Positions 1 to 64,000 are shown, counted from the stretch's first letter. The stretch is DNA of 64,000 nucleotides from Octopus bimaculoides (GCF_001194135.2 NC_068981.1:160480654-160544653), one strand, 5' to 3'. The notes: generated by a model not told the origin, from the sequence alone. Numbers and translations are program-made.

Positions 1-619
1 GCAATGGAACTGAGTGCAAGACCTCATGGTTTGAAAGCAAGCTTACTAACTACACAGGCATGCCTGTGCCTATATAAATATATTAAAACACATAAGTAGG
101 TTAGAAAATTGGATAGGTGGATAGACAGATGGATGAACACAGAATCTCTTCAATAGCTATGTGACTAGCACACTTTTAGTCAGTTTTTCTCTTGGTTTCA
201 GATATCTACAGCTACTTTATTGACCCTGCAATAGAAAATGTGTGGTACAGATAGGATTTTACTTATTACAAATTTTATATTCATCTCAAGTGTTCCAAAT
301 ACTAAGATAAAGAAGAGAAAGTTAATGACAGAGCCTTGGTGGACACTATCTGAACTTTAACATATTGACTGAATGTTTTGCCTTCACTAATTTTAGTTGT
401 TTCCTTACATCCACACACAGCTTCTCACTAGTCAATTATTTACACCTATATTTTATCGACATTCATTTATCAATAAAAATCCAAAGGAGTGCAGGAGGAT
501 ATTTATTAAAGATTAATGTCAACAATTTCTTACCATATTCATAGTATTTTATGTTCCTCTGGCTGGATAATCTTCAGACGTTGAATCTCACAGAGGTGAC
601 GACAAGTGATTGAGACTTT

Positions 620-855
620 TGGTGATTTGCTGTGCTTGAGAAGACATATCAAGCTAACTACAGAAATTGTAGTTATGGCCAGTGCCAGTGACACATGAAA
701 GACACCCATGCCAGTGACACGCTGGCATTAAGAAGGGATCCAACCATAGAAACCAAGCCAAAACAGACTGGGGCCTGGTGCAGTTCTCCCGCTTACCCGT
801 TCCAGTCAAACTATCTTACCCATGTCAGCATGGAAAGTAGATGCTAAATGATGGC
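620..855 (+). mobile_element. RTE 3'-tail fragment
   Basis: ggtgatttgctgtgcttgagaagac...catgtcagcatggaaagtagatgctaaatgatg, homologous to the 3' end of the 24.2-25.3 kb element. Confidence 0.65.
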
Positions 856-2889
856 GTCATCGATGTTTCCACTTTTCTCCAGTTTCAGCTTTACTTTCTG
901 CCACTTTCACTGCTATTAGTTTTAATTCTCATTTTATTTCACCAACCCTTGTCTTTGTTGGTGTCAAAACAGTGGTTCTATGCCAGTTACAGAGTACAAT
1001 AAAAATGACACAGTTTGTTGGTGTTAAAGAATGGAGTCAACAGATTGATGTTCAAAATATCAAACTTTTCCACTCTTCTTGGCAACCAAACTTACTGACA
1101 CCTTCAAATTCTCTTTGATTTTATTACTGTTGTTGCCAACATACTGTTGCCAATTTCCTTGATTCCTCTATTCTTACTAAATATAATATTTCTCTTTGTC
1201 ATTTAGTTAGTTAAATAATCAAATGTTATCTGTAGAAAATAATCATGTATTTTTAAAATTATTATTATGGTCAGTGAAATGAAAATATTATCTTTATAGT
1301 TTTATGTCCACCTTTCCAGTGACATAACTAGAGTGTGTGCCACTTAAGGTACCCCTTGATTTTGCCTCCCCTTCCCTGTGGGACTCCAAACCTATAGAGG
1401 CTTATACAGAAGACCCACAACTGTCACTCCACCCCACTGAAGCGTCATCTCTCACCTATGCTGCTCCTCTTTCCATGTTGTTATAAATCAGAAAATTTTT
1501 TCTGAGATTGTGTTTTATAGACAGATGCTCTTCTTGTTGCTAGCCCTTTTTACATCACCTCTTAAGATACTCAAGAACATGGTATCCCTGTTTTGAAACT
1601 GTGATACCACATAAGGTAGAAGAGAAAAAGGAAGTTTTTTTTTTGTTTTTTTTTTCGAAGTATCATTTTCTTCATCTGTGATTGAAAGCAATAAATATGT
1701 TTTTATTTGATGATTGTGAACTCTGAAAACAGTCAAATTTATCCCGTCTGTATTTATGGCTGAGATTCTTTCAGGTTTGTTTATCCTTCATCTACCTATA
1801 GTCTCTAAAATATATGCATGTAATAAATGAGTTGGGGTTTAACAATTGGTTTGACTGTGATCCTTTGGAAAAAATCAATATTAATCTTTGTTTTAATAGA
1901 ACCTTCTTGTGAAAGCTATCCCAGTATCAGGACCATTGTATCATGGAACCATTCAACTTCTGATTTATCCTAGCTTGTTATTACTTTTTTTTTTTTTTTT
2001 TTTTTTTTTTCTTCACAAACTATGAGTAAGTTTCTGCTTGATTGCACAAGCTGCCAGATATAGCAACCAAATTTTCCTTAAATTACACTCTACTGCCTTC
2101 AGAAATTTGGTGTCTTAGGTACATTGTCTGCAAAAAAAACCCAGAAAAAATTAAAACGACTGATTAATCGCTGCCAGAATGCCTCTGGTCATTGGCCTGT
2201 CTTCTGCTTGATTGGAGCTATCCTAAGCTAAACAACTAAATTTTTATAATCACGCTTATCTAGCTTAACAAATTATCAAAAGACTACAATAAATTAGTAT
2301 CATAGAAGTATAGATATTGTAGTATGTCTGATCTTTATTAAATATACATTTGATTTATCTTTTGTGTAGAGAAAAACAAACAGAGTTATGTTGTTTCTTT
2401 ACACCCTGTTGACTGTTATTCCTTTCATTGTAGCCATAAGCAGAATAATTACAAATTGCTGCAACTTAGCTTCATTTTCTATCCTCTTCACTCTATTTCC
2501 CCATCTCTCAACAGTTCTTTTCTCTTTCTTGTCAACATCATCATTATCTATCTTATGCTAGTTGTCGTTCCTTTGATCTTTATGGAAGCTAAAATTGACA
2601 GCATATTTCTTTCTTCTTGTCCTTTAGTTTATTTGTTCCATTATTGAATTCTGAGCAACATTTCTTCTCTCCTTCACCGTTGTTCGTCTACTTTATAGCT
2701 GCTTCTCTTTTACTAACTTCCTTATTTAGATGTTTAGAAAACACAAACACACACACACGCTCTCTCTCTCTCTCTCTCTCCCCCTCTATCTATCTCAGAT
2801 ACACACACAACTTATTTTATAAATACCTCATTTCTGCTGATTTAACTTGATTTTCTGAAACAACTACTCTCTTTTTTTACTTATAAAGT

Positions 2890-4330
2890 CTAAAGGAAGG
2901 GGCATAGCCCATGAACTTTGCAGACCCTTCAAGACTGGTGAAGTTGATATTGTTTATGTTCTATTTAAGCTTTGCAGATCAACACTTGCAGGGAAGATAT
3001 GAGCTGGAAAGAGGTTTCACAGGGATAATGTTCAGGGGAGAAAGGACTGGCCATAATGATTAACACAAGGCTAAGTGGGTTGGACATACCAAGAGTAGCA
3101 ACAGGTGGGAAGATGAGTGGAGCAGGGGTACCTGGGTGGTGGAGGTATGAAACTAATCAGCTATGAGGAGCAGGGGCCATTATGGTGACAATAGAAAAGA
3201 CAGAGCAAGCAGTCAATATGCCTGTGACCCAAAGGTTGGTGTGTGTCTGTTGATGATTGAATGCTAATTAATTGAATGGCCCTTCTTTGTTTGTGTAGCA
3301 GCAACACTATCCCAGATATGACAGCAGTATTCTATTGTGGGTTTCACTTGAGTCTCATAGAATATCAGTAGTTGTTAGGGGCTGATATACAATTTTTGGC
3401 TCTTAAGTTTTTTTTTTTTTCGTTCAAAGAAAGAAAGTCGTGACTTCACCAGAGGATGTTCTCAAGGTCTCCATTTATGGAATTGATGCAAGTTTGGCAT
3501 ATGTTTCTGCGTTACATGTTGTAGTGAACTGTCATCATCTGCATAAGAGTGAGCTTTGTAGATATGTTGGCAAGTAGGTCTGTGATGAAAAGAAGAGAGT
3601 TGGGGACAAAACTGAACCATAGGGAACACTAGAGTTGATTGAAAGTAAGACTGAAAGAGCCCCATCAGCACATACCCATTACGGTGCAGTTAGATAAAAA
3701 AAAGTATCAGTGTAAGAGATGAGAGATAGGTGGAGCCCTTAGATGGAAAGTTTCTATTGGAGATTTGCATGCCAGATATAGTTGAAGATTTTGCTCATAT
3801 CTAAGGTGGTACCATTACTTTTTTCAGGCTCCTGTAAAGCAAGAGCTCACTGTTATGTGAATTAAGAGAGTAGGTTTCCAGTGGAGCTAACTCTGCAGAA
3901 GCCATGCTGATGGTCACTGAGGAGAGACAGAAAAACTTAAGGTGTCAGAGAAAGTTATTAGTTACTTTCTTCATTACCCTAGAGAGCCAAAAGACAATTG
4001 TTGGCTGAGTCAGAAGGGTTACCTGTCTTTCAGATGAGACACACTTCCAAATGTCAGAGTATATCCATACAGTGAGTGAGTGATTAAAGAGATTAGTGAT
4101 TATAGGAGCAAGTTCTGGAGTGCAGTGCGTGAGTGTAATGGAGTGGACATTGTTGGAAGTAAATGAAGTTATTTCCTCACTTGGGGAGCCTAGTGGAGTG
4201 GAATGGCATATATTTGGAGGGCATTGGCAAAGGATATATATTGTGGAGTTGGATACAAAAGCAGCCAGCAAAGATGGAGGCTTTCTCCATGTGGGCACTA
4301 ATTACAGAGCCACCATTGTTTAAATGAGGA
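2890..4330 (-). mobile_element. Decayed CR1/L2-group non-LTR retrotransposon, reverse transcriptase and C-terminal region
   Basis: Minus-strand frames give ELAPIITNLFNHSL...WK, SVPYGSVLSPTLF and HSYADDDSSL (RT motifs), interrupted by frameshifts and stops. Confidence 0.85.
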
Positions 4331-4812
4331 GAGAAAGAAGATTCCAGAGTTAACTTCTTACAATTAACTTCTATATATTAAGTGTCTAAATGTTGTAGAT
4401 AATGTCTAAGTATTGTTGATAAGATCATTTAATTTTCAGACTATTAACAAGAAAATTTTTCTCAGTATTGACATCTAGACTATATTTCAATCTTTGATTG
4501 CCATCACTTTTAAATCTACAAATAGACACCAGAGTTCAAACCAATTAAAACGGAGGTTAGATGTAATTATTGAAAAATCTTTCATCTTCAAAGATGTTGT
4601 TAACGGTTTTCTTTTTTTAATTAATTTACTTAAAAATTAAATAAGAATAATATTGATGGAAAAATTGAGTATTTTTATTTGTGTCAGAGATACCCTAATG
4701 TTTTAATGTATATGTAATTATCAAGTTAAAAAGAATTCTTTTTATTTATAAAAAAAAAAGGTATTGTTTTAAAATTTCAGTAATGTTTCAATATCATTTC
4801 ATTTTATTTCAG

Positions 4813-4938
4813 TCTGTTGTCTGTCCTAGCAGATCACATGAATGCTGAAATTGTCTCAGGAACTGTCAATTCAAAACAAGATGCTATGGATTACATCACT
4901 TGGACATATTTTTTCCGTCGACTTGTAATGAATCCCAG
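4813..4938 (+). CDS. ASCC3: Internal coding exon of ASCC3 (activating signal cointegrator 1 complex subunit 3 helicase), C-terminal helicase cassette
   Basis: Flanked by ttttatttcAG and GTAAGT; 126 nt, phase 2/2. Translates to (S)[41 protein letters not shown](S). From memory this matches human ASCC3 [43 protein letters not shown] better than its paralog SNRNP200/Brr2. Confidence 0.93.
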
Positions 4939-6266
4939 GTAAGTAATTATTTTAAACAATTTTTAGTTTCTTTTTAAATTATGAAATACTAGATAATATT
5001 TAGGAAATGTTAAAATTTGATCAAAATTTTTGGCCATGTTTTGTTTTTTGTTTTTGTCTAGCTTAAGCTATTTAACTTCCAGTTTAAATTCTCCATGACA
5101 GATGATCTTTAGTTTATTAGAATTACAGGAGTATATTTCAGTTTAACCTTTTAGCATTTAAACCAGGGTCATTCCATGTCAAATCACCCCTCAGACTCCC
5201 CTAAAAAATATTCATACTAGCTCCTGTACCTATATGATGGAAAAATATCAAGTATTAGATCAATTCCTTTGATGGTTGTGTAATTGTAGGCCTTTATAAT
5301 ATTAATTAATTTTACATTTTTTGGTGAATGAGTCTCTCAGACCAACTTGAGACAGCCATTTTCCCTCTAATATGGCAAGCACAACTTTGAAATCATGTGT
5401 TTGGGGCTAACTTTTTTCTGTAGAGTTCAAATATCTTATCAAATCATGTGTATCTTGTATATTTTTCCATCTACAGGTCTCTGAAAATTGCCAAGAATTA
5501 AACATACAGCAAATGTATGCCTCTTTTAGGTATTTTTATCTCAATAAGTACACTAGATAAAGCAACCACATTATTTTCCCCTGTTATTTAGCATATAGTA
5601 GACCATTTCTGAGCAGTAACCATGTTAGTTACTATTACGGGAGTGTCAGAATAATTTTTTGAAATATGTGTGATTTCAAAATTTCTCAAAAATCGTCCAT
5701 TTTGATGCCCTTGGTTGACCATGTGGCCAGTTCACTATCATTTTTTAAATTTTTCCCATGCATTCTTATATTTCTGAAGATGATGTGACAGAAATTTGGT
5801 TTTGTTGTTGAGCTTCTTTTCAGAGTTGTAAATTTTTAGAAATTCAGTTGTCAGCACTTTGTACACGATCAACTTATTTATAAAGCATGGATATAAAACA
5901 GCATATTATCCATCAGTGGATGTTTATTTATACTATATATATATATGTATAATATTGGTTTCAAATTTTGGCACAAGGCCAACAATTTTGGGGGAGGGGG
6001 TAAGCCGATTACATCAACCCCAGTACTCAACTGGTACTTATTTTATCAACCTGAAAGGATGGAAGGCAAAGTCGAACTCAAAACATAAAGACGGATGATA
6101 TACCGCTGAACATTTTGCCAAGTGTGCTTACGATTCTGCCTGCTTGGCGCCTAAAACTCGGAGTTTTATCATGGCTACAGAATAATTGTCACATATTATT
6201 TTCAGATAAATTCCTCTATTTACATAATATCAAGGTCTCTTTCTTTTGTTGTCTTACCATTTCTAT

Positions 6267-6297
<31 letters not shown>

Positions 6298-7177
6298 NNN
6301 NNNNNNNNNNNNNNNNNNNNNNNNNNNNNNNNNNNNNNNNNNNNNNNNNNNNNNNNNNNNNNNNNNNNNNNNNNNNNNNNNNNNNNNNNNNNNNNNNNNN
6401 NNNNNNNNNNNNNNNNNNNNNNNNNNNNNNNNNNNNNNNNNNNNNNNNNNNNNNNNNNNNNNNNNNNNNNNNNNNNNNNNNNNNNNNNNNNNNNNNNNNN
6501 NNNNNNNNNNNNNNNNNNNNNNNNNNNNNNNNNNNNNNNNNNNNNNNNNNNNNNNNNNNNNNNNNNNNNNNNNNNNNNNNNNNNNNNNNNNNNNNNNNNN
6601 NNNNNNNNNNNNNNNNNNNNNNNNNNNNNNNNNNNNNNNNNNNNNNNNNNNNNNNNNNNNNNNNNNNNNNNNNNNNNNNNNNNNNNNNNNNNNNNNNNNN
6701 NNNNNNNNNNNNNNNNNNNNNNNNNNNNNNNNNNNNNNNNNNNNNNNNNNNNNNNNNNNNNNNNNNNNNNNNNNNNNNNNNNNNNNNNNNNNNNNNNNNN
6801 NNNNNNNNNNNNNNNNNNNNNNNNNNNNNNNNNNNNNNNNNNNNNNNNNNNNNNNNNNNNNNNNNNNNNNNNNNNNNNNNNNNNNNNNNNNNNNNNNNNN
6901 NNNNNNNNNNNNNNNNNNNNNNNNNNNNNNNNNNNNNNNNNNNNNNNNNNNNNNNNNNNNNNNNNNNNNNNNNNNNNNNNNNNNNNNNNNNNNNNNNNNN
7001 NNNNNNNNNNNNNNNNNNNNNNNNNNNNNNNNNNNNNNNNNNNNNNNNNNNNNNNNNNNNNNNNNNNNNNNNNNNNNNNNNNNNNNNNNNNNNNNNNNNN
7101 NNNNNNNNNNNNNNNNNNNNNNNNNNNNNNNNNNNNNNNNNNNNNNNNNNNNNNNNNNNNNNNNNNNNNNNNNNNNN
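6298..7177. other. Assembly gap (880 N); other gaps at 20202-20578 and 23083-23242
   Basis: N runs, each beginning at a (TA)n microsatellite. Confidence 0.98.
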
Positions 7178-7357
7178 GGTGGCACGGAAAAGCACCGACT
7201 ACACTCTCGGAGTGGTTGGCGTTAGGAAGGGCATCCAGCTGTAGAAACTCTGCCAAATCAGCTTGGTGCCTGGTGTAGCCATCTGGTTTCACCAGTCCTC
7301 AGTCAAATCGTCCAACCAATGCTAGCATGGAAAGCAGACGTTAAACGATGATGATGG
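7178..7357 (+). mobile_element. RTE-type 3' tail (LINE end or SINE sharing that tail)
   Basis: gttggcgttaggaagggcatccagc...gcatggaaagcagacgttaaacgatgatgatg. A similar tail lies at ~17420-17575, and its aagggcatctagctgtagaaaa portion recurs near 30720. Confidence 0.7.
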
Positions 7358-7529
7358 TATATATATATATATATTTTTAAATTTATTAATAAGGGTAGAA
7401 ATTGATATTAATCAATTAAAACCAGTAGTCTAGCATATTAAAAAAATTTGAAGATTAAAATTATATTACATACAAAAATAAGAGGAATGACCATGTTGTG
7501 TCACTAAATTTTTATTGAGAACATATTTT

Positions 7530-7820
7530 TCGACCCCAGGATTTATTCTTTGTCAGCCTAGTACTTACTCTATCGGTCTCTTTTGCCAAACCGCTCAGTT
7601 ACAGGGACGTAAGCACACCAGCATCGGTTGTCAAGTGATGTTGGTGGGGGGGACAAACATAGACATAGAAACATATACACACACACATATATACGATAGT
7701 TTTCTTTCAGTTTCCTTAAACCAAATCCACTCACAAGGCTATATAAGACACTTGCCCAAGGTGCCACGCAGTGGGACTGTACCTGGAACCATGTGGTTCG
7801 TAAGCAAGCCACTCCTACGC
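7530..7820 (-). mobile_element. Family A SINE. Other copies lie approximately at 1-70(-), 16830-17150(-), 35540-35715(+), 37430-37580(-), 40200-40575(-), 40790-41120(-), 49960-50150(-), 50843-51240(+), 51808-51965(+), 52340-52570(+), 55900-56250(+) and 57960-58210(-)
   Basis: Shared blocks aaatccactcacaaggct, gacacttgcccaaggtgccac and tagaataagtac recur at these positions. Confidence 0.8.
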
Positions 7821-10570
7821 CTATATATTTATTGAAAAAGAAATGATTCTCTGATTTTTCTGCTCTCACTAACTAGCATTGTCTACTGTACTAAGCTGGT
7901 CGTTTGGCTTTTCAACACTAGACCGGTTTGCAAATTTTCAGCAACTCCTCAGCTGTTTTTTTCAAGGAGTTAATTAGGAAATTGCTACCGACTTTTAATA
8001 TTTGGTTATAAATAACTTTAAATTATCTCAAAATTCCTTGGACGTAATTTCTCTAAAGGGCAGATAAAAGAAACAGTAGAGAGTTATTGCCCTTAGACAA
8101 AGCAGTCGGTTGCCGAATGAACTAAATTAGATGTAATCTTTATCAAAAATAATTTTATACCATTTATATTTGAATCATTTTAAATATGAAACTAGACTCT
8201 TAATTTCATTTAAAACGATATATGTATATGTTTACATTAGCACACCTTTCTGATTAGCAATTATTGGCACTGCAAGCAGGTATCCTGTTATATTTTAACA
8301 CGAATATCAAAGAATCTTACAGATCAAAATTGACTCTACAAGCCTTTATCTAGAATTCCTGAAAGTTGAATTGAGAGCCAGAAACTAATTTGGTTAATCT
8401 GAGTAACTAAGAATTTAGTATGGCCATTATATATTCAAACAAATTGTGTAAAACTTCATGTATGATAATGTGCTTAAAACATTTGATATTACTTTAAGCA
8501 CTCCAATTGGAGTTTTGATTTTATACAATATTCAATTTGGACTTTTCTGCTCCACCCCCAATTAGTTTCTCATGTTGATGTCATCCAAGCCTACTTTGTA
8601 GCTTCGTACTAGTTCCATCCCTATAGTCTGTATGTTATTCCTTCCAACATCTAAATTATAGTGTTTAAAAAAAAATTTGTCATAGTACATTGCTCGGCTG
8701 AAACTGGCTCTGTAATACAAATGTCTTGTTTGCATAAGTTTTGAATTAAAATCTTCCACCAAACCTTAGTCACAATTTATGTTCCTAAAACTAAGCTGAA
8801 TGATAATTAAGTTATTTTACTAAATTCTTTGTTATATTTAAAATTAATTGAAATAAATACAGTAACAAAAGGGTTAACATTCCTTTACCTGCCTGTGTAA
8901 GACTGCCACCTGTTTTGCAATATATAAAGTGTAAACTGGTGTTAAGTACCGAATTGAATTTTGCTTTGTATATTCCTTCATATGTAACATTCACATCTTG
9001 TTGATGTGGATGTTATGAAAAGCTTCACTTTTCTTTTATTCTTTACGTTACAAAATATAAACATAACAAGAGTAGAAATATTTGGAGAATTTTATTTATA
9101 AAAGTGCAAAAATAGGTATTTTTAAATATGTTCCAGTAATTGATATAAACTAAAAAATAAATAAACTTTACAATTGACAAAAGAAATTCAACTGATTTTT
9201 TTGAAGAGATCCCCAAATATTTGAATCTTAAACATATAATAGTGTGACATGAAGGAAAAAATGAAAAAGATATTAAATATTGCCACTATCCCATCAAATT
9301 GTTTTTTTTTTACAAAAAAAAAAAAATTCTACATAATATTCAGTTTCTTATTAAGTTGTAATCTGAATACAAAATCAAATTCATAAATTAGTACAAAAGT
9401 TTCTAAGAAGAGAAAGTTAGAAAAGGCTAGTAATTGTCACTAGCCTTTTTACCAGTCTTGAAAAGTGTACATTACTTAATAAGGGATGGGGAAATGCAAA
9501 TAAAAAGGGATATGTCCTAGCTGATAAGCCTAAAGCAGCAGAACAGTTGATCAAAGTACTCGTCAATCCCTTAAGCCAAACTCAAGCAGATGATGATATG
9601 AAGTGGAATGCCACTTATGAAGAAATATCACAGATACACAACTGTTAATGGATTTGGGATTGCAGGTTTAGAGGACAGAAATTTTGACAAATAAATCTAA
9701 TTAAGACAAAGAAACGACAATAAAGAGGATGACAAATGTCCAGATACTTGAATACTGTTAGTATTTTGTTTCAAGTTTTCTGTGAATAAAAATGACTAGG
9801 TTCACTCACAAAATTCCACCGCTAATGATAGCTTTTGAAAAAAAGAAAGAAAATGGGGGGGGGAAAAAAAGGGAGAGTTTCAATATTAATGTTCTATTAT
9901 ATACAAGAATGTCTTCTCTATCTCCCATCCGAACCCACAGAAACAGTATACAAAATTTTGGAAAAGAAAAAAAAAAACAGTATAAATACAAACACATTAC
10001 AAAATATAAAATGAATTAGTATAAACATCAAAGAGCAAGAATAAATATAGTTGTATGAAGACAGTTGTTGAACATTCCCCATGCTTGACAGTCCTCATCA
10101 CAACCATGTTGCCTCTTTCATACAGATTTACTGTCATGGAATCTTTGTCATAGCCAACAACTGAAATAAATCCTTGGCTGTCACAGTCAACATCCTTCTG
10201 TATTAAAAATCTGTTTAATGAAAGTATCTTCACCTTCACACCAGCTTTTTGTCAAAGATGTTTTTACCACTTTACACCAACTCAATTCCTTCAGGTCTTT
10301 AACTGCCTGACTCTTTTGTCAGATCAATCATAGTTGTTTCATACCTTCATGGCATGTTAACTACCATTTCGTATCAGCTGAAATTTTTTTTTCATTCATT
10401 CATTCATTCTCAATTGCTTCAGTTTTTCACCAGCAAATTTCCCTTGAAGCCAGTTCATTTTTTCCATGTTATCTTACATGTCCAACAGATCCAAGGCATT
10501 TATTACAGTTTGATATTTCAAAGTTCATTACTTGGCCATATAAATAGCCTATGTGCCATATTTTTCAGTC

Positions 10571-10681
10571 TTAAATTTCTATATTTGATAGATTGCTAAG
10601 AGTTTGATTATGGCTTGCATTCTTTCGATCCTGATTTTGTACAATGAAATTGCTGTAGACTTTTTGTCGTTTCTTTTTAAT
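10571..10681 (-). CDS. Nested gene coding exon 6: cytoplasmic tail and stop
   Basis: ctttttattttcAG| phase 0, IKKKRQKVYSNFIVQNQDRKNASHNQTLSNLSNIEI*. The basic cluster follows the TM directly (positive-inside rule). This is the first strong in-phase acceptor I found after exon 5. Confidence 0.75.
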   Translation of the reverse strand: MKKKRQKVYSNFIVQNQDRKNASHNQTLSNLSNIEI

Positions 10682-10949
10682 CTGAAAATAAAAAGTTAAA
10701 AAACATGAACTGGCAGGAAAGAAACGCCACTGATACATACAAATACTCTTACAGTACTAGTTTTGTTTCCTTCATAAACAAATCCATCTTAGAGTGGTGT
10801 GGTAGTTAGTTTCTTATATAAACATACTTTTCCATGCTTACATGAATTGTAGAAAATATACATTGGTGTGGGATCACACCCTTGATGGAAATGGCCCAGC
10901 TCAGTATGTAGGAAAAGTGCAGTTAGAAATTATGGGTCATAATTATGCA

Positions 10950-12210
10950 GAGAATATGTGAAGACTAGAAAAAATTAAACTAGGATGCTCCACTGAATGT
11001 GCAATGTCAGTATGCATTTACAACACAATCAAATGTAGTGTTCAAGAAAGAAGACTGTACTGGTATGGTCATGTGATGAGCATGGATGAGGACAGCTCTA
11101 TAAAGAAATGCTGATCAGTAAATGTGGGTGAAACATGAAAAAGAGGGAGAGCAGGAAGACACGGGACAAAAGTAGTGAAGACTGATCTCAAAATGTTGAA
11201 CCTCACAGGAAATGCTTGACAATTTGCTGTTCATCTTATTGAAAGTGAGGCCCTAAAAATCATTGTCTATACATTCACTGGGCCCTATTCTCAGTTTGTC
11301 CCCATCAAGCCTTCCTCATCTTCCTAATACCCATCCATCCATAGCACTGTCCAACTGCTGTAACCGGGTGAGTATAAGCCGCACGTAATTCATCTCTACT
11401 TTGTACTACCAGTTACCTCCCTTCTTCCTGGAACCACTTCCTTTTACAATCCATCCCTCATTCTGAATATCATCTCTTCCCCCCTTCATTTTCCACACCT
11501 CACTTATCTTGCCGTACCTCATCTTATCTGCTATCATTCTCGACACCCTCTCATATTTGCTGTCAACTTACCAACCCCTATAGTCATCTAAATACCCCTG
11601 ACATCCCTCCATGTCACCCCACCTTGCACATCATCTTCCTATTTTGTAATCTATCTACAGGTATAGTTTACTACCACCTTCCACCTCTTTCCTGAACCAC
11701 TATTTTTTTTTACATACTCCATTCACCACCTCTCTCTAACCATCTATTGCTCTCCTTTAATGAACTCATCCACCCACCTTTCCCAATCCTTTGTATTATA
11801 TACAGTGCTTGTATTTTGAGAGTACATTGACACTTCGTCACTTCTTTCCAGCTACTCTTATCTATTGTTATATAATACAGGGCAGCCATGTGTCTCCTCT
11901 ATAGCACTTGGGCCTGTCCCTCTATCATACTTTAACTGCAATACCTGGCATAAAGCAACCTTTCTCTCTACAACCCCATTCAGCTGAGTGGGGGGGGGGT
12001 TGTGTATTACTTGGTGACTTGACTTGTGCCACTGTTACAAAAAAAGCACCCAGTATACTCTATAAAGTGGATGGTATTAAAAAGTGTATCCAGTTGTGGA
12101 AACCATGCCCAAACAGATACTGGAGCTCAGCAGTCTTGACTCACTGGATCCTGTCAAACTACCCAACACATGCCAGCATGGAACACCAACATTAAATGAT
12201 GACGATTTTA
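10950..12210 (+). mobile_element. RTE LINE remnant with a long pyrimidine-rich segment and RTE-type tail, inside the last intron of the nested gene
   Basis: tggtatggtcatgtgatgagcatggatgaggacagc is homologous to the 24.8 kb copy. Tail is ccaacacatgccagcatggaacaccaacattaaatgatgac. Confidence 0.7.
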
Positions 12211-12649
12211 GTGCTTTTCTCTCATTCCTAACAAGACTATTATGTGTGTTGTGTGAACAAAAGTGGATTGAGAGAAACTGCATGGAAGCTCATTGTATAT
12301 ACAATTCGAAAAGGTCTGACTGTCACATTAATTCTACTTGAAAACTTACATCAAGTACATATGGCTGTGGATACTCAGCTACTTACATGTTAATTCAATG
12401 AATGTGGTAGTTCATTTATTCAACAACTAAGTATTGATTTCATATTTTGGCACAAGGCCAGTAATCTCAGAGGAGCAGTTAAGTTGATTACATCGACCCC
12501 AATGCTCAACTGATACTTTATCAACCCCGAAGGGATAAAAGACAAAATACCACTAAGCATTTTGCCTGGTGTGCTGACAATTCTGCCAGCTTGGCACCTT
12601 AAAAACAACTAAAATATTAATGCTTAGAAATTTTGACCAAGATCCATTT

Positions 12650-12692
<43 letters not shown>

Positions 12693-12722
12693 CAACTATT
12701 ACTGATTGAAAAGTATACTTAC

Positions 12723-12802
12723 TTGTATTTTGAATACCAGGAATATAAGGAATGTAATTAAAATAAAGAGAAGTGTGCCTATAACACCAGCTGTTGCAGC
12801 AA
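12723..12802 (-). CDS. Nested gene coding exon 5: transmembrane helix
   Basis: tctttttctttctaacAG|...|GTAAGT, 80 nt, phase 1/0. Translates to (V)AATAGVIGTLLFILITFLIFLVFKIQ. Confidence 0.88.
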
Positions 12803-12967
12803 CTGTTAGAAAGAAAAAGAAAATATAATTAACCCACTGAATTTGAATTCTTTTAATATTATTAATTGCTATTCTACATAAACATTCTTGATATTGATCT
12901 TCAGTGTTCAAACTTTTATTTTATTTTTTTTTTATTAAAAATTTCAAAAAGAAGAATGGATATTTAC

Positions 12968-13159
12968 CGAAAATAACCGAATTGTTTACTTGCGGCTTTG
13001 GATCACTTTGATAGTGTTGATAGTTTTTAACAGTTGGATTTTCTGCTACTTTGGTGTTGCGTTCTGATGCTATTAACTTAGGGCTGACAGGTCTCTCTGT
13101 TGTAGGATATTTTTTAGTTGGTTCTTTTGGAACTGGTGTACTTGCTAGTGGGGGGATAG
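12968..13159 (-). CDS. Nested gene coding exon 4: Pro/Thr/Ser/Lys-rich stalk
   Basis: ttatttcaaatAG|...|GTAAAT, 192 nt, phase 1/1, in frame. Translates to (A)IPPLASTPVPKEPTKKYPTTERPVSPK...NNSVIF. Confidence 0.82.
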
Positions 13160-13296
13160 CTATTTGAAATAAATATATAAAGCTTAATCTTCTAAACAGT
13201 TTTAAAAGCCAATGAAAAATGAAAATATATCTATAGAATATTGTATCGGGCAATTTTTTTTTTCTTTTTTAATATTATAAGAACTTAAAAGCTTAC

Positions 13297-13644
13297 CTTC
13301 GTAATAAAGCCAAAGTCCTTTGCGCTTGCCTGCGCTTGCCATTGTCAGTGTTAAGTTTAACTCGTTTTTAGACGTGGGAAAACTTTTTTCATTTACACTT
13401 CGGTTGCATATTGTTATGGTGTTAACTCCCAAATTCAGAAACAGATAATCTGTACAGTTTTTATTTCGTTCACCTTTTAGATCGAGATCAAGTATATATA
13501 ATTGAATTTTCCTATGAGGTTCCACTCTAATGTTCAAACTGCACGTGAACCGACCTTGAACATTGTTAGGGTAGCGATCACTAGAAATGTATCCACTTTG
13601 ATCAGTGAGCTGTTTGGTGTTACAAATCGTTCTGATTTCAGATC
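13297..13644 (-). CDS. Nested gene coding exon 3: CUB domain
   Basis: ttttttcctcttaaAG|...|GTAAGC, 348 nt, phase 1/1. Contains CxxxxLxxxSGYISSxxYP, C-x3-I, DLDL, CxDYL, C and terminal GLWLYY, with 4 Cys, which is the CUB pattern. Confidence 0.9.
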
Positions 13645-14286
13645 CTTTAAGAGGAAAAAAATAAGATAAAGTTTTAAAAATAATAATTACAGTAAACATA
13701 ACAATTAAGTTACTGCAAATAAATCATTGTTTATATATCCGTCACAAAGAACCAGGCGTTTAATGAAGCGCGATTAAAATTAACACTAATCTATATAGAA
13801 CAGTCCTTAGCTTTGGTAGGATAAATATTCAATAATTATTTCATTTTTTCATAAAGGATCTAATTTGCCTTAATCTGCTAATGCTAAGTTGCTTTCACTC
13901 TTATCAGTCCCAGAAATAAATGTTTTATAGATATATATATATATATATATATATATAAACAAAACATCCCTATTGTTTTCACGTATCCAGAGAAGAGACA
14001 ATGCTAGATTTTATCTCCTTTCCATTATCAGAAAGAAAGAAATGAATAGGTCTCGAATCTGAAGTAACCACGTTCTTATATTTATTATTTCCCATAAATA
14101 CAGACCAACATGCGAGGATTTGAAAACTGCTACGATAGTTAGAATCAATTTCTTAAGTTAGTAGCAATTTAGTGGACAGCTTGTTTTAATTCGATAGCAA
14201 TCGCAACATTGTATCATCAATAATAAATTTAACAAAAGTGATAGCTTATGTGAAAGGATCAGCAATAAAGTATTTATTTTACTCAC

Positions 14287-14562
14287 GCTTTACACATTGG
14301 TATTCCACTTGAAAATAATTGAAGTCACATTTCTTTGTTCTTCGACCAGTTTCTCTCGTGGGTAAGTTAACACGACAGGACTCCCGACCCATGCAAGGGT
14401 AGTTTTGTTCCTCCTCATGTGTACAGTCATTCTCTTCGTAGCTGCAGGCTCCCCTGCTGCTGTGACCATAAAAACTCCTTAAAATGCGAACCATGTAACC
14501 GCTTGGACAAGTGGCGTTCAAAGAGTCCTTTTCGTCTTTAAAACAAGCGCTTACATTCAAAC
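14287..14562 (-). CDS. Nested gene coding exon 2: SUEL/Gal_lectin (rhamnose-binding-lectin-like) domain
   Basis: tttcctAG|...|GTGAGT, 276 nt, phase 1/1. (G)LNVSACFKDEKDSLNATCPSGYMVRILRSFYGHSSRGACSYEENDCTHEEEQNYPCMGRESCRVNLPTRETGRRTKKCDFNYFQVEYQCVK has 8 Cys in SUEL spacing, YG(H) and the terminal YFxVxYxC. Confidence 0.9.
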
Positions 14563-14875
14563 CTAGGAAATAATATTGGGTTTTATTTTGGTTGTGAAAG
14601 AGACGGCATTGTTACTTTTAAGAAGATCGAAATTAAATATTTGATTATAAACAGAGGTTAAAAATATGAAATTTTGTTTAGATTCTTATATCAGTAGAAG
14701 CTTAATGCAAAGCATTATATATATATATTTATAGATAAATAAAAATAATAAAAAAATATGAAGTGCAGCTGTCCCAAGCAGCTTTAATAAGAATTTAAGA
14801 AATAATTTTTCCTTTATGCCTGTGTGTGTGTACGAAATTTTTAAAAAATATATTTGCAATGCATAAACAACTCAC

Positions 14876-14951
14876 CTGCTACAAGATGACAGATATCAAA
14901 ATAAAGAAACACTGGAAACAGCACAATTGCCCAGCTAAATAATCTTGCCAT
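14876..14951 (-). CDS. Nested SUEL-CUB membrane protein gene, coding exon 1 (signal peptide); the exon including 12 nt of 5'UTR spans 14876-14963
   Basis: Minus strand reads ttttcctttcctgcAG|taattagcaatcATG GCA AGA...GTA GCA G|GTGAGT. Gives MARLFSWAIVLFPVFLYFDICHLVA plus 1 nt (phase 1), a hydrophobic N-terminus. Confidence 0.85.
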
Positions 14952-15177
14952 GATTGCTAATTACTGCAGGAAAGGAAAAATAAAACAGAAAAAAAGGGAA
15001 GATTTTTTGAAAAATAATAATAACTCAATCCATTATTGAAACGCATCAGTCTCAATAATAGAGAAACAACAAGTACAAAGGGAAACTGCAAGTACAAAGA
15101 AAGAGAAGCTGGTGTAATAATAATAGTTAGCTATGTCTCACAGCTGGACTGACGAGAGCTAGTACTATAGAACGTAC

Positions 15178-15208
15178 CTGGAACCGTTGTTCATATATAA
15201 TACACCTG
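15178..15208 (-). other. Candidate 5'UTR micro-exon of the nested gene
   Basis: Minus strand tataattttcAG|cAG|gtgtattatatatgaacaacggttccag|GTACGT: tandem (NAGNAG) acceptor and a good donor, ~210 nt upstream of coding exon 1. Based on motifs only. Confidence 0.3.
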
Positions 15209-16009
15209 CTGAAAATTATATGTATCCTTTATATATCGGCTGAATTTCCCTCCAAAATATAGAAAGTCTACAAATATGAAACTAAATTCTCTAAGACTGC
15301 GACTTGCATAGAGTCAGGTTTCTGGAGCGTCGGCTTCTGGGGACAAAGAGCAGGAAGTGTACCATATGTGAGTGCTTAAGGGGGTTTAGAATATGTATCT
15401 TCGTAGAAAGAAGTTCATTGTGTTCAAATGTAAACAAAGTATTTTCATTGACTAATTACTCATCAAAGACACCACGTTATTTACACTGACGACCGTCACT
15501 CTCTCTGCTAGCAGGTGCCATCATACTATAGAAGGCAGGCTATTTCTGTTGATATCTCTCCTTCCTCTACCTCACAGTCTTCTCGTGCAGCTTGAGTTGA
15601 TAGTGTGACCCGACATATGTTCGAGTTTGTTGCTTTCTTTCTGTTTAGACTCAACCATTACTACTAAAAGGGGATTTCTTATGCTCCCATCCCTCAACTG
15701 AAGCTTTCTAGTACTGTGGATGCTGAAATTCCAGCATTTCCATTGTTGAGACAAAATATATAAATAAAAAAGCAAAGCATTGAATATCATTACAGTATGA
15801 AAACGCATTTATATTTACATAGCATTAAAATAATTTTTTTTTTAATTAAATTATTTGTAAAAATTATTTTAGTCGCATGTACCTTGATGTAATCACCAAA
15901 TTTTGCAAAAGTGAGATAAGATAAATGTTTAAATCGGTTTGATAACTGAAAATTAGCAATATATTACAAATTGTTTTTATTCGTTAGCAACAGAGGGATT
16001 TTTTAAAAT

Positions 16010-16620
16010 CTACCTCGCTACGATTGCCTACCTACCCGCCAGTAGAAAAATGGAATAGCTCTAGAAATTGTTCTTCCACCTGTCAGGCTGATTACTACGT
16101 ATCATTGTTATGGAAATGAACGGTTTATACAGGTATTGTGTCGTCTCGCAGCGGTTGAATGATTAGTGAGTCTTTGGGGTCAGGAAGCAGTCAATGCAGA
16201 CGCCTGAAGTCGACAGCCTGCCACACTTTAGGTTGAAGTGGTGTGGATAGGGGTAGTAGAAAAACAGAAAACCTTTTCTTTATCGGGCAACACCTGTCTT
16301 TCTAGTTGACAAACAATGAGCCTATCCCGACCTCGAGCGAGCAGGCGCGTGTCTGGCCTTACTTATCAACGATGAAGAAAGAAAGAAAAACGATCTTGTC
16401 TTTTTCATAAGTAAAGCCACTTGAGAAAGAAGACAAAAATGGAAGTGGAAGGGAGGGATTAGCGACCCTGGCGGGAAGTTAAGAGAATATTAAGACAGTG
16501 GCGTACGCCTGGCTGTAAGCCGCCACGTGCCAAGCTTACGACCTACTAGAACAAAATTTTCTCTAATCTTTCAATTTCTGTCGTTTCAAATGTCACCAAA
16601 TCCGTCATTGGATTCAACTA
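16010..16620 (-). promoter_or_regulatory. CpG-rich, repeat-free segment upstream of the nested gene; candidate promoter or 5' exon region
   Basis: Visibly more GC- and CpG-rich than the flanks (cgacctcgagcgagcaggcgcg; ggcgtacgcc; gccgccacgtgcc), with several minus-strand donor-like sites. No transcript data. Confidence 0.3.
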
Positions 16621-17929
16621 TTTGCGAGACTGACAAAATGTTGAAATTATATGCAAACACGTGTATATATTTTACGCTGCAAAAATGTTTATAATCACAT
16701 AGTTATACTATTTTGGTTCAATGAAATTGGTAGTTTTTCCTAGATAAAATATATGTAACGCCAGGAACAAAGAAGTGTCTTCAATATGACGAGAGCAACA
16801 GACGGTTTCACATATACACACACACACACTGGGGCACCGCCTTGAAGAATTTTTAGTAGAATGAATCGACCCCAATATTTTTTAAAAGCCTGGCACTTAT
16901 TATTGAGACTGTGCATTTGTTTAGTCTTTTATTTCGGTCATTGGATTGCGGCCATCCTGGAGCACCACCTCCACGGGTTTTAGTCGAATAAATCAACCCC
17001 AGTGCTTCTTTGTCTTTTTCAGTCTGGTAATTATTCTATTGGTATATTTTGCCGAACTGCTAAGTCACTGGCTCTTATACAAACCAACACTGGTTGTCAA
17101 ACTGTGAGGGGTGGGGGACAAACATAGACACAAAGACACACACACACATTGGTTAGTCAGAGTTAAGACTTCATATCTATAGGGCTTAAATAGGAAAAGT
17201 GGACTTCAAATATACCACACTTGGAATACTTAAAAGTTACCATGCCACCCATCTATTTACCTTGTCAACTGCTGTTGAACAAAGAAAACAGTTTCTAGAT
17301 TAGCCTTGAAATACATAGCACTTGTTGACTTCACAAGTGAGTGGTATATAAATGACCAGGAAGGGATAACTGAAACTCTATCACAAAGAAATAACTGCCC
17401 CCTAATCACTTTACAGAATGTAGTGGGTACATTCTGTGCAGTGATTAGCGTTAGGCAGGGCAACCAGCCCGAGAAACCATACCACAACAGACAATTGGAG
17501 CCTCGACTAGCTCCTGTCAAACCGTCCAACCCATGCCAGCATGAAAAACGGACATTAAATGTTGATGATGATAGATATGTAACTGGATGAATATTGACTC
17601 TCCTGAGTTCATCTGCCTTTTGATAGGTCTTATTTTTCATTCCACAGAATTGTCCAAAAGCCACCCTACTCACCAAGCTGGTTTGGTGATGTTACTGGCT
17701 GAGTCATAGATGACCTGACCATGCAACAGGTTCTACTGGGGGGTTACATGTTACCAGTAACCCTCAAGAGTGACTTCACACACACACCTTGTGTGTGTAG
17801 TTAGATATATGACTATTACTGTTGAGTTTAGTTCCACACAGATTATCATCATCCAGTCTGCCTCCAGTAAAGTGGTTTGGATACTACTATACTTAGTATT
17901 ACTGGTTATGATACACAGAGCAAATGTAG

Positions 17930-17961
<32 letters not shown>

Positions 17962-17979
17962 GTATAATATATATATATC

Positions 17980-18385
17980 AGCCATTTCACTATGTTGAAC
18001 CATTAATTTCTACACATTTTTTCTCTCTCCGTTTTTTGTTTTTTTTTTTCTCCTTTCTGTCGAAGAGTGTAGGCTTGAAACAAAAGACTTTTGCATTCTT
18101 CCCAAGCATTAAACAAATATACCTGCTTGTTGTTCCTACACCTGTCTTCATCTTTTGTTTTCCATAAATTTGAACTATATGTATGTATGCGCCATGATAG
18201 ATCACTAGCCGCTACACATTCTTTATTTTCTCTCCATTTCTTTCTGTGTTCATTTCTTTCGAAGAGCGTAGGCTCGAAACGTTAAAGACTTTCTCACTTC
18301 CCAAGCGTTAAACTAATACATCTGTTTGTTGTCTACACCACCTGTCTTCATCTTCTGTTTTTTTTTGTGAATTCTCCCTATATTT
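17980..18385 (+). repeat. Two tandem copies of a ~190-bp repeat containing gaagagcgtaggctcgaaac; third copy at ~37005-37195
   Basis: Direct comparison of the three copies: each has cctgtcttcatct and (tttc)...gaagag.gtaggct.gaaac...aaagac. Confidence 0.8.
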
Positions 18386-19299
18386 ATATATATGTATATA
18401 TATATATGTACATGTATGTATATATGTGTATATATATGTAATATATATTTGTGTGTATATATGTATATGTATATATTTATGTATATATATATGTGTGTGT
18501 GTTTGTATACATAGATATATATATGTATATATCAGTGACGACTCCAGCACTCGGGCTGTTAGGGCTTAGCCTGAGTTTAAATTTAGTAAAGTGAACATGC
18601 ATTTGCAAGCCGATTTAATTTCTGCCAACACTGACTTCAAGTATGTAATTGTAGACAATAACCCAGGCTCCTTTTATTGAGTCTGATCACAGTTCATTTA
18701 TTTTCCTTCAGCATCTGGTGGTCGTCTTAGAGGTGCCCTGTGTCAAAAAATATCATTCGTAGCAGATGTTCTCTCGACATCGCTCACACGTGTCTGACTC
18801 AGGCTCAGAAGTTACAGCCCGAGTTGTTATCTATAATCATAAAGATTAAAAGTAATTCAAACTCAGTGTTTTCTTGAAATAATATTTTTCTATAAAGATT
18901 AGGATTTAAATTCCAATCTATGAAAAGTTTCCATTCTACAATATTCTTAATTATCCAGCAACTTGGGCTAATACGAACGAGTCTAGTTGGTGAAAAGGAC
19001 TAACTGACATCTCTTCTCAAGAGTACAGGCGACAGATTACTAATGTTTGTTGTGCACTCTGCTTTCATTATTTGATTGCTGTTATTCTGTGCATCTGTGT
19101 GTAAAGATGAGTTGTGTTTTGTATGGTTGCCTTATTTTTACCCTTAACTTAGAAATGGAAAAAGACATATTGCTGGATATAAAAAATAAGCCATTTGGGG
19201 CTAGAAATATTGCAGAAAAACGTGAGGCATTCTTTTATTAAAAGCAGCAAACTTGCTTACTGTTAAATTATCTGTGCATATGTAAGTCTACGGTGTGCA

Positions 19300-19725
19300 T
19301 TACGTCTCTTACCTTCTTTCATACATGTATGTGTCTTATGTGAAATCTGTGATGAGCCCAAGTGATGCTGATGACCTGGAGTCGCCTCAGGTGTATATAT
19401 ATATGTACGAGATATTGAACGCTGTGAAATGGCGAAGCTGGACGGAGAAATAGTAGTTTCGTCTCGCCTTCATGCCGGCTGGGGTGAGAAAGGAATTAGT
19501 GACCACAGGTCACATGTGAGCAAAGAGGAGTGGTGGAGGAGGAAAAGGGAGGAAGTGGAACGAAGGTGAGCGATGAGAGACAGGAAGGAAGAGTAAGAGA
19601 GAGATATGTATAGCAGTGAAGGGGAGAAGCAAGGAGAACGAGAGGGGGGGGGGATAGGTAAGAAGATAGATAGATAGATAGATAGACAGAGTCGCGTCAG
19701 AAATATAAAGTTGAAACTTACTTGC
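19300..19725 (-). promoter_or_regulatory. Second candidate promoter/first-exon region (GA-rich on +, CpG-containing)
   Basis: Strong minus-strand donors gaaagaag|GTAAGA (~19312) and catgcaa|GTAAGT (~19720) flank a CpG-containing segment and a polypurine tract. Confidence 0.25.
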
Positions 19726-20609
19726 ATGTTCGATAATATAATAATACAAATGATATATGAACATATGCATGTATACATACATATATGTACATACCTACAT
19801 CTACATGTATATATAGATGCATATCCGGGTACAGGACATCAGAAAAGTGAACGGGGACATAAAAAACAAAAACGATACATACATACATATACAAACATGT
19901 ATATAAATGTATATTGAAAGTAACTGAAATTGAAACCATATAATAGTGAAAGTATTAATAGAAATGTTACTGTTTCACTTTTGTCACATAATACAAAAAC
20001 AGTGTAAGAGATAAGAGATTGCTCCAGGCTCGCATTAAGCAAGAAGTTGGAAATTTTTCTGCCCATGACACTGCATGGACCCTAAGTAAGGCATGAGTAA
20101 AATTTGAATGAGATCCATTGGGTAGTTCTCGAGTTTTAGTGATGCATACGTACAGACAGACACACATTCTCAGTTTTATATATATATATATATATATATA
20201 TNNNNNNNNNNNNNNNNNNNNNNNNNNNNNNNNNNNNNNNNNNNNNNNNNNNNNNNNNNNNNNNNNNNNNNNNNNNNNNNNNNNNNNNNNNNNNNNNNNN
20301 NNNNNNNNNNNNNNNNNNNNNNNNNNNNNNNNNNNNNNNNNNNNNNNNNNNNNNNNNNNNNNNNNNNNNNNNNNNNNNNNNNNNNNNNNNNNNNNNNNNN
20401 NNNNNNNNNNNNNNNNNNNNNNNNNNNNNNNNNNNNNNNNNNNNNNNNNNNNNNNNNNNNNNNNNNNNNNNNNNNNNNNNNNNNNNNNNNNNNNNNNNNN
20501 NNNNNNNNNNNNNNNNNNNNNNNNNNNNNNNNNNNNNNNNNNNNNNNNNNNNNNNNNNNNNNNNNNNNNNNNNNNNNNTCTCTCCCTCTCTCTCTCTCTC
20601 TCTCTCTCC

Positions 20610-20643
<34 letters not shown>

Positions 20644-21702
20644 GTAATTTTGGAGTTGTAGTTGTTTGGCAAGTGGCTTGATCTGAGGTTGTGTGTTGGA
20701 AAAGAAGCAATTACATCATGGAAGAGTCATTTTAGTCATTTAAGAACAGAAAAACTGTGTTACATTTACATTTCATTAATTCCTTAATAGCCAGTCTATT
20801 ATGAGGTGTATTGAAATATTTTGCCACACTCATTCAGCTTAGTCACTGATAGCATTCCAGATGCCATAGAACTGTGTCAATGACCAGGTCGCAGAAGTGC
20901 ACTTTGTAATAAACTTTACAAAATAAACAAAGAGTAAATTTAATAGTTTCTGTGTGTTCTTCCATGGTTAGGAATTACTTTCCCACAATGTAGTTGTTTA
21001 TATATATACACATACACAATAAGTATATGAGGATAAATTATCCAAGCAGGTACCATAAGAGCTCTCTATTGCAGTCCAGGTTCTAGCTAACTGCACCAAG
21101 TAGTAAGAAGCACCAAGGATCGCTTAGGGTGAACAATCCCACTGTATTTCTTCTGATAGTGCATTATAAATATTTTCAGGAGTATAAATCCAAAACAATT
21201 ACAAAGGAAAGTGACGGGGGGGGGGGGATGTTGAAACTTGATATGGCTATAAAATTTGCTTTGTATCTGACCCCATGTTAGCCTTAGTTCCAGGACAAAA
21301 CTGAGGGTTTTATACACTAAATTAGGTCAAAGTATATCTTAGTGTTTTAATACAACTTCATCTATGTATTAAAAGATATTAATTAAAAATTAATTTAATC
21401 AATTGAAGGAATTGTCATATACTTAAGATGTCCATATGAAAGGTGATTTTGACATTCCTCGTTGACTTTGATTGGTTGCTCTGTACATTTGAAGACCTGT
21501 GAAATCTAAAACTCCCTTCCTGGAAAAAACAGGTGAGGTTTGACGACAGGAAGAGCACCCACCCGTAAAATCTGACCTCAAAATCTGTTCCCATCAAAGC
21601 CATGTTAGCATAGAAAACAAAAACTGACAAATGAACAAGTGGGGGGAGGGGGGAGAAAAAAAACAGTAAGAATGGGAAGTCCTTGTGCATAGGAGACGGC
21701 TG

Positions 21703-22104
21703 CAGGAGTGGCTGTGTGGTAAGTAGCTTGCTTACCAACCACATGGTCCTGGGTTCAGTCTCACTGCGTGGCACCTTGGGCAAGTGTCTTCTACTATAGC
21801 CTCGGGCCGGTCAAAGCCTTGTGAGTGGATTTGGTAGACGGAAACTGAAAGAAGCCCGTCGTATATATGTATATATATATGTATGTGTTTGTGTGTCTGT
21901 GTTTGCCCCCCCCCCCCAACATCGCTTGACAACCGATAGTGGTGTGTTTACGTCCCCGTAACTTAGCGGTTCGGCAAAAGAGACCAATAGAATAAGTACT
22001 AGGCTTCCAAAAAATAAGTCCTGGGGTCGATTTGCTCGACTAAAAGGCGTTGCTCCAGCATGGCCGCAGTCAAATGACTGAAACAAGTAAAAGAGTAAAA
22101 GAGT
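21703..22104 (+). mobile_element. Full-length tRNA-derived SINE, family A (A/B boxes, CORE-like centre, internal TA/TG microsatellite, aaagagt tail); apparently young copy
   Basis: A box tggctgtgtggt, B box gggttcagtc, CORE-like ccttgggcaagtgtctt, tail aagtaaaagagtaaaagag; many CpGs retained. Confidence 0.85.
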
Positions 22105-22842
22105 ATGTCGATTATGCTTAGTGGCATAAACAACAAAACAAGAGTATCAATGCATTGCAGATCAACACCAACTTACAGCCTGTTGTTTTCTTCAGATGGA
22201 GATGACACAGGAGCATAATAAACAAAGGAAATCTGAAACTCAGGCATGTGTATAATACTAATAACTGAAATGTGCAGGTAGATTGATGGAAGCACTTGTA
22301 TTCCAAAGCTATATTGTAATAGTGAAGCAATACACTGATGGCATATTCTGAAGAAACAAAAGTTCTGATGTTTTTATTTGGCAGTGTTTTCTATAGGCAC
22401 ATAAAAGAAGGGTCTAAAATATGAAGGACTTAGCGACAATGTGAAACACAAGGATGGCAGTGATTAGTGTTTCCAGAATAGGTGCAATGTTGTGCAGTTG
22501 TAGCTAAAGCCACAATGTGTTACCTGGTTGAGATTGGACTTAAAACAGGGAGCAGAGTAGTGATTCACAAACTGCAGATGGAAGCAGAAAATGATACACC
22601 ATGAATATAGCAGAGGTATATAATAAGGGTGAAGATTAAGAGAGCAAAGTAAATCCTCAACAAACATGCTTAGTGTAGTTACAGCTCGTTTGGTATGTGG
22701 CTGTATGGAGACTAGGGTAAAAGCAAAAAAAAAAATGTACTAGAGTGTGAGACAGACATTCATTGATAACATCATTGCTACTCAGCACTATAAAGGAAGC
22801 AGAATTGTTAGATGGTGTTGAAATAATTTCAATCTCTGTAGA

Positions 22843-23050
22843 ACTCTTTACTTTTTTACTTGTTTCAGTCATTTGACTGTGGCCATGCTGGAGCACCGCC
22901 TTTAGTTGAGCAAATTGACCCCAGGACTTATTCTTTGGAAGCCTAGTACTTATTCTATCGGTCTCTTTTGCCGAACCGCTAAGTTATGGGGACGTAAACA
23001 CACCAGCATCGATTGTCAAGCGATGTTTGGGGGACAAACACAGACACACA

Positions 23051-23082
<32 letters not shown>

Positions 23083-23422
23083 NNNNNNNNNNNNNNNNNN
23101 NNNNNNNNNNNNNNNNNNNNNNNNNNNNNNNNNNNNNNNNNNNNNNNNNNNNNNNNNNNNNNNNNNNNNNNNNNNNNNNNNNNNNNNNNNNNNNNNNNNN
23201 NNNNNNNNNNNNNNNNNNNNNNNNNNNNNNNNNNNNNNNNNNTATATACATATATATATATACAACGGGCTTCTTTCAGTTTTCCGTCTACCAAATCCAC
23301 TCACAAGGCTTTGGTCGGCCCAAGGCTATAGTAGAAGACACTTGCCCAAGGTGCCACGCAGTGAAACTGAACCCAGAACCATGTGGTTGGTAAGCAAGCT
23401 ACTTACCACACAGCCACTCCTG
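22843..23422 (-). mobile_element. Full-length family A SINE in reverse orientation; its internal microsatellite contains a gap
   Basis: Reverse complement is nearly identical to 21703-22104. Confidence 0.85.
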
Positions 23423-24224
23423 TGCAAGTTTTATGCAAAACAGTTTTGTGTTAATGGCTAAAGTCTGGATGAGATGATTCATTTTCTGTATACTTTGAGT
23501 CTCTTGTCCAGGATGCCACTGTCTCCAATGCTTTGGCTGGCATCAATATATTGGAAGCTGTCTGAATAGTTAACACAGGCAAAATGCTTTACAGCATTTC
23601 TTTCATCTTTACGTACTGAGTTCAAATTCTGCCAAGGTTGACTTTGCCTTTCCTTCATTCTCTCGGAGTCAATAAAATAAGTACCAGTTAAACACTGGGG
23701 TCGATGTAATCAGCTGATTCACTCCCCCCAAATTACTGGCCTTGTTCCAAAATTTGAAATCAATATATTGGAAGCTGCGATCCATCAATCCAAACATCTA
23801 TTCATCCATCCAACCATTTATCCATCAGGTAGTACAGTGAGGTCTGTGGCTGGCAAGTGGTGCAAATACACAGCACTATTAGGCATGTACTACTTTGAAC
23901 CAGTGGTAATAGAAACATTTAGGTTTGTTGATAAATCAATGGATGATTTCATCAATACTATTGGGTGGTGAGGGGCAATGATAGCTGAGGTGACATGTGA
24001 AGTAACCTCTACTTCATGGGTGTGGCAACAAATTAATCTTGTGAGTGTTTGTGGCAATATTTTCTGCGTGTCAGTTTGGTGCTTGGGTATTGATATTCTC
24101 CCTTCCACACATGCACACACACACACACTCCTTGTTTGTTTGTAAATAAATAAAAAAAACTTATCAAATTTGTGTGTGTGGCAAATGTGCAGGTACAATA
24201 AGCACTAAAAATGCGCAGACAGTA

Positions 24225-24490
24225 GACTCCCTCAAATGCTCAGGGAGGATCACTAGACGTAGTAGATAACTTCTGTTACCTAGGAGACCAAGTTAGCAGT
24301 AGTGGGGGAAGTTCTAAAAGTGTAGTTACTAGAATAAGAATGGCTGGCCAAAGTTCAGAGAGCTCCTGCCTTTGTTGGTAACTAAGGGCCTCTCTCTCTC
24401 TCTCTCCCCCTCCCTCTCTCTGTCTCTCTCTCTCCCTCCCTCTCTCTGTCTCTCTCTCTCTCTCTTTCCCTCTCTCTGTCTCTCTCTCTT

Positions 24491-24562
<72 letters not shown>

Positions 24563-25280
24563 CCTCCTTCTCTCCCTTTCAGAGTGAAAGGCAGATTATA
24601 TGATGCCTATGTATGGACAGCTATATTACATGGCAATGAAATATGGTCTTCGGCTACAGAAGACTTGTGAAGGCTTGAAAGAAATGCAGCTAGCATGCTC
24701 CACTGGATGGGTAATGTCAGTGTGCATGCAGTTGAGTGCAAATGACTTAAGAAGAAAACTGGGTGTAAGAGACATCAGATGTTGTGTGCAAGAGAGAAAA
24801 CTGCACTGGTTTGGTCATGTGATGTGCATGGATGAGGACAGCTGTGTAAAGAAGTGCTGAGCTCTAATTGTAGAGGGTACCTGTGAAAGGGATAGACCCA
24901 GGAAAACATGGGATGAAGTGATGAGAAAGGATCTTCGGATGCTGGGCCTCGCCGAGGAAACGACAAGGGATCGGGAGATGTGGTGATTTGCTGTATTTGA
25001 TGAGACATGTCAAGCTAAGTAAAATTGCTGTCTTCCACAGATACAAGCTTGTCCTTTCAGGTGCCGCTGCCACATAAAAAGCACCCTTGCCAGTGCTGTG
25101 TAAACGCATTTGTGCCAGTGGCACATAAAAAGCACCCATCACACTCTGTTAAGTGTTTGGTGTTAGGAAGGGCATCCAGCCATAGAAACTATGCCACAAC
25201 AGACAATTGGAGTCTGGCCAGCTCCATGTCAAGCTGTCCAACCCATGCCAGCATGGAAAGCAGACATTAAATGATGATAT
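24225..25280 (+). mobile_element. 5'-truncated RTE-clade LINE (RT C-terminus, 3'UTR and GAT-type tail), split by a (TC)n expansion
   Basis: Decayed frames give VVDNFCYLGDQVS, RVKGRLYDA, RRKLGVRDIRCCVQERKLHWFGHVM. Ends in ggaagggcatccagc...gcatggaaagcagacattaaatgatgat. Confidence 0.85.
24390..24580. repeat. Long (TC)n tract. Other long microsatellites include (TG)n 26520-26566, (ACAT)n ~34810-34865, (TA)n ~42268-42312, (TTA)n ~47236-47291, (GGT)n compound ~53500-53602, (TC)n ~53988-54138 and (ATC)n ~59838-59896
   Basis: Directly visible. Confidence 0.95.
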
Positions 25281-25288
25281 GTATACGT

Positions 25289-25323
<35 letters not shown>

Positions 25324-26269
25324 CATACATATATGTTTTATCTTTTATTTGCTTCAATCATTGGGCTGCAGCCATACTGGGACATCTTGAAAGGTTTAGT
25401 CAAACAAATTGCCAATTGTTGATTTTTTAAATGATGATGACAATCTCAGAAGAATGAGTGGTAAATTAAATTCCAGCAGCATTTGAACCTAACATGTACA
25501 AGCTGGCAACTAAATACTGTAAGGCTGTTAGTTTGGCATCTGATCATTTCTGCTGCATCACACCATAGTTATTTTTCATAATGATTACATTGTTCATGTC
25601 TATTGAGAAAACACTTTTATATCAACAAATTAATTTATCGTGTAACGATAGCCAAAGCAGCTGCTCTGTGGGATTTTAATTTAAATTCTAATTCATTTTG
25701 TGATAAGAGCAGATAACACTTGTCATGTAAAGAGAGAACATCATATTGTACAATTTTTGTTGTTGGTAATGATGATGTTGTTGCTGCTAAAATTCTATGC
25801 ATTTATATGATCTTATGGTAGGTTGCAAACTGCAAATCATATCTTTTTTTGGTTGCCATGCGATAAGTAAAAGTTGCTAATCATTTATTTGCTAGTGATA
25901 ACTTCACAGGAAAAGAGAGAGATTCAAACTAGAGATATTTGAAATCCAGCTGCAATACTTTATTGAATGAGAAATTGCATAATTTTGGTGGATATATCAA
26001 TTCAGTTTAGCAGCAGCTCACATCACCTTTTTTTTTTTTTTTTTGCTGGTATTTGTTGGTATTATTATGATTAATAACTTACCCACTTTTTCTATACCAT
26101 TTAATTTAAAAGTATATTGGAAAATGTGATAAAAAAAAAATAGGCTGTATCTTTTGTTGTTATTGTTATTACTATATTATGAACTTTTATTTGGAATAAT
26201 TCTACTTTATTAAAATTTTAATTATGAATATGTGTTATCTCTGTACATATTAAGAGAAGATCAAAGGTC

Positions 26270-26510
26270 CTTCCTGAGCCATAGATTCATAAGGTCATTT
26301 TCCCAAATTCTGTGGTATATATATATATTCCCTGGATGGATGGGTTACTAGTCTGTCACAGGATTACTCATTTTCACCAGCTGAATGGACTGGATCAATG
26401 TGAAATGAAGTATTTTGCTCAAGAAAACAATGTGTTGCCTGTCTAGGAATTGAAACCATGGTCTTACAACCACAAGTGAAACACCCCAACCACTAAGCCA
26501 AATGCCTCCT
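26270..26510 (-). mobile_element. tRNA-derived CORE-like SINE of another family
   Basis: Reverse complement shows the A box tggcttagtggt, B box ggtttcaattcc and CORE-like ttcttgagcaaaatactt. The same head occurs at 47292-47585(+). Confidence 0.7.
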
Positions 26511-26515
26511 TAATC

Positions 26516-26567
<52 letters not shown>

Positions 26568-27976
26568 TCAACTACTCCTAGGAGATGCCAAAACACTTGA
26601 TTAGTTATTTACAAAGTAATTTCATATGTCAAATTACTTATGCTATATAATTTGAAGCAATTCTTCTTCAATAGTCTTTACTTCCCTTATCTTGCTGAAT
26701 TTACACCCATCTTCACTTAAATCCTTTCAATACATCTACCCCTTCTTTTCCTTCTCTTCTTACTGTTAGTATATCTAACTCTTCTCAAATCCTGTATTTT
26801 GAACTCTTTTCCTAATTCTTCTCTATGACTGCATTCCTTCTGAATCTTATGCAGATTCCATTATGGACTGCTAAGATTCAATGGACCATCACTTATCTCC
26901 AGTTGTTTCTGTGACTTTAAATAGCTAAGAGACAAAAGTTTTCTTGGATAAGTTACCAGTCTATCACTTGTAACATTTCCTACTGGGGCAAATTGAATGC
27001 AGCACTGCAAGGCAATGAATTACCAATTTCTAACCAAGCAGTTGGTGCTTACAGTTATGGAAGTCTGCAGCAGCTGTTTGACTTTAAGATTGAATTTGTC
27101 TGTTGAGAGTTAAGATCCTCGACTACAAAAATAACACTCTGTTAATGATAGGATACAAATTGCTGACCTCTTGACCAGTTGTCTAGCACTCCACCAATTT
27201 AGACATTTGCGCGCGCGCGCACACACACACACACACACATTTAGTTTATTGTTCTATTATTCATAGAATCAGCAAAAAATGTACTCCATTCAGTGAGAGA
27301 TAAATATCATTTAGTATACACAGTATATATCATTTAGTATATCAGCTACTATTAGTTTCATGTTGTGGAGACCTAATAAACTGGCTTTGTGCTTCCAAAC
27401 AATCTTTTACACACACACACACACACATATAATCATTTTAGTGTCTGTTTTGCCCAATTTTTGCGTGGATCAGAAGAGACTCACTGATACAGATTTTCAA
27501 CAAGCTGATGCCTTTCTTATCTCCAACCTTCATCTGTTTCTCAGTAAAGTAATATTTCCTGTTGTCTTTCAAACTTGAACAGCACAATGTACCTCAATAA
27601 TACATGTGTAGCATATTAAAAGAGAAGATTGTATTCATGTTGTGTAAATGATACAAATTTGTATTCCACATATTTTATTTTGTTGCTTATTTAAATGAAC
27701 GCCTGTGTATTCATTGACTATAGAATCAGCTGTGACATTACATCAAGCAGTTTACTAGTATAGCAACAGTGCCAGTCATTGCCTATATTGTTGTTTTTAA
27801 AAAAAGGGCCACTAAAAAAAATGTTTTTGAATTAAAATTGTCCCTAGTGTTTTGATACACAGACTTGAAATATTCATGTTCATGACTGGATATTCAATAG
27901 TACCACTGCTAATGTTATACAAGAAATGGATTGGCCCTGACGATATAGTGTTCTACATGCACACTATTCTTTTCTA

Positions 27977-28399
27977 CTCTAGGCACAAGGCCCGAAATTT
28001 TTTGGGGGGGGGGGCAGTCAATTAGATGAACCCCAGTATGCAACTGGTACTTAATTTATCAACTCCTAAAGGATGAAAGGTGAAGTCAACCTTGGCAAAA
28101 TTTGAGCTCAGAACGTAAAGACAGATGAAATACTGCTAAGCATTTCTCTTGGTGTATTAACGTTTCTTATTTCTTTACTGCCTACAAGGGGCTACACACA
28201 GAGGGGACAAACAAGGACAGACAAACAGATTAAGTTGATTATATCGACCCCAGTGCATAACTGGTACTTATTTAATCAACCCTGAAAGGATGAAAGGCAA
28301 AGTCGACCTCGGCGGAATTTGAACTCAGAACGTAGCAGCAGATGAAATACCGCTAAGCATTTCGCCCGGCGTGCTAACGTTTCTGCCAGCTCGCTGCCT
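27977..28399 (-). mobile_element. Two adjacent family B tRNA-derived SINEs (the right copy is CpG-rich, with a different tail). Other copies lie approximately at 5945-6160(-), 12425-12600(-), 23575-23760(+), 39660-39800(+), 47595-47760(+) and 52905-53105(-)
   Basis: Reverse complement shows the B box gagttcaaattcc and the central block gtcgactttgcctttcatcctttcagggttgattaaataagtaccag, recurring across the window. Confidence 0.8.
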
Positions 28400-30396
28400 T
28401 TCTACATGCACAATATTATGAAAGAAAAAATTGTTCTTGCACTTCACAGCCCAGCATTTCTACTGAGATCCATGCTTCAATGAGTCTGGCTTCTCTACAG
28501 ACAGTTATAGATCAGCAGTGTAAATGATTTACCATTTTGTCTCTTACCACCAGCTATGCAGCTCATTTATTTGCCCCAGTATGGCGACTCACTTATTGGC
28601 CTCAATATTACAATTCACTTAGCTTCACCATGACAGCTTTTTCCAGTGATATAGCTCAATTATCAGTCACATGTATAAAAGCAATTCAGCTTGCTTTATT
28701 CCAATCATTACAACGATCCCACTTATCCAACAGCTTTGCAGCCCACTTATTGACCATGATCCTGTAGCTCAATTCATATTACACACCCCATATATTCCCC
28801 CCCCCCTTTGTTTTTGCAAGTACATTACTGTTACAAAGCATTTGTAGTTTACATGGCCATCACAGCTCATGATTACACATCCATTTTCATCTATCACAAC
28901 AACCAAATCTTTACTTCAAACAGAATTTCTTCATTCAGCTAGTCTTAATATGAGACACCTGCTTAACTGAATAAATACCAGAAGCAGTAAATTATTTCTG
29001 CCATTTCCTGTAAAAGTATATCTGTTTTCTGGCCTTTTTTATGTGGCTCTAAAATGAGGATCTGTGATTCCCATAAATCCTGTATAAGATATTTTCTACA
29101 TACAAATTATTTAATGAACATTGACAGATGAACATATGTGTATAAGTATTTCTATGAGTATTTTTATGTATCTTTTTGATGATTATGTCCAGTTAAAATC
29201 TGTATTCACTATCCTACTGAGCTAGTACTTACTACAGGTTAGTTACTATGTAATTATAGCATATGTACTGTTGTTTTTTATATCACTGTCTGTGATGAGT
29301 ATCCCATGACTATAGAGCAGACAGACCCATAGAGTACTAGTGGAAAAAAAATGTAGAAATAGACTCTTGTATGTATATGTATGTGTACATACATATGTAT
29401 ATAAAAAAATTTTATAGTCTTTTCTGAGTAACAACACAACATTCTTCTACATACAGATTAAATGCTATGAACTGTTAAACTGTTTTCGCTCTAATTCATT
29501 TCCAATATTCATCTTATTAAAATCAACATACATCTGTCCTACTGTAAGAGGTTATGGAATAATTGCTATTCTTAATATTTCGTTAATATCCATAATAATT
29601 TTAGAATAAATTATAAAGATTTTAATGCACAGTTCTCAGTAAATGCTTATAAGTAGTAACTTCAGTATGCATTGTTTAGTTAAGCTCTGGAACTGTGAAC
29701 CAACAAACCACTTGGTTAATCCAAGAAAATCATTATACGACAACTAAGCAGTGCAATGAATGATGTCCAGCTGTTGCAATTTCTCCATCTGTGTTTATTG
29801 TGGAATCTGATTAACTACGATAGAGGTAGAAGATTTTGAAAGAAAACAATGGGAAAGGTGATGTTGATGTGAAATCTGATTAAAGAAAACACTAGGCTGA
29901 CTGTCTTATTTCTAAAATGCTTTCTTTGATCACAAAAGCTGCTGCATTAGCAAGGGTTTGTCTTAATAAAACCTATTCTTGGCTAAGAAATATTTAAAGC
30001 AAATTTTAAGTTATTGTTACTGAGAAGATAATGTTGTTGTTTCTGATTAGCTGCTATGTCGCTGATATGATCAAATGGATTTAATAGTAATAAGTTACAT
30101 TAGTATTGTTTGAAGCACAGAATTAAGAAGTGTTTGGTATGGTGGGGGGGGTTGTAAATCATATAGAGATTAATTGCTATTGTTAAATTAGATTATTATT
30201 TCCTTTCAATTTTAAGTGTTGGAATGATGCAGTACTGTCATGATAGCTTATTTTCAATCTTTAATCTTCACTACTCTATCTTATTTTTTTCTTTTTAACT
30301 ACATAAATGCGACTCCTTTTGTAAATACCTCTATAATACATTCTATTTTTTGTCTTTGTTAAATGCTTATAATATATAATGTGAAAGAATCATCAT

Positions 30397-30428
<32 letters not shown>

Positions 30429-33400
30429 TGCACACAAATATACAAACACATTCACATAAGCATACAGCAAGTGTGTTCTACTTATAGACTGGAGATTGCA
30501 TTTAGTTGAAGAAAACTAGAAGAAGCTCATCGTGTGTGTGTGTGTGCACGCATGCGTGTGTGTATGAGTTTGTGTCTCCTTGTCTTGACAGCGCATGATA
30601 GTTGTAAATGAGTGTCACTGTCATACAAGCAATATCATTCATTTCCAATATTGTGCAAAAACATGTCTGGCCATTAGGAAATATCACCTTGCTTGGAAAC
30701 AGTTGAGGGTTGGTGACAAGAAGGGCATCTAGCTGTAGAAAAATCTGCCCAATTGATGGGTTCTAGTGGAAATAGGTTACAGAAAACAAACTTTGGAGAT
30801 TGCTTAATGTTAAAAGTATAAACAGGAAAAGTTGAGAGTATGGCATTAATGTAGTTTGAACATGATATAAATAAGGGATATATAAAAAATGTCAGTGGAA
30901 ATGGTGAGGTCTAATAATGTATAGTGCTGGAAACCCTTGAGTTATGAGTTGTTTCTGAGAATTAATAAAGGGTGCAAAAGAACCTTTCTTTGTAAGAATT
31001 GCCACAACAGAATTTAGCTTAGAACTCAGAAGTTATTCATTAATTTTGTTCTTTTTTTTTTTAACTGTTTTGTTTCTCTAATAAATTTAATTATTGCTTA
31101 CTAATAAATTAGTTCAGGATCCAATATCACCCCATGCAATTTGAAACTTAAATGCCATTCTATGAATTTTGCTGAGCTATACTAAAAAAGAAATTCCCTA
31201 AATATAAGCACGTGCACTATTATATACATGATCATAGACACATGCACACTACACATACTCTCTCTCTCTCTCTCTTTCACACACACACACACACACATCA
31301 TTAGCAGCAGCAGCAACTATATTCCAAATAATTAAGAATGATTTCTTGAAGTTAAATTCAGCCATATCCTACCAAACATTACCCAAATATTAATATTCTA
31401 ATCCATCCATTAAAATCAAAAAATCTGTGTTCCACTACTTATAAGCATTCCAGCAAACTTATTGTGCTGGTAAATTTTTAAAAGAAATGTTACATCTCCT
31501 TGTACATTCATAATATACATACATGACCACCAACATTCTAAAAGAAAAGTTTCATTTATCTTCCTTGATAACTTGTGATTTTACAAATTAGGTTACATTC
31601 TGAAACTGAATATTTATGCAGAAGAAAGTTTAATGTAAACGTGAGAAAGTTATTATTTCATATAAAGTGAATTTATTAGCAGTGAAGTATGACTAATTGC
31701 TTTTATGAATCAAGCTGAAGGCCAAGTAAACTAAATATTTCTAACAATCCTTGAATCTATCTCTGGCCAGTATCAATGCCAAGTCAAGCTCAAAAGGCTT
31801 TTGATAGATAGATCAGTGAGAATAATATGTGGCTACAACTTCCTTCATCTAATTAAGAGGTAGAGAATGAATAATCTCAAGTGAAACCCTGGCATTAAAT
31901 GTGCTTCTGTATGTTTATTCTGATATTTTTATTGATTTCTTACTTAGTGGAATGGAAATGAGCATATGGTGTCTTGATTGCTTTCTAAAGGGAAATGGCT
32001 ACTAATAGCAGTCAAAACTAGATTATAGACACAGTTTGCTATTGTTCTCTAGAAACCTACCTTCATTCTGTAGTTGTTGCTTGAAGGAGCTTCAAGTAAT
32101 TATCATTACATTATTGATGATATTTAAGAATATACATAACTCAGCAATGTGGAGCATTCTATCAATGCAAATTAATTTGCATAATTCAAACTAATGGTGA
32201 TTATGCATTGTATATATAACATTTTAGATTTGTAATATAAAGTGCTATCATTTGATTAAAAGAAATAGGACGGAAGTATTACAAAAATTATCTGATAATT
32301 ATGAAATGGGAAAAAATAATTTTAGATTTTAATGGGGGTTTTTTCCTCAAATACACCAATATACTTAATGTAATAGAATAACTTCCTTATCAAATTAATT
32401 TTATTTACTCAAGTATTTTTGTAGTCTATGCTGATGGAATAGTTCACTAAAATAACTATATTTTTTTCTTTTAGACTTAATTTTCTTTTCTTATGCTATA
32501 GCATAGACTCCAGATTCAGATTATATTGTTAGTGTAAAATTACACAAACCTTTAGAAGTGACTGTAACTTACATATATTAGAAATTGATTAGGGAAGAAA
32601 CAAAGGTAATGAAATTAATAAATATTATTGTTATTAATTAGTCTGTTTGTATACTCTTTCAACTACTTCACCTGAATTGATACCACCTGGTTATGGTTTT
32701 TATCCAAAAGATCCATTCCACAATACATGCTGTACCTAGTCATTCGGCTGGCTACCCTCTTGTGCTGTTTGGTCAGAGCTGACTGGGGCTATACAACATC
32801 AATAACAACCTACTACACATGATTTTTTTTTTTGTTTTTGTGTATTTCAATTCATATTCAATACAAGCTATACAGCTGATAGATCCCTCTCTAATTAGAT
32901 TACTCATCAACCAATGAGCCAGATTGTATTAGGAAGTACCTCTGTCCCATTTAAAGAAAAACATATGCTGTATTATCAGTTAACAAAGTCATGAAGGTGT
33001 CAGATATTTATTTTACATGGTATACTACTTGCAAACTAGTTACTTTCTATAATAATAACATAGAGTTACAGTTTTGGAGTATTTTTTAGGGTGTTTTTTT
33101 TCTCTCAACCTTTAATAGAATTGTTTGTTTGTTATACATTATCAAATTAAAACTAGTCTCACCATGTTTGGTCATAAAACTGGTTGCAAGTTACCATATG
33201 GATGCCTGTTGTCAATGCTTAAATAGTTACTTTCCAGTTTGTTGCTGCTCTGGTTGTTGTTTAGCACCAGGATTCCAGCTATAACCAGTCTTTCTTTTTT
33301 CATATAAAGGACTACGTTGTCCAGTGTATAGCTTCCTGTGTAAGACTGTAGGATGGAGATTTGGTTGTTATTTCTAGCAACATCGAAGTTCCCTCATTGG

Positions 33401-33745
33401 AGTACTTTCCTATATATTTTCTCTATCACTAGCTTCTCATTTGCTTTGTTCATGCTTCAGGGTACCTCTGCATTAAAAAAAAAAATCTCTGACACTTTGA
33501 CACTTGAAGTATTAGAAATAGCTGCCAGATCTCCCTCAGTTACACTCCACCATTTTATAGAAAGCAGGGCACATTGGACAGTGTAGTTCCTGATATCAAA
33601 AAATAAGATGATGGATTCATGGCTGAAATGCATTTGATCAGAAGATTACTTAATGAGAGCTAACCTGAGGACTAAACAACCTTTAACACCAACATTTGTA
33701 TTCTTAACTAACCATAGTGAATTTTGTCTCCTTTACTCTATTCTA

Positions 33746-33817
33746 TGGTGCCTGTCACCTTCCTGTATGTGGTGCCTGTCACCTTCCTGTATGTGGTGCT
33801 TGTCACCTTTGTGTATA
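33746..33817 (+). repeat. 24-bp minisatellite x3
   Basis: Unit tggtgcctgtcaccttcctgtatg; two exact copies and one diverged. Confidence 0.9.
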
Positions 33818-34399
33818 ATAACATTTGCCAATCCATTTTACTGAACTTACATACTGTTTTAGATCATGCACAATGAACTTGTAATCTGAATAAGACTGTA
33901 AACTGCAACCCTGAGGCTTCAGCTTTTTCTGCAATAGCTCTTTGCAGTTACAAGATTAGAGTTACATGACTAAAGCTAAATGATGATAACTGCAACTTGC
34001 TGTGAGATTAGAAAGTCCTTACACTAAACACACTACATGACTCTATGCTAACAATACACATCATCACAGAATTGATAAAAATGATATTGCAGAAATAAAC
34101 AGGGATGGTAATTTCTATATAAGGCTAGAGAATATTTTTTGAGTTTCATTCAGCATGGTTTCAGCTGAAGAGAAGATAATCAATAAGAATAATTGATTTA
34201 TTTTCAAATACTATATACCTGTTTACCTCAGCTACGCGTGTATGTATACTGTCCCATATTAACAGCAGTTCAAAATGACAAATCAAATATAGGAAAACCA
34301 GAAAGATTCATAAGAATATGTAATTGTGTGTGTGTGTGTGTGTGTGTATATATACATGTATGTATATGTGTATATACATGCATATATACACACACAAGC

Positions 34400-34442
<43 letters not shown>

Positions 34443-34574
34443 TGTATGTATTTATATATGTATACAACTCATCAGAAAAAGTAGTCAAAAGCGCATGAAC
34501 AGTAGATAGAATATGCACAAGGATTGAACACTGAATGAGTCGTTTTAAAAAAGGGAGTGGAGGGTATCAGATGT

Positions 34575-34750
34575 ACTGTCATTGAATTTCTGAAAGTATG
34601 AAAGTTATGAAGGATGTAGTGTCCCAATAGCTAACAACTGATGGGGGTAGTTTATTCCACGCTTCAACAATTCTGAGCATGAAAAAATGTTTTTGAAAGT
34701 AATGGGTGTTGTGTTGTTTTTTTGATTTCGTAAGCATGTCCAGACATACA
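34575..34750 (-). mobile_element. CR1-type LINE ORF2 3' end fragment
   Basis: Minus frame HYFQKHFFMLRIVEAWNKLPPSVV matches the CR1 C-terminal motif FFSxRVVxxWNxLPxxVV. Confidence 0.7.
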
Positions 34751-34865
34751 GAATTTGTGTGCATGTGTGTGTATATATATGTATGTGTGTGTGTGTGTAT
34801 TTATAACAATATACATACATACATACATACATACATACATACATACATACATACATACATACATA

Positions 34866-35080
34866 CAAGGTGGTGCTGGAAAGTTCTTGGCATTAAGGGT
34901 TTTACAAAAGGCTTGGTTGAAGGCTCAACCTTCTGAGTTCTTTTACAGGGCTTAGAAAAACTGAATGACCACTGCTATAGGTGTGAATCTGAGACAGGAA
35001 TATGTTCAATAAAATCATAATTAACTGGTCCTCCTGTATTTTCTTTTACCCAAAGCCAGGAACTTTTCAGCACTTCCTCA
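34866..35080 (+). mobile_element. Tc1/mariner MITE, copy 1
   Basis: TA-flanked; TIRs caaggtggtgctggaaagttc and gaacttttcagcacttcctca; homologous to 54459-54676. Confidence 0.8.
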
Positions 35081-35097
35081 TACATATTTATATATAT

Positions 35098-35359
35098 ATT
35101 TGTAACAATGAAGTCAAGCCAAGTGATGATATTTTGAAAGCATTTAATGTTTCAGACTTTGCATAATATATAATAGGAAATACATCATTCTACATAAGAC
35201 CTTCAGTTAATGCATTTTAAAATATTTTAAAATGTATTAACTTAAGAAGGTTTTGTGTAAGGAGGTGTATTTCCTATCATATATTATAGACAAATCTGAA
35301 ACAGACATATTAAATGCTTTCAAATTATCGTTACTTGCTTTGACTTCATTTTTACAAAT
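35098..35359. repeat. ~260-bp imperfect palindrome centred at 35223/35224
   Basis: Centre attttaaaat|attttaaaat; arms align throughout (tttgtaacaatgaagtcaa versus ttgacttcatttttacaaa) with two small indels. Confidence 0.9.
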
Positions 35360-35497
35360 TATATGCCTTGATGCAAGCTCAAACTAGCTTCTTCTGACTT
35401 CATTTATGCAAACACTCTAATAAGGATTTTGGTAGTTTGTTGTACCTTGCTTGAGACAACAATTCTGATATTGTGCATTGCAAACACAAAATTACTC

Positions 35498-35533
<36 letters not shown>

Positions 35534-37936
35534 GACATACATATAATAATCAACTGTTGTTGATTTATTCATGTTTCCATGACTTAACAGTTCAACAAAA
35601 GAAGTCAATAGAATAAAAAATTAGTACTGGGGTCAATTGTCCTACTAAAACTCTTCAAGGTGGTGCCCCAGCACGACTACAGTCCAATGACTGAAACAAG
35701 TAAAAGATAAAAGATATGTGAAATAATCTTTCTCGTTATTCATTTCTTAATTGACTACTAATTAAATGATATTTAGAAAACAATGCCTGATAAACCTTGA
35801 CACACAGCATGGTTAAAAAAAACACTTCTAATTATTTCTTGTGTTATTTGCTAATATCTGCCTGTGCATGTGAGGATCATTATATCTGATAATTATATTT
35901 TCACTCACCAACACCCTGTCCATGTTGAATTAAAATAATTCGGTTCTGCTTCTCAGTTTTCAAAAATTAAAATTACTGATATCTCTTATGATTTACTTTC
36001 TACAATCTTATATTCGGTTTTTCTCCTTTTATCTGTATTTAAATATTTTGTTTCACTGAAGTTATTCTTTGAAATCAATAGGCTGCTGTTGACTCTTATG
36101 AGATTTAGATTAAGGTTGATATTCACTCTTACTCTCTCACCTTCTAACTTTTTATTTCTTTTCTAACACTTATCTTTTTTCTTTGTGCCTTGAATCATGT
36201 GACTTACAACAGGTGTAAGTTAATTCAAACCTATCGCTTGTCTTTTTTGGTTATACTGGGTAACCTAGTCTTTTCACTAAAGAAAAACAATCATGCAAGA
36301 CATTCTGTTTGTTTATCACTTGACTGATCAACCCAAGCTGCGCTGCTTAATCTACTGAGTTATTTGATCTGTTTAGTGGAACATTAAGTGTAGGAGGAAA
36401 AAGAGAGAAAAACATCGCAAATTAGGTGAAATGTACTCATACAATAGCTACATATTTATACTTCATTACTTTAAAAAATAAACAAATGAAAGAAAAAGAA
36501 TACAGATTTTAAAAAACAAGAACAATCACATAATACATGCACATCCTGAAAAGAAATTCAGATATCAATATGTAAAAACTGACCATTTCCAGAGTTTAAA
36601 TGGATAAAGATCATAAGTGTACAGTTAAAAAAAAATTTGTTGCTCTAAAATTATAGAAAGCAATAAAGGAACTAATTTAACTGCCTTGTTTTATAAGACC
36701 CTATTTAAATGAAGTAATTATCTATTGCAACACATTATTTCTGATCAATTCATTTGCTATATATACCTGAGGACATAGCTTAAATTTTGCATTATTTCAA
36801 AGGATTTTTGCATGTTGCATTAATGCAGATGTGTAAGTAATTTATTTATTAAATATAATAATATAAATTATTTACAAACTTTTAAATTACAAAACAATTT
36901 GTCGTGATATTAGAATTTTCTTATTGTTAAGTAAAATTTCATCAAACTATTTCTCAATCATTTATGACTTTGCACGTGTGTGTGTGTGTGTGTGTGTGTT
37001 GGACCACTGAACTCAATATGTTTTTTTTCATTCTCTCTCTATTTATTTCCTCTTATTCCTTTCTGTCAAAGAGCCTAGGCTCGAAACATAAAAGACATTT
37101 CCATTTTTCCCAAGCGTCTAACTAATACACCTGCTTGTTGTTTCTATACCTGTCTTCATCTTTGTTTTTCTATAAATTTGAACAATATATATATATATTA
37201 GTGAGGAAATACATATTTTCCTATACCAGCATGGCTTAGAGGTGGGTAGGATTTTAACAGCTAGATGTTCGTACTGTGACTGACCCTTACCTGCTTTTCC
37301 TGTAAGAGATTTTTTATTCCAGAAGAATTTGAAAGTGCAGAGCAAAGAGATGATTTGTTGACAGGAAATATTAACAAATATCACCCTTTGTAGCCATAGC
37401 TCAGTACACACATGCATACACATGCTTCTAATTTTTGTCTACCATTATTCCCTCACAAAGCATTGGGCAGCCCAGGGCCATAATAGAGAATGCTTGTCCA
37501 AGGTGCCACACAGTTTAACTGAACTCAAAGCCACTTGGTTGGAGAAGTAAACGTCTTAATCAAACAGCTATGCTTACACCTATATATACCTTTGCTCTGT
37601 GTGGGGGGGGGGGAGAGTGCAAAGACCTAAATGGTCCTTTTAACAAAAGAAAGTTAAGCAGCATCTAATACTTAATCTTAAGTTAGAGTAACTAATTGTA
37701 GCTAAACACCACTAAAATAATGGTCCTTTTATTGGTATTTTCCCAATAACTAAATGCTGGCAACACACCAACAATATAACTGCTTTTCATATTACATTGG
37801 TTTTCTTTTTCAACCTGAAATATTAAAAATGTCTATTAATTTGTTGGTATTGGAATGTATATAAAAAATATGTGCTGTATTTATATATATTTTATATGCG
37901 CATGCACACATACACACACACACGTGTGTGTATGTG

Positions 37937-37967
<31 letters not shown>

Positions 37968-39433
37968 TTAAAGCATCCCCTTCAAGTATATCACTGTCTT
38001 GACTGAATTATTTCAATTAAAGTGATATAGGAATCTTTGACAAATGTTAACTTTTTAAATAATGTATTTGGCACATAACATTTGCTTATTATTTATTATT
38101 CAGATTACTAATTATGTTTATTAAAATTGAACCACATTAGATTTCTGTTTTATCGAAACTATTTAATGGTGAGATGGGGGGACAAGTTTTTGTTCAGAAT
38201 TTTGGTTATAATCAGTCTCTCATGTCAAAAGGTTTTACATAAGATCAGTGATTGGTAAATAGGAGGATTTGCATTTTGTGTTTCGTAGAACACTAACTTT
38301 GGTAATATTTTCAAAAAACATTAAGCCAGCAGCATACATTATCAGAGGCAGACTCCTCTAATATCAGCTGCAATTTTTTTTTGCTTCATTTTTATTTACT
38401 GTCATAAAGGATATTGAAATGATACCATTAGTCTAATAAGCTAATAAAAAAAGACACACTCTCTCATAATATAACTAATATAAATACAACTTGTTTGATT
38501 ATTCTGTTTATTGAACATAAAATAAATTAGTTTAAATACTAATTTTATTTGCTTTCTTTTTTTAAAAAAAAAGTTCTGCATTTTGTGAGTTGTAAATAAA
38601 ATATAATGAAGTTTATCCTGATTTAAATATCAATGTAATGTGTCATTATATCAAAATATATTTCCTACAGTTTTAATTTAAAACAAGGAAAATAACATAA
38701 GCTTTGAAGTAGAGATCGAATTTTTGTAATCTTTCACATAAATTCCTATGATGTTTGTTCTTGAAAGATTGCTTCTTCACACCTTTTTTTTATTTTTATT
38801 TATTTATTTTTTTTTTTGTTAGAATAATATAATTAACATATTTGTACATTGATTTCTAAATTCTAGATCAATAATTTTATTTTTATCAATTTGAAGTTAA
38901 ATCTCAAAACAGGAATAAGTTGAATATAATTGACAGTATATTTAGTATTAGTGAACAGAGAAACTAGCTAAAGCATAAGTATTAATATATCTTAATCTCA
39001 GGGCAGAAAGTCTCAACTTCCTGTAGCCCCAACCATCTCCATGTTTTGCAAAAAATAAATAAATAAAAACAGATAATTTTAATCAACCAGAAGCTAATTC
39101 AGTGGAGTGATTTATTATCCATATCTTTCTATACTATCCCATTCTCCCCGACACCTTCTTTTATAGAACTTACTAAAGATCACAAGAAACTATGTAACAA
39201 AAAAATATTGGACTTTAGTGCATCATCAGACATGTTTCTGCTTACTGAAGGCAATCTACCTGCAAAAGTTTTTTTTTGTTTTGTTTTTGTTTTTGAAAAT
39301 GGATTTAAAATATAAGTATTGTACTTGTTTAAATATTTTATTGCTAAGTAAAATTACGACCTCCTCCCCCACTAAACACCTGGTGCATCCTTGTGAGCTC
39401 ACAATACTTATACTATGCCACTATTGTCTAGGT

Positions 39434-39620
39434 TAGTGCTCTGCAACCGGTATGCTGCAGTACTCTTGGTGTACCGCGAAACGATGCTAGGTGTGCCTCA
39501 GTATAACCTGAATATAATTTTTTTTTCCCTATACTTTGTTATATTTTTAGTTCAGGTGTGCCACCGAATTTTTAAAAGAATATAAGTGTACTGCAAGAGA
39601 AAAACGTTTGTGGAGCACTG
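39434..39620. mobile_element. hAT-Charlie-type MITE (187 bp)
   Basis: Termini tagtgctctgcaa and tttgtggagcactg; exact 8-bp TSD GTCTAGGT at 39426-39433 and 39621-39628. Confidence 0.85.
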
Positions 39621-42260
39621 GTCTAGGTTAAGAACCACTACTTCAAATAATAGGACATATTTTGGTCTAACTCTAAGTTCAAATCCTGCTGAGTGGTCAG
39701 ATTTGCTTTTCTTTCTTCTGGGGCCAATAAAATAAAATACCAGTCAAGTACACATTTGAATTCAATTGATAAAACTCACACCCAAACTTTCTGGCCTTGT
39801 GTCAATCAGTGAAGCTCAATGAGTCTAGGTGTTTTCTGTTGGACCAACTAATATTGATTTCTTATATACAAAGCTTAATATTTATTGACAGAGATGGATT
39901 ATTTTATGACATTTCTATTTCTCTCAAAAAAACATGAACATTGTTTATTTATAGAAGTGAAATAGTTACCACCGATAATTAAAGTCAGTTTTCAAATTCA
40001 GCTCATTAGGAACTTATCTCTATAACACTTGTCTTGAATGAATAATTATTGGCCTTGATGAAAATTAATTACCATTTTCACTTCACTCATATAAGCAGTG
40101 AGAAATGAAAAACATTCTTATAACACATTTTTGTGTTAAAAAGAAGATAAATCTGATTGTTTCAAAATGAACACACACAGATGCATACATAATCTTTTAA
40201 CCATTTACTTGTTTCAGTCATTGTGGCCATGCTGGGGCACCACCTTGAGGAATTTTAGTCAAGCAAATCGACCCCAGTACTTATTTTCTTCTTAAGCCTG
40301 CTATTTATTCTATCAGTCTCTTTTGCTGATCCAGTAAGTTACAGGGACATAAGCACACCAACACCGGTTGTCAAGTAGTGCATAGGGATAAAGACATACA
40401 CACACATACATATATACAATGGTCTTCTTTCAGTTTTCCATTTATCAAAATCCATTCACATGGCTTTGGTCAGCCCAAGGCTATAGTGGAAGACACTAGG
40501 TGCCACACAGCGGGACTGAACCTGGAACCATATGGTTGGGAAGCAAACTACTTACCACTCAGCCATGCCTGCACCTATGCACGCACACACACATATAAAT
40601 AGATAGATAGATATATAAAGTTGTGGGTAATATGATGTCAAATGACATTAGATAATAGGTACACACAATGAGTGCTAAGGTCAAATTTGTGCCTAAACTC
40701 CAGTGTTAAGTGCATATAGGTATAAATATATTATAAATTGATCTGATACCTGTTGACTGCCTGTTTAGGCTTTTCATCTATTCATATCATTTATCTTTCA
40801 CTTCAGTCATTAGACTGTGGTCATGCTGGGGCACCATCTTTATGAATTTTAGTCAAACAAATTGACCCTAGTACTTATCCTATTGGCCTTTTTTGCTGAA
40901 CTGCTAAGTTACAGGGATGCAGATGCACTAAGACTGGTTGTCAAGTGGGGTGGAGTTATAAATACACACACAGACACACACACACACACATATGATAGCT
41001 TTCTTTCAGTCTCTGTCTACCAAATCAATCTGCAAGGCTTCAGGTGGCCCAAGGTACCACACAATGGGACTGAACCCAGAACCAAGTGGTTAGGAAGCAT
41101 ACTTCTTACTACACAGCCACAAATTATTTGAATTCTTTCCACAAAGAAGGAGCTAGTTTCTAATAAAGAAATGCAGAAACTATTCCAGAAACGGAATTTG
41201 GATAACTATTACAAATGAATGTTACAAGATGAAATTTAGGAAAATTTGGCATGTTTTTAGTGTTCTGCTTACAGACTGTATTGTAAATTGCCTAATAGAT
41301 GGTGACCTTCTTCACCTGAAAATCCTAGCTTTTCCAGATTGTCTCTTAAACATTTATTAACATCACCCAGCATACGAGTAATTATTTATCCATACGAAAA
41401 TGCATGATCCTGAGATTGCTGCCCATAAATATATTCCTTCTCATGGAATTTCGAGGAAATGGTCATGTGTATACCAATGTATAGTATGCATGTGTATATA
41501 TGTATGTGAGCATCTATATGTTTGTGTGTGTGTGTGTGTGTGCATACATGTGTGTATACACACGTGTTGGTTACTTTTTTTAAGAATTTAAAATTACCTT
41601 AATTCTTTTTTTCTTTCATGAAAAAAACAGTTCTGTCCTTTCTAGCATTGAGGTATCAGTTGGCCTTTTCTCTTAAAATGGGTTTGCTTTTTATCCTTCT
41701 TTTTTGACTTATTTAAAATTATAAGAACATAGTAATGTTTTTCATCCAGTACCCTGCTGACAACTATAGAAATACAGTTAATTATAAGTGGAGTGATAGA
41801 CATAGTAAAATTATAGACTAAATACTTTGAACTATTTAACTGTGTATTTTTACATTCTGTTTTCCTGGGATTGGTAAAATACATACTGCTAACATAGTGA
41901 GAATGATTCAACCCTCTTCTACTGAAGCATGGCTTTGTGTTGAATTTGGAAATCATGATTAGAATTATGTATGTGCTTGTGTATTCTTCTTTGACTGCAG
42001 CTATGCTGGAGCTCTGCCTTATAAAAAGTGAGTTTTCTGTATGCATGGGACTCGAACCCATACATATGTGTTTATTATATCAAAAGTTGACAGTCTGTTC
42101 GAACTTTCACCTTGGGGTGAGCCATGTTTGACTTCCTGACAGCTATGAACTGTGAAACTTCAAATAAATTTATCATCTTTTAAAATGATAAACATATCTA
42201 TCCACTCTGTCCAGTGTATTGAGTTCTTTATCAGACAATGTATGAACTATGTAAAATAAC

Positions 42261-42331
<71 letters not shown>

Positions 42332-42450
42332 TCTACATACATACTTTCACACACATATAGAAATATATATATATATATGCATACATAAATACATACCTTC
42401 ATATGCATATATATATATATATATATATATAGATATATATATATATAGAT

Positions 42451-42632
42451 ATTTTAATGGGGCAGGCCAGTTTATGGGATTACCCGGCGTTTACTGTCTA
42501 TAAAGGGTTTAGCTTTATGGCATATCGTTAGATCCCAACAGGTTTTGGTGTCTGATGATATGCCCTAAAACTAAACCCTTTATAGACAGGAAACCCAGAG
42601 TAATCCCATAAACCAGTCTTCCCCATTAAAAT
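42451..42632. repeat. 182-bp imperfect palindrome (foldback or MITE-like)
   Basis: Arms 42451-42540 and 42543-42632 are reverse complements, with about 15 mismatches in 89 positions (hand count) and a 2-nt loop. Confidence 0.9.
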
Positions 42633-42796
42633 GTACCCTGCTCTATATCTTAGAGTGTGCTTCTCCAGTTTTGTTTCTATGAACAAAATATATATATATA
42701 AATAGATAGATAGATAGATGTGTTTTTTTCTTGTGTATTTTTCCATCTTTTTGGATTAATTACATATATATATGTGTGTGTGTGTGTATATATATT

Positions 42797-42836
<40 letters not shown>

Positions 42837-42969
42837 TACACACGCATATATATAAACATAATCATTTTGTTATAATAAATTTACTAAGTAATCTCATTTA
42901 TTCTACAATGGAATTGATTTGTGACATATTAAAGAAATGCCTACTATGCATTTCACACACATGTTCAAA

Positions 42970-43013
<44 letters not shown>

Positions 43014-45919
43014 ACATTGAACCAATAAGGGGGCATCTAAATGTTTGGTTGAGCATCTAGATATCTCCTGACATAGACTTTTTTGCAGCGAAATCACCTT
43101 TAATTCACACTCAGTGATCTTAAATAAAATGAAATTAGGATAAAGGATCATTTGATAATGTATTCTGTTATATACCTGGAAGAAAGAAATCAATGGGATA
43201 GTCTTGACTGGAACATATTTGACCATATGTCTGCTTTGAATATTTGCTTCCCTAGGGCTAATATAAATAACCTGATGTGTGTGTGTGAACATTCACACAC
43301 TCACACACACAGACTTCCATTCATTATATAAATACATGCTCAAATGCATTTTTTTTAAAAACTAAGACAGTAAACCTCTAACTCTCTCCATTGTGAAGTA
43401 TAAGCTAGAATCAATATATATTTATTGTCATTTCTATCATCTTTTTAAATTTAAAAAAAATTTACTCGCCAAATTGAGAAATTATTACTTTTAATTGGCT
43501 TCTTTGTTCTACCATTTTGTTTTATTATTGCCATGAATTAATTCTTAGTGACCTTATTAGCAAAAATACTTATAGAAACTACATTTTCAATAGTTGCTTT
43601 CAATTATGCACTACAACAAAAACAATAATAATATTGATGATGATGATGATTTCTAAAAATAAGCAAAATCTATGAGGAAGGGCCATAGTCACTTATATTG
43701 CCCCTGTACTTATTTATTTTATTGATCATGAAAAGGCAAGTGTTAAAGTTGAAATTAATAATAATAATAATGATAATATTAATTTTTTGATGCAAAGTGA
43801 GAGAATTTGATGTTTTGTTAGCGTCATATTCTTAATTAGATGAGGTACATTCAAACATACATACATACATATAAAGTTACATATTTTAATTGCAACCATG
43901 TGTATATTTTATATACACATGTGTATATAAAGATATACATGTGTATGTGTGCATGCGTGTGTGTATATGTATAGATAAATAGATAAAATTCTTAGTAATT
44001 AATTATATATACCTACATGTTTACACATAGAACAATTTATATAGTTTCCTTAACTATACTTATTAAGCTAGTCCGTTGAGTATAATTCTGTTGTATCTTA
44101 TTCCAAAAATAATATATTAAAAAAGGGATTCTAAACTACAAAATCTATGAAGTAAAATATTTTAAAAATTTGATGCAATAACTAAGGAAATATAAATACC
44201 TGAATTAGGGTCTTGGTAAGAAAATATGCATACAATTGTGCAGCCAATTTACCGAATATGAAATCAATAAGGAGTCTGCAAAGTTGGGTAAATTGATATT
44301 GAAACAAGATGGTTGACAGTTATTGGTTATGTTTTTGCTAAAGACACTACTGCTGATGGTGTTGCTGCTGCTACTGCTGCGGTCATTGAGTGAATATAAT
44401 AATAATAATCTATGGATTTTTGTTGGAATAGGGAAGCAAACAACAACAACAACAGAAAAAATGTATTATTTGTAAGATGAATTGTTTATCTATTGAAACA
44501 TTGAATTCCTCATGTTACTTTTTGTTTATCTTCCATAGAAAAAAAAATAGATAAATAAACCCAGTAGGTTGTGAAAGATTTTGAACAATCCTATTATTGT
44601 CAAGGTGATGGACTGACTCTACAACAATGACATACTTTGAAGAATAAAAAGGAGTTAAAAATAAAAATAAAAAAGAAAACATTTGTACATCACTGTCACT
44701 AAGCCCTTTCCATACCAAATATTTGTGCTGACTCACCAGACCTTCAGTCAGTTTAACTGCAACTTCTGGAACTATCTGTCTATTGTCTTTGTCTGTGGGT
44801 TCTTTTCCTTTCACTCATTTCCTGCTCTACTTCCTCTCATTCTCCAAAAATGTAATTTTAAAGGAGAGTGTTATTAGGGATTCTGTGGATCTCTTTCTCT
44901 CTTTCTTTTCCCTTCCTGGTATTTTTTGCTATATCTTTCCAGTGACTTTTCATAGTCATTATTGTGCTGCAGCAAGTCAGATACAGTTTATCACTTTTAA
45001 CCTTCATTCCTAACTTTCAGTCACAATGACTCCATTATGAGAAATTTATTTAAGCTGATTTACCAGCTAATAAATATTGTCATGTTGCCTGTTATATCTA
45101 GGAAGGAACATTTGGAAATTATTATTCTGTTTAGAAAGTCTTGTGATTATAAACACTAAACGTTAGACTGATAAAAGGATTATGGATTTTTACACAGTGC
45201 TTGTTATTTTGAAAGCTAACTCAGTACATATGCTTTTAACCACATAATTTTTTTTTAACAATAAAATCATTTATTGTAATATATTTTATTGGTTATTTCA
45301 AATTTCATTAGTTAGTCACAGATTATCTCTCCATGAAGTTTAAATTGTTATATATTTCTAAGGCTCAATATTATAGTTATATAGTTATAGAATCTTACCT
45401 TTAGGATTGATCTATTTAATACTTAGATTTGAGATTGTATCAAGGCCATATAGGATTTTTATATATTTAAATTCAAGACGTTTTTACAATAAAGCAGCAG
45501 CCAAAATTCACATACACAAAATAAAGTGGCTAAATATAGGCTATTACTGATAACTTCATGTATATATTTTTTGTGTGTTTTTGGAATTTTTATCTAAACA
45601 TTTATCTTTCACATTAAAGGCTTTTGTAATAAGATTTTTTTTTTCTACAATACTAACATTTTTTTTTTCTTCCTGCTTACATAAAAATTTGCTTGCTGAC
45701 ATAATGTATTTACATCAGCATAGTATTAGTCAGAAACACAAAAAAAGACAAGTGCCAGTTTGAATTTACTAAACAACTTAACTTTTAATCTCATATATTT
45801 TGTTAAAAATTGTCATTGAACAAAAACTTTCACAGTAGATTGCAGCCCATAAAAATATGGAGGCAGATTGTTCATGATGTATATTGCACAACTATGTATC
45901 CATTCACCCATCTTTTCTG

Positions 45920-46760
45920 CCCACAGTCCCTGAGGGATTGTGAAGGTAGAGTCCTCAGGCACCTCCTCTACAAGGTCCTATCAGAAGCAACCTTCATTTA
46001 ACTTTCCAGCTTGATTTCCAAGTTTGACTGACTGAGACTATGGAAATTATCCAACCATCTTATCCTTGGTCTAACCCGAGGCTGCTTGCTGTTTGGCTCA
46101 GTTTGAAGAATTTGTCTTGCAATTCTTTCCTGCAACCTTCTAATTATTTGTCCATAGTACCAGAGCTATGACATCTCGATGTGGAGAGGAAGTAGCTCAA
46201 CTTGGAGAGACTCCTTGATTTTCAAGCTACACACCCTGTCAATTAACATTACTTCAGAGGTCCTTCAGAGAACACCATTTCAGTCACTTGCATTTGTGAC
46301 CATACTCTTTTAGCCATTATCCGACAGTCAAGACTATAGGTGAGGGTGGGTATGAAAACAGAATTGAAGAGAGCAAGTTTGGCTTTTTTACCAACCTCTC
46401 TCCTACTAAGGATTGAATGCTGGAGCTGGTGCATAACTGTGCTAACACCTGTAATTCTAGCATCCAGTACTAACACCTGTAACTTTAGCATCCAATTCAG
46501 CCTTCTGTTTCACATCACTTGTGAGAAAGACCCCAAGGTACTTAATCTTCTCCTTTGTCTCAGTGATGCTCCACTAATATGCAGAGTACACTGGGAAGAC
46601 CTTCTTGAGAGAACCAGTGTTTCAGTCTTCACCATGCTAATTCTAATCTTTGCCTTGCAGCACCCAGCAATGAACCCACTCAGTGCATGCTGGAGATCAC
46701 CATCTGATGAGTCAAGTAGCACCATGTTGTCTGAAAATATCAGCCAACTAATCCTAATTC
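45920..46760 (-). mobile_element. Decayed RTE-clade (Expander/Rex3-like) LINE fragment
   Basis: Minus frames give FSDNMVLLDSSDGDLQHAL (decayed FADD region), KIRISMVKTETLVLSR and KKAKLALFNSVFIPTLTY. Confidence 0.8.
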
Positions 46761-47233
46761 TACAACTATGTAGAACTAGAAATACAGAATTTTCTCCAAT
46801 AATGTCTTGTAGATTTCAGATTTGTACTTACTTGGCTAATGATTTGATCTAAGACTGTCTGTTGAAACTGAGATTGTCTTATTCATTTGTCTTGATATTG
46901 TTTTATAGAATGTCACATTGTTTTTCACTGATTACTTATAACAATAGCAAATCATATTTGTTTGTTTCTGGTTTTGTTCCTTCCTTGAAGAACTTAAGTG
47001 CTTTTCTCCTTATGTTCTATGGTCTTGTTGATTAGCCCTAGGTCAGCCCTAATTGAGTGGACATTATAATCAGAGGTTTTATAGCCTTGACCACCTACTT
47101 CTGCTTTGGGGAATAATGTATATAGGACTACATTATTCAATGTAACCTTCTTTATTTTTAAGATGGTAGGTTGAGATTTCGCTGCTATTTTTAGTGACCA
47201 TGTGGAGCTTCCTTCATTATATATGATGTTTTA

Positions 47234-47291
<58 letters not shown>

Positions 47292-47585
47292 GAAGGTGCA
47301 TGGCTTAGTGGTTAGGGTGTTGCACTCACAATCTGGCGATTATGATTTCAATTCCTAGACCAGGCGGTGCGTTGTGTTCTTATGCAAAACACTTCGTCTC
47401 ACATTGCTCTGTAATCACTTCAACACCTGATGTGTGATACACTGCACTTGTTCAGACAACATTAATTTGATGGAGAGAGTGAGCTTAATGTGTGGCATGA
47501 ACATTTGATCACTATAAACAAATCATTTGTGCAAGTCATTCAGCAAAAGCCGAACACTCATATGTCGTCTTCGGTAGGAGAGTCC
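47292..47585 (+). mobile_element. tRNA-derived CORE-like SINE
   Basis: catggcttagtggttaggg...gatttcaattcc...gttcttatgcaaaacactt. Confidence 0.7.
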
Positions 47586-47760
47586 ATTATTATTAAGGTG
47601 GAAAGCAGGCAGAATCTTTAGCACACCAGGCAAAATGCCTAACATCATTTTGCCCATCTTTATTTTGAGTTCAACTCAGCTTTCCATCCTTTTGGGGTTG
47701 ATGAAATAGGTACCAGTCTAGCATTGGGGGTCAGTGTAATTGACTATTCCCCTTCTTCTT

Positions 47761-47794
<34 letters not shown>

Positions 47795-48289
47795 GTATTA
47801 TTAGGACTGTAGATTGTCAGAATCATTAGTGCATCAGACAAAACACTTTACAATATTTCTTCCAGGTCTTTACATTCTGAGTTCAAAAGTACCTGTCGAG
47901 CACTAGGTTCAATGAAATTGAATCACCCCTCCCCTTGTGCCAAATTTTGAAGCAGTTATTATTATTATTATCATTAGTCTTATGTCCCCCTTTCATATAG
48001 GAGTGCAAGCATAATGGTGCCATTGAAGAGATTGGCATGCAGAGTGTTGTCCAGCTGTGCTTTGAGTACACTTTTAATCAAGGCAAATGTCTTCCACCTT
48101 ACTTTTGCTCTACATGAGATTTCAGAATTCATGTTTCAGTTTATATTTACTATCTGTATAAATGTAGGCGTACTCCTTTCTTTTCAATTTCATCACTTTC
48201 CACCACTGTTCGGCTTATGCTACATTTTTTGGACTGCATGTATTTTGTTTTCCTGTGGTTTATTTTGAGGCCTACTACTGAACTGTGGG

Positions 48290-48440
48290 TGTCTAGCTAT
48301 GTCAGCATGGTCTGCAGCTAATCTGTGGTTTCAGTGAAGAACATGATGTCGTCTTTGAATTTGGGATGTGTTCATAGTTTTCTGTTGATGTTGATGCCAC
48401 ATCTGGGACAATAAATTTCCAAGTACTGTCCATGCTTCAC
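48290..48440 (-). mobile_element. Short RTE RT fragment
   Basis: Minus strand reads GININ...KDDIMFFTETTD*LQTML, resembling GININGxxxNNLRFADDIVL. Confidence 0.55.
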
Positions 48441-51400
48441 AACACAATAGGAAAACAAAACAAACCCATACATGCCATGTACATAATCAAATATATACTG
48501 GCTATTGAATGATTGGGCAAATTACTAAAAAAAACTCATTCAACATTTTTACATTGGACAAAACATCTTGAGGCTGTATTCCACAATTGGGTACACCAAT
48601 ACCCCTCTTGACACCAACCCTTGTTTTCAAGTAAGGTACTTTCTCCTTTCTATTAATCTTCACATTCTATTAATGTCATAACCACCATGCTCTGGTGTAT
48701 CATTAAGAAGGACAACACTTATGGATATGGTGTTTTCTATAACACCAGTTAATTTACAAAGTTTATTGGGTCTATCTTATCATGGCACCACACTAGAGAG
48801 GCTGTTTTGTCTTCTTAACTCATACATTATGCCCACTCATTATATGACAAAAATACAAAAATGAAGAATCTCATCAACATACAAGTTTTTTTTTTCTTCT
48901 TTTTGAATGGCTTAGTCAGAGGAAGAAAAGTAATGTTCATAACCCTTATTTGCTGAAGAAACTAAAGTGACTAATGTAATTTTACAACTGCAGACATTGA
49001 AAGTTGTTAATTGTAAGCATCATGGCTTTCACTGTTATATTGGACATATTATACATAATAATACCATAACTTTTCACTGGCTGATTATGCATATGCAACC
49101 AAGAACTATTTCAACATACTTACATAAAACAAGACTTGATACAAAAGATTATCTGATAATACAACTGTCTTATTTATAATTCCTCAATAAACTAGAAGTT
49201 TACTTATGTAAATTACATAAATAAGGAAATATAATGCAAAACTTAATTTTTCTGTAGCTCATCTTAGCAACAAAATAACTGGTTCCTGGTTGCCAAAAGA
49301 AACTTGATGGTCAGTGATTAAATGCATTTTAAGTGCAGAGATAACCAATGAGAAGCAGACACAACATTGTTCTTATGATTCTTGCATACAATAAAAAGCA
49401 ATGAACCTTTTAATTCGATGCTTGCTTTGCCTCTAACTCCAAGCATTCATCAAAACTCCCAGTCTCCCCTAATCTCCATGCTCTCAGCCTTATCATCACA
49501 TGTACATTGTTGCCATATATAAAATGTTCTTTTATTGCTCCAACCCAACAAGGCAACTGGGCTTGAGAACACTCTTTCCATTACCTTGATTACTGCCCTC
49601 CACAACTAAGTCCTTTTGCTGCCAAACTCTTCGATTTCTGCTTTCCCTCTCATACAATACATAAATATATAATACATATATTTGTGTGTCTATGTGTATC
49701 TATGTACATATGTATATCATCATTCTTATGTCAACGTTTTCCACGCTAGTGTGGGTTGAACAAATTTTCTTGAGAAAGTATTCCACAACAGGATATTCTT
49801 CTTGACTCCAACTCTTACTTTTTTGCATGTATGCTACTTCAGTGCACTTGTCTTCACACATCAAAACCATCATACTTCAGACATGTTGCTAAAGTGAGAT
49901 TTAATTATCACTGTTGCTCAGGCGATGCCAGTGTGAAAACATGCAGAAACATTCATGTGTTTGCATGTGTATGCATATACATGTGTGTGTGTGTGTGTGT
50001 TTTGCTTCTATACAGTTTCCATTTACCAAATTTCATTTAGAACTTGAGGTTATGATAAAAAGACTTTTACCCAAGGTGACACACAGTGGGATTGAACCTG
50101 AAACCACATAATTGCAAAGCAAGCTTCTTATCCACACTGCCATACTTCTGTGTGTGTGTGTGTGACACACAGGCTTTGCAAGTTGCATCCTAGGCTACTC
50201 ATTGAGGAGACGTTACTCCACATAAGAGCTGATAGAGAGTAGAGGGTATTCTTTAGTCTTCATCCCATAGGACAACTTTATTGGTGTCAAAAGCATGATA
50301 GAACACATCCAGTAGACCCTGTAAAGAAGTTGATTATATGAAAGATATTCAATTATAGAAACTCTACCAAAAATGGAAGATATGCACTCTGCAAGCAATG
50401 GTAAAGTTACCCATGTTGATGGACTGTAACTTCAGTAGAGTGGGGCTATTTAGTTATCCTGAATAAGGTAGCTTCTCAAATGCTAGTGGTATGATAAAAT
50501 TTTCCCAGTTCACATTGTAAGGCATACAGAAAAATGATGTTGGGTAGTATGATTACTATGTATGCAAAATGATGCGAACTGTAACAAGTGGCTAGTCCCA
50601 TCCATCATATTCTGATATGGAAAAAATGGACTCAAGACTCAAAATGATGGTGGCAGCATCAGTGGTGATGCTGATAATGGTAATGTTCACACATACCTTT
50701 TTCTTTGAAGAAACTTACATGACTAATCTGAGAAAGAATATATTGCTTTAAAAAAGTTTTTAAATTTTCAAAGATTTTAAACTAGCACCGTATCTTATAA
50801 TGAATTAAACATTTCATATATATATACATATATATGTATATATAGGTGCAGGCATGATTGTGTAGTAAGAAATTTGCTTACCAACCATATAGTTCCAGGT
50901 TCAGTCCTACTCCAAGGCACCTTGGGCAAGTGTCTTCTACTATAGCACCAGGTCGACCAAAACCTTGTGAGTGGCTTTGATAAATGGAAACTGAAAGAAG
51001 GCCATTATATATATTTCTATGTGTCTTTATGTCTGTATCTGTCACCTACCACTGCTTAACAACCAGTGTCAGTGTGCTTACATCCCCATAACTTAGCAGT
51101 ACGGCAAAGAAGACTGATAGAATAAGTACCAGGATTTTTAAAAATTAAGTACCAAGGTCATTTCGTTCAGCTAAAATTCTTCAAGGCATTGCCCCAGCAT
51201 GGTCACAGTCTAATGACTGAAGCAGAAGATAAAAGAAGATATATATGGTATCTGGAGATAAAAAGAATGGAACAGTTGAATGATTGTGTAGATTGAAGCA
51301 GCGCAAAAGATGATTGAATAATCTGATCAATACTTTCTGTATTACATGTAGCACATCTCTGAAATGCAGACAAGCAATTGTGAGATGTTAATGAGAAGAC

Positions 51401-51964
51401 AAGTTGTAATGCAATTCTAGCTTCTAGTGATCAGAAATTGTTTGGGATTTTTCATTATTAACCATAACTACATTTTCAGAGTGCTATTATTACATAATAT
51501 ATTGGCGAGCTTTATTGATGATAGACAGACAGTCTAATAATATGAATATGTTTAGGTTAAAAGTTGAAGATGTTTTGCAATTAAATAGTAGATTAGAGTA
51601 AGATTAGAAGAATGATTGCATCACCATAGCAACGAGTATGATTGGAAGTAATATACAAGAGATCATTTGTTTAATGGGTATGGAAAGGGTCAAGGAGTTG
51701 ACATATCCTTGGGAAACATCAGTCTTGTTGTGATGGGGTTGGTGAAAGTGGTTACTTAATACATATGCTGACATGAAATTCACAATTTCTACTTTTAAAG
51801 AAATCCTAGGTGTAGGTGTGGCTGTGTGGTAAGAAGCTTGCTTCCTAACCACATGGTTTCAGGTTCGGTCTAACTGCATGTCACCTTGGACAAGTGTCTT
51901 CTCTAATCTCGGGCCAAGCAAAGCCTTGTGAGTGGATTTGGTAGATGGAAACTGAAAGAAGCCT

Positions 51965-52006
<42 letters not shown>

Positions 52007-53987
52007 TATGAGTCTGCTGAAATGAATTGACAGGTTCGCATATAAAATCTCAAGATACATTTTTTCTCTCTCTCTCTTTGATGAAATTATGCTCGTGTAA
52101 CATAAATGCAAATTTAATGTTCAAATTTGTAATTGAATTATTGAGTATTAATTGAAACGGCTGTAAGAAGCGAAGGTGACCAATTTGTTAATTTTCTTTT
52201 CTTCTTTTAACTGGATATAAGCTATATGCTTAACATATACTTATTGTTTTAAGGGAATTTCATTCCCCAACAATACTAGGTATTGAACCAGTATTTCTTT
52301 GGATGCAACTATCCCTTCACAAGGTTAACATATCCTCTAATTGTGTGTGTGTGTTTATGTATATGTTTGACCCCCACCACTACTTGACAACCAGTGCTGG
52401 TGTGTTTACATTCCTGTAACTTAGTAGTTCTGCAAAAGAAGCGATAGAATAAGTACCAGGCTTTAAAAAAATAAGTACTGGAGTCAATTCATTGAACTGA
52501 AAATTCTTCAAGATGGTGCCCCAGCATGGCTGGAGTCTAATAACTGAAGCAATTAAGAAATAAAAGATATAGTATATTGGCACCTGTGGTGTCTAGGCAT
52601 TTATGTGACGATATCTTACTTTATGTCTATATCTCTATAGAGGAACATTAAAATTTCTGTTGTCCATAGCCATAGCTCTTTGAAACTCCTTTCAATGGTG
52701 CTAGGAGAGGTTGTTGTTTAGTCTCAGATCTGACTTGATTGAGCAAACCTATGCATTCCAATCATGACAATCACACTTTTTTTCCATACTGTGTGCATCC
52801 AGAATCATGTTATCCAATGTATATTTCTCCTTTTTAAGATGGATTTTAAGATTTGGCTTCTACTTTTAGCAGGTTGAAACCGTATAGGAGCTCCCTTATT
52901 TTTGACACAAGGCCAGCACTTTTGGAAGACAGAGTAAGTCCATTACATCGACCCCAGTGCTCAACTGATACTTATTTTATCAACCCTGCAAGAATGAAAG
53001 GCAAAGTCAACTGACGTAATTTGAACTCAGAACATTAAGACACATGAAATACCACTAAGCATTTTGCCCAGTGTGGTAACAATTCTGTCAGCTTGTAGCC
53101 TCCTCCTTGTCTTATATTGATATTACTCAGCTACAGTAAGATATTTGAGGTGAAAAAGCCAGTGGTTAGTTTTAATTATTCCCAACATATTCAATGTGCA
53201 TTTATGATATAAAACTAATTAGATGTTTTCAAGAATTAACATTTTTGTGGATTAGACACACTAATGTGTGCTTTCCTATTCTGGTGCAGATACCTTTGGA
53301 GAGGAGGAAATTATACATAGTTTTGTGTATAATGAGACCCTACTTAGGAAAATAATATTTTAAGGGTGATGCTTGATATATCAGTGAGAAGACCTGTCTC
53401 TTAGTTTTGTACTGAGAGGCCAGAGGAGATGTTGCACTTGGCAACTGTAAAAAAAGAAGTGATAGGCTGGGAGAGTTTATCAAAGGAATGTATTAATAGT
53501 AGTGGTGGTGGTGGCTGTGATGGTACTAGTGATGGTGGTGGTGGCTGTTATGGAAGTGGTGGTGGTGGTGGTGGCTGTTATGGAAGTGGTGGTGGTGGTG
53601 GTAAAATGGGTTTGTTTTGTTTATGTAGCAAATAATTAAAGGCAGAACAGAAGACAAATATGTTGGTTTTTTTCATTGGGTAGTGGAAAAAGGTTGTTTC
53701 ATACACGTCTGTATTTCATATTTTAGTCGATGTTTAACCTTGTTTTTAGATGTTTTTGTGGGGGTGTTATGTTGGAGATCACTAACATTTCACTTTCTGC
53801 TAATTTACTGGCCATTTCTTTGAAGAGTTTGATTCCATGTAGTTGAGGTTATTCATTCACTCCATCCCTTCCTGTACTGTCAGAGTTGGTTTACTTCAGT
53901 TGTAACAGATTATAACAGAATTAGTCATTCCATTATACTAAGAAACCAATTATCAAAATTTTAAATTCAGAATCCTTTTTTTTTAGT

Positions 53988-54079
<92 letters not shown>

Positions 54080-54458
54080 CCCTCTCTCTCTCTCTCCCCC
54101 CTCTCTCTCTCTCTCCCCCTCTCTCTCTCTCTCTCTCCTTCTGGTTTTTGACTTTCTTGAAGAAATGTTAATTGTCATAAAAATATTGGATAACTACATG
54201 TACATAAATGTCATAGTCATAAATATTTTGTCCTGTAAAATTAAGCTCCATAATTAGATGGAGGATATTTTTCAGCAATTTGGAATACAGATAAAAACTG
54301 ACTAGTTTCACAATTGTTATGACTCATCAGGACTTCCCACTCCATCCCAAATGCAGAGCTATGTATTAAAATGCAAACAAGACTGTGCTGGTCACAGCTT
54401 AATTATTTAATGTTACAAGGTTAATAGTCTAACATTAATTCCTGGATTGGGCAGCATA

Positions 54459-54676
54459 CAAGGGAGTGCTGAAAAGTTCCTGACTTTAAGGGTATTATGA
54501 AAAGCCTGGTTGGAGGCCCAACCTTCCCAGTTCTTTTTTCTGGGCTTAGAAAAACTGAAGTACCACTGCAATAAGTGTGTAAATCTGAGAGGGGAATATG
54601 TTGAATAAAATCATAATTAACTGATCTTCCTGTATTTTCTTTTACTCAAAGCCAGGAACTTTTCAGCACTCCTTCG
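54459..54676 (+). mobile_element. Tc1/mariner MITE, copy 2
   Basis: TA|caagggagtgctgaaaagttcctg...caggaacttttcagcactccttcg|TA. The interior encodes LEKLKYHCNKCVNLRGEYVE*, resembling the mariner transposase C-terminus. Confidence 0.85.
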
Positions 54677-57600
54677 TATAGTGTCCTCAAGCAAGGCTAT
54701 TTTTCTCTTCTTATGCTGCTCCAGTCTACTCACCTGAAATTAGTTCTGGTGTAGCCTTCTCTCCCTCCAGCTATTAGATCCTGGATACTACACTGGGGAA
54801 GTGTGGGAGAACCAAGAGGGTCTGTACCTGCTTGCAAGCACTTAAAAACAATTAGGGCATGGTACATGCTACCAAGTCATTCTCAGTTCTGAGTGATGAC
54901 CATAGATTAAACCAATACAGAAGAGGTTTTGAATAAATATTTATTTATGAGGTGCCATATCTATGTATTTAATGTTACTGTGAAATTAAGTCCAATGGTT
55001 ACACTAAAGGGAATACTTTTTCAGCTACTTGGAATGAGGACCAAACCAACTGGTTTCACCATCATTTTGGCTCATCAGTATTTGCTTACTCTCAAGGTGC
55101 TAAGTAACTAAAGGTTACTTATTAAATGTAAATAAAGGTTATCAGACACAACTAAGTTATATAAAATTGCAAAGTTTTGATTTTTTTCTGTAATTTCTTT
55201 ATTATTTTTATTTCTTTTTATTTCAATTTACAACCAGCTGATTTCAGGTTTGATCTTGTGGCAGAACACATTAGGCAAGTGTATTCTATCAAAGTCTTGT
55301 AATTGAAATTTGGCAGAGAAAAATTTGTGCAGAAGCCAATGGATGAACTAAGCACAGATAGCTTAATGGATCAGGTACCAAACATCTAGATGAGAAGCCA
55401 ACAGTTTATCTTGTCCATGGCATCTGCTATGTTTATGACACTTAAATCAAAATGGTCCGGTTCACCTGGCTATAAATAGGTAACAAGTTTAGTTATTTCC
55501 ATGGCAGAGGAAGATGATGGCAGATCGTCTTAGTAATGTGGTAGGAAATACTTTGGGGTATGGATATTCCATGAGGCCGTCAAAAGTCAAAATATCAGTT
55601 GACTGTTCCACCTCACTATATTCTTTCAAAGGTTAGGGAAGTAAAGTAGGGAACTGCTTTGAAACCAAGACAACAATATTCTTTTGATTCTGAGTTTTAG
55701 CAATTTAATTTCCCTTAGACTACTAATGTTCTCACCTCTCTTCTCCTCAAGGAAAAATATGCCTTTCACAATTTCTCTCCAGAAATGGATACTAGTTAAT
55801 CAGGGTTTGATTGATAGCTTTGATCATGGAAAGATAAGCAACTGACAGGGTTGGGATAAAACAGATATTTATTGCAAAATCTTTTATAATCATAAATCAG
55901 CATATTAAGTTTGCTTCTCAACCACATAGTTCCAGGTTCAGTCCCACTGCATGGCACTTTGTGCTAGTGTCTTTTTTATCGCCTCAGGCCTTTTGAATGA
56001 ATTTGGTTGATGGAAACTGAAAGATGTCCGTTGTATACATATATATGTGGGGTGGTAGTCTGTGTTTGTCCCCTACCACCACTTGACAATGGTGTTGGTG
56101 TGATTATGTCCCCAACAGTTTGGTAAAAGAGACCAGTAGAATAAGAACCAGGCTTAAAAGAACTAAGTACTGGGGTTGATACATTCAACTAAAATCCTCA
56201 AGGCAGTGCCCCAGCATGGGCACAGTCTAATGACTGAAACACATAAGATATTAAAGACAGAATTAGAAGAATGCTTTTTTTTTTTTCTTAACCTTAAATA
56301 CATTATCTATACTGAATATCTTTAAACAAGATGCATCATGGAAAATTGGCTGCTTGGTTTGTTGGCTGGTTGGTGGGGGTGCCCCCATTTTCCTACATAT
56401 TTCTGTTTCCATTTTTTACCATGTTTTTATTTTATGTCTCCTGATTACCACTTTTGTATATATGTAATTACACAAACAATTTAGTTGTGTGGCACTAACT
56501 TTTTTTTTTATGTTAAACATACACATAGTTTTGTACTTGTAATGGTTTCCAATTTGGAAAGTAATCATTTCCTGATATATTAAGTAAATAAGCAATCATG
56601 TAATTTGATATCAGTTATTATGCAAAACAAAACCCCTCAGCTACAAAATACAGTCATTAGTCTCCGTGTGAAGAGATTGTGTGTGTGTGTGTGTGTGCGT
56701 GTGTTGTGTTTTATTTATTTATTTTGGCTAATAATATCTGGGTTATTTGTTACATTTTGATGAAAATGATCTTTTTTTTTTTTTTAAACTCAGTACTAAT
56801 TGCAGATGCTATTAAAATATTATTTTGCAGATTCCCAATTTCTCCTTCCTACCATGCATTTTACTTTGCAACTATTTTGTTTCCTATCATATTATTAGCT
56901 TGATAGTTTTTGTATTGTTGAAATTTCATTTGTTTAGTTATGTGTATATATATTTGGTTGTCAAATCGTTTTGCTTCTTACTTTCCCTTGGGAATTCTCG
57001 GCTAATTTAATATGTGCTTAATAAGTAAATATATTAAGTGCTATCATTGTCAAATGTTTATTATAATCTAAAGTAGGTGCTACTTTATCTTGTGCATGCA
57101 TGGAATGAGAATGCTATTTTGTCAAAATAAATATTTCCCATACATTATCTTAATTACTTTTAGGAGTCACTGGTTGCCAATACAAATTAATCTTCAGTGA
57201 GAATATATTAGTTGAATGTTTCTACACATACAGGCATTTTATTTACCAATGCAATGCCTGTTCTTTAGTCTTCATCTAATTCCTACAGATATTTCAGTAA
57301 AAGCTATTCTTAAATCTCTATTAATGAAACCCATTCCAGGAAAATTAGGATTTAAAAAATGCCAAGTTGCTACCTTCTTATGTATGAAAATAAAGTTATT
57401 GTGTTTGAGATTTGGTTTAGTTGTTGAGGGTGTATTGTTTTTGTAAGAAGTATTTTGACAGATATTTTTAGCTGTTTATTAATTTATATAAAATAAAGAG
57501 ACAGTGAAATCCTTTTTAATGAGTTCTTCGGCAGAATGAAACATTTATTATCATTCCAAAGACTATATTTTCAGTTTAATTTATGCTACATTCCAAGGAA

Positions 57601-58449
57601 TGTAAAGACATTACAAAAGATTTAATAGAAAAGAAAGTCATGTTAAATCATTCTGTTAGAAAGCTACTAAACTAGTTACTCATTCTGTGGATGTCTTTTC
57701 ACCCACTGGGGTGCTTTCAGATTCATACAGAGCAAGTAGGGCAAGATAACCTGGCAGATCCCATCCTTTTGCAGGCTGTACTGAAGAAACGATGTGAAGT
57801 CAGTATTTAAAGCCAATAAAATACGTTCTCCTTTATAGCTTACCCTCTCAACTTATGGAGATGAACTGCACCTTCTTAATGTACCAATTTACATCTAGGT
57901 GTACTAGGCTTTGAAAGTTTAAGTATTTTACCTTGGGATATAAGTATGAACCCTTTGACTGATCAGCCAACTCCTAAACACACCAACATCGGTTGTCAGG
58001 AGATGGTGGGGGGGACAAACATACACACACACACGCGCACATATATATGATGGGCTTCTTTCGGTTTCCATCTACTAAATCCACTCACAAGGCTTTGGTT
58101 GTCCCAAGACTATAGTAGAAGACACTTGCCCAAGATGCCGCGCAGTGGGACTGGACCCAGAACCATGTGGTTGGGAAACAAGCTTCTTACCACACAACCA
58201 CACCTGCACCTGGTTTTTATACTTTTCTTTTTTAAAGATGAGATGTATTTCAATGTGTTTATTCAGTGATTAATGAGCAATGTAATAATATTAAATTACT
58301 ACTAAGCTAATCAGCATATTCTCTTATGTCCAAAGGCTTTGTTAGGGATTTTGAAACACCTGAACTGAATCAGTAGCTTCATTCCCTTTTGGATTTACTA
58401 TTCAGTTCAGTCCAGGTCAACCCTTAGGGAGCAGACTTATAATCTAAAG

Positions 58450-58881
58450 CAGTAGTTCTTAACTTTTTTTTTTTTTTGCAGTGCCCCCACTTTTAAGTAG
58501 TTGTTATGCCTAGCACCAACCTAAGTGGCAAGTGAGGTATCATGACTAAACTAACTTAACATAGATGATAATATATAAATTTTACTCAAAAAATGGATTG
58601 TATAAGCTTTTAACAGTGAGATAATAAAAAAATAGATAAAAAGTTGTAAATTTACTTTATACATTGCAAGTTAATGCTTTCCCTGTGCCTGATGAGATCT
58701 CATTTTATTTTCTAACCATTACTAGTTTTATCATATGTAATGTAATTGCTACTATAGGTAAAATTTAGTATGTTAATTATGTTAGTCCACTGCTCCCCTC
58801 ACCATCCCCTAAAGCCTAACAAGCCCTTCAACATGCCCAGCACCCCCTTGGAGAAAGTTCCGCCCACACTGAGAACCTCTG
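58450..58881. mobile_element. hAT-Charlie-type MITE (432 bp) inserted in an older repeat
   Basis: Termini cagtagttcttaa and tgagaacctctg; 8-bp TSD ATCTAAAG/GTCTAAAG (7/8). Confidence 0.8.
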
Positions 58882-61567
58882 GTCTAAAGCATTCTGACCA
58901 TGTCCGTCCTGTCCTTCTATGAATATTCTGGACTATATTCTCTAATGTATCTTTTTCTTTCTCTTAGAAAGTGGAATACGATTTGAGGGAGATTTATTTG
59001 CTATTTCTAGCAGGTCAAGCAACCATGTAGACACTCTTTTATTGGCTCACTTTGACGCATGTTGTAGTTGATAGCAGTATGTTTAGTTGAGTGAAAGCAT
59101 AGGAGTAAGCAATAGTCTATGATACAAGTAATACAGTACCACTATCCTGTATAAATGTATCCTTCCTATTATAACACAGCAGGATGTAGTCTGAGGGAGT
59201 TTTGGTGTATTTCTAGCAGGTTGAGCAACCATGTAGCACAGCAGTTCCTAACCTTTAACATAGCAAATTATTAATCTCCCACCACCCTATGAGAAAAATT
59301 TAGCTTTATTGTATTATAGGTACTGAAAATGCTATATTTGGTTGATCAGTGACTTTCACTGATAAATCTCTGGAACATAAATATTATCAAAATAGATTCA
59401 ATATTTAGAGCGAGCTCTTGATGTAGACTATGAAAAACTTCAATATATATTTATTTATAGTCAAAAAAAAAATAAGGAGTCACTTATCAAAAATGATGGC
59501 AGGGAAAAATTATATATCGAAGTGAAAACTCAAAACTCTTGATCTAACTTATCCATACATCCCTCTCTATTTATGATTTATAGTTAAAGAAAGAAAACAT
59601 TCATGTTTCATTCATTCATTTTATTTGAAAATCTATTGTGGCCTATAGCATTTTCATTAAATCAATATAACCTTTTTTTTTCTAAGTTCTATAACCTTGT
59701 TTAGAGTAAAGCTTTCATAATTCAATAATTAGGATCTTTACTGAACTGAATAAATTTAAACTATGTTGCTTTCACTGTGTGATGAGTTTCTTCATCTGCA
59801 AATTTTTTTTAAAATTATGCTGTTTATTATTATTATTATCATCATCATCACTATAATCATCATCATCATCATCACTATAATCATCATCATCATCATCTGT
59901 AAGGGAAAAAATAACGGAAAGGAACACCTGCTATTTTAGAAACTGAACATAAACATGATGACAGATGTAAAATGTAAATCTCTTTACTTCAACTACTGAA
60001 GTGAACTGACAGTAACAATTCAGTTTGTATTCTTAAACAAACATCACTATAATTGAATATTGAAGCAATTCAAAAGCCTTTTCTATCAGTTACCTCGACC
60101 TTTTTAGGGAAGTATTTCTCTTCTTTTTTTTTTAATTCACACCAAACTGATATAATGACATAATATGACTTGCACATAGAAATTTTAATTAGTTTGGTTG
60201 CTTTGGAATTTTATTGTTTATCGTAAATCAATACTCTTAGATTTAGTTTACTTTGTTCCTGTCATGATAGATATTTATATTTTGATAATTATTTTCTTTA
60301 TTCATGTATGGTATTTTATCCATAATCATGATAGCCAAACAATAGATTCTCACTGTCTTTTATAGTATTTGGGAAATTGCAATTAACATTAGCAAATAAC
60401 TATTGTCAAAGTTCTCGGTTTCTTGTTATACCTGTTATTCTTTGTCACTTTCTGTTTGACTCCACTATTCTGAAGAAAATCAACTTAAATCTATTAAAAA
60501 ATATGCTAATTAACTTACAAATTGGTATCCATAATTTTATAATCATCATGCTATATTTAGGGTTAAGAGATTTTTGACAGGGTTTGATAAACTTTATTTG
60601 CAATATTTTACAAAACATAAGGCTTTTGCTGTGCAACTCCAGTTATGCTTTGATCAAACACTTAGGCCCATCGATTGCCAGCTGAGTGACTGTGCAAAAG
60701 CCACAGATTTGTAGTTCCGGATCTATCATACCTCTGCTTAGCTACCAATCACAATGCACACTCAAATATACAGTGATAAATTGTACAGGATGCAGTATGT
60801 CAGTGCAAGGATGTTAAATTCTCTGTTTCTCTGCACTGTCCAATCTATTTCAATACACAATGCTTATTATCAGTGTTCAAAACTTTCCTGGAACAACTAG
60901 ATATATTTTAAGTATTCAGTATCCTTGATATGCAAATAAACTGGCTAGATCTTGTGTTACAAAATATATTCATTGTTTTTCTAAGATTTCATGAAGATCA
61001 TAAATTCAAAATTTATACTGGAAAGTCTATTCTTATTTTTAAGGAATATTTAAATACTTTTCTATTGTTAATTTATATCTGGATTTTTGTATGGTTATAG
61101 TGAGTCGATTTTTTTTTTTTTAAATCTTTCACTGAATTTTTTTTATATATGATGGCATTCCTCTTTAACTTTAAAATACTGCATTTTTAAAAATGCAACA
61201 CATATTTAACATAAAAGTGTTTTGTCTTGAATGCATTTTATTTACATTAAATTTACATGGCTTAGCAGCTACACCTTTAATTTTCTTTTTATATGAATCT
61301 TTAAAATGTTAAATATCTGGCAGCTACTTGTGCATGGTACTTAGCGGATGTTTGATGAATTTCAATGATACTTAAAAATGTGGCATTTATCAGAATGAAT
61401 AAGTCTCATTATTTTTTTTAATGAAAACCAGATGTCTCTAGTTGCTATGTTTATAACTGAGATTTAGATAAGTTTTTCACTGATAGAAGTAAATTTTCTG
61501 ATAAGTATCTCAACAGTTTTCTTAACATTACATTTCCCTCTACTATCATTTCACTAATTATCTTATG

Positions 61568-61600
<33 letters not shown>

Positions 61601-61735
61601 ATATCCAACTTGATTTTCATATTTGATCAAATGGTTTTTATAAATTTTCATTCCGGAATGTATTTTTAATTAAAAAAATAGCTTCAACAACCAGGTGTCA
61701 GTAATTTTTGATGTTTTGATTTCCTGCCCCTCTCT

Positions 61736-61782
<47 letters not shown>

Positions 61783-61822
61783 CTCTTCCTCTTTCTCCCT
61801 CCCCTCTTCCTCTCTCTATTCC

Positions 61823-61863
<41 letters not shown>

Positions 61864-62519
61864 TCTAGTTTATTTTTTAAACCTAGTGAGCTCTTGCTTT
61901 ATATATTTTCATTTTATTTAGTTATGTTATCAGGAAATGTATGTATACATTGCATGTGTTATAAGACAACACTACACTAAGTTATATAAAGAAATAAAAT
62001 GATAAAGGATAATCAAGTTGAGAAAAACTATGTGATTTGGATCGTTTTGATAATACTTCTTTAAATTTATTAACATTTTGTTGTTTGCATAACTCTTTAA
62101 ACCTTGACTCTGAGATATCTTCCAAAATCTAAAAGTGTGAAATGTCTTAGAACTTAAAAGGTTAAAGCATGACTGATTCATGAATATCTAATAAAAATCT
62201 ATATTGTTGTCAGTGGTATTCATTCCACATGTTTTGAACCTCTACTTGGTCATTGAGTTGCTAAAACTAGCAGCCAAATTCCCTCAATTATACCCTACAG
62301 TCTAAAAAACAAAGGCCACATGGAACAATGTTGTCCTAGATACAAAATAAGAATGGGAGGATAGTCAAAGCCAGAATATTTTTGATTATATGTTTGCTCA
62401 ACAATAATGTTAGCTCATTACTAAAGAATTATTTGCAAATATAAATGTTCTTTAGAGTAATACACATTACACTAGATTACAGACTGTGAGTGTACTAGAT
62501 ATTGACTCTCTTATATAGC

Positions 62520-63715
62520 TGATTGTATCACTAGAAGTAGTGGTAGCTTCTGTTACCTGGATGACATATTTATCAGGTGAAGTGAGTATTCAAAAAGTAT
62601 AATAATCAATGTAAGAATGAGTTGATAGCATTCAGGGAGCTATTACCTCTACTGGCAACAAAAATCTTCTCCTTCAGACTGAAGGGCAGATTATATGATG
62701 CTTGTTTTAGAAGATGGTGGTGAGATGTAGGCCTTAAGTGCAGAAGACCTACAAAAGCTTGAAAGAAGCGAAGCAAGATGGATGTGTATTGTTGGTGTGC
62801 AGTTAACTCTCCGTCTCCTCTGAACTACACCTTAGGTCTCCCATACCTTCTTTAACACCTCTCATTTCTGCTGTCATTCTCAACATCCTCTCATGTCCAC
62901 CATGGATGCCCCCTCTCCCATTTGTCACTATAGCTACCCTTATGTACCTCTGATCTCCATCTCTGTCACTGTACATCAATCATCCTTGCCCACTCATGTC
63001 CTGTGCCTCATCTCCCTACTTTCTGATCTATCTAAAGGTTTATGAGACAGATACTCTCTTCTCTTCCTTTGCTGTCACTTATCACCCCATCCTTCCTAAG
63101 CCATTTCTATTCTCATATCATCTCCCCTCCATACTGATATTTACCAACAATGATCCCTCCACCCTTGTTCATCACTTAGTACATTCAATCTTACCCCCTC
63201 TCTAACCATCTGTCACCCTCCTCTTATGAAATTACTCACATTCTTGTACTTGAGAGTATTCTCTGGCATCCCATCACCACCATCTTATTTCCTTTTCATC
63301 CATTCCCACCTAACCTTATATAATGCAAGGTAGCCTTGTATCTTCTCCATAGTAAGACACCTGTATTTCTCCCTCTATCGTACTTTAGTCTCTCAACACC
63401 TGGCATAAAGCCATCTCTCCTTTCTCCTTTCTCAAATACACTCCCACTCAGTCAAAGGGGCTTTTATCTTTTCTTATCTTATAAGTTACTTGGCAACTTT
63501 AAAAGTGCCAGTGTCATGAAAAAAAGCATCCTGTATATACTGTAAAGTTGTTGGCATCAGGAAGAGCATCCAGCCATAGAAGCCAAACTAAAGGTGACTT
63601 TGGAATTCAGTGCAGTCCTTCTGTTTTTACGGTCCTGTCGAATCATCCAATCTCTGCTAGCATGGAAAACAGATGTTTGATGATGGTGGTGGTGGTGGCG
63701 GTGGCGGTGGTGGTG
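62520..63715 (+). mobile_element. RTE LINE remnant with a long pyrimidine-rich segment and tail
   Basis: gaagggcagattatatgatg is homologous to the 24.6 kb copy. A CT-rich block follows, then cctggcataaagc and the tail gcatggaaaacagatgtttgatgatgg, the same layout as 10950-12210. Confidence 0.7.
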
Positions 63716-63954
63716 GTGTGTGTGTGTTTGCATAGTTCCTTTCTTTGGACTGTATGCCTTAGGTTTCCAAGAGCACTTTGTAAAGTGGTTGGTAATAGGA
63801 AGGGCGTCCAACAATGTAGACCAAGGTAGAATGAATTAATTGTACAAACACTACAAGCAATAACTGCCAATAAGAAATGACACCAACTGTGACATCTTGT
63901 CCAAGCCTTGCTACCATGAAAAGCTGATGTAAAATGATGATGATTATGATGATT

Positions 63955-64000
<46 letters not shown>

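What the first reader, a model, noticed from the sequence alone, without database searches (positions are those of the whole stretch)
10571..14963. Complete SUEL-CUB-TM receptor-like gene nested antisense inside an ASCC3 intron
Seen: six GT-AG exons on the minus strand join into an uninterrupted 1083-nt CDS (360 aa: signal peptide, 8-Cys SUEL-like domain, 4-Cys CUB, stalk, TM, 36-aa tail). The introns are 313, 642, 137, 165 and 2041 nt, and the gene lies downstream of a + strand ASCC3 exon. The ORF track shows only fragments of it. Established: SUEL domains occur in rhamnose-binding lectins, EVA-1 and latrophilin, and CUB domains mediate extracellular recognition. Inference: this is a functional, probably uncharacterised cell-surface receptor or adhesion protein transcribed against its housekeeping host. 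I cannot tell whether it is already annotated.
Basis: partly seen in the sequence, partly recalled or inferred. Interest (0 to 1): 0.75.

Follow-up and report, generated by a model that had tools for sequence, protein, structure and literature searches.

The report
Conserved receptor-like gene nested inside ASCC3
A real, already annotated but unstudied octopus gene for a small cell-surface protein sits backwards inside an intron of the helicase gene ASCC3, and chitons, limpets and a ribbon worm keep it in the same intron, so the arrangement is over half a billion years old.

Summary
Six minus-strand GT-AG exons join into a 1083-nt CDS. Its 360-aa product is identical to NCBI's "uncharacterized protein LOC106884421" of Octopus bimaculoides, so the gene is annotated but uncharacterised.

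The protein has a signal peptide, an 8-Cys SUEL/RBL-like domain, a 4-Cys CUB domain, a Pro/Thr/Ser-rich stalk, one TM helix and a 36-aa tail. Both domains are confirmed by profile search and by predicted fold.

Nesting is confirmed. The + strand exon 4813-4938 encodes the ASCC3 second-cassette winged-helix domain. About 435 ASCC3 residues are still to come, and the annotated ASCC3 gene spans the locus.

The gene is under purifying selection (dN/dS 0.11 against Argonauta). Its exon plan is shared by full-length homologues in molluscs, a brachiopod, an annelid and a nemertean.

New here: the gene lies antisense in the same ASCC3 intron in Argonauta, a chiton and the nemertean Tubulanus. A limpet is consistent with this.

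The SUEL-like domain lacks the Glu and Lys needed for rhamnose/galactose binding. A protein-binding co-receptor or adhesion role is therefore likelier than a lectin role.

The parts
14876..14963 (-). First coding exon. It starts at an AG acceptor (AG at 14964-14965), has 12 nt of 5' UTR, the ATG at 14951, and encodes the signal peptide (residues 1-25 plus one base). Phase-1 donor GT at 14875-14874.
14287..14562 (-). Exon 2, 276 nt, phase 1-1. Encodes the whole 8-Cys SUEL/RBL-like domain (residues 26-118).
13297..13644 (-). Exon 3, 348 nt, phase 1-1. Encodes the whole 4-Cys CUB domain (residues ~118-234).
12968..13159 (-). Exon 4, 192 nt. Encodes the Pro/Thr/Ser-rich disordered stalk (residues ~235-298).
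12723..12802 (-). Exon 5, 80 nt. Encodes the transmembrane helix, with the conserved motif AAxxGV(I/V)GTLxFIL.
10571..10681 (-). Exon 6, 111 nt. Encodes the 36-aa cytoplasmic tail ending in -NIEI, plus the TAA stop.
10499..10504 (-). AATAAA, about 67 nt after the stop codon. Candidate polyadenylation signal; not verified.
4813..4938 (+). Host-gene exon: ASCC3 second-cassette winged-helix domain (...[41 protein letters not shown]). It has an AG acceptor and a GTAAGT donor. The host intron begins at 4939 and runs past the end of the window.
16046..16591 (-). A 550-nt non-coding block, 72% identical to Argonauta, lying 1.1-1.6 kb upstream of the ATG and containing CACGTG. It may be the promoter and/or the non-coding first exon of the nested gene. 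This is inference only.
9088..10059 (-). Three short blocks conserved with Argonauta downstream of the stop codon (9088-9156, 9683-9853, 9979-10059). They may be a long 3' UTR or regulatory sequence. Not verified.

Best explanation
SHOWN. Window 10571-14963 (minus strand) holds the complete coding sequence of an intact, selectively constrained gene, O. bimaculoides LOC106884421. It lies antisense inside the ASCC3 intron that follows the second-cassette winged-helix exon. It encodes a 360-aa type-I membrane protein built one module per exon: signal peptide, SUEL/RBL-like domain, CUB domain, mucin-like stalk, TM helix, short tail. It belongs to a spiralian family of 350-390-aa proteins with the same exon plan. 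Its position in this particular ASCC3 intron is shared by cephalopods, a chiton and a nemertean, and a limpet is consistent. The nesting therefore predates the mollusc-nemertean split.

INFERRED, mechanism. The protein sits on the cell surface and uses its RBL-like and CUB domains as protein-binding modules rather than sugar-binding ones. It acts as an adhesion molecule or co-receptor. The tail has no enzymatic domain, so any signal must pass through a partner. The partner would be contacted through the ectodomain, through the unusually conserved small-residue TM helix, or through the C-terminal hydrophobic-X-hydrophobic end.

INFERRED, transcription. The gene is transcribed from its own promoter inside the host intron, probably the conserved block about 1.1-1.6 kb upstream.
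For: - Gene model: identical to the annotated protein.
- Host gene: the annotated ASCC3 range spans the locus on the opposite strand. Exon 4813-4938 matches human ASCC3 at residues 1331-1371 of 1806 with 88.9 bits, against 64 bits for Brr2.
- Selection: dN/dS against Argonauta is 0.11 overall and 0.05-0.19 in every region.
- Exon plan: conserved in 9 species.
- Family: a search of 1.84 billion representatives gave 311 hits. Full-length homologues come from Solemya, Sinanodonta, Potamilus, Patella, Liolophura, Lingula, Owenia and Tubulanus.
- Transcription in relatives: the cuttlefish orthologue occurs as an intron-less ORF on a 1.6-kb Logan contig. A 348-aa variant of it (P0185, in the same 90%-identity cluster) occurs on 119 contigs of at most 3.4 kb. 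This indicates a spliced mRNA.
- Same-intron nesting: Argonauta, Liolophura and Tubulanus. The ASCC3 exon ending in ...FFRRLVMNP lies 1-5 kb beyond the gene's 3' end in all five species. In Tubulanus the next exon, SYYNL..., lies on the other side of the gene.
- Domains: CUB E=3.7e-10, fold TM 0.80-0.84. RBL profile 3e-16 to SUL-I plus latrophilin Lec domains, fold TM 0.54-0.61.
- Not a lectin: the residue after the first Cys is Phe33, and is F, Y or L throughout the family. The loop-2 Lys is Asn107, and is N or T throughout the family. Vakonakis et al. 2008 showed that even E42D, E42Q and K120R abolish rhamnose and galactose binding in the latrophilin-1 RBL domain (PMC2430599).
- TM helix: nearly invariant, with dN/dS 0.05.
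Against: - No O. bimaculoides RNA reads could be examined. The five junctions rest on the NCBI model, splice consensus and conservation.
- The downstream ASCC3 exon is not in the window. In this species, nesting therefore rests on the annotated gene range and on the fact that about 435 ASCC3 residues remain to be encoded.
- Within 10-kb flanks the gene is not inside ASCC3 in Owenia or Lingula, where it sits beside paralogues. It is not inside any annotated ASCC3 in Solemya or Sinanodonta either.
- The function is entirely inferred. No partner, tissue or phenotype is known.
- A non-canonical sugar site cannot be excluded.
- The CUB Ca2+-site Asp that several other family members keep is Ala in cephalopods.
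Confidence: 0.6

Rival explanations
1. It is a membrane-bound carbohydrate-recognition receptor, a true rhamnose/galactose-binding lectin. It would work for example in innate immune recognition or in egg-sperm or cell-glycan adhesion, like SUEL, CSL3 or SUL-I.
For: The N-terminal domain is homologous to bona fide lectins: SUL-I 3e-16 and CSL3 1.6e-5. It has the RBL fold. The Tyr-Gly of the YGR motif is invariant.
Against: The Glu at +1 of the first Cys and the loop-2 Lys are both required for binding (PMC2430599). They are replaced in every family member aligned, by F/Y/L and N/T respectively. The DPC motif and the buried Arg of YGR are also not kept. There is only one RBL domain, whereas soluble RBLs gain avidity from tandem repeats.
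Confidence: 0.12
2. It is an auxiliary subunit of an ion channel or ionotropic receptor. It would work like the single-pass CUB proteins NETO1/2, SOL-1/SOL-2 and LEV-10, or the CUB-domain Nav-beta proteins reported from Lymnaea, tuning trafficking or gating through ectodomain and TM contacts.
For: The layout is a single-pass CUB protein with a short, enzyme-free tail and a very conserved TM helix. Foldseek lists Neto2 in a GluK2 complex (7f59_E) among the CUB matches. A Lingula paralogue was auto-named 'neuropilin and tolloid-like protein 2'. CUB proteins as Nav-beta subunits in a snail are described in PMC6259924.
Against: There is no LDLa domain, unlike NETO and LEV-10. The Lymnaea Nav-beta proteins were reported to have no homologues outside pulmonate snails, whereas this family is pan-spiralian. 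No expression or interaction data exist. The resemblance is architectural only.
Confidence: 0.2
3. It is a gene-prediction artefact or a decaying pseudogene that happens to keep an open frame inside a long ASCC3 intron.
For: No O. bimaculoides reads were examined here. The intron is full of repeats and transposon debris.
Against: The CDS is intact, with six canonical splice-site pairs. dN/dS is 0.11 at dS of about 1.2. The exon plan is the same in nine species of five phyla. Cuttlefish orthologues occur as intron-less mRNA contigs, one variant on 119 contigs.
Confidence: 0.02

Closest known systems
Latrophilin (ADGRL1-3, C. elegans LAT-1) Lec/RBL domain
   Same: Same 8-Cys SUEL/RBL fold on the outside of a membrane receptor. 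In the solved complexes among the hits (teneurin-2, FLRT/Unc5, TOL-1) the Lec domain binds proteins. Receptor RBL domains often lack the sugar-binding Glu or Lys (PMC2430599).
   Different: Latrophilins are 7TM adhesion GPCRs with olfactomedin, HormR and GAIN domains. This protein is single-pass, pairs the RBL domain with a CUB domain, and has a 36-aa tail.
EVA-1 / EVA1C (SLT-1/Slit co-receptor)
   Same: A type-I single-pass protein whose ectodomain is built from RBL domains lacking the sugar-binding residues, and which acts as a co-receptor (PMC2430599).
   Different: EVA-1 has two RBL domains and no CUB domain. No sequence match to EVA-1 was sought or seen here.
Single-pass CUB proteins that serve as co-receptors or auxiliary subunits: neuropilins, NETO1/2, SOL-1/2, LEV-10, Lymnaea Nav-beta
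   Same: A CUB ectodomain, one TM helix and a short non-catalytic tail. CUB fold matches include neuropilin a1/a2 and Neto2. The roles of these proteins are summarised in PMC6259924.
   Different: No LDLa, FV/VIII or MAM domains. Only one CUB domain. An N-terminal RBL domain instead. The Ca2+-site Asp is missing in cephalopods.
Soluble rhamnose-binding lectins (SUEL, SUL-I, CSL3)
   Same: These are the best sequence and fold matches for residues 27-117. The cysteine pattern is the same.
   Different: They are secreted tandem-repeat lectins with ANYGR, DPC and KYL motifs. Here only the YG is kept, and the Glu and Lys ligands are replaced.
Evolutionarily conserved nested genes (for example TIMP inside synapsin; from my own knowledge)
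   Same: A small gene on the opposite strand inside one particular intron of a larger host gene, kept in place across phyla.
   Different: The gene pair is different. This pair was not found in the literature searched.

Membership tests
SUEL/RBL lectin domain (Pfam PF02140) | Scores above the Pfam gathering threshold | tested here: not met
   P0001 scores 24.9 bits against a cut-off of 31.4, E=2.7e-5. Twelve of 13 family members match at E<=0.01, best 4.8e-9.
SUEL/RBL lectin domain (Pfam PF02140) | Eight cysteines in the conserved pattern, and homology to solved RBL domains | tested here: met
   C32, C44, C65, C72, C82, C88, C104 and C115 are invariant or nearly so. Family profile against the PDB: SUL-I 3e-16, CSL3 1.6e-5, ADGRL2 Lec 3.2e-5, Lphn1 1e-3.
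SUEL/RBL lectin domain (Pfam PF02140) | RBL fold | tested here: met
   The AF2 domain model has pLDDT 88. Foldseek ranks 1-12 are all RBL/Lec domains, with TM 0.54-0.61 and probability 0.98-1.00. The TM-scores are moderate, so the loops diverge.
Functional rhamnose/galactose-binding lectin | Glu at +1 of the first Cys and Lys of the KYL loop, both required for sugar binding | tested here: not met
   The residues are Phe33 and Asn107, and F/Y/L and N/T across the family. The requirement comes from PMC2430599.
CUB domain (Pfam PF00431) | Above the gathering threshold, four-Cys pattern, CUB beta-sandwich fold | tested here: met
   40.5 bits against a cut-off of 21.4, covering profile positions 1-110 of 110. 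C125, C152, C181 and C197 are invariant. TM 0.80-0.84 at rmsd 2.1-2.8 A to C1r CUB2, MASP-1 CUB2 and TSG-6.
Ca2+-binding CUB subtype | Acidic triad (Glu/Asp, Asp, Asp) that holds Ca2+ and contacts ligand | tested here: inconclusive
   D170 and D183 align with the first two ligands of C1r CUB2. The third position is Ala in cephalopods but Asp in several other family members. This was judged from alignments only.
Nested intronic gene | Whole gene lies within one intron of a host gene, on the opposite strand | tested here: met
   The upstream host exon is at 4813-4938 on the + strand. The annotated 2172-aa ASCC3 range covers the locus and more than 10 kb on each side. The downstream host exon lies beyond the window. 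Both flanking exons were seen directly in Tubulanus.
Nested intronic gene | Independent transcript with its own promoter and poly(A) site | not testable with these tools
There are only hints: an acceptor 12 nt before the ATG, a conserved upstream block at 16046-16591, and AATAAA at 10504-10499.
NETO/LEV-10-type auxiliary subunits | CUB domain(s) plus an LDLa domain plus a TM helix, and physical association with a channel | tested here: not met
   No LDLa match in Pfam. Association with a channel is not testable here.
EVA-1/EVA1C | Two tandem RBL domains followed by a TM helix | tested here: not met
   There is one RBL domain followed by a CUB domain.

The most novel reading that the evidence does not exclude
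The pairing of ASCC3 with its antisense intronic SUEL-CUB gene is not just inherited. It is actively maintained because the two genes are functionally coupled, through shared cis-regulation or through transcriptional interference within this one intron. The encoded protein founds a spiralian-specific family of partner-dependent co-receptors or channel auxiliary subunits that has never been studied. The age of the arrangement (the mollusc-nemertean ancestor) is already well supported here. The coupling and the receptor role are not.
Probability: 0.2. Interest if true: 0.6.

Novelty: new member of a known kind. Interest (0 to 1): 0.4.

Why it matters
For genome annotation, the finding is a confirmation.

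Two points add biological interest.

1. This is a named-by-nobody family of small SUEL-CUB membrane proteins. It is conserved across molluscs, brachiopods, annelids and nemerteans, so it is a candidate lophotrochozoan cell-recognition or co-receptor molecule.

2. Its position, antisense in one specific ASCC3 intron, has been kept since before the mollusc-nemertean split. Such deeply conserved nested pairs are few. They are useful both as rare genomic characters and as test cases for whether nesting imposes regulatory coupling.

Neither point overturns anything known.

Tried and rejected
No junction could be tested, and I tried no other route.
- ASCC3 protein retrieval: a homology search with the 42-aa ASCC3 exon peptide returned only short fragments, not the full octopus ASCC3. 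That search was largely wasted.
- Downstream host exons: I used the human ASCC3 C-terminal sequence, recalled from memory, as a probe only. It matched the WH exon in the window and mapped the whole 3' part of ASCC3 in Tubulanus, so the probe is adequate. Neither it nor the Tubulanus exon peptides found a second ASCC3 exon in window 14964-64000. The host intron is therefore longer than 59 kb.
- Other species: the isoform proteins P0003 and P0028 were not on record. Lingula, Owenia, Solemya and Sinanodonta show no ASCC3 within 10-kb flanks. For the two large-genome bivalves this is uninformative.
- Rfam: no family matched in the whole window.
- Pfam on five other long ORFs in the window: nothing.
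- Literature: no paper was found on LOC106884421, ASCC3 nested genes, ASCC3 microsynteny or SUEL+CUB transmembrane proteins.
- Mapping artefact: my splice mapper added 5-nt terminal micro-exons in some loci. These are artefacts and are ignored.
- Rejected readings: pseudogene or prediction artefact, and a true rhamnose-binding lectin. Reasons are given under the rival explanations.


Full report
**1. The observation**

I read window 10300-15300 on the minus strand and joined the six stated exons in a script.

| Exon | Coordinates | Length (nt) |
|---|---|---|
| 1 | 14951-14876 | 76 |
| 2 | 14562-14287 | 276 |
| 3 | 13644-13297 | 348 |
| 4 | 13159-12968 | 192 |
| 5 | 12802-12723 | 80 |
| 6 | 10681-10571 | 111 |

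- Every exon is bounded by AG...GT(A/G)AG.
- The sum is 1083 nt, and the translation is an uninterrupted 360 aa plus TAA.
The coding sequence is complete, but a non-coding 5' exon almost certainly lies further upstream.

**2. Already annotated**

- The 360-aa product is 100% identical over its full length to NCBI 'uncharacterized protein LOC106884421 [Octopus bimaculoides]'. UniRef calls it 'CUB domain-containing protein'.
- Window 571-24951 is base-for-base the reverse complement of GCA_001194135.2 CM046601.1 160481224-160505604.
Nothing in the searched literature mentions it.

**3. The protein**

- Hydropathy gives an N-terminal signal-like segment and one TM segment at about residues 293-327, followed by a 36-aa tail.
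- Pfam gives CUB at residues 125-232, E=3.7e-10, 40.5 bits against a cut-off of 21.4. It gives SUEL_Lectin at residues 43-115, E=2.7e-5, 24.9 bits, below the 31.4-bit cut-off.
- To settle the N-terminal domain I built a family alignment (A1) and a domain alignment (A2). The A2 profile hits only RBL domains in the PDB: SUL-I 3e-16, CSL3 1.6e-5, ADGRL2 Lec 3.2e-5, latrophilin-1 1e-3, ADGRL3, CSL2 and C. elegans LAT-1.
- AlphaFold2 on the domain gives pLDDT 88. Foldseek ranks 1-12 are all RBL/Lec domains, with TM 0.54-0.61.
- The full-length model has pLDDT 71. The stalk (residues 242-298) and the tail end are disordered, and there is one long helix at residues 296-344. Its CUB domain superposes on C1r CUB2, MASP-1 CUB2 and TSG-6 CUB at TM 0.80-0.84, rmsd 2.1-2.8 A.
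- Each module is one exon. The signal-peptide, RBL, CUB and stalk exons all end in phase 1.

**4. A lectin fold without the lectin site**

- Vakonakis et al. 2008 (PMC2430599) showed that rhamnose or galactose binding by an RBL domain needs two residues: the Glu directly after the first Cys, and the loop-2 Lys of the 'KYL' motif. E42D, E42Q and K120R all abolish binding.
- The same paper notes that receptor-borne RBLs (EVA-1, PKD1L2, C. elegans LAT-1) often lack these residues.
- In this protein the two positions are Phe33 and Asn107. Across the 13-sequence family they are F/Y/L and N/T.
- The DPC motif and the buried Arg of 'YGR' are also not kept. Only Y57-G58 are invariant.
- I therefore infer a protein-binding role for this domain. 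The latrophilin Lec-teneurin and LAT-1-TOL-1 complexes that appear among the fold hits are examples of such a role.

**5. Real gene under constraint**

- The Argonauta hians orthologue (P0002, 75% identical) maps to six exons of 61, 276, 348, 189, 80 and 114 nt, with the same phases.
- Nei-Gojobori dN/dS between O. bimaculoides and Argonauta is 0.113 (dN 0.139, dS 1.23). dS is near saturation, so the ratio is approximate but clearly far below 1.
- By region: RBL 0.08, CUB 0.12, stalk 0.12, TM 0.05, tail 0.19.
- O. sinensis has isoforms of 330 and 301 aa.
- The decapodiform orthologue (47% identical) is an uninterrupted ORF on a 1615-nt Logan contig, ERR12374249. Its 90%-identity cluster contains Sepia (Acanthosepion) pharaonis CAE1301431. 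That cluster also contains a 348-aa variant (P0185) seen on 119 contigs of at most 3.4 kb.
- All genomic copies have five or more introns. These intron-less contigs are therefore spliced mRNAs.

**6. The family**

- An exhaustive HMMER search of 1.84 billion representatives gave 311 hits at E<=1e-3, 93 at E<=1e-10 and 16 at E<=1e-30.
- The full-length hits of 350-390 aa come from these species:
  - bivalves Solemya velum, Sinanodonta woodiana and Potamilus streckersoni
  - limpets Patella caerulea and P. vulgata
  - chiton Liolophura sinensis
  - brachiopod Lingula anatina
  - annelid Owenia fusiformis
  - nemertean Tubulanus polymorphus
- All but one are labelled hypothetical, uncharacterized or unnamed; one Patella vulgata isoform is auto-named 'mannan-binding lectin serine protease 2 isoform X2'.
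- More distant hits include a bryozoan protein, multi-repeat rotifer proteins, and paralogues in Lingula and Owenia.
- All of the roughly 25 hits I looked up by name are spiralian; most of the 311 hits were not traced to a species.
- The exon plan (signal peptide, RBL, CUB, stalk, 76-80-nt TM exon, tail) is shared by all nine loci mapped.
- The TM helix (consensus LPFAAIxGGVIGTLxFILxVLLxLL) is strikingly conserved.

**7. Nesting in ASCC3**

- The + strand exon 4813-4938 has a cag| acceptor and a |gtaagt donor. It encodes [41 protein letters not shown].
- Its best PDB match is human ASCC3, chain 8alz_B residues 1331-1371 of 1806, at 88.9 bits. Brr2/SNRNP200 scores 64 bits.
- This is the winged-helix domain of the second helicase cassette. 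About 435 ASCC3 residues, including the second Sec63 unit, must still be encoded downstream.
- The collection's gene table shows a 2172-aa ASCC3 product (ASCC3_N, DEAD, Helicase_C, WHD, Sec63 and more). It lies on the strand opposite the nested gene, and its range runs over both ends of the 24-kb locus.
- I found no further ASCC3 exon in 14964-64000, using either a human C-terminal probe recalled from memory or the Tubulanus exon peptides. The same probes mapped all 3' exons in Tubulanus, so the negative result is meaningful. The host intron exceeds 59 kb.
It is excluded by the annotation and by the position of the exon within the protein.

**8. The same intron in other phyla (new here)**

| Species | Group | Result |
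|---|---|---|
| Argonauta hians | cephalopod | antisense inside a 2170-aa ASCC3 |
| Liolophura sinensis | chiton | antisense inside a 2189-aa ASCC3 |
| Tubulanus polymorphus | nemertean | antisense inside a 2206-aa ASCC3 |
| Patella caerulea | limpet | ASCC3 annotation is fragmented; a 173-aa Helicase_C+WHD fragment lies on the opposite strand 2.5 kb beyond the gene's 3' end |

- tblastn places the ...[12 protein letters not shown] exon 1.2-5.6 kb beyond the 3' end of the nested gene in O. bimaculoides, Argonauta, Patella, Liolophura and Tubulanus.
- In Tubulanus the following exon (SYYNLDSPDHE...) lies on the other side of the gene, at L006 4079, with the gene at 10001-13934.
- Same host, same intron, same orientation in Mollusca and Nemertea means the arrangement was present in their common ancestor. 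From general knowledge, that is older than about 530 My.
- The gene is not nested within 10-kb flanks in Owenia or Lingula, where it sits beside paralogous CUB genes.
- No ASCC3 was seen within 10 kb in Solemya or Sinanodonta. For those large genomes this is uninformative.
- No paper on this pair was found.

**9. How it most likely works**

Shown:
- It is an intact, constrained gene for a type-I membrane glycoprotein candidate.
- It has five ectodomain N-X-S/T sequons in the RBL and CUB domains and one in the stalk.
- The ectodomain is an RBL-like domain plus a CUB domain on a flexible stalk.

Inferred:
- It recognises a protein ligand or partner at the cell surface. Lacking any catalytic tail, it signals or acts through an associated partner.
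- Contact could be made through the conserved TM helix or through the C-terminal hydrophobic-X-hydrophobic end (-IEI in octopods, -FDV in cuttlefish).

Rivals:
- A true sugar-binding receptor: disfavoured by the missing Glu and Lys.
- A NETO/SOL/LEV-10-like or Lymnaea Nav-beta-like channel auxiliary subunit: architectural analogy only. There is no LDLa domain, and the Lymnaea proteins were reported as restricted to pulmonates (PMC6259924).
- An artefact or pseudogene: effectively excluded.

**10. Verdict**

- The gene is already annotated but uncharacterised.
- It is a new member of known kinds: a single-pass RBL/CUB surface protein, and a nested antisense intronic gene.
- The added value is the phylum-spanning conservation of its position in one ASCC3 intron, and the argument that its 'lectin' domain does not bind sugar.
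- Interest is moderate.

Noticed in passing
window 16046-16591 (also 15339-15471 and 15060-15100): Non-coding blocks 72-85% identical between O. bimaculoides and Argonauta lie 0.1-1.6 kb upstream of the nested gene's ATG. This is despite synonymous sites being near saturation (dS of about 1.2). The largest block contains a CACGTG E-box. They may be the promoter or a non-coding first exon.
   Followed up: partly
window 12699-12722 (minus strand; the start of intron 5): Reading through the exon-5 donor gives ...KIQVSILFNQ*. That is exactly the C-terminus of the annotated O. sinensis isoform X2 (301 aa). A tail-less, intron-retaining isoform may therefore be conserved between the two octopuses.
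   Followed up: partly
window 12968-13159 (exon 4, stalk): Both O. sinensis isoforms lack about 30 stalk residues (ASTPVPKEPTKKYPTTERPVSPKLIASERNT) that O. bimaculoides and Argonauta have. This could be a deletion or an alternative internal splice in exon 4.
   Followed up: no
window 10962-11111 (+), 24588-24983 (+): These ORF fragments carry motifs such as ...QERRLYWYGHVMSMDEDSSIKKC and ...ERKLHWFGHVMCMDEDSCVKKC / ...RDRPRKTWDEVMRKDLRMLGL. From memory they resemble the C-terminal tails of retrotransposon ORFs. One lies inside intron 5 of the nested gene. Pfam found no match.
   Followed up: partly
window 6298-7177, 20202-20578, 23083-23242: Three assembly gaps (runs of N), each flanked by (TA/TC)n-type microsatellites. 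Much of the host intron is simple repeats and repeated SINE-like units, for example the copies at about 7210-7356, 17430-17577 and 25143-25279.
   Followed up: no
L006 (Tubulanus polymorphus) 4739-6363 (+) and 16953-18503 (-): In the nemertean, ASCC3 hosts two further annotated genes near the SUEL-CUB gene. One encodes a 245-aa protein with no Pfam hit. The other is a 516-aa Glyco_transf_92 gene.
   Followed up: no
L005 (Owenia) 32773-36504; L007 (Lingula) 21456-24793: In the annelid and the brachiopod the family member is not inside ASCC3 within the flanks held. It lies next to larger paralogous CUB genes (845 aa and 666 aa), which suggests tandem expansion after leaving the host intron.
   Followed up: partly
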